IMG/VR virus record: IMGVR_UViG_3300017913_002143 | Span: 1-64,000 of that record | Origin: a virus | Taxonomy: Duplodnaviria > Caudoviricetes | Direction: 5' to 3' (one strand) | DNA length: 64,000 bases | Part shown: one piece after another, positions 1-64,000 of the stretch | Numbering within the stretch: the first letter of the stretch is position 1 | How the letters are laid out: each line of letters starts with the position of its first letter | The notes under the pieces: model-generated | What the model saw: the letters and a program-made list of their open reading frames with translations, nothing else | Told to the model about the DNA's origin: nothing | The model's database searches: none | Program-made: the position numbers and the translations under genes

Positions 1-1
1 A

Positions 2-1024
2 ATGTCCAACTATATTGACGCAGTGGGTCAGGCATACAAAGAGATCCAAGAAAGAATGACACCAGCCCAAAAAGACGCAAAGGAAAAAAGCAGGGAAGGT
101 GGGAGAGAACATGGAGGCACGGCAGATAAACCCGGAAGCTCAGATAAATTTAAAAGAAATTATCACAAAGCTCAAAGGGGTGTTAGTGGTAAAGGGGACA
201 ATCGTAATACAATGAATATTTGGCAAAAACAACCTAAGACTGCAATGCAGGGTAATAAACCAAAGGGCAAGTTACCTGAGGAAAATGATGTTAATGAATC
301 AAAATTTATAATCCCTGAAGAGATTCCAGCAAACGAACGTACAGCATTTCATGGCGCAGCAGCTGCTGCAGCAAAGGCTGGTAAGAAGTCTTTCAGCTTC
401 AATGGTAAGACTCATCCAGTGACTATGGCTAAAGATACTGCTCATAAGATTGCTGATGATACTCAAAAAGAAGGTGCAATGGATTTCTCAAAGGACGCTT
501 ATAAGAGAGCGGCAGCTGGTAAGCAAAAGCAGGCAGAAGGCATGTACAAAGATTTGGATACAGAGAAGTCTGAACCAAACCCAAGGACCGATACAAAAGT
601 AAAAGCTGATACTAAGAAGCGCAAAGGTCCAAAGGATGAAGTTGAAATGAATCCAAAGATGGAAAAGGAAAAAGGTTCAATGGAACAGAAAGAGTCAGTT
701 GGCATCCGTCAAAAGTTGATGGCAGTCCTCGAGAACGATCGTGCAAAGCACTACAAAGGTGCTACTAAGCCAGATGAGCAGCCAATGGATCGTAATGCTT
801 CTGCAAAGAAGATGAAGGACGGTCATGGCGAACCAAAAGTAGATGACACAGAGACAAAAGGTCATGAGGATTCTAAGAAGGCAGGTCGTGCAGGTCCAGC
901 TCAAGCAAAGCCTCGTTCAGGTGGAGACAACATTAAGAATGGTGACACAAAGATTGTACCAGGTGGAACTCCTCTGAAGAAGACTATGGAAGCATACGAA
1001 GAAATGCAAAGGAAGGCTGACTAA
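2..1024 (+). CDS. Lys/Asp/Glu-rich hypothetical protein, probable internal head/prohead-associated protein (start may lie upstream of the window)
   Basis: 340 aa highly charged low-complexity ORF with xxE-S motifs (VNES, QKES) typical of gp21-processed head proteins of T4-like phages; function is inference. Confidence 0.45.
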   Translation: MSNYIDAVGQAYKEIQERMTPAQKDAKEKSREGGREHGGTADKPGSSDKFKRNYHKAQRGVSGKGDNRNTMNIWQKQPKTAMQGNKPKGKLPEENDVNESKFIIPEEIPANERTAFHGAAAAAAKAGKKSFSFNGKTHPVTMAKDTAHKIADDTQKEGAMDFSKDAYKRAAAGKQKQAEGMYKDLDTEKSEPNPRTDTKVKADTKKRKGPKDEVEMNPKMEKEKGSMEQKESVGIRQKLMAVLENDRAKHYKGATKPDEQPMDRNASAKKMKDGHGEPKVDDTETKGHEDSKKAGRAGPAQAKPRSGGDNIKNGDTKIVPGGTPLKKTMEAYEEMQRKAD

Positions 1025-1902
1025 TGAAAAAGTTCAAAGACATTCTCTCAAACGTCCAAGGTCTCCATGAGACTGCAGGCGCTATGGGTAAGGATCAGAA
1101 ATACAGTCAACCAGCTGAGTATGATCCAGACCATAAAGCTACCAAGCATTATGAAAAGCATGTCATGAACCACATTGCAAAGCATGAGAAGTCTGGTAAG
1201 TATAAAGTTAATCATAGCTTTGGCAATGGTGAGCATCAAGGTAAAAAGCATGCCAACCCAGATATTACTATGCATTATTCGGGTGATGCAGAAGGTAATT
1301 ATGATGCACACTCATATACAGTACATCATAAAGGTGCTGCTGCAAATGATAAGAAGTTGCATGCTAAACCAATGCACAACTTCAAAGAAAGTGTGGATGA
1401 AGTCATTGAAGGTATCAATGATCGTAAGATGACTGGGTTAGGTAAAACTCATGAAACAGAGTCTGGTACTGCAAAAATAACCAAGACTCACGTACACTTT
1501 GACAACTCAGGATACAAGCAGAAGTTCTCTCATAAAGAGATTGCACACATGGATAAGGGTGGAACAGTTCGTGGATTCAAACACGAAAAGGATAATCCAT
1601 ATCATGATCGCGATAATCATGTTTACTCTAATGGAGATGAGGAACACCATCTGCCAACCAAGCATAAGGTACCTGTCAAAGAAAGTCTGGATGAAGTTAT
1701 TGATTATGCAGAAATCCGCAAGCATTTGAAAAAGACTGGCAAAGGCGGTACAGTATCATATAAACACAATGACGGGTCAAAGAAGACAGGTACTTATGGT
1801 GGGCTTATGAATCGTGGCGGTAGATCATATGCTAAAGTTCACCATACTGGATCTGGAGGTGGAATGGCAATTGTTCCACTACCAAACATACATCATAAGT
1901 AA
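1024..1902 (+). CDS. His/Lys-rich multi-domain protein, probable internal head protein
   Basis: N-terminal MKKFKDIL...LHE resembles a capsid-targeting leader; domains separated by KESVDE and KESLDE; about 32 His in 292 aa (hand count). Confidence 0.5.
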   Translation: MKKFKDILSNVQGLHETAGAMGKDQKYSQPAEYDPDHKATKHYEKHVMNHIAKHEKSGKYKVNHSFGNGEHQGKKHANPDITMHYSGDAEGNYDAHSYTVHHKGAAANDKKLHAKPMHNFKESVDEVIEGINDRKMTGLGKTHETESGTAKITKTHVHFDNSGYKQKFSHKEIAHMDKGGTVRGFKHEKDNPYHDRDNHVYSNGDEEHHLPTKHKVPVKESLDEVIDYAEIRKHLKKTGKGGTVSYKHNDGSKKTGTYGGLMNRGGRSYAKVHHTGSGGGMAIVPLPNIHHK

Positions 1903-1912
1903 GGAGACTTAA

Positions 1913-2248
1913 ATGGCTATCACACCTCCCACATTTGCAAAAGATGCTATTCCAACCCCAGCAGGTTGGAGACATCCACGCACAGGTGAAATTTTAAAGT
2001 CAGGTAAAATTAAACAAACTGACATTGATGAGTATTATGAAGCAAAGACAGGTGCACCAGATCCAATGGTTCTGAGAGAAGCACCAGTGTCAACTGAAGA
2101 AGCAATTGAAGAATACTTCAGCGACTATTCAGATATGACAAAGTCTGAGCTAGTTGACTTTGCTGCAGAGTACAGCATTGATCTTGATATGAGTTTGACT
2201 AAAAATGAAATGATTGCGATCATGGAGGAATACGACCTCGAAGATTAA
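1913..2248 (+). CDS. Hypothetical protein with C-terminal Rho-N/HeH-like helical motif
   Basis: SD AAGGAG upstream; C-terminal DYSDMTKSELVDFAAEYSIDLDMSLTKNEMI matches the helix-extension-helix pattern. Confidence 0.5.
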   Translation: MAITPPTFAKDAIPTPAGWRHPRTGEILKSGKIKQTDIDEYYEAKTGAPDPMVLREAPVSTEEAIEEYFSDYSDMTKSELVDFAAEYSIDLDMSLTKNEMIAIMEEYDLED

Positions 2249-2249
2249 C

Positions 2250-2257
2250 TATATACT
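2250..2257 (+). promoter_or_regulatory. Variant late promoter TATATACT, 5 nt before ATG
   Basis: Same spacing to the start codon as TATAAATA upstream of gp2; no SD before the ATG at 2263. Confidence 0.35.
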
Positions 2258-2262
2258 TTGCT

Positions 2263-2634
2263 ATGAAAAATCTTGAAGATAATCTAACAGAGAGTAATAT
2301 TCTCCTATATGCTGCAAAGCATTATTATAATCCAACGTTTTCTGATATTGAAGAATTTCACGAAGACTTGAAAAGATTTAAATATATTAAGCGTTTGGCG
2401 AATCGTTATCTCAATGATGGTGTTTTGGCCGAGCGCTTAATTTTAAATCACTTGATTGTACTGTTTAATGTATTTGGTATAGAGCCAGCACTGAATATGC
2501 TGGAAGTAAAATTAGATAAGGATCATTGGCCTGTGATAAAACCATTTCTGATATTCTTGAAATACATTAGGAATGATCAACTAACTGGCATACAGATGGA
2601 TAACGACATAGTAGAGGTACTGAGGAAAATATAA
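2263..2634 (+). CDS. Conserved hypothetical protein of T4-like marine phages
   Basis: LYAAKHYYNP...EEFHEDLKRFKYIKRL...LILNHLIVLFNVFG recalled as a recurrent T4-like family. Confidence 0.6.
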   Translation: MKNLEDNLTESNILLYAAKHYYNPTFSDIEEFHEDLKRFKYIKRLANRYLNDGVLAERLILNHLIVLFNVFGIEPALNMLEVKLDKDHWPVIKPFLIFLKYIRNDQLTGIQMDNDIVEVLRKI

Positions 2635-3221
2635 TGGGATTAGTTAAAAGAGCTGCTGATCTTGCATTTACCTTTAGATTCATTCGTATGTTAGTAATGG
2701 ATTGGAAGGACTGGGATGCATACAAAGAAGGCATTATCAATGATGAAGGCAAGCGGGTCAAGGATGTTAAACTTGATACCGAGCAAAAGAAAAGCGCTTA
2801 TACTCCTTTTATTCGCCTCGCTGCTAATACTAAGCGGTTGCTCAATAAAGTACCAGGCGGTGGATCAAAACTTGGTTCTTTTGCTGCCGCTCTATTCCTT
2901 ATAAAGGAAAAATATAATCTTGAAGATCATAAGCTGTATGAGATTTGTGAGAAATGTGATATAGATTGCTTAGACTTCTTGAATGAACATAACCAGTGGT
3001 TTATGCTTCCAGATAAGATGATATCTCCCGGATTGTATAAGGTACGAGATTACAAAATAGTAAACACAACTTATGAAGAAGTTGTGCGTCCAAAAGACTC
3101 TATTAGAATATATGAAGATTGTTATCCTGTAGGTGATGTGTTTGGTCTTGACGTTTATAAAGGTGTGCATGTTAATACAAATCAACCTGTGTACTTTACA
3201 ATTAGTGAGATCTACAAATGA
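2634..3221 (+). CDS. Conserved hypothetical protein of T4-like phages
   Basis: AADLAFTFRFIRMLVMDWKDWDAYKEGIINDEGK motif; coupled to upstream ORF (TAATG). Confidence 0.6.
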   Translation: MGLVKRAADLAFTFRFIRMLVMDWKDWDAYKEGIINDEGKRVKDVKLDTEQKKSAYTPFIRLAANTKRLLNKVPGGGSKLGSFAAALFLIKEKYNLEDHKLYEICEKCDIDCLDFLNEHNQWFMLPDKMISPGLYKVRDYKIVNTTYEEVVRPKDSIRIYEDCYPVGDVFGLDVYKGVHVNTNQPVYFTISEIYK

Positions 3222-3685
3222 AGACATCAGATCTAATTAAGAAGAGTCATTCTAAGAGAGGTGCACCTGGTACTTTGAAAAGAAAAGTAAAAGGTAAGAT
3301 GACTATTGCAAAAGCAAAGGCTCTCAAGAATAGACCAGGAGCAACTACTATGGATAAGAAGCAAGCAAACTTTTTCATTAACATGCAACGTGCAAGAAAT
3401 GAACAAATAGAAAGTCTGTGGGCAAACATTCATGCTAAGAGACGTCGTGGAGAGAAGATGAGGAAGAAAGGTGAGAAGGGTGCACCTACTCCTGATCAAA
3501 TCAAACGTGCACAGCAGAAAGAGGATGTACCAGCAACAAGTACAGCCTCTATTCCTAATCCTGCAACAACTGCAATGGGTCCAAAGTTCAAAACTAGTCG
3601 TGTACATGATCGCCGTAAGAAGAAAGGTACACCACTATTGTTGAAACGCTTCCGTGACTACTATCAGGAAAAAGGAATTATGTAA
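3218..3685 (+). CDS. Basic hypothetical protein, possibly head-associated
   Basis: Lys/Arg-rich; ESLWANIHAKRRRG motif; ATGA overlap with upstream ORF. Confidence 0.5.
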   Translation: MKTSDLIKKSHSKRGAPGTLKRKVKGKMTIAKAKALKNRPGATTMDKKQANFFINMQRARNEQIESLWANIHAKRRRGEKMRKKGEKGAPTPDQIKRAQQKEDVPATSTASIPNPATTAMGPKFKTSRVHDRRKKKGTPLLLKRFRDYYQEKGIM

Positions 3686-5757
3686 TGAGCAAGATGAGGG
3701 ATATATCAAAATTCCTTGCTCGTACTGCAAAGGCTAATACAGATAATGTAAGGGTTAAGTTTGATGGTGAGCCTCGTACTGCTAGATTAATTACAAGTGC
3801 AGTAACTAATACTATCATTAGCGATATAACGGCAAACTATGAACTGACTCAGGATTCATTGGCAACTAGTTCACTAGTTGCTGGTGATATGACTCTTGTT
3901 GAATCTGCTTATGATGGTGCAAGATTGTATCTCTCAAATGGATCAGGCTGGTATAATGTTGCACTAGTAAACACAACACCATCCTTCAGCTTTGATGCAT
4001 CAACGTATACTCTTGATAGTGAAAACGATTCTGTCTTAATTACATTTAGCGATAGTGATTTTGATCAGACAAACTTGAAGGATGCTGTTATCAGCTTTCA
4101 GCCAGCTAACATTACAGACAGTGCTATTAACTCAAGTATAGTTGGTAACAATATAACACTTACTGTTCGTGATAGTGCATTAGGTACTTACAGCTTTCAG
4201 GTGTTGGGATCAATTAGTGATGGTATTGCCGTAGGCACAGATCAGGCAACTATCACACTGACACTTTTCACTTACACGCCTGACATGCAAGTTGTAAGTT
4301 CTTCGGGTGGTACTATAATAAATGTTGATAGTGATGTAGCGGGTGGTGCCTTTCAAGTAGCAAGTGGTGACACATTAAAAGATAGTACTGGCGCAATAAC
4401 AGCAACCGTTTCGTCTGCTACTTTCTTAGACAACACTCAACAAAGTCGAACCTTTGCTGGTAACACAGTAGGTACTGATGTAGGTTCAGGTAAGGTTGGA
4501 ATTCCAACAGGAAATCTTGATAGTAGTCATATAGGATGGGTGTGGAATTACAATAGCTCAAATACTACAGCTGCATCTAATTTTAGATCAGGTAATCAAT
4601 ATGGTGGACAAATTATATCTCACCTAAGTGAACAAGGTGCGGTGTGGGCTGCAAACACACAAGGTTTAAGTTCCATGTACATATATGGAGCAGTAGGTGG
4701 TTCTTATTATAGAAGTTATGCAGGAGTAGTCTGCACACAATATTCTTTAACCACAAACGGTGGCTCAACTAGAAAGGGAACTGTTCCTATAACGGCAACA
4801 AATAATTTTGAATCATTTTCTGCATATTCTGATGGCAAAAAATCAGGCACGGATGATTTTATTACAATGAAAGTTGATGGGTTAACAGCTTCTAACCAGG
4901 GAGTAAATTACAACTGGCCGGTTCCTTCATATACTTCAAACTGGACTGCTAGAAGTGTTGCCATTAGAGCTAATAATACATCTTCAATAGGTGGTGGCAC
5001 ATCTATGCAAACTTCTATGGTTTTAGATGGTAATCAAACAAGTAACTTCCCAGTAGGAGGTCTAGTACATATAGGTGAATCTGGATCTGCAAATGCTCCA
5101 ACAGCACAGGAAGTTTATGAAGGGAAGTTCTTTACAATTGTTATGACTTGTTTATTTAGTCAAAACCAAGGATCTGCTTTTAACATGAGTACATCGTATA
5201 GTGGAGGAACAGTAAGTAAGTGGTCAGGAGCAACAAATAGTTCTTATTATTTTGGGGTAAGGGCTAATTCAGGCCAAACTGGTATCATCTTAGCAGGTAA
5301 TATGGGATATACACAAAGTAGTCTTTACGGATCATCTTTGCAAACTAGTACCAGTGCAAATGGTATAAACCAAAGTGTTACTATGTATGTTCGCGCTGCA
5401 AATCTTTGTAATGAGGTTTATATCATATCTCCAGACTATCCTCTTTATAACAGCAATCATAATTTTACTACTTCTGGTTATGGTACAGATTTAAGACCAA
5501 GCTATTCCGAATGGTCCACAACAAATAATGTTAGTGGAGCTTCTTTTGGTACTAGTACTTATCCTATATACAAACAAACATCTAGTCCATATACACTGTT
5601 AGAATTAGATCCAAGTCCAGCAGGTGATGGCACTAATGTTAATATAGGAACATCAGTATATGGATCCTATGTTTGGAAAAACGAAACGAGTATTACAGTT
5701 GATGATAACACTGGGCTTACAACAACTGGAAAATTTTTAAAGTACACTGATGTATAG
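3685..5757 (+). CDS. Virion fibre/structural protein, Ser/Thr/Gly-rich
   Basis: 690 aa beta-rich composition; N-terminal module shared with next ORF (RDxxxxLxRTxxANTDNVR; RLYxSNGxGWYNVxLVN). Confidence 0.6.
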   Translation: MSKMRDISKFLARTAKANTDNVRVKFDGEPRTARLITSAVTNTIISDITANYELTQDSLATSSLVAGDMTLVESAYDGARLYLSNGSGWYNVALVNTTPSFSFDASTYTLDSENDSVLITFSDSDFDQTNLKDAVISFQPANITDSAINSSIVGNNITLTVRDSALGTYSFQVLGSISDGIAVGTDQATITLTLFTYTPDMQVVSSSGGTIINVDSDVAGGAFQVASGDTLKDSTGAITATVSSATFLDNTQQSRTFAGNTVGTDVGSGKVGIPTGNLDSSHIGWVWNYNSSNTTAASNFRSGNQYGGQIISHLSEQGAVWAANTQGLSSMYIYGAVGGSYYRSYAGVVCTQYSLTTNGGSTRKGTVPITATNNFESFSAYSDGKKSGTDDFITMKVDGLTASNQGVNYNWPVPSYTSNWTARSVAIRANNTSSIGGGTSMQTSMVLDGNQTSNFPVGGLVHIGESGSANAPTAQEVYEGKFFTIVMTCLFSQNQGSAFNMSTSYSGGTVSKWSGATNSSYYFGVRANSGQTGIILAGNMGYTQSSLYGSSLQTSTSANGINQSVTMYVRAANLCNEVYIISPDYPLYNSNHNFTTSGYGTDLRPSYSEWSTTNNVSGASFGTSTYPIYKQTSSPYTLLELDPSPAGDGTNVNIGTSVYGSYVWKNETSITVDDNTGLTTTGKFLKYTDV

Positions 5758-5766
5758 GAGACAATA

Positions 5767-7326
5767 ATGTCAAGGGCTAGAGACTTAGCAAGAATGCTTG
5801 GAAGAACGGAGGCAGCCAACACTGATAATGTTAGGTTGGTGTTTGGTAATGTTGTTGACTCCTCAACAGTAGATACAATTGCTCGAGATGCTGGTGCTGC
5901 TGTTGCATATTATTCAACTCTTGATTCACTTCCAGTTAGTAGTTTAACAGCTGGTGATCAGGCGTTTGTTGCGGCTAATAACCGTTTATACGTGAGTAAT
6001 GGTAACGGATGGTATAATGTATCACTTGTCAACCTATCGCCACAATTTGATAGTGACATTGATTCAACATTTACTATTACAGATTCAGCAACAGCACTTG
6101 TGATAACAAATCCAGCTTCTGATTCGGATAACCCTGATGCTATCATCTCATATGGTGGTACTATGTCTGACTCAGGTCAGTACCTTGTTGTACTGACTCG
6201 TGACTCATCCATATGGACATTCACTCCTCTATCTGCAGATAGTGTGTATAATAATGTTACACTTGGAAACATTCCAGATTCTAATGGTGGTGACTTTACA
6301 TATACCTTTACTGCATCAGATGGTATTAACCAAGCATCAAAAGAAGTAACAATCACATATACTGGTTTAGCAGCTGCTGTCTGGCAAGGTTCAAACTATG
6401 GATTTGTTGCTGGTGGTGATGCTGGTTCTTATGCAGCTAGAAATGATATTCAAAAATATTCTTTTGCGTCTGATGGTAATGCGACAGACGTTGGCGACTT
6501 AAATACTTCTAGAAGCCATGTTGCTGGTGGTGGTTCTACAACTCATGGGTATGCAATGGGGGGAAACACTAGTGGTAGTGGATTCAATGGTCCTTACATT
6601 CAGAGTATAGAAAAGTTTTCAATTACATCTGATGCCAATGCATCTGCAATTACTGCTACCTTAACAGCAAATAGAGTAGCTGCAAACATGGGTGAAGTAT
6701 CTGATAATCAGCGCGCAAACATTTATGTAGGTGGTGGATTTACTGGATCAACTGCTCCAGCATCAACAGCCCCACCCGATGCTACAATAGTTGCTACAAT
6801 AGACAAGTTTGATGTTTCTTCAGACACTACCAATGCAACAGATCAGGGTGATTTAAGCGAGACCAAATATGACCTAGCTGGCCATAGTTCATCAACGTAT
6901 GGATATTTTTCTAATGGTGGTCCAACCTCATCCACTGTTACTGATACTATTGAAAAGTTTCCTTTTGCAGCTACTGCAAATGTTAGTGATGTAGGTAATC
7001 TAACAGTTGGAAGAAGAGGAGGTGGTGGAACATCGTCATCAACTCATGGCTACTGCATAAGTAGTGTAACCCCCGCACCATCTAGATCTGTTATCGATAA
7101 GTTTTCGTTTGCATCTGATGGAGATGCAACAGACGTTGGTGATATAGTACAACCATTAGCTGAAGATATAACTACATCATCATCAACATCTAGTGGCTAC
7201 TATGCGGGTGCAGGTTATGTCAACACTTTCATTGAAAAACATTCCTTCACCTCAGATGCAAATGCAACGGCCGTTGGTTCTTTGAGGTTCAACTTGTATG
7301 GCCGTGGTGCTGGTGCACACAATTAA
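5767..7326 (+). CDS. Virion fibre protein with C-terminal six-repeat (Kelch-like propeller) domain
   Basis: Six repeats of K[F/Y]xFxSDxNATDVG[D/N]L-like sequence; N-terminus paralogous to upstream ORF. Confidence 0.65.
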   Translation: MSRARDLARMLGRTEAANTDNVRLVFGNVVDSSTVDTIARDAGAAVAYYSTLDSLPVSSLTAGDQAFVAANNRLYVSNGNGWYNVSLVNLSPQFDSDIDSTFTITDSATALVITNPASDSDNPDAIISYGGTMSDSGQYLVVLTRDSSIWTFTPLSADSVYNNVTLGNIPDSNGGDFTYTFTASDGINQASKEVTITYTGLAAAVWQGSNYGFVAGGDAGSYAARNDIQKYSFASDGNATDVGDLNTSRSHVAGGGSTTHGYAMGGNTSGSGFNGPYIQSIEKFSITSDANASAITATLTANRVAANMGEVSDNQRANIYVGGGFTGSTAPASTAPPDATIVATIDKFDVSSDTTNATDQGDLSETKYDLAGHSSSTYGYFSNGGPTSSTVTDTIEKFPFAATANVSDVGNLTVGRRGGGGTSSSTHGYCISSVTPAPSRSVIDKFSFASDGDATDVGDIVQPLAEDITTSSSTSSGYYAGAGYVNTFIEKHSFTSDANATAVGSLRFNLYGRGAGAHN

Positions 7327-7344
7327 TATTTTTAGGAGAACATT

Positions 7345-7803
7345 ATGTTATCAATATTAGGATCATTGCTTGGATTTGCAGGTTCTGCAGTTCCAGCAAT
7401 CACAGATTCGTTCGCTAAGAAAGCGGATCAAAAACATGAAATTGAAAAGATGAAAGTCATGGCTGAACTCAGAGCAAAAGGGTTTGACCATGATATGAAA
7501 ATGTATGAAGCAAAAGGTGCAGATGATGAGCACACACGTTTGATTCAACATGATATAAGTATTAACAAAGGCACAGGTATTATTTCTGGTTTACAGAAGT
7601 CTGTACGTCCAGTTATTACATATGCCTTCTTTGGTTTGTTTGCGGTGATTGAGATTACATTGTTAATGGAAGCCCTAGATAAAGGTACTGACTTTGCAGA
7701 AGCAATTCAGTTGCTGTGGGATGAAGATACAAAAGCTATCTTTGCTGCAATTATATCTTTTTGGTTTGGAAGTAGAGCAATTGAAAAAGCTAGGCGAAAG
7801 TGA
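7345..7803 (+). CDS. Membrane protein, holin-like (GTA 3TM holin type)
   Basis: SD AGGAG; RPVITYAFF...IISFWFGSR motifs with hydrophobic segments. Confidence 0.55.
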   Translation: MLSILGSLLGFAGSAVPAITDSFAKKADQKHEIEKMKVMAELRAKGFDHDMKMYEAKGADDEHTRLIQHDISINKGTGIISGLQKSVRPVITYAFFGLFAVIEITLLMEALDKGTDFAEAIQLLWDEDTKAIFAAIISFWFGSRAIEKARRK

Positions 7804-7889
7804 AACAGAACATTACGTTCGGGTAATAAAAGATCACGAAGCTCGTAGACTTAGCTTCAACGAGCGTATGGAGTATTGGAGAATATACA

Positions 7890-8096
7890 ATGAGAGAAAC
7901 ATTACTGAAGGCAGCCCTGTCACACGCACAGGGACACATCAACAAGCACTTAGCTAACATTGAAGTTTATATGGAACGTCCAGTAGGTGTGGGTGAACAT
8001 CCTGACATCATGGAAGCCATTGAAATGGAACTTGAGCAAGTTGCAAAGTATGATGACCAAATTGAAATGATTCAAAAATATTTTTTGAAAAAATAG
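7890..8096 (+). CDS. Small conserved hypothetical protein
   Basis: HLANIEVYMERPVGVGEHPDIMEAIE motif recalled from marine T4-like phages. Confidence 0.55.
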   Translation: MRETLLKAALSHAQGHINKHLANIEVYMERPVGVGEHPDIMEAIEMELEQVAKYDDQIEMIQKYFLKK

Positions 8097-8118
8097 TATG
8101 AATCCCGCGAAAACAGCG

Positions 8119-8147
8119 TTTACAAAAAAGCGTGTTTGATATATAAT
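8119..8147 (+). promoter_or_regulatory. Sigma70-type early/middle promoter
   Basis: TTTACA-17 bp-TATAAT upstream of the RNR gene. Confidence 0.7.
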
Positions 8148-8179
8148 ACTACAATCAAATTTAGAATTTCCAACAAAGG

Positions 8180-10405
8180 ATGAACAGTATGCAAAACCGA
8201 TTTGCAGACACACGCTCTTTTTTGTCTGAAACCAAATTCTATGAAAGCTATTCAAGATTCAAAGAAGATGGTGGTACGTACGAGACATGGAACGAAGCGG
8301 TCGATCGTGTTATCGAAATGCACGAGAACAATTATTCCGATAAAGTAGAAGAACTCAGTAAGTACATTGAAGAGGCTAGAGAAGCCTACAAAGAGCAGCG
8401 AGTGCTTGGTGCACAACGCGCTTTACAGTTTGGTGGTGAGCAACTGATGAAGCATCAGATGCGTATGTACAATTGTACATCATCATATGCAGATCGTCCT
8501 GCATTCTTTGGCGAGTTCTTTTATATTCTGTTATGTGGTGCTGGTGCGGGTTTTTCTGTACAGGAACATCATGTAGCAAAGCTACCACAGATTCAACAAC
8601 GTACAAAGCAAGCAAAAGGTTACATTGTAGAAGACTCAATCGAAGGTTGGGCATCTGCACTTGACGTATTGATGTCTTCATATATGGTAGGTGGTGGTAA
8701 GCACCCAGACTATGAGGGTCGTCGTGTATTCTTTGACTTGACTAATGTACGTCCAAAGGGTGCAAAGATCTCTGGTGGATTCAAAGCACCTGGTCCAGAA
8801 GGCTTACGTAAGTCTCTTGATAAAGTAGAACACATGCTACAAGGTATGGTTATGGATTCAAAAGATCCAGTTAACCTACGTCCTATCAACGTGTATGATA
8901 TTTGCATGCATGCAGCTGATGCTGTGCTGTCAGGGGGTGTTAGACGTTCAGCAACCATCTGTCTATTCTCACCAGAAGATGATGAGATGATGAATGCAAA
9001 GACAGGTAACTGGTTCATGGATAACCCACAACGTGGTCGTTCAAACAACTCAGCTGTTATCGTACGTGACGAAGCTACACCAGAGATGTTCTCAAAGATC
9101 ATGGACTCTGTTAAGTCATTTGGTGAGCCTGGTTTCTATTTCACAACATCTAAAGAACACACAACTAACCCTTGTGTTGAGATTGGTATGTTCCCTCAGT
9201 ACGAAGGTGAGTCTGGTTGGCAAGGATGTAACCTGACAGAGATTAATGGTGGCTTGTGTAAGACAGAAGAAGATTTCTACAAAGCATGTCGTGCAGGTGC
9301 TATCCTTGGAACATTACAAGCGGGATACACAGACTTCAAATTCTTGAGTCCTGTATCTAAAAAGATCTTCGATCGTGAGGCATTGCTTGGTGTCTCCATT
9401 ACAGGATGGATGAATAACCCAGATATTCTTTTCGATACGAAGGTCCTCAAAAAAGGAGCATCAATTGTTAAGAAAGTCAATAAAGAAGTGGCCGCCATTA
9501 TTGGTATTAACGCTGCTGCTCGCACTACTTGCGTTAAGCCAAGTGGTAATGCTTCCGTTCTATTGCAGACTGCTTCAGGTATTCATGCCGAGCATTCTCC
9601 AATGTACATAAGAAACATTCAGATGAATAAAGAGTCTGAAATCACTCAGGCAATTATTCGTTCGAATCCATATATGGTTGAGGAATCGGTATGGTCAGCG
9701 TCTGGAACAGATGTAGTAGTATCATTCCCAATCATTCCTCATAAAGGCTCCTACTTCAAGGATGACCTTTATGGGGTCAAGCATTTAGACCTTGTTAAGA
9801 AAGCTCAGAAGTATTGGGTTATCGAAGGTACTAATGAAGACCTTTGTGCAGACGAAGGTGTACGTCATAACGTATCAAATACAATTATTGTAAATGATTG
9901 GGATGATGTAGAGAAGTATGTATTTGAGAATCGTTATTCATTCTCAGGTATTTCATTCCTTGCTCCAACAGGAGATAAGGATTACAACCAAGCTCCTAAC
10001 ACAGCAGTTATCTCTTCACAAGAGATGGTTGACAAGTATGATGAAGGAGCTATCTTTGCATCTGGTATGGTAGTGGATGCTATGAAAGTATTTCCAAATC
10101 TTTGGACAGCATGTTCTACAGCTCAAGGTATGGGGGAAGACTTATCACTTGAGTCTAGTGAGAACTCTGCTAAGAAAGATTGGGTTCGTCGTTTTGAGAA
10201 CTTCTCAGAAAACTACTTTGATGGCAATCTAAAGAAAACTGAGTACTGCTTGAAAGATGCATACTTACTTCACAAATGGAACAAGATCCAAAAGAACTTG
10301 AAAGAGATTGATTGGAAGAACGATTTAACAGAAAAGGTATACACTGATGTCGACACGATTGGTGCGGCAGCGTGCGCGGGTGGTGCATGCGAAATCGACT
10401 TCTAA
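8180..10405 (+). CDS. nrdJ: Class II (adenosylcobalamin-dependent, monomeric RTPR-type) ribonucleotide reductase
   Basis: TNPCVEI, GCNLTEIN, TCVKPSGNAS, GGVRRSA motifs; C-terminal CAGGAC cysteine pair; no C-terminal YY pair; no adjacent nrdB. Confidence 0.85.
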   Translation: MNSMQNRFADTRSFLSETKFYESYSRFKEDGGTYETWNEAVDRVIEMHENNYSDKVEELSKYIEEAREAYKEQRVLGAQRALQFGGEQLMKHQMRMYNCTSSYADRPAFFGEFFYILLCGAGAGFSVQEHHVAKLPQIQQRTKQAKGYIVEDSIEGWASALDVLMSSYMVGGGKHPDYEGRRVFFDLTNVRPKGAKISGGFKAPGPEGLRKSLDKVEHMLQGMVMDSKDPVNLRPINVYDICMHAADAVLSGGVRRSATICLFSPEDDEMMNAKTGNWFMDNPQRGRSNNSAVIVRDEATPEMFSKIMDSVKSFGEPGFYFTTSKEHTTNPCVEIGMFPQYEGESGWQGCNLTEINGGLCKTEEDFYKACRAGAILGTLQAGYTDFKFLSPVSKKIFDREALLGVSITGWMNNPDILFDTKVLKKGASIVKKVNKEVAAIIGINAAARTTCVKPSGNASVLLQTASGIHAEHSPMYIRNIQMNKESEITQAIIRSNPYMVEESVWSASGTDVVVSFPIIPHKGSYFKDDLYGVKHLDLVKKAQKYWVIEGTNEDLCADEGVRHNVSNTIIVNDWDDVEKYVFENRYSFSGISFLAPTGDKDYNQAPNTAVISSQEMVDKYDEGAIFASGMVVDAMKVFPNLWTACSTAQGMGEDLSLESSENSAKKDWVRRFENFSENYFDGNLKKTEYCLKDAYLLHKWNKIQKNLKEIDWKNDLTEKVYTDVDTIGAAACAGGACEIDF

Positions 10406-10559
10406 TGTTCCATCACCCTGCATAAGGGTTTGCAAAATAGAGGACGACCACTGCTTAGGCTGTGGTCGTTCTTCTGACGAGATACGAGAATGGTTTTATT
10501 GTGACGATACTCGTAAAGAGGAGATACTAGAAAAAAGTGGAAAACGAATTCCGAATTGA
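10347..10559 (+). CDS. DUF1289-like Cys-rich small protein
   Basis: SPCIRVCKIEDDHCLGCGRSSDEIREW pattern; start uncertain, overlaps the nrdJ 3' end. Confidence 0.65.
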   Translation: MSTRLVRQRARVVHAKSTSNVPSPCIRVCKIEDDHCLGCGRSSDEIREWFYCDDTRKEEILEKSGKRIPN

Positions 10560-10680
10560 ATGTGAAGAGTGCGACTCAGTGACAATCGTATTGGTGGATG
10601 ATGGGGGTCGGCCAGAGTTTTGTCCAGTGTGTGGTCGTAGAGCAGAAGTAGAGGACATATCAAATCCTGATATGGATTAA
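10537..10680 (+). CDS. Small zinc-ribbon protein (47 aa, GTG start)
   Basis: Read manually: MENEFRIECEECDS...EFCPVCGRRAEVEDISNPDMD, two CxxC pairs; GGAG upstream. Confidence 0.55.
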   Translation: MENEFRIECEECDSVTIVLVDDGGRPEFCPVCGRRAEVEDISNPDMD

Positions 10681-10681
10681 A

Positions 10682-10930
10682 ATGTACAATAAAGAATTTA
10701 GTCTGAACCCCACAGACATTGATATAATAGAAAACGCATTACGCAAAGAAATCAACAGACTCAATGTATCAAGACAAACAGTCATTGAGTCAACCATTCA
10801 GCCACCCGAAAGCATTGCTTCAGTCAAAGAAGCCGACGGTCAAATAAAAATAATAACAGAGCTGCTTGGTAGACTACACAACCAGAAGCAGTGGTACCAC
10901 CCAAAAGATAGAGTCTATGTTTCTGGTTGA
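10682..10930 (+). CDS. Hypothetical protein
   Basis: 82 aa ORF in operon context. Confidence 0.5.
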   Translation: MYNKEFSLNPTDIDIIENALRKEINRLNVSRQTVIESTIQPPESIASVKEADGQIKIITELLGRLHNQKQWYHPKDRVYVSG

Positions 10931-10955
10931 CCTTTTCCTGTAAAGCATATATAAT
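10927..10955 (+). promoter_or_regulatory. Sigma70-type promoter
   Basis: TTGACC-17 bp-TATAAT. Confidence 0.6.
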
Positions 10956-10958
10956 AGT

Positions 10959-11372
10959 ATGTGGACATATAATGGAAAAGAATATGATGATCAACCCAAC
11001 GACTATCAGGGCTTCGTCTACCTCATCACAGAGCTGGATACAGGCAAGAAGTATATCGGTAAAAAGAACTTCTGGCGCCCAAAAGTATTACCTAAAAATT
11101 CAAAGAGAAGTAGAAACGTGCGAACCCGTGCCCCATCTGATTGGCGCACCTATTTCGGCTCAAGTACAGATCTACAAACTCTTAAAGAAGAAAAAGGACC
11201 AGACAACTACAAACGAGAGATTATTAGACTCTGCCGAACAAAAGGAGAAATGTCCTACTATGAGGCAAAAGCTCAGTTCGATAATGACGTACTACTTTCC
11301 GATGAGTGGTACAATGAGTTCATAGGTTGTAAGATTCATTCTAAACATTTACCACAGTGGCTTAAGGAATAG
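10959..11372 (+). CDS. GIY-YIG-like endonuclease-family protein
   Basis: GFVYLITELDTGKKYIGKK ... YFGSS motifs. Confidence 0.65.
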   Translation: MWTYNGKEYDDQPNDYQGFVYLITELDTGKKYIGKKNFWRPKVLPKNSKRSRNVRTRAPSDWRTYFGSSTDLQTLKEEKGPDNYKREIIRLCRTKGEMSYYEAKAQFDNDVLLSDEWYNEFIGCKIHSKHLPQWLKE

Positions 11373-11375
11373 ATT

Positions 11376-12230
11376 ATGATATTGATTGACTTTAATGGTT
11401 TGGCAGTTGCAACAGTAGCTGTCAATAAGACTGATGATCCTAACTTACTGAGACATATGATACTGAACAGTCTTCGGTTGCATAGAACTCAGTTCAAGAA
11501 AGATTATGGTGAGTTAGTTATTTGTTGCGAAGGTATTGGTAACTGGAGGAAGGATTACTTTCCACAGTACAAAGCCAATCGTAAGAAGTACAGAGAACAG
11601 TCCGACATTGATTGGAACGAAGCATTCCGTGTACTGAGTGAAGTACGTGATGAGATCAAAGCAAACTTCCCGTACAAAGTTATTCAGGTTGATAAGTGTG
11701 AAGCTGATGACATCATTGGAGTACTTGCATCTAACACTCAAGAGTTTGGCCAGTATGAAGATGTACTAATTATCTCTGCCGATAAAGACTTTATGCAGCT
11801 GCAGAAGTATCCAAACGTACATCAGTACAATCCTATCCAGAAAAAGTTTTACAAAGAGGATGCTCCAAAAGCAAACTTGATTGCAAAGATATTGAAAGGT
11901 GACACAGGTGATGGTGTACCTAATGTAATGTCTGATGATGATACCTTTGTTACAGAAGGCAAGCGTCAGAATAAATTGTCTAAGAAGAAGATGGAAGAGA
12001 TTGTTGAAGATCTTGCAGATGGTGAATTACTTTATGCAGCTTCATGGTATCGTAACTACCAACGCAATGAGACTCTAATCGATCTTGATAAGACTCCAGA
12101 GGATCTAAAATTTAAAATTGTTTCAGAATTTAATGAACAAGATCCTAGTAAAAACAAAGGTATGGTGTTCCCATATCTTATAAATAAAAACATGAAAATG
12201 TTGATTGAATCCGTAGAGGAATTTATCTAA
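11376..12230 (+). CDS. rnh: T4-type RNase H / 5'-3' exonuclease
   Basis: ILIDFN, WRKDYFPQYKANR, EADDIIG, ISADKDFMQL, KGDTGDGVPNV motifs. Confidence 0.92.
   Translation: MILIDFNGLAVATVAVNKTDDPNLLRHMILNSLRLHRTQFKKDYGELVICCEGIGNWRKDYFPQYKANRKKYREQSDIDWNEAFRVLSEVRDEIKANFPYKVIQVDKCEADDIIGVLASNTQEFGQYEDVLIISADKDFMQLQKYPNVHQYNPIQKKFYKEDAPKANLIAKILKGDTGDGVPNVMSDDDTFVTEGKRQNKLSKKKMEEIVEDLADGELLYAASWYRNYQRNETLIDLDKTPEDLKFKIVSEFNEQDPSKNKGMVFPYLINKNMKMLIESVEEFI
12179..12186 (+). promoter_or_regulatory. T4 late promoter (inside rnh 3' end)
   Basis: Exact TATAAATA 43 nt before the next ORF. Confidence 0.45.
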
Positions 12231-12646
12231 TGGCTAAAATGGTATTTGAAGTGCTGACCGAAGCAGGCAGCAAAAGATCTAAAGCACAACGCATTAAGGT
12301 CTTACAAGATAATGAGTCTTGGGCTTTGAAAGACGTACTAAGAGGTACTTTTGACTCAACCGTTCAATGGATCTTACCTGAAGGTGAACCACCATACACT
12401 CCATCCGAAGTACATAACTATCCAACTAATCTGTTGCGAGAGCATAAGAAGTTTGGTTACTTTGCTCGTGGTGGCTATGGCAAGGATATGCCAAAGTTCA
12501 AAATTGAAAAGATGTATATTGGGATTCTAGAAGGTGTTCATCCAGAGGATGCAAGAGCCATCATCAGTATGATTAACAAAGAACCACCCAAGAATATTAC
12601 ACGAGAGATTGTCAAGGAGGCATTTCCTGGTCTACTACTGGACTAA
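12230..12646 (+). CDS. Conserved hypothetical protein of T4-like phages, downstream of rnh
   Basis: LPEGEPPY...ILEGVHPEDA motifs. Confidence 0.6.
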   Translation: MAKMVFEVLTEAGSKRSKAQRIKVLQDNESWALKDVLRGTFDSTVQWILPEGEPPYTPSEVHNYPTNLLREHKKFGYFARGGYGKDMPKFKIEKMYIGILEGVHPEDARAIISMINKEPPKNITREIVKEAFPGLLLD

Positions 12647-12680
12647 CATTCTCCATCATTTAACACTTAACCACAACCAA

Positions 12681-12711
12681 GAGTGTGCACGTTCGTGTAC
12701 GCTCTTTTTTT
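12681..12711 (+). terminator. Rho-independent terminator
   Basis: GAGTGTGCAC-GTTC-GTGTACGCTC stem (with G-U pairs) followed by T7. Confidence 0.65.
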
Positions 12712-12725
12712 ATAGGACACTACTA

Positions 12726-12893
12726 ATGGTATTAGCACAAATCGACCGGCTCAAAAAAGACGCAACCGAACTCGAGATCTATGCACGGAAGCTCGTGAAA
12801 CGTGGACAGGAATCTAGAGCGGCGAAGATACTAAAGAAGCGTGAGTTTATTCAACGACAACTTGATAATGTGGTGCCTGCCAATTCTCCTTAA
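12726..12893 (+). CDS. Small hypothetical protein
   Basis: AGGA SD then MVLAQIDRLKKDATELEIYARKL; 3' part of the 12609 ORF. Confidence 0.5.
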   Translation: MVLAQIDRLKKDATELEIYARKLVKRGQESRAAKILKKREFIQRQLDNVVPANSP

Positions 12894-12908
12894 ATAAAAA
12901 CTTAGCTG

Positions 12909-12937
12909 TTGACGAAACGCCTTTCTCGCTGTATAAT
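12909..12937 (+). promoter_or_regulatory. Sigma70-type early promoter
   Basis: TTGACG-17 bp-TATAAT with A-rich UP element. Confidence 0.75.
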
Positions 12938-12973
12938 AAGTAAATCACTTGGCGAGAATAGGGATACTATGTT

Positions 12974-13546
12974 ATGAACATATTTGTGCTAGATAAAGAT
13001 CCAATTGTAGCAGCTCAGCTTCAATGTGATAGACATGTAGTTAAGATGACTACAGAGTCTGCTCAAATGTTATCTACAGCTCATAGACTTTTGGATGGAG
13101 CTCCAATCAAGAGACCATCTAAGTCTGGTAAGACTATGCGTACTTACTATTGTCTATATGAAGGTGCAGATGACTTAGAAGCAGAACTTTTGTATATGGC
13201 TAATGTACATGAGAAACATCCTTGTACCTTATGGACTATGGAATCAGAAGCTAACTATCGTTGGCACTGGGAGCATCTACGCGCACTTAGTGAAGAGTAT
13301 ACATATAGATATGGTAGGACTCATAAGGTAGGTATTGAACTGCTATGGGGCTTGCAATCACCACCTAGGAATATTCCTAAAGGACCTATGACTGAATTCA
13401 AGCTGGCTATGAAAGATCAGCCGCAATGCATGCATATTGGTGATCCTGTAAAGTCGTATCAAGAGTTCTATCAGACTAAGAAGTTTAAAATGGTTTGGAC
13501 AAAGAGGACGATGCCATCATGGTACAAATTAACTCAAGCAGCGTAG
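12974..13546 (+). CDS. Pyrimidine-dimer DNA glycosylase (DenV/Pyr_excise) family protein
   Basis: MNIFVLDKDPIVAAQLQCDRHVVKMTTESAQMLSTAH and HEKHPCTLW motifs. Confidence 0.7.
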   Translation: MNIFVLDKDPIVAAQLQCDRHVVKMTTESAQMLSTAHRLLDGAPIKRPSKSGKTMRTYYCLYEGADDLEAELLYMANVHEKHPCTLWTMESEANYRWHWEHLRALSEEYTYRYGRTHKVGIELLWGLQSPPRNIPKGPMTEFKLAMKDQPQCMHIGDPVKSYQEFYQTKKFKMVWTKRTMPSWYKLTQAA

Positions 13547-13707
13547 ATGAATTAGATTATCTTTCAGTATTAGAATGTGAAGTAAGACTGTTACATGATC
13601 GTCTACAGCCACATGATACTGGACATCTACATACTACAATAGGAGTTCTTAAAGAACGTATTGAAGAAGTAAAGGAACAGATACGTGCCAATATACACGC
13701 TGCGTAA
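13519..13707 (+). CDS. Hypothetical protein
   Basis: Coiled-coil-like ORF; ATG at 13519 with AGAGGA upstream. Confidence 0.45.
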   Translation: MVQINSSSVDELDYLSVLECEVRLLHDRLQPHDTGHLHTTIGVLKERIEEVKEQIRANIHAA

Positions 13708-13918
13708 AAAATCTACTGACGAAGTTTTTGATGTTAATGTAAAGTTTGACGATCTTGCACAATTATTAGAAGATGATGATATAGAGAGAGTTCTTGTGCC
13801 TCCTAAGTTTGTGTCTGATGATGGAAGATCAAATGTGACACGAGCTGGTAGTGAGTGGCGAGATCTTATGGGTAGAATTAAAAAGGGATCAGGCTCAGGA
13901 AATACAATTAAGACATGA
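13685..13918 (+). CDS. Small FmdB-like hypothetical protein (Cys lost)
   Basis: MPIYTLR N-terminus and DLMGRIKKGSG C-terminus typical of the gene preceding phoH in T4-like phages. Confidence 0.5.
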   Translation: MPIYTLRKKSTDEVFDVNVKFDDLAQLLEDDDIERVLVPPKFVSDDGRSNVTRAGSEWRDLMGRIKKGSGSGNTIKT

Positions 13919-14592
13919 GTAAAGCAACAGCACGAATAGAAGACCTATATAACTATGAGCCACAAACAGATAACCAGAAAAGAGCGTATGATGCATGGGA
14001 TGACGGAGATAATCTGGTCCTTGCTGGTTCAGCTGGTACTGGTAAAACTTTTGTTGCGTTATACTTGGCATTGGAGGCAGTTCTCGAGCGAGAGACGGCT
14101 TATGATAAAGTTATTATTGTCAGGTCGGTAGTCCCAACCAGAGACATGGGTTATCTACCAGGAACGGTAGAAGAAAAGAAAGAGGTGTTTGAGACACCAT
14201 ACAAGGCTATATGTTTTGAGCTGTTTAATGATTCAGCTACATATAATAAGATGGTTAGTAGCCATCAGTTGGAATTTATCACTACGTCGTTCATACGGGG
14301 ACTAACAATCGACAACGCGGTGATCATTGTGGATGAGATGCAGAATCTCAACTTCCACGAACTTGATTCTGTTATCACACGAGTAGGTAACAATTGCAGA
14401 ATCATATTTAGCGGAGACTATCACCAGTCTGACTTCAAGGATGAAGCGGAACGGAATGGTGTCCAGAGATTCTTACGGATAGTAGAACAACTGAAGAACT
14501 TTAGTGTGATTACTTTTGGTTGGCAAGATATTGTAAGATCAGACTTTCTTCGTGATTATATTATGACGAAGGAGATGCTAGGAATGAAGTAA
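13915..14592 (+). CDS. phoH: PhoH-family ATPase
   Basis: GSAGTGKT Walker A, GYLPG, RGLTIDNAVIIVDEMQN, GDYHQSD, DIVRS. Confidence 0.93.
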   Translation: MSKATARIEDLYNYEPQTDNQKRAYDAWDDGDNLVLAGSAGTGKTFVALYLALEAVLERETAYDKVIIVRSVVPTRDMGYLPGTVEEKKEVFETPYKAICFELFNDSATYNKMVSSHQLEFITTSFIRGLTIDNAVIIVDEMQNLNFHELDSVITRVGNNCRIIFSGDYHQSDFKDEAERNGVQRFLRIVEQLKNFSVITFGWQDIVRSDFLRDYIMTKEMLGMK

Positions 14593-14996
14593 TGTTGAAT
14601 TTTAGATCTATAATGCTTGCCTTTTTATTAGTTATTGTCGCACTTGTTACAATGAATGCTGCAATGGCACAAGAGCTAGAGGGACCATCAGCCCCTCTGT
14701 ATAACAAACCTGTTATCTGTGCTCCAACTCTTGAAGCCGCAATGGAGATGTTATCACAGGTAAAGAAAGATGGCATGAAGCCTCTAATGTATTTTTATGG
14801 CAACTCTTTCAATGGTGATGGGTCTGGCTTTAAGTCAGATTTCTTTGTTATGTTTGATCCAGATGATGATCAAGTAACAATTGTTGAAAGGCAGCCAATG
14901 AATGGCTTCACGTGTCTTCTTGCAGGTGGAACAGGTACTGTTGTATTTGACCCAGAAGAACTCGAAGGATTGATTGGTTGGAATGACATTCCATGA
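14592..14996 (+). CDS. Secreted/periplasmic hypothetical protein
   Basis: N-terminal signal peptide (AAMA-QE); KPVIC and TCLLAGG cysteine pair. Confidence 0.55.
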   Translation: MLNFRSIMLAFLLVIVALVTMNAAMAQELEGPSAPLYNKPVICAPTLEAAMEMLSQVKKDGMKPLMYFYGNSFNGDGSGFKSDFFVMFDPDDDQVTIVERQPMNGFTCLLAGGTGTVVFDPEELEGLIGWNDIP

Positions 14997-15241
14997 AGTA
15001 CTATATACTTATAGTTATGTTTGCTTCACCAGGTGAATATGTTGAACATTTCTTGTATGACAAGATGCCTTTCAAAGATGTTGAAGAGTGTCAAGCATTT
15101 GGTCAACAATACTGGCAACCGTTGACAAACTTAGCTGAGATGAAGTATAATGGTAAACCATGGGGCAATATGTTTTGTATTCCGGAATATAGTGCCAATG
15201 AAGAATTGATAGGTAATACTCTAAATGGCAAAGGTGTTTGA
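14993..15241 (+). CDS. Hypothetical protein
   Basis: 82 aa, hydrophobic N-terminus, two Cys. Confidence 0.5.
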   Translation: MKYYILIVMFASPGEYVEHFLYDKMPFKDVEECQAFGQQYWQPLTNLAEMKYNGKPWGNMFCIPEYSANEELIGNTLNGKGV

Positions 15242-15899
15242 GCATGTTGAACTGGATCTTGGATATTCTGATCTGGATACGGACACAACCCCAGAACGCA
15301 GGTTATATGTTGCTCCTGATGGTAGTAAGTATCCTAGCGTTACAACTGTACTAAGTATAATCAATGAAGAATCAATCCGACGATGGAGACAACGAGTCGG
15401 AGAAGAGGAAGCAAATAAGATTGGCACTCGAGCTTCTAATCGCGGTAGTGCTGTACATAGTATTATCGAAGAGTATTTGAAAAATGAAGATACTTCAAAC
15501 TATCTACCACACATTCAACAAAGTCTCCTCAACCTTAAACCAATCCTTGACAAATCCATTGGAAAGATCTACGGACTTGAAGTTGCTCTCTTCAGTCGGT
15601 ATCTTGGTATGGCTGGTCGTTGCGATTGCATAGCGGAGTTTGATGGTGTACCGTCGATTATTGATTTCAAGACCTCGCGTCGTCCAAAACAAAAGGAAAA
15701 GATTTCTAACTACTTTGCACAGGCGTCGGCTTATGCAATTATGTTCGAAGAGAGGACTGGGATGGCAATCCCAAACACCGTCATACTTATGGACGTGGAC
15801 GAATACGGGCCGGTTGTTTTCAAGGAGAACAGAGACAACTACACAAAGCTATTATTAGACACAAAGGCAGAATATGACAGACGTAAACTCTTTCATTGA
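15225..15899 (+). CDS. PD-(D/E)XK (Cas4-like) exonuclease
   Basis: YPSVTTVLS, RGSAVH, AGRCDCI, IIDFKTS, YFAQASAYA motifs. Confidence 0.85.
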   Translation: MAKVFEHVELDLGYSDLDTDTTPERRLYVAPDGSKYPSVTTVLSIINEESIRRWRQRVGEEEANKIGTRASNRGSAVHSIIEEYLKNEDTSNYLPHIQQSLLNLKPILDKSIGKIYGLEVALFSRYLGMAGRCDCIAEFDGVPSIIDFKTSRRPKQKEKISNYFAQASAYAIMFEERTGMAIPNTVILMDVDEYGPVVFKENRDNYTKLLLDTKAEYDRRKLFH

Positions 15900-16515
15900 T
15901 GAAGAAAAGGTTTGGCAAACAATTGATCCAAATCTTATGTGGATCATGGATAAACTTATCCTATCGTCAAAGTTAGAATATACTTGTGGTCCTGTTGGTA
16001 CTCCTGTACCAAAACCAGATTGGTATATGGTCCGTCCTTGTGTCAATGCATTGGGTTTAGGGTTAGGTGCTGAGAAAGTATGGATTGATGATAACACCAA
16101 TCATCTTACTCCAGGTCACTTCTGGTGTGAATGGTTTGAAGGTAGACACTTCACAGTAGATTATCATTATGGATTACCAAACCTAATTGTAGAAGGATTT
16201 AAAGAACCAGACACATTTACCAATTGGAGTAAGTGGCAAAAAGCAGATGACTGGGATGCTGTTGAGCGAGTATTTGATTTCCCAAAGATCTTAGATCCTA
16301 TTATTGATCAGCCATGGGTCAATTGTGAATTTATTGGTAACAAACTCATAGAAGTACATCTTAGACGTAATCCAGACTTCCAGTGGGATAATAAAGAATT
16401 TATTCCACACTTCTTTGAGCCAGGTATGGCTGAGATGTTAGATATGCACGAAGAAGGATACAACTGGGTTGACTATCCAGACATCCATGGCCGATTTGGT
16501 GCATTCGTAAAATAA
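15874..16515 (+). CDS. Conserved hypothetical protein, possible ATP-grasp fold
   Basis: VRPCVNALGLG, WCEWFEGRHFTVD, NCEFIGNKLIEVHLR resemble ATP-grasp motifs. Confidence 0.4.
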   Translation: MTDVNSFIDEEKVWQTIDPNLMWIMDKLILSSKLEYTCGPVGTPVPKPDWYMVRPCVNALGLGLGAEKVWIDDNTNHLTPGHFWCEWFEGRHFTVDYHYGLPNLIVEGFKEPDTFTNWSKWQKADDWDAVERVFDFPKILDPIIDQPWVNCEFIGNKLIEVHLRRNPDFQWDNKEFIPHFFEPGMAEMLDMHEEGYNWVDYPDIHGRFGAFVK

Positions 16516-16538
16516 TTCAAATAATTTTAAAATAACTG

Positions 16539-16567
16539 TTTACCTTTTCTGAAAAGTGGTGTATAAT
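16539..16567 (+). promoter_or_regulatory. Sigma70-type early promoter
   Basis: TTTACC-17 bp-TATAAT, AT-rich UP element, spacer contains palindrome TTTTCTGAAAA. Confidence 0.75.
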
Positions 16568-16596
16568 ATTAGTATAACCAGAGAAGGAGCTAAATT

Positions 16597-17004
16597 ATGT
16601 GGTTAGAAAATTCTTGTAAAGATCTTGAGCCTTGGATTGATGCATTGAATGAACGTGTACCATTCAAGGGTGCATGTGAACTGAAGTATACAAAGAACAA
16701 GTCTTTGGATCGCTTCCGTCGTGCACAGAATGTTGTTCATGATATCTTTAATAACGGTCTGATGAATCGTTATCGTGAGCTTCGTGTTCTTGATAAGAAT
16801 CTTCGTGTACGTGATTTACCTATTCATGCATCTAATGAAGATAAGTGGGATATTGTTGAAGAGCGGGTTGCTCCTCACTTCCGCATCATTGTTGAGAATG
16901 CAGTATTTGAACAGTTTGGTCGTGATGAGTATCTTCGTATGATGCACAACAGATCAAGCAATATTATTAACCAAGCAATTGAAGATGGAAGGATCTCTGC
17001 ATGA
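16597..17004 (+). CDS. Hypothetical early protein
   Basis: SD AAGGAG; first gene after a strong promoter. Confidence 0.55.
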   Translation: MWLENSCKDLEPWIDALNERVPFKGACELKYTKNKSLDRFRRAQNVVHDIFNNGLMNRYRELRVLDKNLRVRDLPIHASNEDKWDIVEERVAPHFRIIVENAVFEQFGRDEYLRMMHNRSSNIINQAIEDGRISA

Positions 17005-17537
17005 TTTATTTGGATATGGATGGAGTCATTGCTGACTTCTTTGGTGGAATTGAAGATCGGTTTAATGTTAGACATTGGAAAGATCTAAAGTGGAAAGAAG
17101 AAGTGTTTGCACAACTTGCATATACAGACTTCTTTGATACACTTCCATGCTTCTTTGATGGTAAGAAAAACTTATCAGCTAAGATTGTAGATCACGTCAA
17201 GCTACAAGCGTTTGAGAATGATATCCAGTGGGGTATCTGTTCATCTCCTATGCGTGGTGATGAGACAAACTCTATCTATCACAAACGTGTATGGTTAGAG
17301 CGTATGAACTTCATGCCAGAAGTTTGTAACTGTATCTTTACATCAAACAAACACAAGTATGCTATGAGTCCTATTGATGGCAGACCTAACATTTTGATTG
17401 ATGATAAGCCCGAGAATATCTACCGCTGGGAGCAAGCTGGTGGGCTTGGTATTCGCTTTCAATGTAACCAGGATGATATTGAAGAGTATCTTTTTGAGCA
17501 ACTTCAAGATTGTCTAACTGTGAGGATGGATGGATGA
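17001..17537 (+). CDS. 5'(3')-deoxyribonucleotidase, HAD family
   Basis: IYLDMDGVIADF motif I and ILIDDKPEN motif IV. Confidence 0.8.
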   Translation: MIYLDMDGVIADFFGGIEDRFNVRHWKDLKWKEEVFAQLAYTDFFDTLPCFFDGKKNLSAKIVDHVKLQAFENDIQWGICSSPMRGDETNSIYHKRVWLERMNFMPEVCNCIFTSNKHKYAMSPIDGRPNILIDDKPENIYRWEQAGGLGIRFQCNQDDIEEYLFEQLQDCLTVRMDG

Positions 17538-17782
17538 CATTTATGCAAGTATTAAATCTCAGAACTGAGTTTGAAGAGATTATTAAGGACTTCAACATGG
17601 GTTGTCAGGTCATGCAAGGGCATTCTAAGTCTGGTATAAATACCATCGAGTGGTTCGTGGAAAATGGATTTAGGTCCAATCGTCTACGCAATGATTATGA
17701 TCGTGCAATGGAAATTGCTAACATAATTAAGGAGTACGCAGATGGCTGCACAAAAGAAGTTAGAAGCTGGGAGTCAATATGA
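17534..17782 (+). CDS. Hypothetical protein
   Basis: ORF coupled to upstream gene (ATGA). Confidence 0.5.
   Translation: MTFMQVLNLRTEFEEIIKDFNMGCQVMQGHSKSGINTIEWFVENGFRSNRLRNDYDRAMEIANIIKEYADGCTKEVRSWESI
17635..17642 (+). promoter_or_regulatory. T4 late promoter upstream of the EF-hand membrane gene and glycan cluster 1
   Basis: Exact TATAAATA, 99 nt before the ATG at 17742. Confidence 0.6.
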
Positions 17783-18113
17783 ACATTTTGACAAAGACGG
17801 CGATGGTATAATTACTGATGAGGAATTTGAATTAGAACGAGAGATGATGAGAGCAGAAAACGAAGATAAAAAAGAAGATCAAATTAGACGAATGGCGTGG
17901 TTTGCTCTATGGGGGTTATTGATATATCCAGTAGGTATTGTAGTTACTGATCTGTTACCGTTTAGCTTTGAATCTACAAGTCAGCTTCTAGCTGATATTG
18001 CTCCTACTTATTTTGTGTCGGTATCTGCTTTGGTTGGTGCATTCTTTGGTGCACAAGCATATCAAAAATCAAAAACACCTCAACCACCTCAAGGAAGGCC
18101 ACCAAGGAAGTAA
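17742..18113 (+). CDS. EF-hand-motif membrane protein (holin-like)
   Basis: DKDGDGIITDEE Ca-binding loop plus two hydrophobic helices ending in AFFGAQAY. Confidence 0.55.
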   Translation: MAAQKKLEAGSQYEHFDKDGDGIITDEEFELEREMMRAENEDKKEDQIRRMAWFALWGLLIYPVGIVVTDLLPFSFESTSQLLADIAPTYFVSVSALVGAFFGAQAYQKSKTPQPPQGRPPRK

Positions 18114-18118
18114 ACATT

Positions 18119-18904
18119 ATGAAACGAATGATATATCAGGTTTACACAGGTAAGCCTTCTAAATTATATGACCATTGTACAAATTCAGTTAGAGATTATT
18201 GTAAAGAACATAATATAGATCATGTGGTACAGAAAGTACCAAAGATGAGGATTAAGCCTGATATATTCGTTACCAATAGAAGCAAGGAGTCATACGAGAA
18301 GTATGGTGGCTTCTTGCCTATCTATGAAAAAGAAAATGCATTTGATTACTGGGACAAGTATGATCAGATCTGTATTGTAGATGCAGACATCTGGATCCGT
18401 CCTGGGTCTCCAAATATCTTTGATGAGCTCAAACCAGAAACAGACTTTGCTGGTGTTATTGAACGGCAGCTGCCAATCTTAGATTGGTACAAACAAAAGC
18501 TGGTTGGTTATACTCGTATGCAGTATGGACCCTTGAATAAGATCAATTGGTATAATGATGAACGTGGATCTGAATTCTATAATATGGGTCTTATGCTGAT
18601 GAATAAATCTATCACAAAATACTTACGTGGTGAAACTGGAAAGCAGTTTATTCAGAGACCAGAGTTCAAAGACTTTGTTGATGGCCAAGGTGCGTGGAAG
18701 TGGTCTACTGATCAGACACTTCTCAACTATTGGGTCAGAAAAGAAAATATGAACTGCCAACATCTCAAGTGGAGATGGAATGGTTTGTATAGTGCTATCA
18801 GTGATGAGAATATCAAGAAAGCTAACTTTGTACATTTCTTCTTGAAAGATAAGTTGCCTAATAGAGGAGAGAATGTAAAAGAGCTAATGGAGGCTGTACA
18901 GTGA
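18119..18904 (+). CDS. Glycosyltransferase, GT-A/GT8-like
   Basis: IVDADI DxD motif, YNMGLMLMN, DQTLLNYW, HFF. Confidence 0.75.
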   Translation: MKRMIYQVYTGKPSKLYDHCTNSVRDYCKEHNIDHVVQKVPKMRIKPDIFVTNRSKESYEKYGGFLPIYEKENAFDYWDKYDQICIVDADIWIRPGSPNIFDELKPETDFAGVIERQLPILDWYKQKLVGYTRMQYGPLNKINWYNDERGSEFYNMGLMLMNKSITKYLRGETGKQFIQRPEFKDFVDGQGAWKWSTDQTLLNYWVRKENMNCQHLKWRWNGLYSAISDENIKKANFVHFFLKDKLPNRGENVKELMEAVQ

Positions 18905-19347
18905 TTCTGATATCTCATAGAGGTAACATGGATGGTAAACAACCAGTTCTTGAAAACCATCCAACACATATACAAAGAGCATTAGCTCATAACTTTGATG
19001 TAGAGATTGATGTTTGGTATGACAAAGGTTGGTGGCTTGGCCATGATGGACCTGAATACAAAACAGACATGAACTTTCTCGAGAACCGTAGGTTCTGGAT
19101 TCACTGTAAGAATGTTGCTGCATTAACTTATCTACAGCCAACAAAGTTAAATTATTTCTGGCATGAAGAAGATAGCTATACTCTTACCAGTCATGGCTAC
19201 ATATGGGCATATCCAAATGAGATGGCTATAGCTGGTGGTAATTCTATCGCTGTTATGCCAGAGATACATAATACAGATGTTAATTTATTCACTGGAATAT
19301 GTTCCGACAATATAATGAAATACTATTATGAAACTCGTCCTGTTTGA
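18901..19347 (+). CDS. Glycerophosphodiester phosphodiesterase/PLC-like protein
   Basis: ISHRGN, DVEIDVW, WLGHD, GICSD motifs. Confidence 0.65.
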   Translation: MILISHRGNMDGKQPVLENHPTHIQRALAHNFDVEIDVWYDKGWWLGHDGPEYKTDMNFLENRRFWIHCKNVAALTYLQPTKLNYFWHEEDSYTLTSHGYIWAYPNEMAIAGGNSIAVMPEIHNTDVNLFTGICSDNIMKYYYETRPV

Positions 19348-20671
19348 TTTAGATGGTGTTCTTATTGATGCAAAAAAGATACACTATGAATCGTTAAATG
19401 CTGCTCTTGATGATCAATATAAGATTACAGAAGAAGAGCACCTAAACATATATGATGGTCGTAAGACCAGACAAAAACTTCAAATGCTTACTGAGCTAAA
19501 AGGTTTGCCAGTAGAGATGCATGATCGTGTGTATGAAGCAAAACAACTACTCACAATCAAACTTATCAATCAACTATCTCCAATGAAAGAAATCAAACTC
19601 TTGTTCCAAGAACTAGAGGACTTAGGTTATTCCATTGGTGTATGTTCTAATTCTATTCGCAGAACAGTATTGACAGCTCTTGCAAGAGTAGAGCTTATGT
19701 CACATTGTTCTGTTATTGTATCAAACGAAGATGTAAAGAACTCAAAACCACATCCAGAGATGTATTGGAAAGCTATGTCTATGATGGGGTGTTTACCAGA
19801 AGATACATATATCATTGAGGACTCTCCAGTTGGATTACTTGCCGCTCAGAGATCAAGAGCCAATTATATTAGAGTAGACAATCCTTATGATGTCACTAGA
19901 GAGAAGATTCTGAAGAATTTGAAAGGTAATGATATGAAACCAAAATGGAAGGATGATAATCTAAACGTACTGATTCCTATGGCAGGTGCAGGATCACGTT
20001 TTGTAGAAGCTGGATACACTTTTCCAAAACCATTGATTGATATTGATGGCAAGCCAATGATTCAAGTTGTCGCGGAGAATCTTGGAGTAGATGCTCATTT
20101 CATTTATGTGGTACAAAAAGAACATAACGAAAAGTACAATCTCGAAAGTATGCTTAATCTGATTACTCCAGACTGTGATATTGTTGAAGTAGATGGAATT
20201 ACAGAAGGAGCTGCGTGTACAGCTCTTATGGCTAAAGAGTTTATCAATAATGGATCACCTCTGTTATTTGCAAATTCTGATCAGTACGTTGAGTGGGAAC
20301 CATTAGAGTTTATGTATGAGATGCAAGAACGAGATTGTGATGGTGGCATAGTTGTGTTTGAAGCTACACATCCAAAATGGTCATTTGCAAAAACAGACAC
20401 ACTTGGTATTGTAACAGAAGTTGCAGAAAAGAATCCTATCTCAAATCAAGCCACTGTTGGATATTATTATTGGAAGCACGGTGCTGACTTTGTTAAGTAT
20501 GCAGAAGATATGATAAGAAAAGACATACGAGTTAACAATGAATTCTATGTGTGTCCAGTATATAACCAAGCTATTGAAGATGGTAAAGTTGTACGAACAT
20601 TCAAAGCAGATAAGATGTGGGGTTTAGGTACTCCAGAAGATCTTGAGTATTACCTGAAGGAAAAGAGATGA
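19328..20671 (+). CDS. Fusion of HAD phosphatase (N-terminal) and sugar-phosphate nucleotidyltransferase (C-terminal)
   Basis: FDLDGVL, KPHPEMY, IIEDS; then IPMAGAGSRF...PKPLI, EGAACT, NNEFYVCP, WGLGTPEDL. Confidence 0.8.
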   Translation: MKLVLFDLDGVLIDAKKIHYESLNAALDDQYKITEEEHLNIYDGRKTRQKLQMLTELKGLPVEMHDRVYEAKQLLTIKLINQLSPMKEIKLLFQELEDLGYSIGVCSNSIRRTVLTALARVELMSHCSVIVSNEDVKNSKPHPEMYWKAMSMMGCLPEDTYIIEDSPVGLLAAQRSRANYIRVDNPYDVTREKILKNLKGNDMKPKWKDDNLNVLIPMAGAGSRFVEAGYTFPKPLIDIDGKPMIQVVAENLGVDAHFIYVVQKEHNEKYNLESMLNLITPDCDIVEVDGITEGAACTALMAKEFINNGSPLLFANSDQYVEWEPLEFMYEMQERDCDGGIVVFEATHPKWSFAKTDTLGIVTEVAEKNPISNQATVGYYYWKHGADFVKYAEDMIRKDIRVNNEFYVCPVYNQAIEDGKVVRTFKADKMWGLGTPEDLEYYLKEKR

Positions 20672-21402
20672 CAGTAGACAAATATTTGAACATGCAGCGT
20701 TCTCATTATCATAGTGAGGCAAATAAATGGTCGCTGAAGAATAAGAATCCTGTTGTTGGTGGATATCATAAACATAATGCATGGGAAGATTATGACAAGT
20801 ATCTATTCAAAGATTTTGATACAACAAACTTGATTGCAATTGATTATGGTACTGGTCCTGGAAGAAATATCATTAAGTTTAATAATAGATTTAAACAAAT
20901 AGATGGTGTTGACATTGGCCAGAAAAACATTGATAATGCTAAGATCAACTTAGAAGATGCTGGCATCACTGATAGTCAGCTTTTTGTGTGTGATGGTAAG
21001 AGTACTCCTTGTGAGGATGAATCTTATGATGTTTGGTTCAGTGTGATATGTTTGCAACATATTGCTTGTTATGATGTGAGGTTTTCTATTCTTCAAGATG
21101 CATATAGAATTCTAAAGCCTGGTGGCCATATCTGTTTCCAGATGGGCTATGGCGGTAGAGATACAGAAAGCAACACCTACAGAAACTATTCAAGAGGTAA
21201 CATATTACAGACTGCTGGGTATTATGATAATGATACAAATGCTAAAACAACAAACGGATTACATGATGTGAGTGTTAGTAATGAAGATCAAGTAAAGAAC
21301 GATCTGAAGAAGATTGGGTTTACTGACATCAAAACAGATCTAAGACCTACTGGACCAGGATGCAGTCACAAACAATGGATATATGTTCAAGGGACTAAGT
21401 AA
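20668..21402 (+). CDS. Class I SAM-dependent methyltransferase
   Basis: IDYGTGPGR motif I, GVDI, LQHI, ILKPGG. Confidence 0.8.
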   Translation: MTVDKYLNMQRSHYHSEANKWSLKNKNPVVGGYHKHNAWEDYDKYLFKDFDTTNLIAIDYGTGPGRNIIKFNNRFKQIDGVDIGQKNIDNAKINLEDAGITDSQLFVCDGKSTPCEDESYDVWFSVICLQHIACYDVRFSILQDAYRILKPGGHICFQMGYGGRDTESNTYRNYSRGNILQTAGYYDNDTNAKTTNGLHDVSVSNEDQVKNDLKKIGFTDIKTDLRPTGPGCSHKQWIYVQGTK

Positions 21403-22151
21403 TGAAAGTAGCTGTATGTATCAGTGGGACGTGTACATCATCTAATCCACTAACAAGTTTGAAAAAAAATAATCAACGTCAAAAAGAAAAGTTTGCGGGT
21501 CACAACTTTTACTATGCAACCTACGATAGTTTTAGAAATGTATTTGAAGAAAACTTTCCAGACGACAATTGTTTTTATTTCAAAGAACCAGAACCAGATT
21601 ATCATCCATACACAGATGTACCAACAGATGCTCACATATCCCACTACTTCACAGAACGTGTAAACTGGGCTAAAGGATTATCAGCAGAAAAGACAAAATG
21701 GACAAGACATCACGTTAAACAAATACTGATACATTCGTGGCTTGTTGATCAAATTGATCAAGATTATGATGTTATTGTTAGAGCAAGGTTTGATGGTTTC
21801 TTTCACAAGACTGCTGATTGGAAACCATATATCAAAGATGCATATGAGAATGGAACTGTGCATGGCTTTGCTGTAACAAGAAAGAATATGTTTGATCAGT
21901 TCTATGACTCTCCTATGGAGAAAGGATCTAAGCATGAAGTGTATATGTTGGATCAGCTAATCATCCACCGTAGAGATCGCTTGCAAACTTCTATGGTATA
22001 TAATCTATACGAAGAACATAAGCTACATGCAGCTGAGTTTGGTTGGTACCAAGTACTAAGTCATCCTTGGGGTGGTGTGCACAAGAACCATCATGGGTTT
22101 GTTAACCATGATAAAAATATATTAGATCAGTACTTAATGGGGTTAAAATGA
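21402..22151 (+). CDS. Putative glycosyltransferase/glycan-modifying protein
   Basis: MKVAVCISG start and YDVIVRARFD motif seen in capsule/LPS-cluster proteins. Confidence 0.55.
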   Translation: MKVAVCISGTCTSSNPLTSLKKNNQRQKEKFAGHNFYYATYDSFRNVFEENFPDDNCFYFKEPEPDYHPYTDVPTDAHISHYFTERVNWAKGLSAEKTKWTRHHVKQILIHSWLVDQIDQDYDVIVRARFDGFFHKTADWKPYIKDAYENGTVHGFAVTRKNMFDQFYDSPMEKGSKHEVYMLDQLIIHRRDRLQTSMVYNLYEEHKLHAAEFGWYQVLSHPWGGVHKNHHGFVNHDKNILDQYLMGLK

Positions 22152-23044
22152 ATGTTTTGATTACTGGAAGCTCAGGCTTTCTTGGAAAGCATGTAGCGGA
22201 CACGTTTATGCAAAATGGATATAAGGTTTATGGAATATCCCGTGCTCCTGTGTTGGCATCATACAATCAATATGCTGTTGATATAAATGATTTTGATACA
22301 ATTAACAGAATTGTCAGTGAGCGTGATATCAACATTATTGTACATACAGCAGGTAAGCCAGTCGTTCAAGACTGTGAACGTAATCCATATGATGCATATA
22401 AAGTTAATGGATTAGGTACATCATCTATACTTGAATCAGCCCGATTGAATAGAGTAAGTAAAGTAATCTCTATCGAGACTGATAAGGTATATGGATACCA
22501 AGAAGTTGTTCCTACAAACGAAAATGCTATTCCTAATCCTGGATCTCCATATGAGTTTTCAAAATACCTTGCTACAGAGTTTGCAAAATTCTATAGGGAC
22601 TATTATGATCTTGATGTTATTAGTGTAAGACCAGCAAACTTGTATGGACCTTTTGATTTCTCTACAAGTAGAATTATTCCGAGAGCTTTGGATAACTTGA
22701 AGAGAGGTAAAGGTATTCGTCTATATGATACAGCTCTTAATATGAAACGAGACTTTGTATATGTAAAGGATGCAACCAAAGCAATCTATCAATTAGCAAC
22801 CACACAATGTTCTTCAAACATATACAACATTAGTGCTAATGAACCAATCACTATCAAGGATCTAGCTGACAAGATTGTAAACACATTAGGTATTAATATC
22901 CCACACGATATTGTAGAGAAAGGAGATTCATATACAGAAATTCCTCTACAAGAGATTGATGGCGATCTACTAACAAAAGAATTTAATTTTAAGTACACAC
23001 CATTTGAAGATGCTATCAAAGAGACTTGGGAAGCTATACAATGA
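22148..23044 (+). CDS. NAD-dependent NDP-sugar epimerase/4,6-dehydratase (extended SDR)
   Basis: TGSSGFLG, ETDKVYG, PYEFSK (YxxxK), RPANLYGP, RDFVYV. Confidence 0.88.
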   Translation: MNVLITGSSGFLGKHVADTFMQNGYKVYGISRAPVLASYNQYAVDINDFDTINRIVSERDINIIVHTAGKPVVQDCERNPYDAYKVNGLGTSSILESARLNRVSKVISIETDKVYGYQEVVPTNENAIPNPGSPYEFSKYLATEFAKFYRDYYDLDVISVRPANLYGPFDFSTSRIIPRALDNLKRGKGIRLYDTALNMKRDFVYVKDATKAIYQLATTQCSSNIYNISANEPITIKDLADKIVNTLGINIPHDIVEKGDSYTEIPLQEIDGDLLTKEFNFKYTPFEDAIKETWEAIQ

Positions 23045-23706
23045 AGGGTATAATCCTACAACATTACAATGGTAAACTTGGTGAACTCGAGAAGCAATCC
23101 TCAGAGAACATTAAAGCATATGCAGATAAATGTAATGTTGATTATAAACTTGTCAGAGGTATTGTTAAGCCTGGACTATCAAATCAATCTCAGAAGATGT
23201 GTATGTTAGATGAAGAGTGGGATTCATATGATGTTGTTGTAATGATGGATATTGATATGTTCACTCGTAAGGGTCAGACAAAGAATATATTCACAGATGA
23301 GACTGGTGTTGGTAGACACCATGGAATTCAAACACATCTTATAAAAAAGATTCATGATCAGTTTCCATTTCTTGCAAATCCAGATTATGCATATTGGGGT
23401 GGATCAATCTATAGGTTAACAAAAGAAATGAGGCAACGTCTCAGACCACACTTCAACATGAGTGAGGCTACTCAGTTTAGTCATAACTATAATGATGAAG
23501 GGATTATGCATAGACTTGCAGTATTGGCTGGTATAAAGAATCATAAGAGTCATTACTTAGATCGTCAGCAATGGAATTATTCTAGTTTTGAAGATGGAGT
23601 TGAAGATGCTGAAATCATTCACATCAGAACAAAAGTTACACCAAACGGTCCAAAGAGAAGCAAGCTAGAGAACTACAAAGCATTAGTCAAAAAAGAATTA
23701 ATATAA
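23041..23706 (+). CDS. Putative glycosyltransferase, GT-A-like
   Basis: VMMDIDM DxD motif, DEGIMH, QWNY, IIH. Confidence 0.6.
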   Translation: MKGIILQHYNGKLGELEKQSSENIKAYADKCNVDYKLVRGIVKPGLSNQSQKMCMLDEEWDSYDVVVMMDIDMFTRKGQTKNIFTDETGVGRHHGIQTHLIKKIHDQFPFLANPDYAYWGGSIYRLTKEMRQRLRPHFNMSEATQFSHNYNDEGIMHRLAVLAGIKNHKSHYLDRQQWNYSSFEDGVEDAEIIHIRTKVTPNGPKRSKLENYKALVKKELI

Positions 23707-24539
23707 TGAAGAATGTAATCTATCAATTTTGGGATGGTAATAAAAGACAGTCTGTAGATGCTGGTGTTAAAGCTATGAAGAAGTATGCTGACTATATTGG
23801 CGCAGATCATGTGTTTGAGGATAATCCACAATGGATAAAAGGCCTCGGTATGGACTTTGGTAGCTACACACCACACTATGGAGCATTCAAACCATTATGG
23901 AGCAAGAAGTACCGTGAATACGACAACATCCTTTTTTGTGATACTGATATTTTCCCCGTTGATGGGATTACTGATAATATATTTGAAGAGTTTGATGGAG
24001 AACTCAGCATATGTGAAGAAACGTGGCAACCAAAGCAAAGGACGATCACAAAAGGTAGAATCACATCTCAACAAGATAACCTTTGGGCAAAAACGGTCGA
24101 AGAAGCATATGGCTTTGATGTTCCAAGGACAGAAGAAGGGCTTGTCAAAGTTTACAATACAGGAGTAGTTTTATACTCTCAATCTGGAGCAAAACATGCT
24201 CGCGAGAAATGGACAAAGTTCAAAGAGTATATTAACCTTATTCGTACCAAACCACTTGACAGTTTCTATACTTCAGATCAAGGATATCTTCATACTATGA
24301 TGTTTGCAACTGGTATGAAGATTGATTTTATGGATTCAAAGTGGAATAGCTTTATTCATGGTACAAGAGATATTAATCATGCAGACCGTTACATTGTTGA
24401 TCATCGCAAACCAGATACATGTTTTGTGCATGCAATGTTTCCTGGTGCAGATGATATGAATGAAGAACAGTTACTAAGGATTGTTAATAATGATCCAAGT
24501 GAATGGCAGTATGATAGATTTGTTGTGAGGACTCCATAA
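23706..24539 (+). CDS. Putative glycosyltransferase, GT8-like
   Basis: FCDTDIF, YNTGVVL, DQGYLH, KWN, FVH. Confidence 0.7.
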   Translation: MKNVIYQFWDGNKRQSVDAGVKAMKKYADYIGADHVFEDNPQWIKGLGMDFGSYTPHYGAFKPLWSKKYREYDNILFCDTDIFPVDGITDNIFEEFDGELSICEETWQPKQRTITKGRITSQQDNLWAKTVEEAYGFDVPRTEEGLVKVYNTGVVLYSQSGAKHAREKWTKFKEYINLIRTKPLDSFYTSDQGYLHTMMFATGMKIDFMDSKWNSFIHGTRDINHADRYIVDHRKPDTCFVHAMFPGADDMNEEQLLRIVNNDPSEWQYDRFVVRTP

Positions 24540-25078
24540 TGAAAGCTAAAATTTGGTGTTTAGGATTATCTCGTACAGGCACGACCACTCTTACAGAAGT
24601 ATTGAAGAAGGCTGGGTATAACCATATTCATTATCCTACTGATGAGCAGATGTATGATATGAATAATGATGGTTGTGGTGATATTCCAGTGATACCAGTT
24701 TATCAGGATCTTGATAAGAAGTTTCCTAACTCAAAGTTCATATACACAGTACGAGATAAAGAATCTTGGTTAAGATCTATGCATCCATATCTTGAACGTA
24801 AGAAGAAATGGAATCAAGGTCAAAGACAGATTGATATAAGAAAAACTGTTTACGGTGACCCCTTTTTCGTGTATACTTTGTATAGTAATGCATACGATCG
24901 TTGGGATCGTGAGTTTCGTGAATACTTTAAGTATCGTCCAGATGATTTCTTAGTGCTGGATATACTTAACGGAGACAAGCCACAGAAGTTGTTTGACTTC
25001 TTAGGTAGTAGTTATAAGTTGGATAGTTTTCCACACTATAACAAACTTGTTGATGGTAGAGGTGTACAAGTAAAATGA
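24539..25078 (+). CDS. Sulfotransferase family protein
   Basis: LGLSRTGTTTL 5'-PSB loop and KFIYTVRDKESWLRS 3'-PB motif. Confidence 0.78.
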   Translation: MKAKIWCLGLSRTGTTTLTEVLKKAGYNHIHYPTDEQMYDMNNDGCGDIPVIPVYQDLDKKFPNSKFIYTVRDKESWLRSMHPYLERKKKWNQGQRQIDIRKTVYGDPFFVYTLYSNAYDRWDREFREYFKYRPDDFLVLDILNGDKPQKLFDFLGSSYKLDSFPHYNKLVDGRGVQVK

Positions 25079-25779
25079 AAGCATACTGTATCGTAATACC
25101 TAATAATCAAGTATCGCTTGGTGGATTTAAAAAACTTAAGAAGTCACTAAAAGATACACACAATACAGAAAACTTTGACCTTGAGATGTTTACAGCAACA
25201 ACACCTGAATTTGCAAACGTAACTCTTGTTGGTGAAGGATTGAAGTGGACATATCCTTGGGATGGACAAACAATTGACTTTGCGTCTGGTTTGACACTGA
25301 AGGCCTATCCAACACAATACAAAGAAAGACGTATTGCATGTTTTATGAGTCACTATAGACTTTGGCATCAGTGCGTTAAACAAGATGAACCAATCTTAGT
25401 ATTGGAACATGATGCTCTATTTGTGCATAGAGTTGCACAGTTAGATTCAATCTTAGAATCTAAGTATGACATCATAGGCATAAACAATCCGCTGATGGCT
25501 ACAAGACGAGCTCAGAAATATAAAGAAATTATTGAGAGCAACGATAAAGAAGTTCAACCTGTTCCAGCTATTGATGAGTTTAATGTACCACAAGGCCTTG
25601 CTGGAAATAGTGCATATATAATTAAACCAGCTGGAGCAAAGAATGTTATTGCAGCTGCGAAAGAATATGGCGCTTGGCCAAACGATGCTTTGATGTGTAA
25701 GCAGATAATACCAAGGATGGGTGTAACTAAAACATTCTACACCAAGGTGCAAGGACTTCCATCAACGACTACAGGATAG
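25075..25779 (+). CDS. Glycosyltransferase family 25-like
   Basis: IACFMSHYRLW, ILVLEHDA, AYIIKP, PND. Confidence 0.75.
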   Translation: MKAYCIVIPNNQVSLGGFKKLKKSLKDTHNTENFDLEMFTATTPEFANVTLVGEGLKWTYPWDGQTIDFASGLTLKAYPTQYKERRIACFMSHYRLWHQCVKQDEPILVLEHDALFVHRVAQLDSILESKYDIIGINNPLMATRRAQKYKEIIESNDKEVQPVPAIDEFNVPQGLAGNSAYIIKPAGAKNVIAAAKEYGAWPNDALMCKQIIPRMGVTKTFYTKVQGLPSTTTG

Positions 25780-25782
25780 ATT

Positions 25783-26442
25783 ATGAAAGCATATGTGATC
25801 ACAATAATGGACAACGAGAAGTCTGTAATAGCTGCTCGAAGATGTATTAAGTCTGCAAAGCTCTATGATGTTAATGTAGAGATGTGGCCTGCTACTACTC
25901 CAAAGGATGATCCATATAAACTGTTTGAAGCAAAAGGTTTGCCTCACGATAAGTTTGAAGAAAAGTATTCGCGTAAACTAAATTGTATGTCCGCTTTCCT
26001 GTCACATCATTCACTGTGGGAAGAGTCTGCATTACGTAATGAAACAATCATGATCTTTGAGCATGATGCACACATTACTGGTATGCCTCCTGTAAAAGCA
26101 AACTTCCAAAGTGTTATTACATTTGCAAAGCCATCATATGGTCAGTTTATTACTCCATCAACTATTGGTGTTAATCCTCTCACACAGAAGACATACTTTG
26201 GTGGAGCTCATGGATATATGGTAAAGCCTCATGGAGCAAAGATGTTAATGGATGCAGCTAAGAAAGTTGCTGGTCCAACAGATGTGTTTTTAAATATTCA
26301 GTTCTTTCCATCACTAGAAGAGTTCTTTCCGTGGACTTGTGAAGCGAGAGATAATTTTAGTACAATTCAGAATGAAATGGGTGTGCAGTCAAAGCACAAC
26401 TTCCAGTCATTGAAATCATATGGTATAGAAGATGTCCAGTAA
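25783..26442 (+). CDS. Glycosyltransferase family 25-like (paralog of upstream gene)
   Basis: SAFLSHHSLW, IFEHDA, HGYMVKP, PTD. Confidence 0.75.
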   Translation: MKAYVITIMDNEKSVIAARRCIKSAKLYDVNVEMWPATTPKDDPYKLFEAKGLPHDKFEEKYSRKLNCMSAFLSHHSLWEESALRNETIMIFEHDAHITGMPPVKANFQSVITFAKPSYGQFITPSTIGVNPLTQKTYFGGAHGYMVKPHGAKMLMDAAKKVAGPTDVFLNIQFFPSLEEFFPWTCEARDNFSTIQNEMGVQSKHNFQSLKSYGIEDVQ

Positions 26443-27112
26443 ATACAAATACGATAATTGCGTAGTTACAGGTTGTGATGAAAAGACAGCTTGGCAGCTA
26501 GAGTGGTTCTTAGCAAACTATTCTCAGAATACAAGTGAACCACTTATTATTGCAGACTTTGGTATGAGTGAAGCCACTGTCAATAGGATTAGATTTGCTC
26601 CTGGTGTATCGGGTATTATGGACCTTACAGATACACCAGATCAAGGTTGGTTTAACAAGCCTGTTACTATGATGCATGCACCTGCAAAGAAAGTTGTCTG
26701 GCTTGATACAGATTGTGAAGTTAAATCAAACTTAGCACCACTGTTCCGTCTTTTAGAACCAAATAAACTAAACATGGTAGAAGACAAACCATGGACAAAG
26801 AGACGTGGAGAGATCTGGCATAACTCAGGTGTAGTTGGCTTTATAGATAGACCAATGATATTACATCAGTGGTGTAATGCTATTAGAGAGAAACCAGAAG
26901 TTGGAGATCAAGAGGTACTGCATTCATTATTGAATCCTATCACTCGTATGACATACATTAATGATTTACCGTTTGAGTGGAACGTAATGAGACTTGCAAC
27001 TGATCATGATGGATACAAAGGTAAGATACGTATCCAACACCATACTGGAGAGAAGGGTAACGATAAGATTCGTGGCTTGATGCAGATTAGGAGAGCTATA
27101 GTCAATGGCTAA
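26432..27112 (+). CDS. Putative glycosyltransferase, GT8-like
   Basis: WLDTDCE, HNSGVV, GDQEVL, EWN, IQHHTG. Confidence 0.65.
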   Translation: MSSKYKYDNCVVTGCDEKTAWQLEWFLANYSQNTSEPLIIADFGMSEATVNRIRFAPGVSGIMDLTDTPDQGWFNKPVTMMHAPAKKVVWLDTDCEVKSNLAPLFRLLEPNKLNMVEDKPWTKRRGEIWHNSGVVGFIDRPMILHQWCNAIREKPEVGDQEVLHSLLNPITRMTYINDLPFEWNVMRLATDHDGYKGKIRIQHHTGEKGNDKIRGLMQIRRAIVNG

Positions 27113-27725
27113 GACAGTTCATGTTATTGGTAACGGTGATGCTGTAAATTTTTATAATGAGGAGCAGAACCGCAAAGGATTAAAGTTGGTATGTAACATT
27201 CCTCCATTCAATGTTCCAGACCAATATGCAACTTGCATTGTAGACTTTAAGATGATGCAAACAATCGCAAAGGGTGAGATCAATCCTCCTGGTGAGTGGA
27301 TCTTGGGTATGAGACCTCAAGTTTACTGTCAACAGAATCCTGGTTTCCATATGAAAATTGCAAATAGAGTAAAAGAGTTTTATATAAAGAAGCCTTCATA
27401 TGCCAATAACTATACAGACTTTAACTGTGGCCACTTTGCTGTATATTATGCTGCACAGAAACTAAAAGCTGATCGTGTTCATATGTGGGGCTTTGATTCT
27501 ATCTTTGACTTCAACCTACGTTCATATACAGATCTTGTTCTTAATTCTGATAGAGGTAATATGAACAACCACAGGTTGACAGAGAACTGGAGACCTTTGT
27601 GGAAGAATATCTTCAACGACTTTTCTGATGGTCGTTGTGAATTCATTCTACATCACTTTCATGACCAGCTAAAGTTTAAAGTTGGTGATAATGTAAAAAT
27701 TGAAGTACATTCAAAAAAAGGTTGA
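27105..27725 (+). CDS. Putative glycosyltransferase (CstII/Maf-like fold)
   Basis: VHVIGNG near N-terminus and HMWGFD near C-terminus. Confidence 0.45.
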   Translation: MAKTVHVIGNGDAVNFYNEEQNRKGLKLVCNIPPFNVPDQYATCIVDFKMMQTIAKGEINPPGEWILGMRPQVYCQQNPGFHMKIANRVKEFYIKKPSYANNYTDFNCGHFAVYYAAQKLKADRVHMWGFDSIFDFNLRSYTDLVLNSDRGNMNNHRLTENWRPLWKNIFNDFSDGRCEFILHHFHDQLKFKVGDNVKIEVHSKKG

Positions 27726-27750
27726 CCCTATTTCAAATATGATGTATAAT
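27722..27750 (+). promoter_or_regulatory. Sigma70-type early promoter
   Basis: TTGACC-CTATTTCAAATATGATG-TATAAT. Confidence 0.8.
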
Positions 27751-27770
27751 ATTACTAGAGGAGTATTATT

Positions 27771-28199
27771 ATGATTGTATTATCTATTGAAGGTGGCACT
27801 AACAAAGAGCGTGAGATGGCTTATGAAGCTGTTAACTTTGCTCTGAAGACTTTGATGCCTCGTAAGAGAAATATTGAGATAGAAGTTACGATCACTGATA
27901 TTCCTGGTGATGCTGATGCATACCATTGTTGTATTGACAAAGGTGAGCATGAGCTTGAGATACAGACTGGTCTTATCGAAGAAGACTTTATGACAGCTGT
28001 GTTTCATGAAATGGTTCACGTTCGTCAACATGAGCGTGGATTGTTAAAAGATAATGGTATTCGTAAAGCCTGGAAGGGTGAAGAATATATCGGTATCTAC
28101 GATACAGTTGATACATATATGAACCTTCCATGGGAAGAAGAAGCATATAGGCTTCAAGAGGAGATATACACAAAATGGATCCAGACATCAAAATTGTAG
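27771..28199 (+). CDS. Zincin/SprT-like metallopeptidase
   Basis: FHEMVHVRQH (HExxH) and PWEEEAY motifs. Confidence 0.7.
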   Translation: MIVLSIEGGTNKEREMAYEAVNFALKTLMPRKRNIEIEVTITDIPGDADAYHCCIDKGEHELEIQTGLIEEDFMTAVFHEMVHVRQHERGLLKDNGIRKAWKGEEYIGIYDTVDTYMNLPWEEEAYRLQEEIYTKWIQTSKL

Positions 28200-28345
28200 A
28201 GAGACAGCTTGCAGAAGAAACTGCAGAGAAGTATTATCTAATCAAACGTGTCAAGGAATTGACAGAGGAAGTTGATAAGCTAAAGTATCGTCTACAGATG
28301 TTAGAAGATCCACCAACAATAAGCGGTGATGAAAAAAGTTGGTAA
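28175..28345 (+). CDS. Small coiled-coil hypothetical protein (56 aa)
   Basis: Read manually: MDPDIKIVERQLAEE...; GAGGAG upstream. Confidence 0.5.
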   Translation: MDPDIKIVERQLAEETAEKYYLIKRVKELTEEVDKLKYRLQMLEDPPTISGDEKSW

Positions 28346-28372
28346 AAAAATGAAAAAACTTCAAAAAAATGC

Positions 28373-28401
28373 TTGACCCTATTTGAAAAATGATGTATAA
28401 T
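28373..28401 (+). promoter_or_regulatory. Sigma70-type early promoter
   Basis: TTGACC-CTATTTGAAAAATGATG-TATAAT with A-tract UP element. Confidence 0.8.
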
Positions 28402-28432
28402 ATAAGGGTAGAGAGTTATTGAGGAGTTAGAA

Positions 28433-28588
28433 ATGAAAAATTATGATACGATTTTAGATGTTATTGGTCCTACTAAGAATGCTGTAGAAGGTGTAGAAGC
28501 CATCATGAAGGCTTTCGATGTAGATAAGAAGACAGCTGAAGAGCTGCTTGACAAGGCAATTGATTATATCAACAACTTTCAGTATTAA
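28433..28588 (+). CDS. Small early hypothetical protein (51 aa)
   Basis: GAGGAG SD; MKNYDTILDVIGPTK... Confidence 0.55.
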   Translation: MKNYDTILDVIGPTKNAVEGVEAIMKAFDVDKKTAEELLDKAIDYINNFQY

Positions 28589-28602
28589 TAGAGGAGTTAA
28601 TT

Positions 28603-28920
28603 ATGGAAAAAGCATTAGTAGATTATATCGTAGCACAGCGCGCTGAAGCAGAAGCATTCACAGCAGCTGCACCTGGTAACTTCATGGGTAAACTTCCATG
28701 TCATACTGATACTGCTTATTGGTCAGAGCGTGTACCTTCTGGTACTCTTGCTGAGTTCCAGCGTACTGAGCTGGAAGAGGCAGCTTACTACTTAGCTGCT
28801 GATGCAATGAGCAAGTCTTATGCTCGCTTCATTAGCGATAAGTTGTCAGATATGTCTGACGAGGAGTTGGAGCACTTCTGTGATCAGATGGGTCAACTTA
28901 TGAAAGCGGATGCTGCATAA
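28603..28920 (+). CDS. Hypothetical early protein
   Basis: GAGGAG SD; 105 aa. Confidence 0.55.
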   Translation: MEKALVDYIVAQRAEAEAFTAAAPGNFMGKLPCHTDTAYWSERVPSGTLAEFQRTELEEAAYYLAADAMSKSYARFISDKLSDMSDEELEHFCDQMGQLMKADAA

Positions 28921-29138
28921 TGTTACCGTTTGGTTTTTTACAGTTCTCTATCGATGGTTGGCAGTATCGTACTGATATTGAAGAAGATCCATATGATCGC
29001 ACTCGTAAGATATGGCATTGTCTTGTAGATCCTGAAGGTGTACATCATTATGAGATAGATAATGTTATGGGTCCTTATAAGACAGCAACGAGAGAAACAG
29101 TTCGGGATATTATATCGTATACAAAGTTTCGGTTATAG
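28920..29138 (+). CDS. Hypothetical protein
   Basis: Coupled ORF (TAATG). Confidence 0.5.
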   Translation: MLPFGFLQFSIDGWQYRTDIEEDPYDRTRKIWHCLVDPEGVHHYEIDNVMGPYKTATRETVRDIISYTKFRL

Positions 29139-29147
29139 GTTTACAGA

Positions 29148-29366
29148 CGGTTGGACGATAGAAACCTATAACCGATAGAAATTCCAGTGAGGTAGAGCAA
29201 CTTAGCTCCTCTCTCAGCTCCCTCGCTGGAAACTTTATAAATAAAGACGTCAAGTTGAAATCCTTGACATAACACAAAGGAGAATGCACCCAGCACGTAT
29301 ACACTGGCTCTGCTACATTTGAGGGTGATGCCTAAATACATCCGCGGTGGCCTATGGTTAGCCACC
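29148..29366 (+). ncRNA. Candidate structured RNA/regulatory intergenic element
   Basis: Four hairpins (29148-29174, 29182-29231, 29249-29268, 29346-29366) around a late promoter; no known family recognised. Confidence 0.3.
29236..29243 (+). promoter_or_regulatory. T4 late promoter
   Basis: Exact TATAAATA in an intergenic region. Confidence 0.7.
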
Positions 29367-29386
29367 ATCTAACTTTGGAGAAACAG

Positions 29387-29605
29387 ATGATTGAAGGCAT
29401 TTTATTTTTAGGTCTGATTGCATGGGGCAACACAGACTTTTTCAACGCAAAGGTTGAGAACGAGGCAAACGGATACACATATTGGGAAAAGCTAGAGCCA
29501 TGCAGAGCTCCAAGTGATGAACCAGGTGTATATTCAATGCCAATTGAAACACCGATCGGAAACAAATACGTATGCTACAAGCAGACCAAAAGACCCCAGC
29601 AGTAA
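29387..29605 (+). CDS. Small membrane-anchored hypothetical protein
   Basis: GGAG SD; hydrophobic N-terminus; two Cys. Confidence 0.5.
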   Translation: MIEGILFLGLIAWGNTDFFNAKVENEANGYTYWEKLEPCRAPSDEPGVYSMPIETPIGNKYVCYKQTKRPQQ

Positions 29606-29737
29606 AACTATATGATTTGATGATCATATCTCCATTTGCTTGGGTGATTAGTCAATCATTGATAACGGGTAATATACTGTTCATGCTGTTGGCATATTCT
29701 TTGTTTATGACATACGCATACAAGAGGAGAGAATATT

Positions 29738-30001
29738 ATGGCTGATGATTTCTTTGACTTTGGATTCACAGCAGTTGACGAGTCGGAGCTTGATGCTGTA
29801 AAGCAAGCCAAAGATACAGCTGAGAAGATGGCTGTTGGTGTTGATGCAACTCAAGATAAGATTGATCGTTTGTATAACGCAATCACACCTCTACTGAATA
29901 ACCTCAAGAAGAATCCAGAGAAAGAATATATTCTCTGGCCTAACCGTGTTGAGAAGGTTGATCAGTTTGAGGATATGCTCAGAAAAATCTATAACTCATA
30001 A
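29738..30001 (+). CDS. Conserved hypothetical protein of T4-like phages
   Basis: DFGFTAVDESEL...PLLNNLKKNPEKEYILWPNR motif; GAGGAG SD. Confidence 0.6.
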   Translation: MADDFFDFGFTAVDESELDAVKQAKDTAEKMAVGVDATQDKIDRLYNAITPLLNNLKKNPEKEYILWPNRVEKVDQFEDMLRKIYNS

Positions 30002-30010
30002 AAATAATTG

Positions 30011-30039
30011 TTGACCTTATTTCAAAAATATGGGATAAT
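30011..30039 (+). promoter_or_regulatory. Sigma70-type promoter
   Basis: TTGACC-TTATTTCAAAAATATGG-GATAAT. Confidence 0.65.
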
Positions 30040-30071
30040 GTATTATCTGTTATTTTTATGAGGAGTTTATT

Positions 30072-30293
30072 ATGCAGACCCGTGAAGAAAGATTAGAGCT
30101 TATTCGTAAGGCATCTAAAAAATTCTCAAAGAAACTGAAACGTAACCAACGTGTCCGTAAGACCGAGACGCGTTCCTTTGACAAATATGATAATGGAAAT
30201 ATCAATGCTTGGACTGATGCGTCTCAGTATGCGGAAAAGTATTATGGCAATGCTTACCGCGATACTGTTAATTATGATAACGACTGGAACTAA
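30072..30293 (+). CDS. Basic hypothetical protein
   Basis: GAGGAG SD; 73 aa. Confidence 0.55.
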   Translation: MQTREERLELIRKASKKFSKKLKRNQRVRKTETRSFDKYDNGNINAWTDASQYAEKYYGNAYRDTVNYDNDWN

Positions 30294-30543
30294 GGCTGAG
30301 CTTGGTCAAGAGTGTAAGTATGTCAAGACTGTCGAGACTGATAAGTGGGGACGTACTAACAGTGAACAGAGATACGAATGTAAAACAGCTCCACGAGAAG
30401 TTGTCACAAAGACAGAAGTTATCAAAGTTCAGTCATGTTTGAAGTTGGTTCTATTTGGTGTTGAATGTGATCCGTGGGAACCTGAAGGTGCAGAAGTAGC
30501 TAAAGGCTTACAGATGATATTCAGCTTGGGAATTATACAATGA
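30244..30543 (+). CDS. Secreted hypothetical protein
   Basis: Signal-peptide-like MAMLTAILLIMITTGTKA; four Cys; start uncertain. Confidence 0.45.
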   Translation: MAMLTAILLIMITTGTKAELGQECKYVKTVETDKWGRTNSEQRYECKTAPREVVTKTEVIKVQSCLKLVLFGVECDPWEPEGAEVAKGLQMIFSLGIIQ

Positions 30544-30665
30544 TTAAGATTATGTTAGGTTTTATTGTTGGCGTATGTACAATAATATTTTATCCAGACT
30601 TACTAACGTATGTTATTGATTCTGGTATTCGTGATGCAATGATTGAAAGGTTAGAACAGTTATGA
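30540..30665 (+). CDS. Small single-pass membrane protein (41 aa)
   Basis: Read manually: MIKIMLGFIVGVCTIIFYPDLL...; ATGA overlaps on both sides. Confidence 0.5.
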   Translation: MIKIMLGFIVGVCTIIFYPDLLTYVIDSGIRDAMIERLEQL

Positions 30666-31300
30666 AAAGGTTTATTGCACCATTAGCAGCTCTGTCTGCA
30701 TTAGCGGCTTGTGCTGATAAAGATATTCCACCTGAAGGTACTATGACTCATGCTGAGTTTGAATATCGTACAGAACAAGTTGAAGAACAACTAAAGATCA
30801 TGCCTAAGTGGTATGAGAAAATGCCGGAGTCTGATGATGCTGTATTTGCTGTTGGCACGTCCCAAACACCCGATCTACAACTTTCAGTTGATATGGCTAT
30901 TCTAGCTGCCAAGACTACTCTTGCTGATCGTGTAGACTCAAAGCTGCGTTCTCAGCTGAAGTCATTCAAGAAGAGGATTGGCCAATCTGACTTTGACTCT
31001 AATGTTATTCAGGAGTTTGAGCAAGCTACTGTTAACTTGATTGCTGATGCTGACGTTGCTGGTTATGTGGTCAAAGAACAACAGATTGTTCAGAATGGTA
31101 CACAGTATCGTGCATATGTCTTGCTCGAGTATAAGAATGAACTTGCAATGCAGATCATTAAGACTCGTGTAGCACAGAACCAAGAGCTGCTATCTAAGTT
31201 AGAAGCACGCCGTGCATTTGATGAGCTTGATGAAAAGGTTGAAGCTCAGAAGAGTGAAGAGTTAGCACAGCTTGAGGTTATCGCTGGAGCATCCGAATGA
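30662..31300 (+). CDS. Lipoprotein, LPP20-like
   Basis: Lipobox LAAC at residues 15-18; MPKWY and FAVGTSQT motifs. Confidence 0.65.
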   Translation: MKRFIAPLAALSALAACADKDIPPEGTMTHAEFEYRTEQVEEQLKIMPKWYEKMPESDDAVFAVGTSQTPDLQLSVDMAILAAKTTLADRVDSKLRSQLKSFKKRIGQSDFDSNVIQEFEQATVNLIADADVAGYVVKEQQIVQNGTQYRAYVLLEYKNELAMQIIKTRVAQNQELLSKLEARRAFDELDEKVEAQKSEELAQLEVIAGASE

Positions 31301-31524
31301 TCCCAGTAATGTCTGGGGATAGGATGAACACCTACAGAGTCTTCCAAGGCGAGATTGATCGTATGGAAGCTCTGAGAGGTGGTCGAGAGAACTTTAGTGG
31401 TATTGATATCTTAGTAATTGGTTACATGCAATCCCGCATGAGAGAGATGGAGGAAAAAGGACATGGCTGGAAAGACGAAGAAGTCAATTCGGATGAAACA
31501 ACTAGCGGAACAACCTCAACCTAA
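31297..31524 (+). CDS. Hypothetical protein
   Basis: ATGA-coupled ORF. Confidence 0.4.
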   Translation: MIPVMSGDRMNTYRVFQGEIDRMEALRGGRENFSGIDILVIGYMQSRMREMEEKGHGWKDEEVNSDETTSGTTST

Positions 31525-32044
31525 ACTGAGGAAGAAGCGCAAGCCTATGACTGCTGAGCAGAAAGCTGCTGCAGCTGAACGTCTTGCAAAGGCTAGGGCT
31601 AATCGTAAGAAGACTGCTGGTCCTCCAAAGAATGTCCATCCATCTGTTGTTGCATTACCAGATGAGAATCTGTTGAGTCTGCAAAGTGTTCGTGGTTGGA
31701 TCAAGCATAACAAAGAACTCTTGTCAGAAGAACGAAGAGCTCTTCGCGCTGGTGTGAAAGGTGCTGAGTCTAAAGTAGCTGGTATTGAAGGTTACATTAG
31801 AAACATGGAACACTACATCCGTACGGGTGATTGGGTTGATTGGTTCTATGGTAAAGAGCAACAGAATAGAATCCGATACAAGTGTATTGCAATGGCGTAT
31901 CACTGGGAAGGTCCTCATAAGGGTGAACCAAAGCGAGATGCTAATGTAGTCTATCCAGATGTGGGTCTATGGACTCAAGAAATGCACGAAGATTATTATG
32001 GGCTACCAGAAGTGCCTGTAAAGAAGAAGAGGAAGAAGGCATGA
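31463..32044 (+). CDS. Basic conserved hypothetical protein upstream of gp33
   Basis: KPMTAEQKAAAAERLAKAR...YIRNMEHYIRTGDW motifs. Confidence 0.55.
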   Translation: MAGKTKKSIRMKQLAEQPQPKLRKKRKPMTAEQKAAAAERLAKARANRKKTAGPPKNVHPSVVALPDENLLSLQSVRGWIKHNKELLSEERRALRAGVKGAESKVAGIEGYIRNMEHYIRTGDWVDWFYGKEQQNRIRYKCIAMAYHWEGPHKGEPKRDANVVYPDVGLWTQEMHEDYYGLPEVPVKKKRKKA

Positions 32045-32283
32045 GTGTAGAAGAGAAGTTCTTAAACAAGGCTCGCTTTTCAAAGTTAGTTGAAACTGAA
32101 GTCATTCAGAAATCTATTGGCTACATGGAAGCCATACTCATTTTATGTGAGGCAAATAATATTGATCCAGAAGATGTCAAGAAGTTTATCTCACCAGGAA
32201 TCAAGAGCAAGTTGGAAGCAGAGGCTATGTCTCTTAACTTCTTGCCTAAAACAAATTCAATAGATTCAGCTCTATTCGAATAA
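32041..32283 (+). CDS. gp33: Late transcription coactivator gp33
   Basis: YMEAILILCEANNIDPEDVKKFIS...KSKLEAEAMSLNFL; position before gp32. Confidence 0.85.
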   Translation: MSVEEKFLNKARFSKLVETEVIQKSIGYMEAILILCEANNIDPEDVKKFISPGIKSKLEAEAMSLNFLPKTNSIDSALFE

Positions 32284-32288
32284 ATATG

Positions 32289-32317
32289 TTTACTATATAC
32301 AGTATACATGGTATAAT
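32289..32317 (+). promoter_or_regulatory. Sigma70-type promoter of gp32
   Basis: TTTACT-17 bp-TATAAT. Confidence 0.65.
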
Positions 32318-32355
32318 ACTACAGCTAATATTTCAGTAAAAATAAGGATAATACA

Positions 32356-33261
32356 ATGTCATTTGAAAACCTAAAACGCAATCGCGACCAAATCTCTAAA
32401 CTCGTTCAAGCTGCAGAGCAAGCTGGTGGTGGTACACAACCACAACAGAATAACAACTACCAGGATGAACGTATTTGGAAACCAACCGTAGACAAGGCAG
32501 GCAATGGATACGCAGTCCTCAGATTCTTACCAGCAGCAGAAGGACAAGACCTTCCGTGGGTACGATACTGGGATCACGGATTCAAAGGACCCACAGGTCT
32601 ATGGTATATCGAAAACAGCCTTACTTCTATTGGACAGGCTGATCCAGTTGGTGAACTCAACTCACGACTCTGGAACTCAGGCATCGATGCCGACAAAGAG
32701 AAAGCACGTTCACAAAAGCGCAGACTCCATTACGTAGCCAACGTACTTGTTATGCAGGATCCATCCAATCCTGTTAACGAAGGCAAAGTAATGCTTTTCA
32801 AATTTGGTAAGAAGATCTTTGACAAACTGATGGATGTTATGCAGCCTCAGTTTGCAGATGAGACTCCTGTCAATCCATTTGATATGTGGGAAGGTGCAGA
32901 CTTTAAACTCAAGATTCGTAATGTTGAAGGATATCGTAATTATGATAAGTCAGAATTTTCAGGAGTTTCTGCTCTCCATGGTGGAGACGAATCCCAGCTG
33001 GAAGCTGTCTATAACCAACTACATGACCTCGGTGAGTTCACCGATCCCAAGAACTATAAAACGTATGACGAGCTGAAAGCTAAGTTGATGCGTGTGTTGG
33101 GTGAGGAGACTGAGATGGGTGCACCTACAGTTGCACAGATGAATCAGGTTAATGAACCTGCACCATCACCTATGTCCGAGCCTGTAACAGCTGCAGAGAT
33201 GAATACGTCAGATGATGACGATACAATGTCATACTTTGCTAAGTTGGCTAACGACGATTAA
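32356..33261 (+). CDS. gp32: Single-stranded DNA-binding protein gp32
   Basis: GNGYAVLRFLP, WYIENSLTSIG, FKFGKKIFDK, NPFDMWEGADFKLKI, acidic tail ending YFAKLA. Confidence 0.95.
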   Translation: MSFENLKRNRDQISKLVQAAEQAGGGTQPQQNNNYQDERIWKPTVDKAGNGYAVLRFLPAAEGQDLPWVRYWDHGFKGPTGLWYIENSLTSIGQADPVGELNSRLWNSGIDADKEKARSQKRRLHYVANVLVMQDPSNPVNEGKVMLFKFGKKIFDKLMDVMQPQFADETPVNPFDMWEGADFKLKIRNVEGYRNYDKSEFSGVSALHGGDESQLEAVYNQLHDLGEFTDPKNYKTYDELKAKLMRVLGEETEMGAPTVAQMNQVNEPAPSPMSEPVTAAEMNTSDDDDTMSYFAKLANDD

Positions 33262-34787
33262 TCACTAGTGAATCTACGATGTGCAGAACTTGGCCTGTTG
33301 CCACTAAAGATGACGGGATTTGAGTTCTGCACAGTCGTTTGTGTAGGAGCATTTACAATATTTTGTCTAATGCCCTTTTGTTGAGCTATCTGTTCTTCTA
33401 ACTGACTTATACGATTAGCTCGAGCCACTGATACAGTACCACTATATCCAGAATAACGATTGCCTTGTACGTTAGCTAATTGTTGCTCTAGGATTGCAAT
33501 TCTGTTTTCAGTTTGATCAAGCAGTTGATTTTGTTGAGTAGATAAAGATGATCTAACTGCTTCAACTGCAGCTGCTGAGGCAGCTGCCGCTGCTTCTTCT
33601 TCACTTGGTAAGTTACTGAGAGTAGCATTTATCATATCATTTGTAGCATCAACAACAGCTTCGTTACTTTTAGTAGTTGCATTCAAAACACTATTAATCT
33701 GTCTAACCAATTGTCCTGAGCTCAAACCTTCTGTATCAATACCAAGTCCACTAGCAATAGCTTGTTTATCTTCAAGAGTTCTAGCTCCAAGTAATTGAGC
33801 TCTTGTTGCTGCAACTTGTTCTAGTTGTTTTCGTGCTGCTGCATCTTTTTGTAGTTGAGCTTGACCACTATCAGTTTGTAGCATTGCAGCTTCAGCTCTT
33901 GCTCTTTCTGCTTCAGTAATTATCAAATCACCAAGACCAATTTTTTCTAGTCCTGCATTAAGCGTTTCTTTACCAAACTCTATCACGCTTTGTATGGATG
34001 CTATAATACTATCCATCACATTTGATATGGCTGCTCCCATTTTACCAAATGCTTCATCTACAATTTTTTTATACTCTTCATCTGTATTGTATCTGATAAT
34101 GTAAGTTGATATCTCAAACAAACTTGCTGCAACAGCACCAATAATTGCTCCAATGGGACCACCAACAATTGCCCCAGCAGCTGCACCTGTTGCAATATTA
34201 CCAAGTGATTGTGCTACATCACCTAACAGAATTGCAGTTGAATTTTCAAAGTTATAATCTCTAGCAGCTTTTTCTACAGCATCACCAAACGTCTTAGATA
34301 AGACTAAGCCCGCTCCTGCTATTACTCCTACAAGGCCACCTTTCAACCCACCAACTATTAATCCAGCACCACCACCAATAATCATGCCTTGTACAAGGTC
34401 AGATATAGTACTATCTTCAACCATTCCAATAGCTTCAGTTATTTCATCAGCTAAGAATATCAGAGCAGCTCCCAAGACTCCTTTAGTGAATAAACCTTTA
34501 ATGATTGATTTTGCTAAACCAATTGGATTATCAAACAATCCACCAAACAATCGTGCACCACCATCATCCGTTGCTTTAGTTACTTGAGCAGCTGATTGAG
34601 TTTGTTGAGCTCTATTTGCTTCACGCTCAGCTTCAAGTTGTTTTAATTCTTCTTCTTGGTATCGTTTACGATAGTCTGATGTATAGTCAGCCCACATTTG
34701 TGCTAACGCATCTATCTTAGCATCAGACTGTCGTGCAATCTGATTACTAGCCATTAGTGTATTGTTAATATCAGCTAATGTCGCCAT
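33258..34787 (-). CDS. Tape-measure-like protein (gp29 analogue)
   Basis: 509 aa helical with Gly/Ala-rich hydrophobic stretches; lies downstream of gp26/gp51. Confidence 0.6.
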   Translation of the reverse strand: MATLADINNTLMASNQIARQSDAKIDALAQMWADYTSDYRKRYQEEELKQLEAEREANRAQQTQSAAQVTKATDDGGARLFGGLFDNPIGLAKSIIKGLFTKGVLGAALIFLADEITEAIGMVEDSTISDLVQGMIIGGGAGLIVGGLKGGLVGVIAGAGLVLSKTFGDAVEKAARDYNFENSTAILLGDVAQSLGNIATGAAAGAIVGGPIGAIIGAVAASLFEISTYIIRYNTDEEYKKIVDEAFGKMGAAISNVMDSIIASIQSVIEFGKETLNAGLEKIGLGDLIITEAERARAEAAMLQTDSGQAQLQKDAAARKQLEQVAATRAQLLGARTLEDKQAIASGLGIDTEGLSSGQLVRQINSVLNATTKSNEAVVDATNDMINATLSNLPSEEEAAAAASAAAVEAVRSSLSTQQNQLLDQTENRIAILEQQLANVQGNRYSGYSGTVSVARANRISQLEEQIAQQKGIRQNIVNAPTQTTVQNSNPVIFSGNRPSSAHRRFTSD

Positions 34788-34791
34788 TTTA

Positions 34792-35016
34792 TTATCCTTG
34801 TTGCTTTGCAGCTTTCTCTTCTAAGTGTTGCAATAACATAGTAATATAAATTTCTCTTTCCCACGGTATCATTTCATCTAATTCACTCAATGAATAATGA
34901 AAATTATTTAACAGCTGAAAATTAGTTCTGTAATAATTTTCAAGATTGTCATGAGAAAGATTTAGAAAAAAAAATCTTCTAATCCAGTTATAGTTCTCTC
35001 GTTGACTGTTCCACAT
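34792..35016 (-). CDS. gp51: Baseplate hub assembly protein gp51 (probably expressed as a -1 frameshift extension of gp26)
   Basis: LENYYRTNFQLLNNFHYSLSELDEMIPWEREIY motif; no ATG near the conserved N-terminus. Confidence 0.75.
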   Translation of the reverse strand: MWNSQRENYNWIRRFFFLNLSHDNLENYYRTNFQLLNNFHYSLSELDEMIPWEREIYITMLLQHLEEKAAKQQG

Positions 35017-35675
35017 GATTCACATTTATAATCTATATCAATTAAAAGTTTTGGCATATCTTTCATAAAACTAGATAGCTTTTCAAACTGACTTGTTGTT
35101 AATGATTCAATGAATCTTTGTACTTCTTCTTGTGGTTCATCAGATAGTATTATCTGTTCTTCTTCAGTAAGAATAGCATGCATACACACACGAATTGTTT
35201 CAAATGCAATTTCAGTTGGTGACGCTTCAGTGTTAAGTATAGTTGCATTATTCTTTATATCATTATATGTTGGATATTTCATTTTAACTGAAATGTTGTC
35301 GTCTAACTTAATGACACTATCTTTTGGCTCACTTGATAATTTTGTTTGCTCTAAGAATACCTCAACAGCATTTTTATGTTCACACTTATTACAGATCATT
35401 TGAAGTTTGGTAGTCTCACCAACAGCCTTAGATCGTATTTGTGTAAACATATAGTCTACATCAAAATTAGCTAATTTATTTGCATCAACACCTTCGCAGC
35501 ATGCATTGATTGTATTAGTGATAGCACTTAGAATTTGTTTTGTATCTTTTGATTCTATTGCTATCATAAGAATTTTTTGTTCTTTTACTAAGAACGGTCT
35601 ATATTTTACTACCTCTTTTGTTGATGGTATAACCATTTCATAATGAGGTACTTCATTCAAACGTGGCAGTGCCAT
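34962..35675 (-). CDS. gp26: Baseplate hub assembly/chaperone gp26
   Basis: YRPFLVKEQKILM, FTQIRSKAVGE, two CxxC pairs, C-terminal GLEDFFF. Confidence 0.88.
   Translation of the reverse strand: MALPRLNEVPHYEMVIPSTKEVVKYRPFLVKEQKILMIAIESKDTKQILSAITNTINACCEGVDANKLANFDVDYMFTQIRSKAVGETTKLQMICNKCEHKNAVEVFLEQTKLSSEPKDSVIKLDDNISVKMKYPTYNDIKNNATILNTEASPTEIAFETIRVCMHAILTEEEQIILSDEPQEEVQRFIESLTTSQFEKLSSFMKDMPKLLIDIDYKCESCGTVNERTITGLEDFFF
34966..34974 (-). other. Putative -1 ribosomal frameshift slippery site (T9; T TTT TTT/C)
   Basis: GAT TTT TTT TTC TAA at the gp26 end; the -1 frame continues into gp51. Confidence 0.6.
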
Positions 35676-35684
35676 AATTTACTC

Positions 35685-36374
35685 CTAACCAAATATTGAG
35701 CCGAGGCCTCCAGATACAGATATAAGACCTGCACCTCCACTCGACACATAATGATTTGTATATGCTAGATCAACTGTCAATTGCAGTATTTGATCTTGGT
35801 CGTTACTCAGTTCAATTGCATTTATTGTTTTTGGAAATGCGTCTACAAGCTCAACTGTATATACAGAACCACCACCAATACCAACATCAAAGTTGAATGG
35901 TCCTGCACCAAAGTTAACATTCTTGAGAGGTTTTCTTAACTGATGAATCTTTACAGACTTTGCATAGTCTGCTTTGTAGTTAGCTTTACCAGTACGATCT
36001 GGTACAGTCATCTCATACCACGAATCGAAATACTTCTTCATACCATAGTCATTAAGAAGATAGAATGTAAGTGATAATTCGGTAACAGCATATCCGTATG
36101 CCATTTGCTGACGTTCCATACCAATAACTCTATCAGTTGTTAGTATTTGTCTACCAGGTATTGATACTCTACTACACAGTGTGTTGAGTTCTTCACTACC
36201 ACCTCCACCTGTCAAAGCTGATATTGGATTTTGAACAAAGTTCTGAACAAAGTTCAACACACCACCAGACCCTCTACCAGAGAAGTTTGTTGGCAACGTA
36301 ACCATAAACTGATTACCAGATGCATAACCAAGTTTGGTACTCACAAGTGTTTTTAGTTGGTCAACACTAGCCAT
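35685..36374 (-). CDS. Tail tube-like/tube initiator protein (gp54/gp19 fold)
   Basis: SIPGRQILT, LTFYL, YFDSW, DAFPKTINAIELS, LTVDLAY. Confidence 0.7.
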   Translation of the reverse strand: MASVDQLKTLVSTKLGYASGNQFMVTLPTNFSGRGSGGVLNFVQNFVQNPISALTGGGGSEELNTLCSRVSIPGRQILTTDRVIGMERQQMAYGYAVTELSLTFYLLNDYGMKKYFDSWYEMTVPDRTGKANYKADYAKSVKIHQLRKPLKNVNFGAGPFNFDVGIGGGSVYTVELVDAFPKTINAIELSNDQDQILQLTVDLAYTNHYVSSGGAGLISVSGGLGSIFG

Positions 36375-36907
36375 TACATCTTCCTTCTAGAATCTGAATA
36401 CACTTTGCTTTTTGATGCACCCCTGAAGTCAGCTGTTGGTAAGAACGTAGCTATCTCCCATTCAGGTTTATCTACTAAAGCAAAACGACTTTTAACATGT
36501 TTGAAAAGATATCTGTGTATCATTGGCCTGATAAACTTTTCTGGCACACCACCTTCACCAAGTAAAGCATCAAGAGCTTTTGCTCTCATTGGTAATGGAA
36601 GATAGTGTAAATTGAGTCCATAAAATCCACCTGCTGCTGGTCCTGTTGGGATAACCAAAGGGAACGCATCATAGTATGGTAAAACATCTTTATACTTTGC
36701 ATCATAGAAATACATATACATGTTGCCATAAGGTGATGTATCAGGTTTATTCTCCAACTTGATTGCATCATCCTGCATTACATTCAAACGGCTAACTTTA
36801 CCCAGTTGTGTAGCTTTCTTTCGAAACCACGCAATAGATTCTTTTGTCCGTGGAGTGATACCTTTACGGAATGCTTCAATCTCTAATTGTTGAAATAGAC
36901 TTGCCAT
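36374..36907 (-). CDS. gp2: DNA end protector gp2
   Basis: MYFYDAKYKDVLPYYDAFPLV, FYGLNLHYLP, EWEIATFLPTADF. Confidence 0.9.
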   Translation of the reverse strand: MASLFQQLEIEAFRKGITPRTKESIAWFRKKATQLGKVSRLNVMQDDAIKLENKPDTSPYGNMYMYFYDAKYKDVLPYYDAFPLVIPTGPAAGGFYGLNLHYLPLPMRAKALDALLGEGGVPEKFIRPMIHRYLFKHVKSRFALVDKPEWEIATFLPTADFRGASKSKVYSDSRRKM

Positions 36908-36912
36908 GAGTG

Positions 36913-36920
36913 TATTTATA
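36913..36920 (-). promoter_or_regulatory. T4 late promoter of gp2
   Basis: TATAAATA on the minus strand, 5 nt before ATG. Confidence 0.75.
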
Positions 36921-36921
36921 A

Positions 36922-37407
36922 CTATTTTTTACGTTTTTTACGATATGGTTTTAGTGGTTTCAATGCTTTGAGTTTCTTCAGTATACCCATACTGTATAAT
37001 GTTTCTTCTGTCCATACTTGAAACTCCCAACCACGATCACTTGCAAACTCATTAGCTGCTTCCCACTTATTCATATTCTTAACATATGTCATAGCTTCAC
37101 CAATATATCTTTTGGACTTATCTGGTCTCTTTGGTGGAGTTGTTTCTTTCTCTGGTTTGATTTCAACTAATATTGTTTTGTTATCTGTAAATGTAATCTT
37201 GAGATCCACAAAGTATCTGTGCATCTTCTTATCTATTTCCCACAAGTATGGAACAACAATCTCTTCTGATGACCACTTCTTTACTTTGGGATTTTGATCA
37301 CACCATACAAAGCATGCCTTTTCCCACGACGAACGGTAAGTGATCTTATCAAGATCTCCTTCGTACTTTGAAATATTCTTAACTTTATATCTTCCAGAAT
37401 AAGCCAT
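36922..37407 (-). CDS. gp4: Head completion nuclease gp4
   Basis: KYEGD..ITYRSSWE, WSSEEIVVPY, HRYFVD, EIKP, NKWEAA. Confidence 0.92.
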   Translation of the reverse strand: MAYSGRYKVKNISKYEGDLDKITYRSSWEKACFVWCDQNPKVKKWSSEEIVVPYLWEIDKKMHRYFVDLKITFTDNKTILVEIKPEKETTPPKRPDKSKRYIGEAMTYVKNMNKWEAANEFASDRGWEFQVWTEETLYSMGILKKLKALKPLKPYRKKRKK

Positions 37408-37415
37408 AAAAACTG

Positions 37416-37423
37416 TATAAATA
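37416..37423 (+). promoter_or_regulatory. T4 late promoter of the baseplate operon
   Basis: Exact TATAAATA upstream of gp48. Confidence 0.75.
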
Positions 37424-37457
37424 GGTTTACATTACTTTTATTTATTAAGGATACAAC

Positions 37458-38759
37458 ATGGCCATAAACTTAGGTAGTAATAAAGGTGGATATAAAACTG
37501 GCCCTGGCGGAAGAATAATTCCAAATAGACCAGAAGGCAGTTCAGCTGATACAGCAATACCAAGTAGAGGTGGCGGTGTTAGTGGATATGATCCAGTTGG
37601 ATTGGGAATATCATCAAAGTATCGAGGTAAGGGTTCTCAACCACAATCAAGTCAACAAGGTGGTGAGTTACTAAGATTCCCTGTTGATAATATTCAAGCA
37701 TATCCTGCATACATTAAGTTTGAACCATATAAAGTAGATGCATACGAAATAGATGAAGAGAGTGCAATGGACATATTTGATGTTCCTCTACTAAAAGAAT
37801 TTTATGATACTTACGCTGGTGATGGAGCTAAAAGTCAAGCTGATAAGCAAGTAGCTGCAGGATCATATGCCGATGCTATCACACAAGATGATGCTGAAGA
37901 AGAAGGAGCCCTGGCGGTTGAGGCCTTTCAGCAATCACGGCAAAATAAGCAGGAGAAGGCTTTACGTCAAAAGTTTGAAGCTGATCAAAGACAAAAAAAG
38001 GCTGCTGAGATAAATGCCCGTAGAGGTAGATTTAGAACTAACCTAGCTGCACAAAGTGCAGTTTCTACTGGATCAAATCTGATTACACTATACTTACCAC
38101 AATCATTGATTTATGCGGATAACGTTGCGTATAAAGATGTTAATCTTGGTACAAGTGGTTTAGCTGCATTAGGAGCACTTAATGCTGGTCAATCAATAGC
38201 TGGATCTATTGGCCAAGGGTTGAAAGAAGGTCTTACAGATCTATTTGGTATATTTGGAGCTGGGTTGAATCAAGAAGGTGGTGAATTACTTGCTGCTAGA
38301 TTAATTAACAAACTACCTGGTTCTGGTGGAATACAAGGTGCAGCTAGTACTGCTTTACAGACAGGAATCAATCCTGGAACCAGAATTCTTTTTGATAGAC
38401 CTAACCTTAGAGAATTTACATTTAACTTTAAATTGATCCCACGATCTCCTGGTGAGGCTGATCAGATACAAAAAATAGTTAGATCGTTTAGAGAAGAGAT
38501 GTACCCAGAAGCTATTGATGTAGCTGGCGTTCCAATTGGATTTAAGTTTCCAAATGTATATTACATTTCTATGGGTATTGCTGGTGGAGACATTAAGCTA
38601 CCTCAGATTCAGTATGCTTATCTAAGAAATGTAACTTCAACATACAATCCTACAGCTGGAGTGTTTATGCAAGATGGTCATCCAAACGAAGTTGATCTAT
38701 CTTTGACGTTCCAAGAATACAGACCACTTGTAAAACAAGATATTCAGGATGGATACTAA
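37458..38759 (+). CDS. gp48: Baseplate tail-tube cap gp48
   Basis: LYLPQSL, NPGTRILFDRPNLREFTFNFKLIPRS, FKFP, LSLTFQEY. Confidence 0.85.
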   Translation: MAINLGSNKGGYKTGPGGRIIPNRPEGSSADTAIPSRGGGVSGYDPVGLGISSKYRGKGSQPQSSQQGGELLRFPVDNIQAYPAYIKFEPYKVDAYEIDEESAMDIFDVPLLKEFYDTYAGDGAKSQADKQVAAGSYADAITQDDAEEEGALAVEAFQQSRQNKQEKALRQKFEADQRQKKAAEINARRGRFRTNLAAQSAVSTGSNLITLYLPQSLIYADNVAYKDVNLGTSGLAALGALNAGQSIAGSIGQGLKEGLTDLFGIFGAGLNQEGGELLAARLINKLPGSGGIQGAASTALQTGINPGTRILFDRPNLREFTFNFKLIPRSPGEADQIQKIVRSFREEMYPEAIDVAGVPIGFKFPNVYYISMGIAGGDIKLPQIQYAYLRNVTSTYNPTAGVFMQDGHPNEVDLSLTFQEYRPLVKQDIQDGY

Positions 38760-38761
38760 GA

Positions 38762-39544
38762 ATGAAATACTTCGATAAGTTTAGAAAAGTAACATACTTC
38801 TATGGCGATGAGTTTGCAACACCTGGTACATTAGGTGGAGCTGAGTTAAACTATACTCAAGATCTAACTCATTATGTTGATATGGTTGATCAACTAAGAT
38901 ATAATGCTGCGTTCTACAATAAGTATAATATTATTGAAAACGAACGACCAGATCAAGTATCATATAAACTATATGGTAGCCCAGCTTATCATTGGACATT
39001 CTATATGATGAATGATAACTTACGTTCACATGGTTGGCCACTAACATTGAAACAAATGGATGAAAGAGTCAAGGCTGACTTCCCTCATCAGTTCTTACAA
39101 TTCAGAGCAGACATTACAAACATATATCTTGCAGGTGATGTTATCATTGGTGACCAAACTGGAGCAAAGGCTACTATTCTTCGTAGGTTCCCCGATCTTG
39201 GAATTATCATAGTTGATATGGCCACTACTACTAAGTTTAGAGCTCAAGAGAAGATTGAGATCTTACTACAAGCTCCTGGCCATACTGCATCAAATGTACC
39301 TGCAGGTGGTAAGATTGCTTGTGTTGCAGTAGGTGATGAATACAATGCAACTCATCATTGGGAAAACTCTGCTGGTGAGTATGTTGATATTGATCCTAGA
39401 GTTGGAGCAGCTGCAATCTATAATGAAGTTACAAATAGAGATAGGTATGAGAGAATTAATAATGATCTGAAACAAATAAAGGTTATACGACCAGAAAATA
39501 TGTCAGTGGTAGCAAGCGCATTTAAGAAAGCTCTATTATCGTAA
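38762..39544 (+). CDS. gp53: Baseplate wedge gp53
   Basis: YFDKF, ERPDQVSYKLYGSPAYHWTFYMMN, WPLT, NNDLKQIKVIRP. Confidence 0.88.
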   Translation: MKYFDKFRKVTYFYGDEFATPGTLGGAELNYTQDLTHYVDMVDQLRYNAAFYNKYNIIENERPDQVSYKLYGSPAYHWTFYMMNDNLRSHGWPLTLKQMDERVKADFPHQFLQFRADITNIYLAGDVIIGDQTGAKATILRRFPDLGIIIVDMATTTKFRAQEKIEILLQAPGHTASNVPAGGKIACVAVGDEYNATHHWENSAGEYVDIDPRVGAAAIYNEVTNRDRYERINNDLKQIKVIRPENMSVVASAFKKALLS

Positions 39545-40881
39545 TGTCAGAACCAACCAGTTTCTTTACAATTGAATCTGTAACTATTAATTCATCTCGT
39601 CAGGTTGAAGAGGTGAATATTACAGGACTTGTGTCTGATATTACAATATATGAAAATATGGATATGCCATTCCTGACTGGTGAGTTAGCATTCATTGATG
39701 ATAAACGATTACTCGAAAGACTTGATATTGTAGGTGGTGAGTTTATAACAATTACACTCACAACAAAACAAGGTGGTGAGCCATTAACTAAAAGGTTTTG
39801 TGTTGAGCGTTTAGATAATGCAACTAAAGTTAATGAAAGATCAGAAGCTATCATATTGACTTTGATAGAAGATATTGGTTTTATTTCAAACTTTAAGAAT
39901 GTCAATCGAGGATATGATGGTAATCCAATCGACATCTTAAACAAAATATCAACTGATTACTTAGGAGTAGATACTTTATATCTACACGAAACAGTTCAGT
40001 TTCAAAGAGATATGAAGATGATTGTTCCTAACATGCATCCAATTGAAGCTATGATGTGGATCAAGAACAGATTGACTGATGATGCTGGATATCCAGCATA
40101 TCTATTCTCGACATTACACCTTGAAGGTTTAAAGGTTGGCGTGTTATCAGATCTTATAGATCAAACACCACTGAATAAAAGACAGCCGTTTATATACGGG
40201 GCAAATGCAAGTGTGGGTAACGATATTCTAATTGATAAACAAAACTTCAATCCATTACCAATTGAAGACTATTCATATGACGACAAAGCAAAGATGTTTA
40301 ACCTAATACATGATGGTGTAGTAGGAGCTAAATATCAATTCTATGATGCTCTTACTGGACGTATTGATTATCACGACTTTAGTTTCTTAGATGATGTTGC
40401 AGCTAACTATCTGGATCAAGCGAGACAGCCTACAATTCCTCAAGGTTTAGAGTTTGATGAAGTTAACATTGCAAATAGCACAAGTAGAGTGATTAGTAGG
40501 GTTACATCATCTGGTGCATATAATAATGGAATGGAAAGTCGCAAGACAATAGATGAAGAAAATAATATAGCAAACTATAAAAAGAGACTTACAGCATATG
40601 CAATGAAGAAGCATTTGCAGGAAAGTGGGAATATTACAATCAGGGTTAAGGGATCTGGATTCTTATCACCAGGTGCACACAAGACTATTGGAAACGTATA
40701 TCGTATTCTGTTCTTTGCAAACAGAGCTGTACAAGAAAATGAAATACCAATAGATAAAAAGAAGTCTGGTGACTATATGGTCCATTCAATCAAGCATGTG
40801 TTTGGTAATGAGAGATATGATGTACATCTCACAGGTTGTAAGTTGCAGCACATGAAACAAGATGTGGTATCGGTAGAATGA
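39544..40881 (+). CDS. Baseplate hub protein (gp27-like)
   Basis: ITIYENMDMPFLTGEL N-terminus; position between gp53 and gp5; C-terminal SGDYMVHSIKH. Confidence 0.6.
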   Translation: MSEPTSFFTIESVTINSSRQVEEVNITGLVSDITIYENMDMPFLTGELAFIDDKRLLERLDIVGGEFITITLTTKQGGEPLTKRFCVERLDNATKVNERSEAIILTLIEDIGFISNFKNVNRGYDGNPIDILNKISTDYLGVDTLYLHETVQFQRDMKMIVPNMHPIEAMMWIKNRLTDDAGYPAYLFSTLHLEGLKVGVLSDLIDQTPLNKRQPFIYGANASVGNDILIDKQNFNPLPIEDYSYDDKAKMFNLIHDGVVGAKYQFYDALTGRIDYHDFSFLDDVAANYLDQARQPTIPQGLEFDEVNIANSTSRVISRVTSSGAYNNGMESRKTIDEENNIANYKKRLTAYAMKKHLQESGNITIRVKGSGFLSPGAHKTIGNVYRILFFANRAVQENEIPIDKKKSGDYMVHSIKHVFGNERYDVHLTGCKLQHMKQDVVSVE

Positions 40882-41801
40882 TTCCAAGTAGCAATATAGA
40901 ATTTTATGGTGACGAACAAAGATGGTTTATGGCCAGAGTCGTCAGTATTGATGATCCATTACAGATGGGTCGTGTACGTATTCGTATATTTGGTTTACAT
41001 GATAATCCAGAGATCAGAGATGCTGATCTGCCTTGGGCTCAGGTTGTTGTTCCTATCACAGAAGGATCATCTTCTGGTATTGGTACCAACATTGGTATCA
41101 AAGAACAAGCTCAAGTGTATGGAATATTCTTTGATGGTAAGAACTCACAACTTCCATTAGTAATTGGTTCTATTACTAAGTTAGAAGACACTATTGAAAA
41201 AACTTCTGATGATCCACGTGGTACACATCAGATACCAACACCAGGTGTTGATGTTAACATAAGACCACCAGAAGAAGTTGATGAAGAGTTTCTTACTGGT
41301 GATACAAATATTGAAAGAGCATACAACTTTTTAATTACAAGAGAAGGTGGTAATCTGACTAGTGCACAAGCTGCTGGTGTTATTGGTAACTTCTGTGTTG
41401 AGTCTGGTGCAAATCAAAATGGCGGAGACATCAATCCAATAGCGCAAGCACCTAATGAAGGTTCGTTTGGTATTGCTCAATGGAATCCAGCAACAGCTAG
41501 GTTCCAAGGTCTAAAAGATATGTCAGCCAGACTGAACATATCATACACTAGTTTGTATGCACAATTGTTGTGGACCCGTACTGAGTTGATAACACATTCA
41601 TATCTTGGGTATGGTGAATTGAAACAAGCTAGAGATCCAGAAGAAGCAGCTTTGGTCTTTATGAGAAAGTATGAAAGACCTGGATATGAAGTACAAAGTG
41701 ATAGTAGTAGAATAAAAGGTAGTGACGGTAAAGATCGCCGTCTTGGACAAGATGAAAGAATAGCTTTTGCTGAAGAAATATACTCAGCAATGAACACGTA
41801 G
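40878..41801 (+). CDS. gp5: gp5 N-terminal OB-fold fused to a phage tail lysozyme (Phage_lysozyme2-like) domain
   Basis: DPLQMGRVRIRIFGLH...LPWAQVV...FFDG; then AAGVIGNFCVESG, GIAQWN, QLLW..EL, FMRKYERP. Confidence 0.85.
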   Translation: MIPSSNIEFYGDEQRWFMARVVSIDDPLQMGRVRIRIFGLHDNPEIRDADLPWAQVVVPITEGSSSGIGTNIGIKEQAQVYGIFFDGKNSQLPLVIGSITKLEDTIEKTSDDPRGTHQIPTPGVDVNIRPPEEVDEEFLTGDTNIERAYNFLITREGGNLTSAQAAGVIGNFCVESGANQNGGDINPIAQAPNEGSFGIAQWNPATARFQGLKDMSARLNISYTSLYAQLLWTRTELITHSYLGYGELKQARDPEEAALVFMRKYERPGYEVQSDSSRIKGSDGKDRRLGQDERIAFAEEIYSAMNT

Positions 41802-41807
41802 GTTAGT

Positions 41808-43502
41808 ATGGTAGATTTTCCTAATGATACAAAAGCTGGTAAGTTAGAAGTTAGACGTGAGAGCAGCCGAGTACGTAATGCACTCAATGCTTCACCCGTA
41901 GAGTTTCAAGCACTAGTCTCACAAGCAAAACAATTATCAAATAAGTTATCTGATGGTGGTTTTGATAAAATTGCTGGTCCTCTAAAGACAGTTGGTGAAC
42001 GTGTTGGATCTGGTGTACAGGAACAAATTAAGAATACAAAAGAATCTTCTAAGAATTTTGGTAAGAGAATGAGGCAAACCCCAGCATTTGCACAAATGAA
42101 AGATCTGGCAGAAAACTATGCTAGCGTTTATGGTCCAGCAATTATTTCAAGTCCAAGTTCAAAAAGCAATGTTGATACTCTTGCTGGTTCAACTACACAA
42201 TCGTCAGTAAACTTGAGAAAGGTCACAAGTGACAATAGTCCAGAAGCTATAACTTCAACACTAGAGGGTATTAGTGTTCCAGCTAATACTGTGCGTCAAG
42301 AAGTCAATAAAGTGCAGGTTGCTAATCAAGATCAGCCAGTATTGAAAGAAGGACTGAAGCAGTTTCCAGATAATGTTAAGACACAGGCTTCCACAGAATT
42401 AACAAAGGATGCTCCCAAAGAAGCAAAAACTGATCTGTCAGTTGGTATTGTTGATAAGTTATCAGAGTATTCAGGTAACATAAACAAACAACTTGGCAAT
42501 CCTTTTGGGTCAGGTAATTCAAAGTTTGGTCAAATAGGAATGGACTTTGGAAATATATTAGGTAGTGTTGTTGGGTCTGTTATGGGACAAGGACCATTTC
42601 AAGCTGTTGGCCAAGTACTCAATCTTACAGCAGATGGTATTGATCCTAAAACATTTTTGCCAGCTCCTCCTATTGTGAACAGTTTTGGTGATACGCAGTT
42701 AAACAAAACAGTTAGAAGTCAACAACTAACTGCTGTTGAGCAACCAACACTTCCAGCAATGGATTTGACAAAAATGCCAGAGCCACAAAACATCGATGAC
42801 TTTGAATATAAAATAATCTTTGATAAGAAATCACTTGAGCTATTACTACAATCAATAACATCACGAACTATTGATAGTATAATTTTTGGCTGGACTAAAA
42901 ACTTTTCTGACGAAAATGAAACACCAGCTGTTTATAATAAGTATAAAGTGTATAGAAAAAATACATATAAGGCAACAGCTTCTGGAAAGATTACAGACTT
43001 AGTTAGTCAAACTCATATCTATGTAATGAAGAATGGTCGGCCAATAATAATTCTACCGTTTCAAACTATTCCAAGAAGTGTTGTAAATGCTAAGGCATAT
43101 CGTGATGCTAATCAGTCAGAACAATTATCAAAGCAAGATCTATATGATCGCTCAATAGTTGTAAGATTAGATGCTGGATTCAAAGAACCCAAAATAGATA
43201 TTGGTGAAAAAATTCTTGCGTTTGAAGAAGACAAAAAGACTGAGTTTGATTTGAAGAGTGACCAAAATGCACGTGATATGCTTAATGGATTACTATCATC
43301 AGATTCAATAACTGCACAACAATGGAAAACTGTAGACATGATTGTGGAAATAGTTACAAGATTGAATCCTGGTGGTACAATCATCAGCGCTGGTGATTTA
43401 CATGAGGACATTGCTGCTGCAAACTCAGGATTCAATAAGTTTGTATATGACACTCTTGGTCTTCGTTTTGATATGGAAGACTATGCGGAGAAATTCAGAT
43501 AA
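41808..43502 (+). CDS. Baseplate hub-associated protein with degenerate amidase-2-like C-terminal domain
   Basis: IDSIIFGWT, THIYVMKNG, SIVVRLDAG, TAQQWKT, PGGTIISAGD align by eye to the T7-lysozyme fold with His ligands lost. Confidence 0.5.
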   Translation: MVDFPNDTKAGKLEVRRESSRVRNALNASPVEFQALVSQAKQLSNKLSDGGFDKIAGPLKTVGERVGSGVQEQIKNTKESSKNFGKRMRQTPAFAQMKDLAENYASVYGPAIISSPSSKSNVDTLAGSTTQSSVNLRKVTSDNSPEAITSTLEGISVPANTVRQEVNKVQVANQDQPVLKEGLKQFPDNVKTQASTELTKDAPKEAKTDLSVGIVDKLSEYSGNINKQLGNPFGSGNSKFGQIGMDFGNILGSVVGSVMGQGPFQAVGQVLNLTADGIDPKTFLPAPPIVNSFGDTQLNKTVRSQQLTAVEQPTLPAMDLTKMPEPQNIDDFEYKIIFDKKSLELLLQSITSRTIDSIIFGWTKNFSDENETPAVYNKYKVYRKNTYKATASGKITDLVSQTHIYVMKNGRPIIILPFQTIPRSVVNAKAYRDANQSEQLSKQDLYDRSIVVRLDAGFKEPKIDIGEKILAFEEDKKTEFDLKSDQNARDMLNGLLSSDSITAQQWKTVDMIVEIVTRLNPGGTIISAGDLHEDIAAANSGFNKFVYDTLGLRFDMEDYAEKFR

Positions 43503-45454
43503 TGCCCGATAATGTGTATAAAGATAAAACTGGAGTCTATCCAAAGAGAGAGTATAATAATGCTCCTACCACAAACCTTGAAGCAAGAGGGATCGAAGAG
43601 AACCATCTTGCTATAGGTGGTGGAGATGTTGATCTTGATCTTGAATTAAAACCATTACCATCTTCACAATATCCACTAAACCAAGTTCGTCGTAGTGTAA
43701 CAGGTCATGTTACAGAGATTGATGATACACCTGGTCGCGAACGTATGTTGTTTAAACATAGGACAGGTGCTGGCGTTGAGATGAGACCAGATGGTACGGT
43801 AATCATTAACTCAACTAACAATCAAATAACAATTGCTGGAGGTGATCAGAAAGTTATCATTGAAGGTAATGGTCAGATGGTTTATCATGGTAATCTCAAT
43901 ATGAGAGTTGATGGTGACTTTGATTTAGATGTTGGTGGTAACATGAATGTTACTGTTGGTCAAACATATGAAGAAGATATTAAAGGTGGATTCAGACAAG
44001 ATGTAAACGGACCACACGCATCATATATCAATGGCAATGTTACAAGTTTTATTACTAAAAATCAAAACAACATGATTATAGGTGATCAGAATAATCAAAT
44101 TAAAGGTGATGTTGATACAAATATTGAAGGTGTTCATGATCATGGTGTGAAAGGTCAAATGCATGTATCATCAGAAACAAGAATAAACAACACGTCGCCT
44201 GACATTAATATTGCTGGAGATAATATAACCGTTATTGGTGATGATGGAACCTTTGGTGGCCAGAATATTGTTTACTATGGACACACAGCTCATGTCCCAA
44301 GAGTTAACTCAACATCTATGCATGCCACAACATTCCATGGGACATTAGACGGTAAGGCAACATTTGCTGGTGCAGCAGATCAAGCAGGTCGTGCAGGAAC
44401 AGCAGGCGCAATTGGTGCAGGCGGTTCTGGTGGTGGTACACAAACAATTGTATCTGCTACAAACAAAACAACTGTACAACCAACAAGTGCGTTGATGACT
44501 GGAAGCTGGTTTGTTGGATCGTATGGTATATTCAAAGTAGCTATTGATGCTGGTAGTGCAATCTATAATAAACTAAACAGACTATTTGATTATAATAATA
44601 TATCAGACAGACAGTTGACAACAAGAGAAGTTAGATCTAAACTGAGAGATCCAGAAACTCAGAAGAATGAAAAGTTTGTTGGATCATGTATTGCTGATGG
44701 TATCTTGAGCTCAACATACACCACATCTGTAGCAACAACAATAGGTGATATTGTTGGTAAAGATGCTACTCCGAGAACACCTAATCCTAATGAAGTGTTT
44801 GGAATACAACCTGGTGCTGAGCAGCAGAGATATAAGGCTACTATACAAAATGTTCCACACACATTACGTCCAGCTGATAAGTTTAACCCTGTACTTGCAG
44901 AATACATTGACCGTGATACCAAATTGTCTCGCGGTATTACTATTGCAAAGTTCTTAGGTAGTTATGGTGATCAAAGTAACTTTGATGATGTTGAAACAGC
45001 AGATAGAATCGATATTGCTAAACATCTCTATCTACAGACACCACTAATCAAATCTGTAATGAATGATGTTGGTGAGTTTGCAGAATACAGACTTGTTGTT
45101 GCAGAAGGCTTCTACACAAAAGGTGCTAATGAAACAATCACACCTGGTAGCCTAAACGATCTTGCAACAAAAGGTAGAGTTTGTGTTTATGAGCTTTATG
45201 ATAGAGAAGGTAAGCAAGCAAAGAAAGCAACATTTAGATTAGCTGCATGGTGGAAAGATAGTCAACGGTTTGATAAAATGATACTGGATTATGACTCATA
45301 TAATCCAAATGGTGTGATGAATGTACAAATTATTGTTGTGATGCCAGAACTGGATGAAGGTACGTACACAGCTTCTTATAATAATACTATTGAAACCAGG
45401 TTGAACAATTACGTTCAAAGTACAAATGAGCTTGTAGAGATACTTGAAATCTAG
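43502..45454 (+). CDS. gp5: gp5 C-terminal part: baseplate spike beta-helix plus extra C-terminal domain
   Basis: YPLNQV...GHVTEIDDTPGRER...HRTG..VEMRPDG followed by VxG/IxG beta-helix repeats. Confidence 0.82.
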   Translation: MPDNVYKDKTGVYPKREYNNAPTTNLEARGIEENHLAIGGGDVDLDLELKPLPSSQYPLNQVRRSVTGHVTEIDDTPGRERMLFKHRTGAGVEMRPDGTVIINSTNNQITIAGGDQKVIIEGNGQMVYHGNLNMRVDGDFDLDVGGNMNVTVGQTYEEDIKGGFRQDVNGPHASYINGNVTSFITKNQNNMIIGDQNNQIKGDVDTNIEGVHDHGVKGQMHVSSETRINNTSPDINIAGDNITVIGDDGTFGGQNIVYYGHTAHVPRVNSTSMHATTFHGTLDGKATFAGAADQAGRAGTAGAIGAGGSGGGTQTIVSATNKTTVQPTSALMTGSWFVGSYGIFKVAIDAGSAIYNKLNRLFDYNNISDRQLTTREVRSKLRDPETQKNEKFVGSCIADGILSSTYTTSVATTIGDIVGKDATPRTPNPNEVFGIQPGAEQQRYKATIQNVPHTLRPADKFNPVLAEYIDRDTKLSRGITIAKFLGSYGDQSNFDDVETADRIDIAKHLYLQTPLIKSVMNDVGEFAEYRLVVAEGFYTKGANETITPGSLNDLATKGRVCVYELYDREGKQAKKATFRLAAWWKDSQRFDKMILDYDSYNPNGVMNVQIIVVMPELDEGTYTASYNNTIETRLNNYVQSTNELVEILEI

Positions 45455-45462
45455 TATAAATA
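45455..45462 (+). promoter_or_regulatory. T4 late promoter
   Basis: Exact TATAAATA upstream of gp25. Confidence 0.75.
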
Positions 45463-45480
45463 GTACAAATTAAAGGGAAG

Positions 45481-45927
45481 ATGATGGCTAAAAGAGCATT
45501 TGCACTAGAAGATGGAAACATAGCAAGTAAGCCTATTACCTCAACACAAAAGGTAATATATTCAGACATAGACTTGACATTTACTCCAAAACCTTCTGGT
45601 GATGTATTTAAGAAGTTAGAAGCCTCTGCAGTTAAACAAGCTGTAAAGAATATTCTAATGACCAACTTCCTGGAGAAACCATTCAATACCACATTTGGTG
45701 GTAACCTAAACAGTTTCTTATTTCAACTCGATACAGAAGTTGAAATTGAAATATTAAGAGATAGAATATTTGAGACCGTAGAACGATACGAACCAAGAGC
45801 AACTGTTGAAGATGTTGTCATTGGAGTACAGTCAGATAGAAACTCTGTATCTGTATCAGTTACATTTAGAGTAAACAATTCTATTGAACCAGTAACATTA
45901 GAACTCGATCTTATGAGGACAAGATAA
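45481..45927 (+). CDS. gp25: Baseplate wedge gp25
   Basis: YSDIDLTF, AVKQAVKNILMT, EKPF...FG, YEPR. Confidence 0.92.
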   Translation: MMAKRAFALEDGNIASKPITSTQKVIYSDIDLTFTPKPSGDVFKKLEASAVKQAVKNILMTNFLEKPFNTTFGGNLNSFLFQLDTEVEIEILRDRIFETVERYEPRATVEDVVIGVQSDRNSVSVSVTFRVNNSIEPVTLELDLMRTR

Positions 45928-47771
45928 TGGCAACAACCATAAAGTCAGCCGATCTAGATTTTGATACCATTAAGTCGAGATTGAAGGACTACTTTCAATC
46001 TCAAACAGAATTCAACTCATATGATTTTGAGGCTTCTGGTTTATCAAACGTACTTGATGTATTGGCATACAATACACACATCAATGCGTTAACAGCAAAC
46101 ATGGCATTGAATGAATCTTTCTTGCCAACATCACAGCTGCGTAGTTCCGTTCTATCACATGCTGCATTGCTTGGATATGAAACTCGTTCACGTACAGCAT
46201 CAAAGGCTCTAGTTAATCTTTCTTTGAACTTGACTGGTGTAGCTAATCGTCCAGTAACAATTAGACTTGCAAAAGGCACAACATTTTCATCTAATGTAGA
46301 TGGAACATCATTTACCTTTAGAACGAGAGAAGCATATAGTGCAACAGATAATGGTACTGGAACATATGATTTCAAGACGTCAGATGGTTCTGCTGACATT
46401 CCAATTTATGAAGGTATTGAGAAAACAAAGACATTCTTAGTTGGACCAAAAGATGAAAGACAGATCTATGTGATTCCAGATGAGACACTTGACAAGTATT
46501 CTATTGATGTGAGAGTATTCAAAGATATATCATCATCTTTATTTGAAGACTATTTGCCTTTACGTCTTGCATCATCTATTACATCTAAATCAAAACTATA
46601 TTCCGTAGCTGAAGTTCCAAATGGTTATTATGAGTTGAACTTTGGTGATGGTGCATCATTTGGTAAGTCACCAGAACCTGGAGAAAAGGTACAAGTAACT
46701 TATACCTCAACAAAAGGACCTATTGCAAATGGTGGTAGTGTGTTTCTTGCAAACAATACTGTAACTGTTGGTAGTATTGCATACGTGTTGAGTGTTACAA
46801 CAGCTGCTGAATCAAGTGGTGGTGGTGAGAAACAATCGATCGATTCGATTAAACAACTTGCTCCTATTGCTTATGCTTCACAGAATAGGCTTGTGACATC
46901 ATTAGATTATAAAGGTACAATTGAAACAAACTTCTCGACGGTAGAACAAGCTGCTGTTTGGTCTGGTGATGAGAATGTTCCAATTGATTATGGTGCTGTC
47001 TATATTTCACTTGACTTCAAAAACAATACTCCTACAGCTACACAGCAAGCTGTCAAGGACGCTATTAGTAACACATATGTAGATCAACTTGGCACAATGT
47101 CTATGACACCCAAGTTTATTGATCCAGAAAATATATATCTTGAGCTCACAACATTGTTCAGGTTTGATCCATCAAGAACTGGTACAAGTGCTACTACTAT
47201 GGAAAGTTCTGTTAAGTCATACATCTCAACATACTTTGCTGATAATCTTGATACGTTTGGAAAAGTGTTCAGACGTAGTAACCTACTTACAGAAATTGAT
47301 GCTTTTGATCAATCTATTCTATCTTCTCGTATGGATGATATTAAAGTTCAAATGAGAAGGCCTATAGATGTAACTGCTAACAATACTTTTGAAGTTCAGT
47401 TCCCATGTGAAATTGAAGAACCAGATGATGTATATTATCGTGTTACAACAAATGAATTTACATATCAAGGTACGGTATGTCGAATTAAGAATAGATTGAA
47501 GTCAAATCAATTAGCTATTGTTGATCTAAATGATAATATTCTACTTGATAATGTTGGTAACTATGATAGGCTAAAAGGTATAGTGAACATCATTGGATTT
47601 AGACCTGTTACTATGTTATACGGTACAAACGATCTGAAGATTTCAGTTGTACCAAGAAACCCAGCAACAATATATCCTCTAAGAAACTATATCCTTAATC
47701 TTGAAAAAGACAGATCAACCGTTACGGCTGTAACAGATAGACAGGCTGGCACACTTAGAGTTCAAAACTAA
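45927..47771 (+). CDS. gp6: Baseplate wedge gp6
   Basis: LDFDTIKSRLK, YDFEASGLSNVLDVLAYNTH, FGDG, QNRLVT..DY. Confidence 0.93.
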   Translation: MATTIKSADLDFDTIKSRLKDYFQSQTEFNSYDFEASGLSNVLDVLAYNTHINALTANMALNESFLPTSQLRSSVLSHAALLGYETRSRTASKALVNLSLNLTGVANRPVTIRLAKGTTFSSNVDGTSFTFRTREAYSATDNGTGTYDFKTSDGSADIPIYEGIEKTKTFLVGPKDERQIYVIPDETLDKYSIDVRVFKDISSSLFEDYLPLRLASSITSKSKLYSVAEVPNGYYELNFGDGASFGKSPEPGEKVQVTYTSTKGPIANGGSVFLANNTVTVGSIAYVLSVTTAAESSGGGEKQSIDSIKQLAPIAYASQNRLVTSLDYKGTIETNFSTVEQAAVWSGDENVPIDYGAVYISLDFKNNTPTATQQAVKDAISNTYVDQLGTMSMTPKFIDPENIYLELTTLFRFDPSRTGTSATTMESSVKSYISTYFADNLDTFGKVFRRSNLLTEIDAFDQSILSSRMDDIKVQMRRPIDVTANNTFEVQFPCEIEEPDDVYYRVTTNEFTYQGTVCRIKNRLKSNQLAIVDLNDNILLDNVGNYDRLKGIVNIIGFRPVTMLYGTNDLKISVVPRNPATIYPLRNYILNLEKDRSTVTAVTDRQAGTLRVQN

Positions 47772-48838
47772 TGGCTAATTTTGAAACACTAAAAGATTAC
47801 AATCGCGTACCAGTAAACCTACGAAAGAGTCAGGTTGAAGAAGTACTTCCAGAATACTTTGTTGAGGACTATCCAAACTTAGTTACCTTCTTGGAAGGAT
47901 ACTATGATTATCTTGATTCAGATAGACAATGGGGTGGTATAACTCAAGAACTTACTACAGTTCGTGACTATGAAGATACAACTCTCAAAAGACTTGATCT
48001 ACTTCTTGAAGAAGTTGGATTGGGTATATCTCAAGGTCAATTTTCGCAACCGCGGGAAGTTGTAAAAAACTTTGGTAACTTCTTTAGAGTAAAAGGTTCA
48101 GAGTATTCTGGATATGGCTTTTGGAGAGCATTCTTTGATATTGAAGATGTAGAGATTACATATCCAAAAGAAAGATTATTTAGACCAGGTATATCAACAA
48201 TTGGTGTTGAAGATTCCTGGATTATCCAAGATGGTGGTATATATCAAATCTTTTCATTATTGATTAGATCTCCATTACCACTTGCAGATTGGGAACAGCT
48301 ATGGCGTAAATATGTACATCCATCTGGATATCATCTAGCTGCAGAAGTAGTTCTTATTGGTATAGATGAGATGACTTATACTACAGCACAAAGTATTGCT
48401 GAAGATCCAGACATAGTCGTTGAGACATTTGCTACTCCTCTGTTCCAGAGCCTACATCAAGAAGGCGAAGTCACTGGCTTGTATCCAGACAATACAAACC
48501 TTGCAGGATACATGCAGGCTGGTGGAGTTACTCATCGCAGTGGTTACTCAGCTCCATATGTACATCCTGGTTATGCAACACCTGGTGAAGTTGATGCGGA
48601 TGCAGCAAGAGAACGTCTCAGCGTCTACAAGACACCAGAGGACTTTGGTCTTACAAAGACTATCAGATTCATTGATAGCAACTACAAGTCAATTGACAAC
48701 TTGGCTGGCTTCCATCTCAAGTTTGATGACACGTTTGTCAAGTTCTCTGACTCATCATACACAACATTTGATATGATGTATCATGTACAATATAGTGACA
48801 GTGACGGTCCAATAACGCTGTACAACTATTATAAATAG
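47771..48838 (+). CDS. gp7: Baseplate wedge gp7-like
   Basis: LPEYFVEDYP..VTFLEGYY, FRVKGS, YQIFS, YVHPSG. Confidence 0.75.
   Translation: MANFETLKDYNRVPVNLRKSQVEEVLPEYFVEDYPNLVTFLEGYYDYLDSDRQWGGITQELTTVRDYEDTTLKRLDLLLEEVGLGISQGQFSQPREVVKNFGNFFRVKGSEYSGYGFWRAFFDIEDVEITYPKERLFRPGISTIGVEDSWIIQDGGIYQIFSLLIRSPLPLADWEQLWRKYVHPSGYHLAAEVVLIGIDEMTYTTAQSIAEDPDIVVETFATPLFQSLHQEGEVTGLYPDNTNLAGYMQAGGVTHRSGYSAPYVHPGYATPGEVDADAARERLSVYKTPEDFGLTKTIRFIDSNYKSIDNLAGFHLKFDDTFVKFSDSSYTTFDMMYHVQYSDSDGPITLYNYYK
48830..48837 (+). promoter_or_regulatory. T4 late promoter
   Basis: Exact TATAAATA upstream of the gp9-like gene. Confidence 0.75.
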
Positions 48839-48863
48839 AGTTAATATTCACAGGAATTAAACA

Positions 48864-50057
48864 ATGGCAAGAGCAATAATAGCAATAGGAAGTGCGGGGA
48901 ATGATGGTACCGGTGATACCTTACGTGCCGGTGCAATTAAAATCAACGATAACTTTGCTGAACTTTACCAAGATGTTTCAAACCTAGGTCTTTTAGTTTC
49001 AGACTCTGCAGGAGGATTGAATCTTGAAGGTATTAGTTTTGATCAGCGTAGTGTAGTGTTTATTGGTGTAGATAGTCCAAACTCAACTCCTGCTGATAAC
49101 AACGAAACATATTTAAGAGCAACTGAACCAACAAAAGATAATATTATCATCTTACCAGATTCTGGTGGTAATGTTGCCTTGACTCAAGACATTCCTAGGA
49201 AGGTGAGTCAACTTATTAACGACGCTGGATACGTAACAGGTAGTGGCGTAGGCATTGACTCAGCAATTGCATTAACATTGATTGGTGATAACTCTATTGA
49301 CTCTATTGGTGTTATTCAGCTTATTGATGCAGCTTATATTCAGGCCAGAGAAAACAATCCAGCAGCTGGGTTAGACTCAGCATTAGTCAGACAAGAAATA
49401 GATCTGTACGTTGATTCTGGATTTTTGAGAACTGCTGGTGAAACCGCATTCCTAGACTCAGCTGATTACTACGATACTATTGCAGCTAGCCATAGAGATA
49501 ACTTCATACCAATTAACAACAACACTAGAAGTTTAGGTGTTAACGCAACCAGATGGTCAGAACTATTTCTTGGAACAGCATTGGAAATTGATAGCGCTCG
49601 ATTCATATATGATACAAGTGCTGATCAATTAACTATGGGTAAAGTTGCATCTTTAAAATTACAAGCAAATAATTTACAAGATAGTGCAATATTTGCATTA
49701 GGTAATATATCTGGAACAAGATACGTATCGCTGAACACAAATATTGTACCTTCAGCGGATAGTGCACTTGATCTTGGTGCAAGTACTCTGCAATGGCGAG
49801 ATCTCAAAATATCTCGTGCTATTCGTTTTGGTGATAGTGCATCGATAAGAAGACATCATCTTGGTGGTGGTATTCGTTTGAATCTTGCACGTTATGCAGA
49901 CGCTGATCTTCCATCTGATGGAATGGCTGGAGATCTAATTATTATCACTGATGGTGATTCAGCTACACTTGGTCCAACACTAGCGTTTAAAGATAGTGAC
50001 AACGGAAATTATATTAAATTTAACACCGCGCAAGGAGTTGGCGGTGGTGGATTCTAA
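48864..50057 (+). CDS. gp9/gp10-like baseplate tail-fibre connector, DS-rich
   Basis: IGSAGNDGTGDTLRAGAIKINDNFAELY N-terminal motif; 14 DS dipeptides. Confidence 0.75.
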   Translation: MARAIIAIGSAGNDGTGDTLRAGAIKINDNFAELYQDVSNLGLLVSDSAGGLNLEGISFDQRSVVFIGVDSPNSTPADNNETYLRATEPTKDNIIILPDSGGNVALTQDIPRKVSQLINDAGYVTGSGVGIDSAIALTLIGDNSIDSIGVIQLIDAAYIQARENNPAAGLDSALVRQEIDLYVDSGFLRTAGETAFLDSADYYDTIAASHRDNFIPINNNTRSLGVNATRWSELFLGTALEIDSARFIYDTSADQLTMGKVASLKLQANNLQDSAIFALGNISGTRYVSLNTNIVPSADSALDLGASTLQWRDLKISRAIRFGDSASIRRHHLGGGIRLNLARYADADLPSDGMAGDLIIITDGDSATLGPTLAFKDSDNGNYIKFNTAQGVGGGGF

Positions 50058-50076
50058 TCCATAAGGAAATAAAAAC

Positions 50077-51432
50077 ATGCCAGCAATTATTACATCATCT
50101 CTCAGAAAGCAGATTGCTCGTGACTTCTTCGATGGATTCACAGCAGGAAGCAGCCTATACTATATTAGTATAGGTCGTTCACAATTATGGGATAGTAGTG
50201 ATACAACACCCACTCCTGTTGATACTCCAGGTACTATCCAAGATGTTCGTGACAACATGCAATCTGTTAAAAAGGTTCAAGGATCTTCTTTAGTTGTTCC
50301 ACGTTACAATTGGACAAGTGGTACTGTATACAATCAGTATGATGATACCGTACAAGGTATTCCAAGTCCAACATACTACGTGAAGACAGACAACAATCAA
50401 GTTTACCTTTGTTATGAAACAGGTAGAGATTCTGATGGTGCTGTCCAGCCATCAATTGTTGAGCCAACATATTCAAACCTACATCCATTTAGATTATCTG
50501 ATGGATATGTTTGGAAGTTCTTGTATACCATCTCAGCTGAGAGATCAAACAATTTTATGGCCGCAAACTTCATGCCTGTTCAAAAGATTGGATCTGTTGA
50601 TTCTAACTCAACTGGTATTGCGGTACGTCAGAAAGAAGTACAGGATGCATCTCAAGCTGGTGAGATTGTAAACATTACTCTGACTGATGGTGGTGCTGGA
50701 TATACAACTACCGTACCAACAGTTACAATTACATCAACATCTGGTAGTGGTGCTGCTGCTACAGCTCACATTGACTCAGCTCTTGGTGTTGTAACACATA
50801 TCACAATGGATCCAGATAGCTCACGTTTGAAGTTGGGTAGCAAATACTTTGCTCATCCAACAATTACAATAACTGGTGGTAGTCCTACAGCAGCTGCTAC
50901 AGCTCGTGCAGTACTTGGACCAGATTCTGGATTTGGTAATGATGCAAGAGAAGACTTGAATGCCCAAGCATTAATGTTCAACTCTAAGATGGAAGGTGAC
51001 GATAGTGACCTGATCACTGGTCAGGACTTCAGACAAGTATCATTGGTCAAAGATCCAAGACAACGTAATGGTGTAGTGTTTACTGACTTGACTGGTAATG
51101 CTATGGATAAGATGAAACTCAGCACAATCACTACAGCATTCACACGCGATAAAGTATTACTTGGTGCAACATCTCTTGCAAAAGCAAATGTTGTACACAT
51201 TGATTCAAATGAAATCTACTACACACGAACAAATCAAACTGGGTTTGCAGATTTTACAAATGGTGAAGCATTATCAGAAACAACAGGTGCTGGCGCAGGT
51301 ATTATCGACTCCGCTCTCATACGTCCTAAATACGATAGAGAAACTGGTGAGATATTATTCATTGACAACAGAGCAGCTGTGTTAAGAGATCCAACCCAGG
51401 CAGAAGATATAAAGATTATTATTCAATTCTAA
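50077..51432 (+). CDS. gp8: Baseplate wedge gp8
   Basis: VPRYNWTSG..Y, YYV...VYLC, DGYVWKFLYTI, SGEILFIDNR-like GEILFIDNR, EDIKIIIQF. Confidence 0.88.
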   Translation: MPAIITSSLRKQIARDFFDGFTAGSSLYYISIGRSQLWDSSDTTPTPVDTPGTIQDVRDNMQSVKKVQGSSLVVPRYNWTSGTVYNQYDDTVQGIPSPTYYVKTDNNQVYLCYETGRDSDGAVQPSIVEPTYSNLHPFRLSDGYVWKFLYTISAERSNNFMAANFMPVQKIGSVDSNSTGIAVRQKEVQDASQAGEIVNITLTDGGAGYTTTVPTVTITSTSGSGAAATAHIDSALGVVTHITMDPDSSRLKLGSKYFAHPTITITGGSPTAAATARAVLGPDSGFGNDAREDLNAQALMFNSKMEGDDSDLITGQDFRQVSLVKDPRQRNGVVFTDLTGNAMDKMKLSTITTAFTRDKVLLGATSLAKANVVHIDSNEIYYTRTNQTGFADFTNGEALSETTGAGAGIIDSALIRPKYDRETGEILFIDNRAAVLRDPTQAEDIKIIIQF

Positions 51433-51443
51433 GGAACTGAAGT

Positions 51444-54400
51444 ATGGCTACTAATTTAACGACTACCGCTTTTCTCGATACATATCGTGATGACTTTAAG
51501 GATAGTAATCACTATCACCGCATTCTATTCAAAAGCGGCAAGGTCCTCCAAGCTCGTGAGCTTACCCAAATGCAGACAATTATCCAGAAGGAAATTGAAC
51601 GCATGGGTACAAACATCTTCAAAGAAGGTGCAGCTGTGCTTGGTGGTGGCATCACAGTTAACAACAGATACGAGTTTATCAAACTAGACACATCAGTAAA
51701 TGCATTACCTGGTACTCCTTCTCAAATGAATGGAGTGACAATCACTGGGGCAACATCAGGTGTGATTGCAAAGGTTAGAGAAGTAGTCACAGCAACTGGT
51801 GGTGATCCAGATACTTTGTATGTTGAGTATACATCAACTTCTTCTGGTACAGCTGGTGCAACTACTCCAGTTCGTTTTAGTCCTGGTGAGAATCTAACTA
51901 ACTCTGTTACACTACTTACAGTACAAACAACTAACACTGGTGTGAATCCAGCAGTTGGTGCAGGTACAAGAGCATCGACAAATACAGGTGTATTCTTTAC
52001 TCAAGGTCACTTTGTACAAGCTGATGCACAATCTAAAATTATTTCAAAATATACTAGTGATCCATCCTTGAATGTTGGATTTAGTGTTGAGCAAAGAATA
52101 TTCACTGTTGATGATGATGGTGCGTTATATGACAATCAAGGTGCCGTACCAAATGTAACAGCACCTGGTGCTGATCGTTATCGTATCGATATGAACCTTG
52201 CACTAGAGTCTGAAGTAGACTCAGATGAAATCTTTGTATTCTATGCAAAGATTCAAAAAGGTAAAGTTATTGAAGTTGTTTCATCAGATGACTCATACAA
52301 TAAGATTGAAGACTTCTCCGCAAAACGTATTCATGAGATTAATGGTGACTTTATTAAAAATCAGTTTAGAATTGTATATGAAGACCATCCAACAGATAAT
52401 ACAAAGATCAATCTCAAAGTGTCTCCAGGTCTTGTATACCTGAATGGATATCGTAATGAGTATACAGGTACAACTACTATTGCTGTTAACAAAGCTGATG
52501 ATACTGAACAGATTACAAATGATGTAGTATCGGTTGGTATTGGTAATTATATTTTATGTGATAGTTCTCTAGGTGTTCCAAACATTGCTGAGTTTGAACA
52601 GTATAACATTAAGGATGGATATCAGAACACAGGATCAACAATTGGTACATGTCGTGTTAAGTCGGTAGAAGAAGATGGAGCAAACATCCGTTACTACTTG
52701 ATGGACATTAGTATGAATGCTGGATCTAACTTCAAAGATGCTCGTTCAATTGCTGTCAACTCAACTAACTATGCAAACCCAATCCTTGAGAATGGTGATG
52801 CGGTACTAAAAGATAAGATTAACAACACCCTTATCTTCCCATTCCACTATCCACGCGTGCAGGGCTTGACAAACATATCTTATAATGTGTTACAAAGAAT
52901 CACTAGAACAACTGATGGTTCTGGTAATGCTTCTATGCCAACTCTGTCTGGATCAGAATTGTATGTTGATACAGGTGACTGGATCATTGCACGTACAGAT
53001 ACTGGCGCTTTGATTACGCCAACAATCACTTTATCAGGTGGTGGTACTGGTGCATCAATTAGTAGCGGTCCAACATCAACGACAATTGAGATCATTTATC
53101 TCAAGTCAGTTAATGCAAGTGCAAGAACAAAGACACTCACAAACACTACCACCACAACTACTGTAACAACACCTGCAACTGGTGCACCATACATTAGTTT
53201 GGGTAAAGCTGATATTATTGATATAGAAAGAGTTCGCATCACAGACTCGGCTGGTCAAGACATTAAAGGTCGTTGGATCCTTGACAATGGCCAAAGAGAT
53301 AACTTCTATGATGTTGGTAGATTGGTTCTCAAAGGTAATCAAACTGCACCACAAGGTAATGTGTTTGTGAGGTTCAACTATTATGCACATGGTGCATCTG
53401 GTGACTTCTTTGGACCTACTTCATATCCTTCTCCATATGGTGATATTCCAACATACACAAATAAGAGTGGGACGACGTTTGATCTAAAGAGCCACATTGA
53501 TTTCCGCTCACGTAAGGATGATACGGGAGCTAACTTTACTGCAGGTACAGCAAGATATAATGCTCTGCCACAGAACACATCTCTTGTAACCGCAGATGTA
53601 ACATACTACTTGCCACGCTATGACAAGTTAATTGCAACAAATCCTCTAAAGTATGTTGAAGGTACATCAGCATTTGATCCACAGTTCCCACAAACACCTG
53701 CAGGTGCAATTGAGCTGTATCAGGTTAAAATGAATGCTGGTACTGTTAATGACAGTGATATGCAAATGAAACGTATTGAAGCAAAAGGCTTCACTATGAA
53801 GGATATTGCTCGACTTGAAGATCGCTTAGACAATCTTGAAGAAGTTACAGCACTGAGCTTACTGGAAGTTGATCTGAAAAACTTCTCTGTACTTGATTCA
53901 GCTGGATTAGATCGTACAAAGTCTGGCTTCTTGGTTGATAACTTTATTGACCATCAATCATCTGCTGTTGATAATATTGAATATAGAGCATCTGTTGATC
54001 CTCAGAATAAGATTCTAAGACCTTCATTCTCAGAGAATGAAATTAAGATGATGTATGATTCATCTCTGTCAACCAATACTATTCAGAAGGGTGATAATGT
54101 ATACATTAAGTATACACATGAGTCATTCATCAATCAAGATATTGCATCTGGTACAGAAAACATTAACCCATTTGCTGTTATCACAAATGATGGCTATATG
54201 AATCTATCTCCAAGCTCAGACACTTGGAAAGAAACAAAGGTTCGTCACACTAAAGTTATCTCAGGTGGTACTAGACTTGACAATCAGTCAAAGAGACTGT
54301 TTGGTAACTGGAACTGGAACTGGGGTGGGGTTGCAGTAGGTACAAATGTAACTGGTGCAAGAACTCAAGTTGAAGGTCAGTTTAACGTAACTCGAGTTAA

Positions 54401-56516
54401 TCGTGTTGTATCAGAACAAACAATTCGTGAAGTTGTTGACGAGCGTATTGTTGATGTAGCAATGATCCCATTCATGCGTTCATTAAGAGTATACTTCAAA
54501 GTTGATGGACTGAGACCAAACACTCGTCACTATCCATTCTTTGATGGTGTATCGGTTGCTGATTGGGTAGATGGTACAGCATCATTTACAAGATCTGGTT
54601 CAGATGGAAACATTGTTGGTAATAGATTTAATCGTGCAACAACACATCCAGATACTTCATCAGCATCTGATAGAGTTCTGACTACAAACTCAGCTGGTTC
54701 AGTAAGTGGATCATTCTTTATTCCAAACACATCTGCAATCAGATTCAGAACAGGTACATTACCATTTGAGTTGATGGATGTTACTGGTGGTGATAAGAAC
54801 TTTGCTACTTCATCAGCAACAGGATACTTCAGTTCAACTGGTGTACTGAATACAGTTGATCGTACAGTAAAGGCAACTCGTCAGATTGCAATCAGATCTG
54901 TTGTAACTGGACGTTCACGTATCACACCTCCACAGGATGATGGTGATCCAAATCCAAATGATCCGTTGGCACAATCATTCTTTGTGAATAAGCCAAATGG
55001 TGTATTCATTACTAAGGTGAAGGTGTTCTTCAAGACTAAGGATGCTGCAATTCCTGTACAGCTTCAGATTCGTCCAATGGTTAATGGATATCCTGATAAC
55101 ATTCCAGTACCAGGAGCAGTTAAGTTCTTGAATCCTGTTGATGTAAATACATCAGCTGATTCTAATACAGCTACAGAATTTGAGTTTGATGAGCCAGTAT
55201 TCTTGAGTGGCTTGACAGAGTATGCTATTGTATTGCTAGCGCAGTCAGTAGACTATCTTGTGTATGTAGCTGAAACAGAAAAGTTTGAGATTGGATCTAC
55301 AGCACGTAAGGTTGCAAAACAGCCTACACTTGGATCACTATTCTTATCACAGAATGGTTCCACATGGAATGCAGCTCAGAATAAGGATATGAAGTTTGAG
55401 TTGATGCAAGCTAAGTTCCCTCATACTTCAGCTAATGTTGTTCTTGAAAACGCAAACCTACCAAAGCAGCTGCTGCCAATTGATCCTCTAACAATGGATT
55501 CACAGTCATCAACATTGACTGTACTTGCACCAAACCATGGGTTGGTTGTAGGTGACTTGGTTAACTTGACTGGTCTTGATAGTACAACAAACTATGGTGG
55601 TACTAACATTACAGGTGCTGTAGTAAATGGTAACCATACAATTACAGCAATTGATGAAAACACATATCAAGTTACTTTGAGTCAATCGTCAGATTCTGGA
55701 TTAACATTTGGTGGCGATGCTGTTCTAACATCTCAGAACTATCAATATGAGATTATGGTACCAAGATTCCAAACGCTTGTACCACAGAATACAGATGTTA
55801 CAATTGATGTTAAATTAACTCAAGGTAAGTCACTTGCTGGTACAGAGACACAATACAATAAAGATAATTCTTATACACGTATTGTATTGAATGAAGATAA
55901 CTACTTTGATACACCAAAAGTTGTTGCAAACGAGAATCGTGAAGGAGTATCAATGTCTGGTGATAAGTCAGCAACAATCAAGCTGAACTTGACTACATCA
56001 GATAGTGATCTAGCTCCTGTGATTGACTTGCAGAGAGCTGGATTATGGTTATTCCACAATGAGATTGACTTCCAAGACTCTGCTGGTTCACCTGGTGTAC
56101 TAACAAATAACAACAGAAACAATCCAGTTGACTTTGCTGATGAGACTGATCCAACAGGTGGTTCACATCTTGCAAAGCATATTGTAAAACCTGTTGTACT
56201 TGAGTCTCCATCAGTTGGTATCAAAGTACTGCTTTCTGCTAATAAGCCTTCGACAGCAAACTTTGATGTATACTACAAGGCAATCCAAGAAGATGAGAAC
56301 TTTGAGGACTTCAACTGGGTTGAGATATCTGCAGAAGAAAATGTGCAGTCTGATGAAGATCCATCAGTGTACAGAGATTATACATATTTGATTGGTGGCC
56401 AGCAAGGTTTCTCAACACCGTTTGATAAGTTTATCATTAAGATTGTTATGAAAACTACAAATGCTGCTCTTGTACCATCATTCAAAGACTTGAGGGTGAT
56501 AGCACTGGCAGTATAA
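51444..56516 (+). CDS. Large virion structural protein (DUF4815/VrlC-like)
   Basis: DDF..SNHYHRILFK, QARELTQMQ, APGADRY, SGFLVDNF, DPLAQSFFV, FKDLRVIAL. Confidence 0.8.
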   Translation: MATNLTTTAFLDTYRDDFKDSNHYHRILFKSGKVLQARELTQMQTIIQKEIERMGTNIFKEGAAVLGGGITVNNRYEFIKLDTSVNALPGTPSQMNGVTITGATSGVIAKVREVVTATGGDPDTLYVEYTSTSSGTAGATTPVRFSPGENLTNSVTLLTVQTTNTGVNPAVGAGTRASTNTGVFFTQGHFVQADAQSKIISKYTSDPSLNVGFSVEQRIFTVDDDGALYDNQGAVPNVTAPGADRYRIDMNLALESEVDSDEIFVFYAKIQKGKVIEVVSSDDSYNKIEDFSAKRIHEINGDFIKNQFRIVYEDHPTDNTKINLKVSPGLVYLNGYRNEYTGTTTIAVNKADDTEQITNDVVSVGIGNYILCDSSLGVPNIAEFEQYNIKDGYQNTGSTIGTCRVKSVEEDGANIRYYLMDISMNAGSNFKDARSIAVNSTNYANPILENGDAVLKDKINNTLIFPFHYPRVQGLTNISYNVLQRITRTTDGSGNASMPTLSGSELYVDTGDWIIARTDTGALITPTITLSGGGTGASISSGPTSTTIEIIYLKSVNASARTKTLTNTTTTTTVTTPATGAPYISLGKADIIDIERVRITDSAGQDIKGRWILDNGQRDNFYDVGRLVLKGNQTAPQGNVFVRFNYYAHGASGDFFGPTSYPSPYGDIPTYTNKSGTTFDLKSHIDFRSRKDDTGANFTAGTARYNALPQNTSLVTADVTYYLPRYDKLIATNPLKYVEGTSAFDPQFPQTPAGAIELYQVKMNAGTVNDSDMQMKRIEAKGFTMKDIARLEDRLDNLEEVTALSLLEVDLKNFSVLDSAGLDRTKSGFLVDNFIDHQSSAVDNIEYRASVDPQNKILRPSFSENEIKMMYDSSLSTNTIQKGDNVYIKYTHESFINQDIASGTENINPFAVITNDGYMNLSPSSDTWKETKVRHTKVISGGTRLDNQSKRLFGNWNWNWGGVAVGTNVTGARTQVEGQFNVTRVNRVVSEQTIREVVDERIVDVAMIPFMRSLRVYFKVDGLRPNTRHYPFFDGVSVADWVDGTASFTRSGSDGNIVGNRFNRATTHPDTSSASDRVLTTNSAGSVSGSFFIPNTSAIRFRTGTLPFELMDVTGGDKNFATSSATGYFSSTGVLNTVDRTVKATRQIAIRSVVTGRSRITPPQDDGDPNPNDPLAQSFFVNKPNGVFITKVKVFFKTKDAAIPVQLQIRPMVNGYPDNIPVPGAVKFLNPVDVNTSADSNTATEFEFDEPVFLSGLTEYAIVLLAQSVDYLVYVAETEKFEIGSTARKVAKQPTLGSLFLSQNGSTWNAAQNKDMKFELMQAKFPHTSANVVLENANLPKQLLPIDPLTMDSQSSTLTVLAPNHGLVVGDLVNLTGLDSTTNYGGTNITGAVVNGNHTITAIDENTYQVTLSQSSDSGLTFGGDAVLTSQNYQYEIMVPRFQTLVPQNTDVTIDVKLTQGKSLAGTETQYNKDNSYTRIVLNEDNYFDTPKVVANENREGVSMSGDKSATIKLNLTTSDSDLAPVIDLQRAGLWLFHNEIDFQDSAGSPGVLTNNNRNNPVDFADETDPTGGSHLAKHIVKPVVLESPSVGIKVLLSANKPSTANFDVYYKAIQEDENFEDFNWVEISAEENVQSDEDPSVYRDYTYLIGGQQGFSTPFDKFIIKIVMKTTNAALVPSFKDLRVIALAV

Positions 56517-56716
56517 TGAAAGCAAGAGTTGAAGGTCATAATACTCTTATTCGTGACTTGAATAATAATGCTATTTTGAATGTTGATGCAGTATCTGTTC
56601 AACGAGCTCGAGAAGCGAAGAGGGTTAGGAAGAATAACAAACAGGAACTTGAAGAATTAAAGCATGAGGTTGGTGAACTCAAGTTAATGATGAGAGAGAT
56701 ACTGGATAGACTATAA
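56516..56716 (+). CDS. Small coiled-coil protein following the DUF4815 gene
   Basis: LIRDLNNNAILN..., C-terminal coiled coil. Confidence 0.6.
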   Translation: MKARVEGHNTLIRDLNNNAILNVDAVSVQRAREAKRVRKNNKQELEELKHEVGELKLMMREILDRL

Positions 56717-57666
56717 TGGCAAGAAAAATACATATTGACAGCGATTATACTATCCAGCAATGGATTGATAGTCAGAATGGTATGTCTGACTTCATGGGTG
56801 ATCTTAGTAATTTTGAAGCTCGATTCAAGAATACTAAACTAGATGACTATCCTGGATATAATGATTCGTCATTTGTGACTGCACTAAACTTTATCAATGA
56901 TCCTTGGGTCGAATATCTGCGAGGTTTGTTTGGTGGTGGGAAGGTAAAGATTAGTGCTGAACTATTAGTTGACTCTGCAGCATTCCAAACATTAAGACTT
57001 GCTGATAGTACCGATAGTAGTGCTAATCCAATGCTACATGGTCCAACAACCAGACCAAGGTTTAGCAAATTCTATACACATATGTTTGCTGACACTACTG
57101 GTGTAAATGCTAGACATACTGGTTATGATAATGGAGATGATCCAACAGCAACCAGTATATACATTGGTGCAAATAATCGTTGGCCTAATCCAGATGCTCC
57201 AGGTATTATGTCGTTTGATTATGACTTGACTGTACAAGACTCAGCATTCTTCAACAACATAAGAGTTGGTGCATCCAAAGGCTTCCTATTTCAGGGTGCA
57301 GACAGTTGTCATTTTGATTACATTAATATTAAAGATAGTGGCTTCATTCGTGGTATTGGTCCAAACGATTCAAATGACTTTATCAAGATAGTATTTGCGG
57401 ATATTGATTCAAGTTCAACGATTGACTCTGCTTACATAGGGACATTACGTTCTAATAATATTATCAACGATAGCTCAACGTTTGGTATATTGAGAATAAA
57501 TAATATATTAGTACTAGATAGTAATAATGCAACTTTAAAGTTAGAACAAGATAGTCCAACGTTTGATGGAGTAAGTAAGTTTTTGATCACTGATTCACTT
57601 GGGCCTGATTCACCAAACGATGCTGGTGTTATACGTTTTGGCTCATACAAGTTAGATTCGATTTAA
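56716..57666 (+). CDS. DS-rich virion fibre-like protein
   Basis: N-terminal T/IxxQW...MSDFMGDL and DSSFVTALNF; 18 DS in 316 aa. Confidence 0.6.
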   Translation: MARKIHIDSDYTIQQWIDSQNGMSDFMGDLSNFEARFKNTKLDDYPGYNDSSFVTALNFINDPWVEYLRGLFGGGKVKISAELLVDSAAFQTLRLADSTDSSANPMLHGPTTRPRFSKFYTHMFADTTGVNARHTGYDNGDDPTATSIYIGANNRWPNPDAPGIMSFDYDLTVQDSAFFNNIRVGASKGFLFQGADSCHFDYINIKDSGFIRGIGPNDSNDFIKIVFADIDSSSTIDSAYIGTLRSNNIINDSSTFGILRINNILVLDSNNATLKLEQDSPTFDGVSKFLITDSLGPDSPNDAGVIRFGSYKLDSI

Positions 57667-57676
57667 GGAACACGTT

Positions 57677-58372
57677 ATGACACGTAAAGAGAATATTCAA
57701 ACTTTTGCTCCTATTGGCCAGTGGGTAGCCAAAACAAATCTGATGTCCGATTACATTGGAGATCTTGATCTTCTTGACTCAGCGTTCTTACGGTTTGATT
57801 CTACTAATGGTAAAACAAATGATTCAAATGTTGTTGCAGCAATTAACTTTTTGTGGACAGCAGTTGATAGTGTATACAACCAGCTTACACAAGGTGTGCT
57901 ACGTCTTGGTAACTTAACAGCAGACTCTGGTACGTTTAGAATTATTCGTGTTGGCATGATGCAAGCTGACAGTGCTACTATTGATAGTGCTTATATTCAA
58001 AACCTCACAGTTGCTGGTCGACTGGATGTTGAGTCTGCAGACTTTGATAAGATTACTGTAGAATATATCAACGTTGCACAAAATGGTACTCTGACTATTG
58101 ACTCAGCTACCGTCCATACTTTGAATGCTCAACATCTGTTAGCAGATAGTGCACGTATCAATACTGCTACAATTAACAATATCATGGCTGATAGTGCAAC
58201 AATAGATAGTGCATATATTAATGACACTTTGGTAATTGGTACTGGAGGGATTATTCAAATAGATGGTGTAGACTTAACAGATGCAAAGAAACTTGAGATT
58301 AAGAATGAAGCTGGAACAGTAGTCTTAGGTGGCTATTTGTTATCAACTTCTAATACAATTGGAACTCCATAA
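57677..58372 (+). CDS. DS-rich virion fibre-like protein, paralog of upstream gene
   Basis: IGQWVAKTNLMSDYIGDL, DSNVVAAINF; repeats ADSATIDSAYI; 11 DS in 231 aa. Confidence 0.6.
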   Translation: MTRKENIQTFAPIGQWVAKTNLMSDYIGDLDLLDSAFLRFDSTNGKTNDSNVVAAINFLWTAVDSVYNQLTQGVLRLGNLTADSGTFRIIRVGMMQADSATIDSAYIQNLTVAGRLDVESADFDKITVEYINVAQNGTLTIDSATVHTLNAQHLLADSARINTATINNIMADSATIDSAYINDTLVIGTGGIIQIDGVDLTDAKKLEIKNEAGTVVLGGYLLSTSNTIGTP

Positions 58373-59385
58373 TGGCTTTGAGAGCACTTATTGAAGATGG
58401 GTCTACTCGAATAAGAGAGACCACGGTTGCTGAGCATAATGCAATGCTTGGAAGAATAGCATATTTGTATCAGACAGGAACGGTTCCTGTTACACTAAGT
58501 GTCGTATCTAGTGGTGGTAACATTTCTCCAAATATGACCGATACCAGATATAAATCTGGTACAGCGGCTCGAAACACATCAGGTCCTTGGCCAGCAGTAA
58601 CCTCATTTCCCTCAGAATCACAAACTGGTGAACCGCAACTTGTTACGGGTGTTACTTACGATAAAATCAACCAAACTACAACTTCTGTTACAGCTTTTGC
58701 CAATAGTGATTACCAGAGTCTAGCTGTAAAACCGGTTCTTTTTGATGGTAGTAATACTATTCAAGAAATGACTTATGCACAGGTGTTACAGTATTTTATA
58801 AATCCCGTAGTACTTGCTATGCAACAATCTACCAATACTGAAGCTGCAGCTGGTGGATCATATTACATATCAACCGCAGGATCTGTATCTGGGTCAACTA
58901 ACTTAGGTACAGTATTTGTCGACACGTCTGCAAATGCTTCTGGATACTTGGCAACTAATATTGGTACTGCTGGAACAACGCAAGATGTTTTCAATAGTAC
59001 TACCTATTATCTGTATAGAGTAGATTCTAGTTTTTCATCACAAGGTAGTGGTTATAGAACTCCATTGATGATTGATTATGGCCAAAGTAGCAGATCGTCT
59101 CAAACTCCAGCTGGTCTAAGACATATGACATATACTGAGTTTGATAATTTGTTTAGTCCGTTGGTCAAACATGCAATCAGTACTGAAGCTGGATATCGTG
59201 TGTCATACAACATTAATGGCTCGGGTACAAGGCAGGGTACATTAATTGCAAATAGACAAATGGTTGGTGTCAGTGGGGCGTATACAACATATAAAGCTAC
59301 TGGTGATGATTATCGTGCTCAAGAATTTCCAAACGGCACAATAGTAAATGTCAATGAATATGAATTAAAGTTAGAGAGAACTTAA
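58372..59385 (+). CDS. Putative virion structural protein
   Basis: Thr/Ser-rich 337 aa ORF in the tail operon; AQEFPNGT C-terminal motif. Confidence 0.5.
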   Translation: MALRALIEDGSTRIRETTVAEHNAMLGRIAYLYQTGTVPVTLSVVSSGGNISPNMTDTRYKSGTAARNTSGPWPAVTSFPSESQTGEPQLVTGVTYDKINQTTTSVTAFANSDYQSLAVKPVLFDGSNTIQEMTYAQVLQYFINPVVLAMQQSTNTEAAAGGSYYISTAGSVSGSTNLGTVFVDTSANASGYLATNIGTAGTTQDVFNSTTYYLYRVDSSFSSQGSGYRTPLMIDYGQSSRSSQTPAGLRHMTYTEFDNLFSPLVKHAISTEAGYRVSYNINGSGTRQGTLIANRQMVGVSGAYTTYKATGDDYRAQEFPNGTIVNVNEYELKLERT

Positions 59386-59386
59386 A

Positions 59387-59878
59387 ATGATAGAAGGTCA
59401 CAAATTAATTGAAGCACATTTCTGCAACAACGAACGCACTAGTATAGAAATATTCTGGCGGCACGATGATATTGAGAACCAAGAGTCGACTGTAAGAGTT
59501 GAATATTGTAAAGCTGATGAATCGGATGAAATGTATAACTGGCTATTGACTCAGATGTCAGTAGATGATCTACATGAGGCTACTTTTAAAAATATTAAAA
59601 TTCAGGATGAAATCTATAGAGAACAGGTTGTTGCTATAGCAAAAGAAGATGGTTTGATATTTGATGAAAAATCAGATGCTACAAGTACAGCTGCTCTATT
59701 AGCTAATGTGTTATTTAATTATGATCAACTCCATCAAAAAGAACTTTTGTTCCAGTTTAAGTTACAAGTGTTTGAGATGGATGAAGTTAGGAATGCAAGC
59801 TCAGCTGTAAAGTCTAAGATTCGAAAATCAGAAACTATAGTTGATGTTGTTAAGCACGTCATCAAACTCCTTGTTTGA
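59387..59878 (+). CDS. Hypothetical protein (possible fibre assembly factor)
   Basis: End of the tail operon; converges on the minus-strand cluster. Confidence 0.45.
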   Translation: MIEGHKLIEAHFCNNERTSIEIFWRHDDIENQESTVRVEYCKADESDEMYNWLLTQMSVDDLHEATFKNIKIQDEIYREQVVAIAKEDGLIFDEKSDATSTAALLANVLFNYDQLHQKELLFQFKLQVFEMDEVRNASSAVKSKIRKSETIVDVVKHVIKLLV

Positions 59879-60487
59879 TTGGTGTAAGAAGTAACACGCT
59901 GGAGTGTATTGAGTTACAATTTGATCTAAGATATAATTCCACTGTATTCCAATATCAGTAAAAGGTACGTTATACTTTTCAATAATGTATGATAAGAACA
60001 CCTCATTGTTTGGTTTATATAACCTATCTACATCACATTCATAGTACACTTTTTCAGCCTCACCATACCGTTCAGAAAACATAAGTTGATCAGCAGCTTG
60101 CTTATTCATACCAAACACACCTGTGTTTATTATATTATGTTCACCTGCCCCATCTAACATGTACCGTTTGAGATTAATCTTCCAATCTGGCTTGTTTGTT
60201 CTGTGGCAACAAATGTTGTTCAGATCATGTACATCAAAGAATGATTTAAGTCTTTTGGGTATAACATCTAGATCAAGATATAGAACTTCATCATAATCGT
60301 TGACTAATTGTTCAGCAAGATGTATCTTGTAGAATTGTAGATCAACAAAGTTTAATTTTGTATCATACAGTCCATAGTCAGCGTTACAGAAGTAAGCATA
60401 GTCTTCGTGCTTTTCTGTAAGTATTTGTTTATAGTCTTCCCAATCTGGTCCTAGATCAGACCAGACACTAAATATTATTCTTTTCAC
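59828..60487 (-). CDS. Putative glycosyltransferase, GT-A-like
   Basis: VLYLDLDVIP, INTGVFG, NNEVFLSY, QWNY, LH. Confidence 0.65.
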   Translation of the reverse strand: MKRIIFSVWSDLGPDWEDYKQILTEKHEDYAYFCNADYGLYDTKLNFVDLQFYKIHLAEQLVNDYDEVLYLDLDVIPKRLKSFFDVHDLNNICCHRTNKPDWKINLKRYMLDGAGEHNIINTGVFGMNKQAADQLMFSERYGEAEKVYYECDVDRLYKPNNEVFLSYIIEKYNVPFTDIGIQWNYILDQIVTQYTPACYFLHQSNKEFDDVLNNINYSF

Positions 60488-61277
60488 AATAATCTCTTAC
60501 ATAATCAAAATCTTTATTGATTGCATGTACCATCTTTGTTTTTGATGGTATGTATGATATGTCTCCTCTCATAGCATGGTGCCAATATTCATCAAGTGGT
60601 GTTAGCTTAACATTATTCTGTAACATCTTATAACTGAAAAGAGTTTCATTATCATATCCAAAATGATCAAAGCCACTCTCCTCCTTTACCTGATGCATGA
60701 ACTCCAATGTCTCAGAGAAGTTTTCAAAGTAGTTTAATTTTCGTAATCCCTGTTGACTTGCTAGAGTTATTCCAGTATTGTATACATCATTGCTTCCATC
60801 CTCTCCACTGAATATTCTCATCACTCTACAGTTATGCCACTTTGCATATGGCGATCGATCACTCTGACCTTCTCGTCTGGTTAAGTAATGTTTTGGATCT
60901 TCTTCATGATTGATCCTTACTGCTATGTCTGCATTCAGATCAAATATGTTTTCATCTGTGATTGGAATAACATCTAAGTCTAAGTAAAGTACATTATCAT
61001 ACTTTTTAGATAATTTATACATTAAATGTATTTTATAGAAGTTAACTATACAATACTCATTTACATAAGGATGATTGTTTAGGAACCAGTCTCTGTAGTT
61101 GTAATAATTATCCTCTTGGATACAATAATAATCACAACCTATCTTATCTGCATACTCACGCTGCTTTGATACTAACCATTTGAAGTTATCAGCAAACTTA
61201 TCAGCAATGTATGTATTGTCACTTGCCTCTAGATATTTCTTTGGTACTTTAATGTATAGAGTGAATATAGTATTCAT
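60468..61277 (-). CDS. Putative glycosyltransferase, GT-A-like (paralog of downstream gene)
   Basis: VLYLDLDVIP, YNTGI, DNETLFSY, YWH, VHAINK. Confidence 0.65.
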   Translation of the reverse strand: MNTIFTLYIKVPKKYLEASDNTYIADKFADNFKWLVSKQREYADKIGCDYYCIQEDNYYNYRDWFLNNHPYVNEYCIVNFYKIHLMYKLSKKYDNVLYLDLDVIPITDENIFDLNADIAVRINHEEDPKHYLTRREGQSDRSPYAKWHNCRVMRIFSGEDGSNDVYNTGITLASQQGLRKLNYFENFSETLEFMHQVKEESGFDHFGYDNETLFSYKMLQNNVKLTPLDEYWHHAMRGDISYIPSKTKMVHAINKDFDYVRDYCEKNNI

Positions 61278-61963
61278 GAGCCAATTACCAAGAACCTATC
61301 ATACTCATTCCTCCACGATCTGGTGCCACTATACAATATTTCCTTGAGTGGTAGTGTACTAATAAAACGCTCGACAGAGTCATGACAGTTGATGTGGCTA
61401 TCTATTTCATAATAATTATTTGATTGTAATGCAACTATCTGGTTGGGATGTTTCTTTTTCAGAGCGTTATATAATTCATCTTCGTGAATGTGTTCACAGG
61501 CTGTACATATAGTAATCTTGCTGCTAGTATTTGTATTAGTACCACCCATTGGTTCACGATTCACATCCAACCCTCTATCATCTTTGTTGTAGATGTCAAG
61601 TCCATTTCCTGTAACAAAATGTATGTTATTATATTGAGCTAATCTATATCCATATTCCTCACATATTGGATCTAGATCATAATTTTTTATCTCGTTTGTA
61701 AATCCATTGTCAGCTAGTATGTGAGCCATCAAACCGTACCAGCCACCAATGATTTGAATACTACCATGTTCTTTTGTAATATATGGACGTAGCTCATTAG
61801 CTAACCACAACTTGGATGAGAACTGGCCAGCGCTAACTGAATCCATAACATCTTTCATACGAAATAGATCACAGTCTGGATTGTATTGTGAGTCGGTGTA
61901 TATGTGACTGAGTAGATCTATAACAGAATCAAAAAACGATCGTGGAACGTATTGCATTATCAA
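61274..61963 (-). CDS. SAM-dependent methyltransferase-like protein
   Basis: IQIIGGWYG, YDLDP, CTACEH, LQSNN, YDRFLVIG. Confidence 0.55.
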   Translation of the reverse strand: MIMQYVPRSFFDSVIDLLSHIYTDSQYNPDCDLFRMKDVMDSVSAGQFSSKLWLANELRPYITKEHGSIQIIGGWYGLMAHILADNGFTNEIKNYDLDPICEEYGYRLAQYNNIHFVTGNGLDIYNKDDRGLDVNREPMGGTNTNTSSKITICTACEHIHEDELYNALKKKHPNQIVALQSNNYYEIDSHINCHDSVERFISTLPLKEILYSGTRSWRNEYDRFLVIGS

Positions 61964-62468
61964 ATGTCCTATAGAGTAGCTTCTGATCCCATACGTACCT
62001 GTCTACTCCTTTATACTTTCTTGTATAGTAGTCAATGTTTCTACTGAAGATATCCCAATACTCTGTGTTGCGATGAGATGTCCATGCCATGACTGAACTA
62101 TTCAACATTGTTTCGTATGCATGCTTTTCGTAATATAATTCACTCTTATGATCATCTGCAATAAAAGTTGGATATCTCCAATCTATGGATTCAATATATT
62201 GGAAAGGATTAGCAGCGATGTCAATATCAAGATCAAACATGACGCAACGATCATTCAATACAAAGTCGTGTCTAAATACATGAAGTTTGTTCCACCATCT
62301 TATAAGTTTGGGTGAGTCAGGAATAGGTAAACATTCTATTATAACATTTTTTGGATCTTCTGTCAAGCAAAAAATTGGGTAATCAGCAAAATTTAATAAT
62401 ACTTCTGCTTGTCTATTTACATCTTCAGCTGTATACTTAGTGCCATGTTTTAATAATATAATATTCAT
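61929..62468 (-). CDS. Putative glycosyltransferase
   Basis: Likely start MNIILLKHGTKY at 62468; WWNKL, FDLDIDI, LNSSVMAW, GVDRY. Confidence 0.6.
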   Translation of the reverse strand: MNIILLKHGTKYTAEDVNRQAEVLLNFADYPIFCLTEDPKNVIIECLPIPDSPKLIRWWNKLHVFRHDFVLNDRCVMFDLDIDIAANPFQYIESIDWRYPTFIADDHKSELYYEKHAYETMLNSSVMAWTSHRNTEYWDIFSRNIDYYTRKYKGVDRYVWDQKLLYRTFDNAIRSTIVF

Positions 62469-62483
62469 ACAATATATAGTAGC

Positions 62484-62966
62484 ATGTTTAAAAGATACAA
62501 TACAGATAATGGTTATCACGATTTTTCTCTTACAAAGGTAGTGACCTTTCATAATCCAGATAGCTTAGCATATTATGAAGATCTTTATACAAAATTACAG
62601 CAGGATGACTTTGGTGATATAAAAGTCCCCAGATTCACATTTAATGTAACAGATACGCAACTGATAATCAATTCAGAGTATATCAAAGGTCGACAATGGC
62701 AAAGTGACGATTTGTGGCATAACTTTGACTTTGTTGCAAACAATATAGTATTCAAAGAGGGAAACTATTCGTTTACAGATTTTGCACCACATAATTTTAT
62801 CATAGAGTTTAACACTAATGACATATACTATGTTGACTTTGAAGCATATGATGTTTGTACAATTGATGATCGGAGTAATTTATTACAACGCCAACGAAAA
62901 AATATTGAGGATCGTGATCCAGAATTGAAATCTTTTAGGAGACAGTCTAGGTTCAAAATGTTATAA
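62484..62966 (+). CDS. Small protein-kinase-like (APH/Kdo/choline kinase-like) protein
   Basis: KVPRF, EYIKG hinge, DFAPHNF catalytic loop, YVDFE Mg-binding motif. Confidence 0.55.
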   Translation: MFKRYNTDNGYHDFSLTKVVTFHNPDSLAYYEDLYTKLQQDDFGDIKVPRFTFNVTDTQLIINSEYIKGRQWQSDDLWHNFDFVANNIVFKEGNYSFTDFAPHNFIIEFNTNDIYYVDFEAYDVCTIDDRSNLLQRQRKNIEDRDPELKSFRRQSRFKML

Positions 62967-62969
62967 ATA
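62962..62969 (+). promoter_or_regulatory. T4 late promoter
   Basis: Exact TATAAATA upstream of the fibre genes. Confidence 0.7.
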
Positions 62970-63013
62970 AAGGTAATTATCATGTCGAGTTACTTAGAAT
63001 CGAGATTGGACAA

Positions 63014-63367
63014 ATGGCAGAGTACGAAAAGTTTACGATCGACAAAGGGTCGGATTTTGCATTACAACTAGAGCTTGTTGATCGCTCTGGCAATAAAAAA
63101 GACCTCACCAATTTTAGCGCAGCCGCTAAACTCAAGCGCAATTACAATAGCGATTCAGCCGATACAACAGATTTTGCTGCAGCAATCAGTGCACCTAAAA
63201 CTGATGGTATCTTAACTCTTTCCTTGACAAACGGACAAACAGACGCTCTTAAAGTAGGCAACTACGTATATGATGTAGAGATCTCTTTCACTGACAGTAA
63301 CAACGCTACTGTGGTTGAACGTATCCTTGAAGGAAAGATGAGAGTTAACCCATCGGTGACAAGGTAA
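63014..63367 (+). CDS. Ig-like tail-fibre adaptor (BppU/LtfC-like)
   Basis: IDKGSDF, DLTNFSAAAKL, LSLTNGQT, YVYDVEI, RILEG. Confidence 0.65.
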   Translation: MAEYEKFTIDKGSDFALQLELVDRSGNKKDLTNFSAAAKLKRNYNSDSADTTDFAAAISAPKTDGILTLSLTNGQTDALKVGNYVYDVEISFTDSNNATVVERILEGKMRVNPSVTR

Positions 63368-63615
63368 TGGCAACTAGTACTACAACTTATATTAAAAAGA
63401 TTACCGTCGGTGTACCAATTAGAAAGGTCACTGGTGCGGAAGCGCAAACACTTTCAGACATAACAGATGTTACATCATATGATTCTGTTGGACCTGGGCA
63501 TCTATTAATATTTAATGCTGCTACACAGAAGTGGCAATCAAATAGAGTTCTTGCAGAAGTAACTATTGTTGGAGGGGGAATAGGTTCAGTTGATTCTCCT
63601 GGAGGTGACTTCTAA
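63367..63615 (+). CDS. Small fibre-associated protein
   Basis: LSDITDV...LIFNAATQKW motif, GGDF end. Confidence 0.5.
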   Translation: MATSTTTYIKKITVGVPIRKVTGAEAQTLSDITDVTSYDSVGPGHLLIFNAATQKWQSNRVLAEVTIVGGGIGSVDSPGGDF

Positions 63616-64000
63616 TGGGTAGAATATTAATAAAAACCTCCAACAAGACCCCAAATATTACCCAAGCTCTCAATAACTCGAGAAAAATATTAGCAACAGG
63701 TGAATTTGGATACACATACACAGATGGTGATTCTGCTGGTGGTGATAGACTTTTCATTGGTGCTGGTGGCAACACAAGTGGTAGAGCAAATGAAGTTCAT
63801 GTTGTAGGTGGTAAGTATTTTGTTGATATGCTTGATCACCCACAAGGTCAGCTTCACGAAAACGCGGCTATTATAACAGATGGTGATAAAAAAGTCAACC
63901 AATTAAAAGTTGACAATATTACTATTGATGGTAACTTAATCAATACATCAACAGGAAACTTAACACTTGATCCTGCAAGTGGAGTATTGGCTGTTGGTAC
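63615..64000 (+). CDS. Tail-fibre protein, N-terminal part (runs off the window)
   Basis: Read manually: MGRILIKTS...LATGEFGY...RLFIG...VVGGKYF...LKVDNITIDGN. Confidence 0.65.
   Translation, partial: MGRILIKTSNKTPNITQALNNSRKILATGEFGYTYTDGDSAGGDRLFIGAGGNTSGRANEVHVVGGKYFVDMLDHPQGQLHENAAIITDGDKKVNQLKVDNITIDGNLINTSTGNLTLDPASGVLAVG

Follow-up and report, generated by a model that had tools for sequence, protein, structure and literature searches.

Why would an uncultured marine T4-like phage carry, behind a T4-type late promoter, 13 genes of soluble enzymes predicted to build a methylated, sulfated sugar chain, and what would that chain decorate? We analysed this glycan island in a window of 64,000 nucleotides (the whole stretch of DNA examined, positions 1 to 64,000 of IMG/VR record IMGVR_UViG_3300017913_002143), a contig that holds 36% of the phage genome. 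The original prediction had started from T4-like cyanophages. That premise lacks support: the gp6 homologue is closest to those of Phage C48C1 (41%), Methylophilales phage Melnitz (34%) and pelagiphage HTVC008M (32%), and this measure does not clearly place the phage among the cyanophages. Among related contigs, about 20 in all, the two ends of the island are conserved and its middle is exchanged. The region from 16597 to 27725 forms one tightly packed unit with an early promoter, an embedded late promoter, an EF-hand gene and the 13 soluble enzymes. Its upstream part and outer boundaries are as follows.

16539..16567, + strand: promoter-like site of sigma70 type (TTTACC-17-TATAAT), 5′ of the transcription unit
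16597..17004, + strand: 135-aa ORF, function not assigned, found in some relatives only
17001..17537, + strand: NT5C-like 5′-nucleotidase (HAD), Pfam NT5C 29 bits against a cut-off of 24.8
17534..17782, + strand: conserved 82-aa ORF with embedded late promoter, 46-68% amino acid identity over 16 related loci
17635..17642, + strand: TATAAATA, the -10-like motif of a T4-type late promoter, 99 nt 5′ of the EF-hand gene ATG (17742)
17742..18113, + strand: EF-hand/two-TM protein, putative holin-like, with an EF-hand loop, two TM helices and a basic tail
27722..27750, + strand: sigma70-type promoter, TTGACC-17-TATAAT, downstream boundary

ORF analysis recovers the tightly coupled run of 13 genes that had been described, all on the + strand between 18119 and 27725 and with every junction an overlap or a gap of at most 5 nt. 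Upstream, the stop of the NT5C-like gene overlaps the start of the 82-aa ORF (ATGA). The promoter proposed to end the cluster is present at 27722 and is kept in relatives L006, L007, L009, L016 and L018.

The late promoter motif lies exactly where it was predicted, and its immediate neighbour is the EF-hand gene, which stands between it and the first glycosyltransferase (GT). TATAAATA is not more frequent in the window than in shuffled sequences (8 versus 5.6); its placement is far from random, as all eight copies have the orientation of the genes and lie 5-110 nt 5′ of a start codon, and the strand split in relatives is 34 to 1. Within the alignment of the 82-aa ORF, TATAAATA is the top-ranked 8-mer and is exact in 9 of 11 sequences. 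Its Ile codon ATA is kept in all 11 and AAT in 9 of 9, and the preceding codon holds a third-position T despite Gly, Ser, Cys and Asp replacements. The same ORF contains the Shine–Dalgarno site of the EF-hand gene, AAGGAG, a positive control for nucleotide-level conservation that exhibits the same pattern of constraint. These patterns indicate that TATAAATA is under nucleotide-level constraint beyond coding need. The motif does not occupy a spacer; it falls within the conserved ORF at 17534-17782.

Several features suggest that the EF-hand protein is a holin-like, lysis-associated membrane protein. It is small, and in four unrelated phages (CRP-345, CRP-207, CRP-810 and DC31) its homologues adjoin genes for an endolysin, spanin or holin; its Pfam holin match is weak (E 0.047). 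It resembles class II-type holins in its pair of TM helices, in its basic C-terminal tail and in the position of its gene behind a late promoter with homologues beside lysis genes, whereas its N-terminal canonical EF-hand Ca2+-binding loop sets it apart. Because the CRP-810 homologue adjoins a separate annotated holin, the protein may instead be an antiholin or regulator. TATAAATA would thus most directly serve a putative holin-like lysis gene. The glycan island behind it consists of the following genes.

18119..18904, + strand: GT8-like retaining GT-A glycosyltransferase, 261 aa, 5′ anchor, invariant D88, D90 and H239
18901..19347, + strand: 148-aa protein, phrog_34507, GDPD-like motifs only
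19328..20671, + strand: beta-phosphoglucomutase-like HAD fused to a sugar-1-phosphate nucleotidyltransferase, Pfam HAD_2 107 bits and NTP_transferase 36 bits
20668..21402, + strand: SAM-dependent methyltransferase, Pfam Methyltransf_11 58 bits
21402..22151, + strand: 249-aa protein of a mostly viral metagenomic family, more than 200 metagenomic relatives
22148..23044, + strand: extended SDR of the NDP-sugar 4,6-dehydratase/epimerase family, with GxxGxxG, TDK and YxxxK
23026..23706, + strand: GT8-like paralogue of 18119 with the invariant DxD and His; true start likely the ATG at 23041, overlapping the upstream stop
23706..24539, + strand: GT8-like paralogue of 18119 with the invariant DxD and His
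24539..25078, + strand: PAPS-type sulfotransferase, Pfam Sulfotransfer_4 74 bits against a cut-off of 22.8, PAPS-loop motifs
25075..25779, + strand: GT25 glycosyltransferase, Pfam PF01755 61.5 bits against a cut-off of 24
25783..26442, + strand: GT25 glycosyltransferase, paralogue of 25075, Pfam PF01755 36.7 bits against a cut-off of 24
26432..27112, + strand: GT8 (glycogenin-like) GT-A glycosyltransferase, profile against PDB glycogenin-1 E 4.7e-4
27105..27725, + strand: Maf/CstII-like (sialyltransferase-fold) transferase, 206 aa, 3′ anchor, assigned by fold match

Seven of the eight GT-like ORFs originally counted are supported, comprising four GT8-like, two GT25 and one Maf/CstII-like enzyme, whereas the eighth, 21402, has no Pfam, PDB or GT-profile match. 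Sequence and fold matches assign the features of GT8 (a GT-A fold whose metal ligands are a DxD motif and a distal His) to 18119, 23026 and 23706. The 18119 family matches the LgtC profile at E 0.018, and a Foldseek search with its AF2 model (pLDDT 82) returns PBCV-1 A64R first, yet with a TM-score of only 0.47-0.58, together with UGGT and LgtC. The fourth, 26432, carries DxD, NSG, DQE and H motifs and aligns to the 18119 family in hhalign at E 0.0066; Pfam GT8 itself falls below its cut-off (19.8 versus 24.3 bits). The two GT25 proteins are related at BLASTP E 1.5e-14. For 27105, the AF2 model (pLDDT 80) gives VIA Z scores of 11.9 to Maf 5mu5 and 9.9 to Cst-I 2p56 over 168-174 residues, with weak Foldseek matches to ST8SiaIII and CstII, and its N-terminal nucleotide loop GNGD (residues 9-12) is invariant.

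The remaining enzymes largely follow the original prediction. The methyltransferase and sulfotransferase are confirmed by the Pfam scores above, as is the HAD-nucleotidyltransferase, which also has NCBIfam PGMB-family and rmlA_long-like matches and is 55% identical to genes of S-CAM9 and S-PRM1. The proposed NDP-sugar dehydratase is indeed an extended SDR (Pfam Epimerase 162 bits, Epimerase/GDP_Man_Dehyd SDR), but it has TDK instead of the TDE of 4,6-dehydratases, and its NCBIfam dTDP-glucose 4,6-dehydratase score of 119 bits is under the equivalog cut-off of 365 bits. The GDPD-like ORF, 18901, has no Pfam, NCBIfam or PDB match and shows only HRG...E.D...HD-like motifs discernible by eye. As the earlier reading of the cluster had suggested, a hydrophobic segment is found in none of the 13 enzymes.

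These assignments suggest a pathway in which the HAD-nucleotidyltransferase fusion and the SDR would convert a hexose phosphate to an NDP-sugar, possibly in 4-keto-6-deoxy or epimerised form, and the four GT8-like, two GT25 and one Maf/CstII-like transferases would join sugars into a hetero-oligosaccharide. The Maf/CstII-like enzyme would probably draw on host CMP-ulosonic acid, and the methyltransferase and PAPS-dependent sulfotransferase would then decorate the chain. All steps would take place on the cytoplasmic side, because the island encodes no TM segment and no export, lipid-carrier or other membrane component (primer, flippase, polymerase or ligase). The likeliest acceptor would be a protein that the infected cell produces, chiefly an outward-facing virion protein, and exchange of the island middle would vary the glycan.

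When is this pathway expressed? The promoter at 16539 is conserved, with TTTACA-17-TATAAT at the same place in relative L005, and no convincing terminator separates it from the island, which fits the sigma70 read-through that the original prediction had left open. Because this promoter feeds the run, island expression is probably early plus late, not late only, as has been reported for the middle-mode genes of T4-like phages that lack MotA (PMC2984593). The claim of late timing therefore stands in part: the late promoter is conserved and a gp33 homologue is present at 32041-32283 (phrog_254, E 3.6e-21, within the 36% of the genome available), but the early promoter serves the same genes. Late timing in turn gives little ground for concluding that virions are modified, because the immediate client of the late promoter is the EF-hand gene, because the motif tracks that gene among relatives, because the early promoter reads into the run, and because the island is flanked by the replication/nucleotide genes rnh/phoH and gp32 rather than by virion genes.

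Indeed, it falls just short of even odds that TATAAATA is a lysis-gene promoter only, the island being an early or middle auxiliary block for whose glycan late read-through would be functionally meaningless. The location of EF-hand homologues in lysis cassettes favours this reading, as does the distribution of the motif. In G002c7 it stays with the EF-hand gene at a distance of 66 nt, with a GT8-like gene 2.9 kb further on, and in G001c58 (142 kb), which has the island and no EF-hand gene, TATAAATA is missing from the 5 kb upstream of the island. The exact motif is also absent from L028 and, at this position, from L007, L018 and L020, of which L018 and L020 have AATAAATA further downstream. 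Against it, only 5 nt and no terminator lie between the EF-hand stop and the first GT, and the small ORF, EF-hand gene and GT form a syntenic trio in most relatives. This question is one of timing and fits either of the main acceptor readings.

On grounds other than timing, virion glycosylation narrowly leads as the acceptor reading, and we place the probability that the acceptor is a virion or other protein at about 0.4. The best fold and profile neighbours of the island GTs include the protein GTs PBCV-1 A64R, UGGT, glycogenin and Maf, although LgtC and Cst-I score close to them. Among cultured phages, the GT25 genes have their nearest relatives in cyanophage ORFs; the one examined, in S-CAM9, combines GT25, a PLOD GT domain and a 2OG-oxygenase-like C terminus, which by its domains is a protein-modifying architecture. 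The conserved, largely phage-restricted ends of the island suggest a conserved acceptor. The 261-aa GT has 2163 metagenomic clusters, of which the best 120 all show at least 68% identity and lie on contigs of up to about 155 kb, its Atlas clusters are listed as viral, and genome-collection matches of the Maf-like gene are only phage contigs binned into MAGs of five taxa. Outer virion proteins of this phage show a strong Asp-Ser excess, but its presence does not follow that of the island in two relatives that carry the island; collagen-like repeats are absent from the contig. The GT genes show no linkage to structural genes. Missing linkage and the absence of a co-varying motif lower membership in a mycobacteriophage-type arrangement, not the possible function.

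A serious though less probable alternative is remodelling of the host LOS/LPS core, in which the GT8, GT25 and Maf/CstII-like enzymes would act peripherally on lipid A-core at the inner membrane face and host MsbA and Lpt would export the altered glycolipid. The surface of infected cells and debris would then be changed, which would prevent superinfection or keep progeny from being lost on cells already lysed. LOS outer-core loci encode GTs of the same three families (LgtC in GT8, LgtB/Lic2A in GT25, CstII/Cst-I in GT42), and this toolkit requires no dedicated flippase or polymerase. The family mix of the island thus matches that of Neisseria, Haemophilus and Campylobacter, whose enzymes are likewise soluble or peripheral and need no Wzx, Wzy or WaaL; the cassette-like variable middle recalls bacterial surface-glycan loci, and the upstream early promoter and setting among early/middle genes fit as well. 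The similarity is nevertheless remote (LgtC E 0.018, Cst-I Z 9.9) and the families are largely phage-restricted: the anchor GTs, in contrast to the variable outer cores of hosts, are conserved at 65-80% between lineages. The island enzymes have no basic or amphipathic membrane-anchoring tail and have mixed isoelectric points, and the lytic lifestyle also argues against this alternative. Host-surface remodelling is the published, though speculative, interpretation of pelagimyophage and cyanophage clusters (PMC7029224, PMC2984593, PMC12801897).

Very improbable is hypermodification of phage DNA to evade restriction by glycosylation of modified bases: T-even phages glycosylate hmC and the neighbours of the island belong to nucleotide metabolism (RNR, nucleases and, joined to the unit itself, the NT5C-like nucleotidase), but seven GTs with methylation and sulfation go far beyond any DNA sugar modification known, the GT families differ from the T4 alpha/beta-glucosyltransferases, and the contig (36% of the genome) has no thymidylate-synthase or hydroxymethylase family gene.

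Among known protein-glycosylating systems, Maf flagellin glycosyltransferases act in the cytoplasm on filament protein, using CMP-nonulosonic acids. Maf 5MU5 is the best structural match of the 206-aa protein (174 residues aligned), which differs in being a core of 206 rather than 632 aa with 9% identity, in a contig where no CMP-sugar synthetase was found. Virus-encoded virion glycosylation is exemplified by the fibril clusters of Megavirinae (PMC10117803); like PBCV-1 and Megavirinae, the island, known from its genes alone, would combine cytoplasmic virus-encoded sugar-nucleotide synthesis, GT-A transferases and methylated sugars. Mycobacteriophage capsids and tails are also glycosylated (Freeman et al. 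2023, as cited in PMC12801897), but there, unlike here, the GT genes adjoin structural genes.

Similar islands in marine T4-like phages are already published. These ‘LPS / cell-wall’ clusters of lytic myoviruses include 24 genes in P-SSM2, 13 GTs in S-SCSM2R and the GTs of pelagimyophage host-recognition clusters, and they are hypervariable blocks, of putative function, that combine NDP-sugar enzymes with several soluble GTs (PMC2984593, PMC7029224, PMC12801897). The present island shares the NDP-sugar enzymes and several soluble GTs (GT8, GT25 and others), and the S-CAM9 and S-PRM1 homologues of its HAD-nucleotidyltransferase are likewise part of GT clusters, located downstream of nrd genes. 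It belongs to a different phage lineage, whose gp6 reaches no more than 41% identity to that of any cultured phage, and it differs further in anchor genes (the 261-aa GT8-like gene and the small 82-aa ORF) that have no match among cultured phages, in its sulfotransferase, conserved ends and exchangeable middle, and in the conserved late promoter embedded beside a putative holin-like gene. The proposed protein glycosylation would resemble chlorovirus/Megavirinae virion glycosylation and Maf-type flagellin glycosylation.

Thirteen plus-strand ORFs between 18119 and 27725, with junctions that overlap or almost abut, form the tightly coupled run described in the original prediction, and Pfam and NCBIfam matches bear out its fused HAD-nucleotidyltransferase, methyltransferase, sulfotransferase and pair of GT25 enzymes.

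Glycan-synthesis island, ORFs by start coordinate, all on the plus strand
18119, 261-aa glycosyltransferase, 5′ anchor
18901, ORF with no profile match
19328, β-phosphoglucomutase-like HAD fused to a sugar-1-phosphate nucleotidyltransferase
20668, SAM methyltransferase
21402, member of a 249-aa family
22148, extended SDR
23026 and 23706, paralogues of 18119
24539, Sulfotransfer_4 enzyme
25075 and 25783, two GT25 enzymes
26432, glycogenin-matching glycosyltransferase
27105, 206-aa Maf-like glycosyltransferase, 3′ anchor

Profile matches and predicted structures support seven of the eight glycosyltransferases originally proposed. The paralogues 18119, 23026 and 23706, none of which has a Pfam match, share an invariant DxD, a distal His and a weak profile match to LgtC. 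Modelled with AlphaFold (pLDDT 82), 18119 resembles retaining GT-A enzymes; its top match is PBCV-1 A64R, a capsid-glycosylating enzyme, followed in order by UGGT, XXYLT1, LARGE1 and LgtC. ORF 26432 matches glycogenin (E 4.7e-4), and its motifs line up one by one with those of the 18119 family; the model of 27105 (pLDDT 80) matches Maf flagellin glycosyltransferase (Z 11.9) and Cst-I (Z 9.9). The eighth candidate, 21402, belongs to a family with more than 200 metagenomic relatives and is not supported as a glycosyltransferase, having no PDB, Pfam or hhalign link to one and no assignable fold or family. The proposed NDP-sugar dehydratase, 22148, can be kept as an extended SDR; its top scores are to dTDP-glucose 4,6-dehydratase and LegB, but both fall under the equivalog cut-offs and its motif is TDK, not TDE. 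The proposed GDPD-like identity of 18901 is not confirmed, with zero matches in Pfam, NCBIfam or PDB; its alignment to cyanophage HAD proteins was spurious. None of the 13 products contains a hydrophobic segment, as had been surmised, and the island encodes no lipid-carrier primer, flippase, polymerase or ligase. Neither the isoelectric points nor the C-terminal tails were informative about membrane association.

By gene content (ribonucleotide reductase, baseplate, tail, SegE-like endonuclease, RNase H, PhoH and gp32), the source phage is a T4-like myovirus; the window takes in the opening 64 kb of its 74.9-kb IMG/VR contig, for which CheckV estimates 36% completeness. The cyanophage setting assumed originally loses ground, since the gp6 homologue is nearer to those of Phage C48C1 (41% identity), Methylophilales phage Melnitz (34%) and pelagiphage HTVC008M (32%) than to those of cyanophages (31%), and on this comparison the phage is not clearly a cyanophage. 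Near-identical DNA was not found among cultured phages, and scanning the window for Rfam families and tRNAs returned no matches. About 20 related contigs, drawn from IMG/VR plus five ‘MAG’ contigs of actual phage origin, share one gene order: rnh, DUF6433, DNA-binding protein, (phoH), PD-(D/E)XK nuclease, (two optional genes), small ORF, EF-hand gene, 261-aa glycosyltransferase, a variable block of 3–10 genes, GT25, GT25, GT8, Maf-like gene and promoter, onward to gp32. One relative has a 99% identical NT5C gene, yet a different middle block. The 261-aa glycosyltransferase has no match in cultured phages; with 2163 metagenome clusters, of which the best 120 reach at least 68% identity, this anchor alone (>2000 clusters) marks the lineage as abundant. 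The Atlas clusters nearest to it and to the 249-aa family are listed as viral. Glycan islands of this kind in marine T4-like phages are already published (PMC2984593, PMC7029224, PMC12801897); the present case adds a defined architecture of conserved ends around a variable middle in a clade that is abundant and uncultured, a sulfotransferase inside the island, and an embedded, constraint-tested late promoter with its link to an EF-hand holin-like gene.

The T4-type late promoter motif TATAAATA lies at 17635–17642 as proposed, but it does not directly front the cluster: it sits inside an 82-aa ORF, and the EF-hand gene intervenes before the first glycosyltransferase. The interval 17537–17742 is coding and holds no spacer. 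The 82-aa ORF (17534–17782) starts at the stop codon that ends an NT5C-like nucleotidase gene, shows 46–68% identity across 16 related loci, and carries the motif in the codons xxT-ATA-AAT-ACx. In number the motif shows no excess over chance (8 copies in the window against 5.6 in shuffles). All eight copies are gene-oriented with a start codon 5–110 nt downstream, a placement that by our own arithmetic is met by roughly 6% of strand-positions, and five precede baseplate or tail genes; across related contigs (~170 kb), 34 copies lie on the coding strand and 1 on the opposite strand. Counting the window and 14 related loci, 12 of 15 sequences retain the motif at the homologous site, and it is the top-conserved 8-mer in the small-ORF alignment. 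Its Ile codon is invariably ATA, whereas the top codon at other conserved Ile columns reaches only 64–75%, and the third-position T of the preceding codon is unchanged despite replacements by Gly, Ser, Cys and Asp. The Shine–Dalgarno sequence AAGGAG of the EF-hand gene, also embedded in the small ORF, shows equal codon freezing and serves as a positive control. Biased placement, conservation and codon freezing, together with a gp33 homologue at 32041–32283 (phrog_254, E 3.6e-21), make the predicted function of this site as a late promoter well supported.

Further observations concern other promoter-like sites in the window. The homologue of gp33, the late transcription co-activator, lies immediately 5′ of gp32, and AATAAATA occurs at 32279–32286, 69 nt ahead of the gp32 start. 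A second coding-embedded TATAAATA, at 12179–12186, occupies the 3′ end of the RNase H gene 43 nt ahead of the DUF6433 gene and is kept at 43–112 nt in nearly all relatives. Divergent late-promoter motifs (36913–36920, minus strand; 37416–37423, plus strand; 37439–37446, minus strand) lie in the short spacer between opposed hub and baseplate operons; just 5 nt separate the minus-strand TATAAATA from the start annotated at 36907, which makes either the start or the promoter call doubtful.

The product of 17742–18113 combines a canonical EF-hand loop, two transmembrane helices and a basic tail, and aligns at 37–55% identity with EF-hand/two-transmembrane homologues in unrelated phages.

Gene order around EF-hand homologues (family loci L023:2495-2815, L024:2477-2833, L025:2959-3291, L076, L077 and L078)
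Roseobacter phage CRP-345, EF-hand gene, spanin, endolysin
CRP-207, lysozyme, EF-hand gene
CRP-810, EF-hand gene, holin, GH108 enzyme
Limnohabitans phage DC31, EF-hand gene, one other gene, L-alanyl-D-glutamate peptidase
HTVC008M and Melnitz, EF-hand gene within a late baseplate-hub and tape-measure operon

With homologues adjoining endolysin, spanin or holin genes in the four Roseobacter and Limnohabitans phages, the product is most simply read as a holin-like lysis protein, for which a late promoter would be expected; the family, a candidate calcium-responsive holin or antiholin, merits separate study. The small ORF has no homology to the gene 5′ of the CRP-345 homologue. In the related 70-kb contig G002c7, TATAAATA lies 66 nt ahead of the EF-hand gene with a GT8-like gene 2.9 kb beyond, and the 142-kb contig G001c58, which has the island and no EF-hand gene, has no TATAAATA within 5 kb upstream of the island; by these placements the motif tracks the putative lysis-type gene, not the island. 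In the window, late transcripts must still be predicted to enter the glycosyltransferase genes, because the first of them starts 5 nt past the EF-hand gene with no terminator in between.

Early transcription would contribute as well. TTTACC-17-TATAAT at 16539 lies ahead of the unit and is conserved in the related contig L005, and TTGACC-17-TATAAT at 27722, conserved in five lineages, closes the unit as proposed. Terminator-like matches between the two are weak and all within genes, in keeping with the read-through from 16539 that had been allowed for. The same pairing of early and late promoters has been proposed for middle-mode genes of MotA-less T4-like phages (PMC2984593), and by this analogy, with both promoters in place and no strong terminator, the island is probably expressed early through late. 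Timing does not discriminate between acceptors. The original prediction was thus largely right in what it observed, and its late promoter is real, but virion decoration does not follow from late timing: a late promoter ahead of a glycan island cannot count as evidence for virion modification, and here it first serves a lysis-type gene.

Ocean myoviruses commonly carry glycan islands, to which the label ‘LPS genes’ is applied routinely and without evidence. Judged by family membership, the HAD-nucleotidyltransferase fusion would turn hexose phosphate into NDP-hexose, which the SDR would modify, and the seven transferases would build a hetero-oligosaccharide. The Maf/CstII-like enzyme probably takes host CMP-ulosonic acid as donor, since the contig contains no CMP-sugar synthetase; O-methylation and PAPS-dependent sulfation would follow, with all steps on the cytoplasmic side. 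We give a protein acceptor, with outward-facing virion proteins as the foremost candidates, a probability of about 0.4. The strong conservation of the anchor enzymes and their restriction to phages suggest that the acceptor is itself conserved, and protein glycosyltransferases are among the best structural neighbours of these enzymes. Among cultured phages, the GT25 genes have their nearest relatives in cyanophage ORFs. The one analysed from Synechococcus phage S-CAM9, a 613-aa protein (L050:14413-16254; record 34413–36254), joins GT25 and a PLOD glycosyltransferase domain (PF25342, 160 bits) to a 2OG-Fe(II)-oxygenase-like C-terminus, an architecture like that of lysyl hydroxylase LH3 and mimivirus L230 that by analogy suggests protein hydroxylation, then glycosylation. 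A search for collagen-like repeats as GT25 targets found none but one short Gly-rich run.

Remodelling of host LOS-type glycolipid is a possible alternative, rated only slightly lower. GT8, GT25 and GT42-like enzymes are the LOS outer-core toolkit, which needs no export genes of its own. Host LOS is also the published, speculative reading (PMC7029224, PMC12801897). DNA modification is unlikely, there being no ThyA/hydroxymethylase-family gene within the contig. The protein-acceptor reading in its fullest form holds that a very abundant uncultured marine T4-like clade coats its own outward-facing virion proteins, in the cytoplasm, with a strain-variable methylated, sulfated oligosaccharide that phage-restricted enzymes (GT8-like, GT25 and Maf-like) assemble, with expression boosted late through a promoter that also serves a Ca2+-sensing holin-like gene; that this reading as a whole is true is less likely than not. 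The conserved-ends, variable-middle design offers a defined system in which to test virion against host-envelope decoration, a question with consequences for host range, competition among phages and the fate of particles at sea.

The dipeptide Asp-Ser (DS) was considered as an acceptor sequon. It occurs at 3–8 times expectation in outer baseplate and fibre proteins (observed versus expected, 14 versus 3.4, 18 versus 3.8, 11 versus 1.4 and 47 versus 11), often as hydrophobic-D-S-A/D/S/N; the reverse dipeptide SD is not enriched. Inner baseplate proteins contain less DS than expected, and non-structural proteins about the expected amount.

DS-rich proteins
48864–50057, window
50077–51432, window
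56716–57666, window
57677–58372, window
65182–69495, contig (L022)

The excess is absent in C48C1, HTVC008M and S-CAM9. It is also absent in G001c58 and weak in G002c7, both island-bearing, and without co-variation with the island in these two contigs we rejected it as support.

A search for bacterial homologues of the Maf-like gene in a native context returned only mis-binned phage contigs. L027–L031 (NZKY01000163.1, PCAT01000110.1, JAAXIF010000028.1, CASICO010000023.1 and CBFHZN010000007.1), of up to 142 kb, belong to the same phage lineage and had been binned into MAGs of Opitutia, Balneola, Sphingobacteriales, Flavobacteriales and Microbacteriaceae; gp32 and most of the island are present in four of these contigs, and L030 matched the Maf-like gene only. 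They are phage contigs, uninformative on host. Just 3′ of the promoter that bounds the island, 27771–28199 encodes a 142-aa protein with an HExxH motif (phrog_10499; weak metallopeptidase-like Pfam matches), which is kept in most relatives and in several lies directly 3′ of the island.

Follow-up and report, generated by a model that had tools for sequence, protein, structure and literature searches.

Why should the outer proteins of a tailed phage be so rich in the dipeptide Asp-Ser (DS)? The window that raises this question is the whole stretch of DNA analysed here, 64,000 nucleotides of IMG/VR record IMGVR_UViG_3300017913_002143, from an uncultured marine T4-like phage whose outer baseplate, fibre and collar proteins - like those of its whole clade - carry an excess of DS. 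A preliminary description proposed DS as a sequon at which phage-encoded glycosyltransferases (GTs) decorate the virion. On our analysis, the likeliest role of the DS pairs is to mark the turns, and the beginnings of helices, in the units from which the fibres are built.

Results

The hand counts of DS on which that description was based proved exact for the gp9-like fibre, gp8, protein A and protein B (Table 1), as did the 11 of 15 Ser preceded by Asp in protein B and the low counts in RNase H (0), NrdJ (3 in 741 aa) and gp6 (1 in 614 aa). When each protein was submitted to 2000 composition-preserving shuffles, none equalled the observed count in the gp9-like fibre, A or B (0/2000 each) and 7/2000 did so in gp8. 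Among the dipeptides of the enriched set none exceeds expectation more than DS (99 pairs vs 22.6 expected, O/E 4.4), and since DT is not enriched (O/E 0.51; ES 0.17, NS 0.44, SD 0.88) the excess is specific to Ser. Ala follows at 48/98 sites and G/D/N at about 25%. Selection acts on the protein, as had been claimed: Ser codons (TCN:AGY) are used 66:33 after Asp and 98:49 for the remaining Ser of the same proteins, which excludes a DNA-level cause. Although GAY-TCN codon pairs include GANTC, itself slightly above its base-composition expectation (333 vs 259), we see next to no chance that composition, such a DNA motif or mere coincidence produced the excess - an origin refuted by the codon and shuffle tests - because a third of the DS pairs use AGY codons and give no GANTC, and the excess is restricted to particular proteins and protein parts and kept over some 40 diverged, related metagenomic loci.

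The range originally given for the excess, 48864-58372, is too narrow, as the fibres at 3685-7326 and another just beyond the window at 65182-69495 have it too; in relatives it is also seen in an extension at the C-terminus of the neck protein gp14, and in a 329-aa protein adjoining gp15. The wedge subunit upstream of the gp9-like gene, mildly enriched here, reaches z 2-4 in sister lineages. Throughout, the excess is limited to outward appendage or peripheral virion proteins. Protein C (1 DS among 37 Ser) and the adjoining chaperone-like protein (0 DS) are without it; the C48C1 gene syntenic with this region is annotated as a tail assembly chaperone.

Table 1. Features of the window and its surroundings. 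z, score from composition-preserving shuffles.
Position	Strand	Feature	DS (z)	Family or remark
3685..7326	+	Two fibres, 690 and 519 aa; DS only in proximal part	3685-5757: nine in residues 1-285 (3.4), none in distal 405; 5767-7326: ten in residues 1-175 (5.6), none in distal 344	
17635..27725	+	Glycan cluster		In order: TATAAATA motif at its start, small EF-hand-like protein, beta-PGM-like HAD plus nucleotidyltransferase, methyltransferase, NDP-sugar 4,6-dehydratase-like, sulfotransferase, two GT25, GT8-like, GT42-like
27105..27725	+	CstII/GT42-like enzyme, 206 aa		Highly conserved; last gene of the cluster
47771..48838	+	Baseplate wedge subunit, 355 aa	5 (2.6), mild excess	Pfam PF23786
48864..50057	+	gp9-like short fibre with gp9/gp10 N-terminal domain, 397 aa	14 (6.2)	Pfam PF07880, PHROG 677
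50077..51432	+	gp8 baseplate wedge protein, 451 aa	9 (3.4)	PHROG 438 (E 1.6e-75), Pfam PF09215
51444..56516	+	VrlC/DUF4815 baseplate protein, 1690 aa	Not enriched (1.5)	Pfam PF16075
56716..57666	+	Protein A, fibre-like, 316 aa	18 (8.2)	No known family
57677..58372	+	Protein B, 231 aa	11 (8.9)	DSAxI pentads in 15-residue units
58372..59878	+	Protein C (337 aa) and tail-fibre chaperone-like protein (163 aa)		
59828..62552	-	Antisense cassette		Two GT8-like genes, methyltransferase-like gene, one further gene
62366..62338	-	Promoter of antisense cassette		Perfect TTGACA-17-TATAAT with TG
65182..69495 (contig)		1437-aa fibre, just beyond the window	47 (11.9)	

That the excess is specific to the clade was likewise borne out. 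Seven cultured relatives, the closest of which are Kyanoviridae, are without it (among them Mosig, HTVC008M, Melnitz, Bellamy and S-CAM9), and neither protein A nor protein B has a homologue among 50,697 cultured phage records. At all related loci protein A has syntenic, DS-rich homologues. Of protein B 134 homologues were found; in its family (107 homologues, down to 33% identity) Asp is 96% and Ser 95% invariant, and the DS columns are the most conserved, with S-to-T exchange at 0.8% and D-to-E at 0.5%. Ten of 14 DS columns of the gp9-like fibre are about 100% conserved (54 homologues), and in gp8 eight DS positions, which adjoin indels, are common to clade members and not to L010, C48C1 or Mosig.

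Judging from the alignment, protein B places its DS pairs in register with a beta-solenoid-like repeat of 5/15 residues: in the family 65% of DS-DS spacings are multiples of 5 vs 20% by chance (15 in 38%, 5 in 16%, 10 in 6%), repeat units come and go as blocks and the flanks are conserved as hydrophobic or small residues (I/A/V/L at -1, Ala at +2, I/V/F at +4). A low-confidence AF2 model predicts unbroken beta structure over these repeats, the ESM Atlas model is similar to solenoids of the pentapeptide-repeat and bactofilin kinds (TM ~0.5), and the weak profile and Pfam matches point without exception to beta-helical folds (SU10 tail tip fibre, a designed pentapeptide protein, Phage_Tail_Tip, G8 and the p2 receptor-binding-protein neck), none of these beta-solenoid matches being significant in the profile searches and Pfam Pentapeptide not being matched. 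In the gp9-like fibre, whose profile matches in the PDB only the N-terminal 37 residues of T4 gp10/gp9, a low-confidence AF2 model has helices starting exactly at S133 and S147.

As for the roughly 11 GT-like genes ascribed to the window, this number is overstated: two GT25 genes pass threshold, one GT42-like gene is profile-supported and three to four GT8-like genes are seen only below threshold or by BLAST. The cluster itself, headed by a late-promoter motif, is indeed found in every clade member whose contig covers the region, always with the GT25 pair and the GT42-like gene (the latter in 4/5 clade contigs). The GT42-like enzyme, with more than 1000 homologues, matches CstII structures at E 7e-5 to 3e-4 and PF01973 (Maf family) only below threshold. 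The antisense cassette, whose GT8 matches are sub-threshold, has orthologues in L004, L006, L008 and Pelagibacter phage Mosig (37% identical).

Discussion

The results above show how DS is enriched, phased, conserved and distributed; the folds of the enriched proteins and the parts that Asp and Ser play in them are what we infer from these data. In the motif hDS(A)xh a hydrophobic residue precedes Asp-Ser, and Ala usually follows. Proteins A and B may use DS as the corner of a DSAxI pentad repeat, with Asp-Ser as a tight turn and Ala and Ile facing inward, and recurrence every 15 residues would then yield a DS ladder along a beta-solenoid or triple beta-helix. The gp9-like and 1437-aa fibres would have DS begin short helices, Asp acting as N-cap and a hydrophobic staple joining the flanking residues, and in gp8 and the neck extension the pairs would be placed in loops. 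Both residues may be nearly invariant and Thr excluded because the small Ser is sterically required and Asp provides a capping or inter-chain hydrogen bond and possibly also a ligand for a divalent cation.

A structural role is favoured by the position of DS in at least seven fibre-like proteins - in proximal parts, with none in distal domains - and by GT genes that do not specifically track the excess. Protein B also has in common with pentapeptide-repeat or short-coil beta-solenoids and triple beta-helical shafts (SU10 tail tip fibre, PDB 7z4b) its five-residue periodicity and fixed inward sites occupied by small and large hydrophobic residues. Its 15-residue unit with an invariant Asp-Ser corner differs, however, from the solved SU10 fibre and pentapeptide proteins, where both corner positions of analogous pentads vary, so the pentad fold itself does not demand Asp-Ser. 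Against a structural role, too, the models are all of low confidence (pLDDT 65 and 56), an obvious role exists for only one of Asp and Ser per context though both are invariant, and within one clade the contexts are unrelated (solenoid repeats, helices, Ig-like N-termini, gp8 loops, neck extension), which a single fold-specific motif does not easily explain.

Such fold-independent enrichment - in peripheral proteins only, with none in distal tips, cores or enzymes - would suit a sequon, a reading we regard as rather unlikely, in which a late phage enzyme O-glycosylates or otherwise modifies, in the cytoplasm, Ser of accessible hDS turns on appendages, and the remaining transferases, methyltransferase and sulfotransferase elongate and cap the glycan; such a coat would stabilise the fibres, shield them or tune their adhesion. 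It would also suit the invariance of both residues, the clade-specific gain of some 6-7 DS at indel-prone loops of gp8 relative to outgroups and the occurrence of TATAAATA before the cluster and before at least five structural genes. In sister lineages that share these glycan genes the excess is graded, C48C1, with a 39%-identical homologue of the GT42-like enzyme, has one enriched fibre and six cultured relatives without the enzyme have none. Yet this co-occurrence is fully confounded with phylogeny, one origin being sufficient. GT genes do not track the excess specifically, since Mosig (GT8-like cassette), S-CAM9 and Bellamy (GT25) are without it, and in four other lineages, whose GT42-like homologues are distant, the excess is weak or missing (enriched ORFs 0/64, 3/58, 1/48, 0/35). 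Moreover, the perfect sigma-70-type promoter of the antisense cassette suggests early expression, and up to 47-66 sites per chain would have to be served.

Precedents for glycosylating Ser of repeat proteins in the cytoplasm exist: SdgA and SdgB act sequentially on staphylococcal Ser-Asp repeat adhesins (PMC3794999, PMC8561734), Maf modifies flagellin (PMC4065374), and virion glycosylation is known from mycobacteriophages (Freeman 2023, as cited in PMC12582341). Ser modified by the Sdg system is flanked by Asp as it is here, but these enzymes are GT-B and act on long SDSD runs, whereas SD is at O/E 0.88 in our set and no Sdg-like gene was seen; the phage GT42-like enzyme sides with CstII (E ~1e-4) and not, above threshold, with Maf. 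The analogy originally drawn with the general O-glycosylation sequon of Bacteroidota, D-(S/T)-(L/I/V/T/A/S/M), fails on compartment, Thr use and third residue. Although both have an essential Asp directly before the hydroxyl residue, refuse Glu and permit Ala next, the Bacteroidota system transfers glycans en bloc in the periplasm to non-cytoplasmic proteins only, accepts Ser or Thr, prefers L/I/V next and rejects Gly (PMC12871550), unlike the cytoplasmic virion proteins here with no DT enrichment, Ala dominant and G/D/N tolerated.

In favour of the sequon reading, no flippase or oligosaccharyltransferase was recognised; against it, no initiating protein O-transferase was identified. Three transferase families can be recognised in the window, and together they make up exactly the lipooligosaccharide outer-core set, GT25 (Lic2/LgtB type), GT8 (LgtC type) and GT42 (CstII/Lic3 type). 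These classical extension enzymes are cytoplasmic, come without a flippase or polymerase of their own and use as acceptors sugars on lipid A-core, not Ser. Known glycosylation sites, moreover, are usually poorly conserved and tolerate Ser/Thr exchange. The DS sites, in contrast, are invariant, have core-like flanks and form the most conserved columns, in phase with structural repeats, which speaks for structure rather than sequon. In the case made for glycosylation, protein-level selection, the limit to outward appendages, clade specificity and cluster co-occurrence are supported; the sequon analogy, GT tracking and the type of acceptor are not.

A special case of the structural reading, with Asp as ligand, sees DS ladders as sites at which divalent cations (Ca2+/Mg2+) bind or subunits zip together, giving slender fibres stability in seawater. 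It appears improbable to us, even though Asp is invariant, with neither Asn nor Glu taking its place, a spacing of 15 residues would line the pairs up along one edge, corners vary freely in other pentad folds and RTX repeats - calcium-stabilised beta-rolls with invariant Asp at turns - are an established precedent: no known metal-binding repeat is matched, and isolated DS in gp8 loops and at helix starts make no ladder.

The setting as a whole resembles the host recognition cluster of pelagimyophages and cyanomyophages (PMC7029224), with gp6, wedge, gp8, VrlC and then tail fibres in the same order and fibres interspersed with glycosyltransferases (mainly GT8), methyltransferases and radical-SAM genes up to the neck genes; the VrlC/DUF4815 protein is a context marker of that cluster. 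Its transferases were read as host O-chain modifiers and no dipeptide bias was reported (Zaragoza-Solas et al. 2020, PMC7029224), and the cluster-bearing phages that we checked, namely the five named above, are without the DS excess of the clade described here. If DS is structural, the glycan genes would act on another acceptor, most likely the lipooligosaccharide of the host, as has been published for the host recognition clusters of pelagimyophages, and our best reading, to which we give about an even chance, is that hDS(A)xh is a structural signature, specific to the lineage, of those modules from which the proximal, shaft-like and attachment parts of the clade's appendages are built.

Size and nature of the Asp-Ser excess

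Translation of all ORFs of the window reproduced the Asp-Ser (DS) counts of the preliminary description, for its control proteins as well as for the gp9-like fibre (14 in 397 aa), gp8 (9 in 451), protein A (18 in 316) and protein B (11 in 231, where 11 of the 15 Ser residues are preceded by Asp), and shuffles that keep each protein's composition gave z scores of 6.2, 3.4, 8.2 and 8.9, respectively. DS is the most over-represented dipeptide of the enriched set (99 observed against 22.6 expected, O/E 4.4), with DT (O/E 0.51), ES, NS and SD at or below expectation, and its pooled context reads hydrophobic, D, S, A, x, V/I/F: the residue after DS is Ala in 49% of cases and G, S, D or N in 8-9% each, while L, I and V are rare. 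A cause in the DNA, such as a GANTC word, is ruled out by Ser codon usage, the TCN:AGY ratio after Asp (66:33) being that of the remaining Ser residues (98:49), so that the cause must lie in the protein; this bears out the earlier view that both codon classes are used and that selection acts on the protein. The DS excess is thus confirmed, and its extent is wider than first described.

The window sits in a 74.9-kb virus contig (about 36% of a genome), on which a 1437-aa fibre downstream of the window holds 47 DS (z 11.9) and none in its cupredoxin-like domain. Two further fibres carry the motif in their proximal parts, the one at 3685 with 9 DS in 285 residues and none in the distal 405, the one at 5767 with 10 in 175 residues and none in the distal 344. 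DS is not enriched in gp6, VrlC, protein C (the downstream neighbour of A and B), the chaperone or any of the enzymes.

Residues about 716-942 of the 1437-aa fibre form a globular domain with no DS at all, which is 42-52% identical to tail fibres of Methylophilales phage Melnitz, Synechococcus phage Bellamy, Prochlorococcus phages P-SSM2/P-TIM68 and Pelagibacter phage Mosig. Behind this fibre, four tandem paralogous proteins have DS almost confined to their first 100 residues, at matching positions, and resemble a set of alternative distal fibre tips that share one adaptor.

Features of the window and its contig (window positions unless marked contig; L001 is the locus handle for the downstream part)
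Feature	Coordinates	Strand	Remarks
Weaker sigma-70-like sites	16539; 19288
Octamer TATAAATA	17635		ahead of the glycan cluster
Glycan run	17.7-27.7 kb	+	from gene-family matches in the window; several unassigned ORFs are interspersed among the named genes
Small EF-hand-like protein, 123 aa	17742-18113	+	opens the cluster; weak EF-hand loop match (E 6e-4); probable membrane segment
Beta-phosphoglucomutase-like HAD fused to RmlA-like sugar-1-phosphate nucleotidyltransferase	19328-20671	+
Methyltransferase, NDP-sugar 4,6-dehydratase-like enzyme, sulfotransferase, two GT25, weak GT8-like gene			follow the fusion gene, in this order
GT42-like protein, 206 aa	27105-27725	+	last gene of the run
gp9-like fibre	48864-50057
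gp8	50077-51432
VrlC/DUF4815	51444
Protein A	56716-57666
Protein B	57677-58372
Antisense cassette	59.8-62.6 kb	-	two sub-threshold GT8-like genes and a methyltransferase-like gene
Perfect sigma-70-type promoter	62366..62338	-	TTGACA, 17 nt, TATAAT; TG before -10
1437-aa fibre	contig 65182-69495 (L001:2182-6495)
Four tandem paralogues, 392-424 aa	contig 69505-74388 (L001:6505-11388)

Identity and conservation of the DS-rich proteins

The baseplate wedge protein gp8 is matched over its full length by PHROG 438 (E 1.6e-75), and its closest cultured counterparts are found in Kyanoviridae (35% identity in C48C1, 28% in Mosig). In the gp9-like protein, only the N-terminal 35-40 residues match T4 gp9/gp10 (PF07880; PDB 5hx2 gp10, E 7e-9), the remainder being neither gp9 nor gp10; since some of its homologues end in an endosialidase-chaperone domain, we regard it as a short trimeric fibre. 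A and B belong to no Pfam or PHROG family and have no homologue by tblastn in 50,697 cultured phage records, in which megablast of the region likewise found nothing. The genes run gp6, wedge, gp9-like, gp8, VrlC, a small ORF, A, B, C, chaperone, antisense enzyme cassette and further fibres, VrlC thus being followed by fibres and a GT8-like cassette. This is the order of the host recognition cluster of pelagimyophages and cyanomyophages, a variable block of fibres and glycosyltransferases that extends from VrlC up to the neck genes (PMC7029224), and in the related contigs G001 and G003 the block after VrlC does run up to gp13/gp14/gp15.

The clade formed by this uncultured phage and related metagenomic loci with DS excess is abundant in ocean metagenomes. 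B has 134 metagenomic homologues, counted as cluster representatives, and the very conserved viral family of the 206-aa protein has more than 1000. Across 34 IMG/VR and 5 ENA loci, the gp9-like protein, gp8, A and B are DS-rich in all, wherever present. Two longer related contigs extend the excess to long fibres, a C-terminal extension of gp14 and a 329-aa protein beside gp15, and show none in sheath, portal, terminase or gp6. As for gp14 itself (PHROG 460), it is one 403-aa gene in G003 (L055:13009-14220) and split in G001 (L060:6422-8241) into a 198-aa core with no DS and a 407-aa outer part with 14 (z 5.4).

No columns of these proteins are better conserved than those of DS. Among 107 homologues of B, with identities down to 33%, 96% of the cells retain D and 95% retain S, the replacement of S by T amounting to 0.8% and that of D by E to 0.5%, and 10 of the 14 DS sites of the gp9-like family are essentially invariant. 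Seven cultured relatives (Mosig, HTVC008M, Melnitz, Bellamy, S-CAM9, Ochrobactrum phage OC, C48C1) have no DS excess, one fibre of C48C1 excepted. In gp8, eight DS positions are common to the clade and taken by other residues in outgroups, mostly beside indels, which suggests that they lie in loops.

Structural context of the motif

B reads as DSAxI pentads with a five-residue periodicity, and pentad positions 3 and 5 are always small or hydrophobic. The interval between full DSA units is 15 residues; within the family, DS-DS spacings are 15 in 38%, 5 in 16% and 10 in 6% (65% are multiples of 5), and homologues differ by gain or loss of whole repeat units. An AlphaFold2 (AF2) model of low confidence (pLDDT 65) gives continuous beta structure at residues 77-186, and an ESM Atlas model, also of low confidence, resembles pentapeptide-repeat and bactofilin solenoids (TM about 0.5). 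Below threshold, B profiles match an SU10 tail tip fibre with xAxIx repeats and a designed pentapeptide protein (PDB E 0.06-0.09), and the Pfam families matched at that level are all beta-helical. Foldseek found nothing significant for the B model in the PDB, its weak rows being beta-solenoids; the Pfam Pentapeptide families do not match B, and profile searches with A1 (the B-family alignment) and A3 gave no PDB structure covering the DS regions. The hydrophobicity spectrum of B peaks weakly at 2.5, 5 and 7.5 residues, and the spectra of the other proteins are uninformative. Several weak lines thus point toward a predicted beta-helical structure in B.

A different context is seen in the gp9-like fibre and the long fibre, where hDSAxVxxhhDSAYVQxRQ-like segments occur with no 5-residue phasing. 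In a poor AF2 model of the gp9-like fibre (pLDDT 56), two helices have S133 and S147 as their first residues, and others begin three residues after D171 and D198; this model, like that of B, was used cautiously and for secondary structure only. By established helix-capping rules, the modelled starts would fit an Asp N-cap combined with a hydrophobic staple.

Glycan genes and their relation to the excess

In the glycan run, the fusion gene followed by the 4,6-dehydratase-like gene suggests that the phage has a self-sufficient pathway for making an NDP-6-deoxyhexose; the dehydratase-like enzyme also has a sub-threshold LegB-like match. The octamer TATAAATA ahead of the cluster also stands upstream of five or more structural genes, at a distance of 6-45 nt. 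With weaker sigma-70-like sites present as well, at 16539 and 19288, late expression of the cluster is plausible. The perfect promoter of the antisense cassette, placed inside its first ORF and aimed at the methyltransferase-like and GT8-like genes, suggests that this cassette may be transcribed early inside a late structural region. Flippase and oligosaccharyltransferase families are absent among the window ORFs scanned, on a contig that is only 36% of a genome.

With a profile of its family (A5, 52 members), the 206-aa protein reaches seven sequences of Campylobacter CstII (GT42) in the PDB (E 6.6e-5 to 2.8e-4, query residues 4-132), and all four N-terminal motifs (GNGPS, CN, (T/N)SG and G-x-D) align; the window protein's own versions are GNGDA, CN, NCGH and WGFDS. 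We therefore assign to it a putative GT42/CstII-like N-terminal nucleotide-sugar binding domain. The aligned part ends at CstII residue 161 and does not reach the catalytic His, and neither a nonulosonate synthase nor a CMP-synthetase was found on the 75-kb contig. Membership of the Maf/MptE-like family (PF01973, curated cut-off 34.6 bits) was considered and stayed below threshold, with no match in the phage's own contig, 12.4 bits in G003 and best single-member E values of 0.006 and 9.8e-5.

Two observations on remote relatives may be added. On a 5-kb metagenomic contig (L072:4473-5015), a remote homologue of the enzyme adjoins a gene with a Glyco_transf_29 (sialyltransferase) domain. Distant homologues on three other contigs (G011:32191-32733, G013:70985-71482, G015:51271-51768) contain one or two in-frame TAA codons, which may mean that the genes are broken or that these phages use a different genetic code; in G011, ORFs of at least 150 aa cover only 66%.

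The preliminary description had tied the excess to the glycosyltransferase genes at large, and this holds in part. The GT25 pair and close GT42-like orthologues (60-77% identical) are present in four of five clade contigs, the fifth probably not covering the region. GT25 is ruled out as the enzyme tracking the excess by S-CAM9 and Bellamy, which possess it without any, and the adjacent GT8-like cassette by a 37%-identical orthologue in Mosig, again without excess. Among the 50,697 cultured phage records, the GT42-like gene occurs only in C48C1 (39% identical), with one enriched fibre (z 3.5), and in siphovirus DSL-LC06 (25%), where a z of 3.4 in one distal tail protein is not convincing. Sister lineages (gp8 39-45%, GT42-like protein 57-58% identical) lack A and B and show a graded excess, with z 6-9.4 in long fibres and 1.1-2.9 in gp8. 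Four other lineages, represented by longer contigs with distant GT42-like homologues, have no clear excess (enriched ORFs 0 of 64, 3 of 58 with z 3-4.6, 1 of 48 and 0 of 35), and the 10-kb flanks of about 100 GT42-like loci, few of which hold fibre genes, contain no DS-rich ORFs. It is therefore the close subfamily of the GT42-like enzyme that the excess tracks. This tracking is nested in one phylogenetic group, so that a single origin suffices, and no independent replicate was found among the lineages examined.

Discussion

We favour, at about even confidence, a lineage-specific structural motif, including a possible role in cation binding or between chains, and rank it above a modification sequon, some of the probability falling to neither. 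In B, Ala and Ile would point inward and Asp-Ser would form the corner of the pentad; a small residue would be required at this turn, and such a need would explain the exclusion of Thr.

The competing reading, which we consider rather unlikely, takes Asp-Ser as the signal that tells a phage-encoded system where to O-glycosylate Ser in the cytoplasm; the late cluster, which ends with the miniature CstII/GT42-like enzyme, would cover the outer baseplate, the collar and the fibre shafts with an oligosaccharide carrying methyl or sulfate groups. A purely structural reading does not account for everything. DS is fixed in several different structural contexts, and only within a single clade; both corner positions vary where known folds have comparable pentads; and in each context an obvious role can be seen for only one of the two residues. 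Taken together, this is the pattern that would be expected of a linear motif recognised by a trans-acting factor. Against the sequon reading, the excess and the enzyme correlate within a single phylogenetic group, and an initiating protein O-transferase was not identified in the window. GT25, GT8 and GT42 together form the classical lipooligosaccharide (LOS) extension set of Haemophilus, Neisseria and Campylobacter. The window's set fits the published view that such transferase genes remodel the host surface (PMC7029224).

Nor does the analogy with Bacteroidota general O-glycosylation, drawn in the preliminary description, carry over. An essential Asp is common to both, yet the Bacteroidota sequon uses Ser and Thr alike and prefers L>I>V>T>A>S as next residue (PMC12871550), whereas the phage motif shows no enrichment with Thr and has Ala most often. 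Moreover, the Bacteroidota targets are exported, non-cytoplasmic proteins, modified in the periplasm with a glycan built on undecaprenyl phosphate and flipped (PMC12871550), while the phage proteins are virion components assembled in the cytoplasm; we see a resemblance here rather than membership. For repeat or filament proteins, cytoplasmic Ser glycosylation has two precedents, by SdgA/SdgB in the Ser-Asp repeats of staphylococci (PMC3794999, PMC8561734) and by Maf in flagellin (PMC4065374), and virion glycosylation is known from mycobacteriophages (as cited in PMC12582341), so that by analogy a phage mechanism for Ser glycosylation would not be implausible.

Were the sequon reading true, this would be the first phage of Gram-negative hosts in which virion glycosylation follows a sequon: the appendages of abundant marine T4-like phages would be sugar-coated, models of marine virus adsorption, decay, grazing and immune-like recognition would change, and the many genes that pelagimyophages and cyanomyophages are credited with for 'host LPS' would need a new assignment. 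If the motif is structural, as we favour, it would define new fibre modules in which the Asp-Ser corner does not vary, and offer a simple sequence marker that tells shaft from receptor-binding parts in the fibres of uncultured phages.
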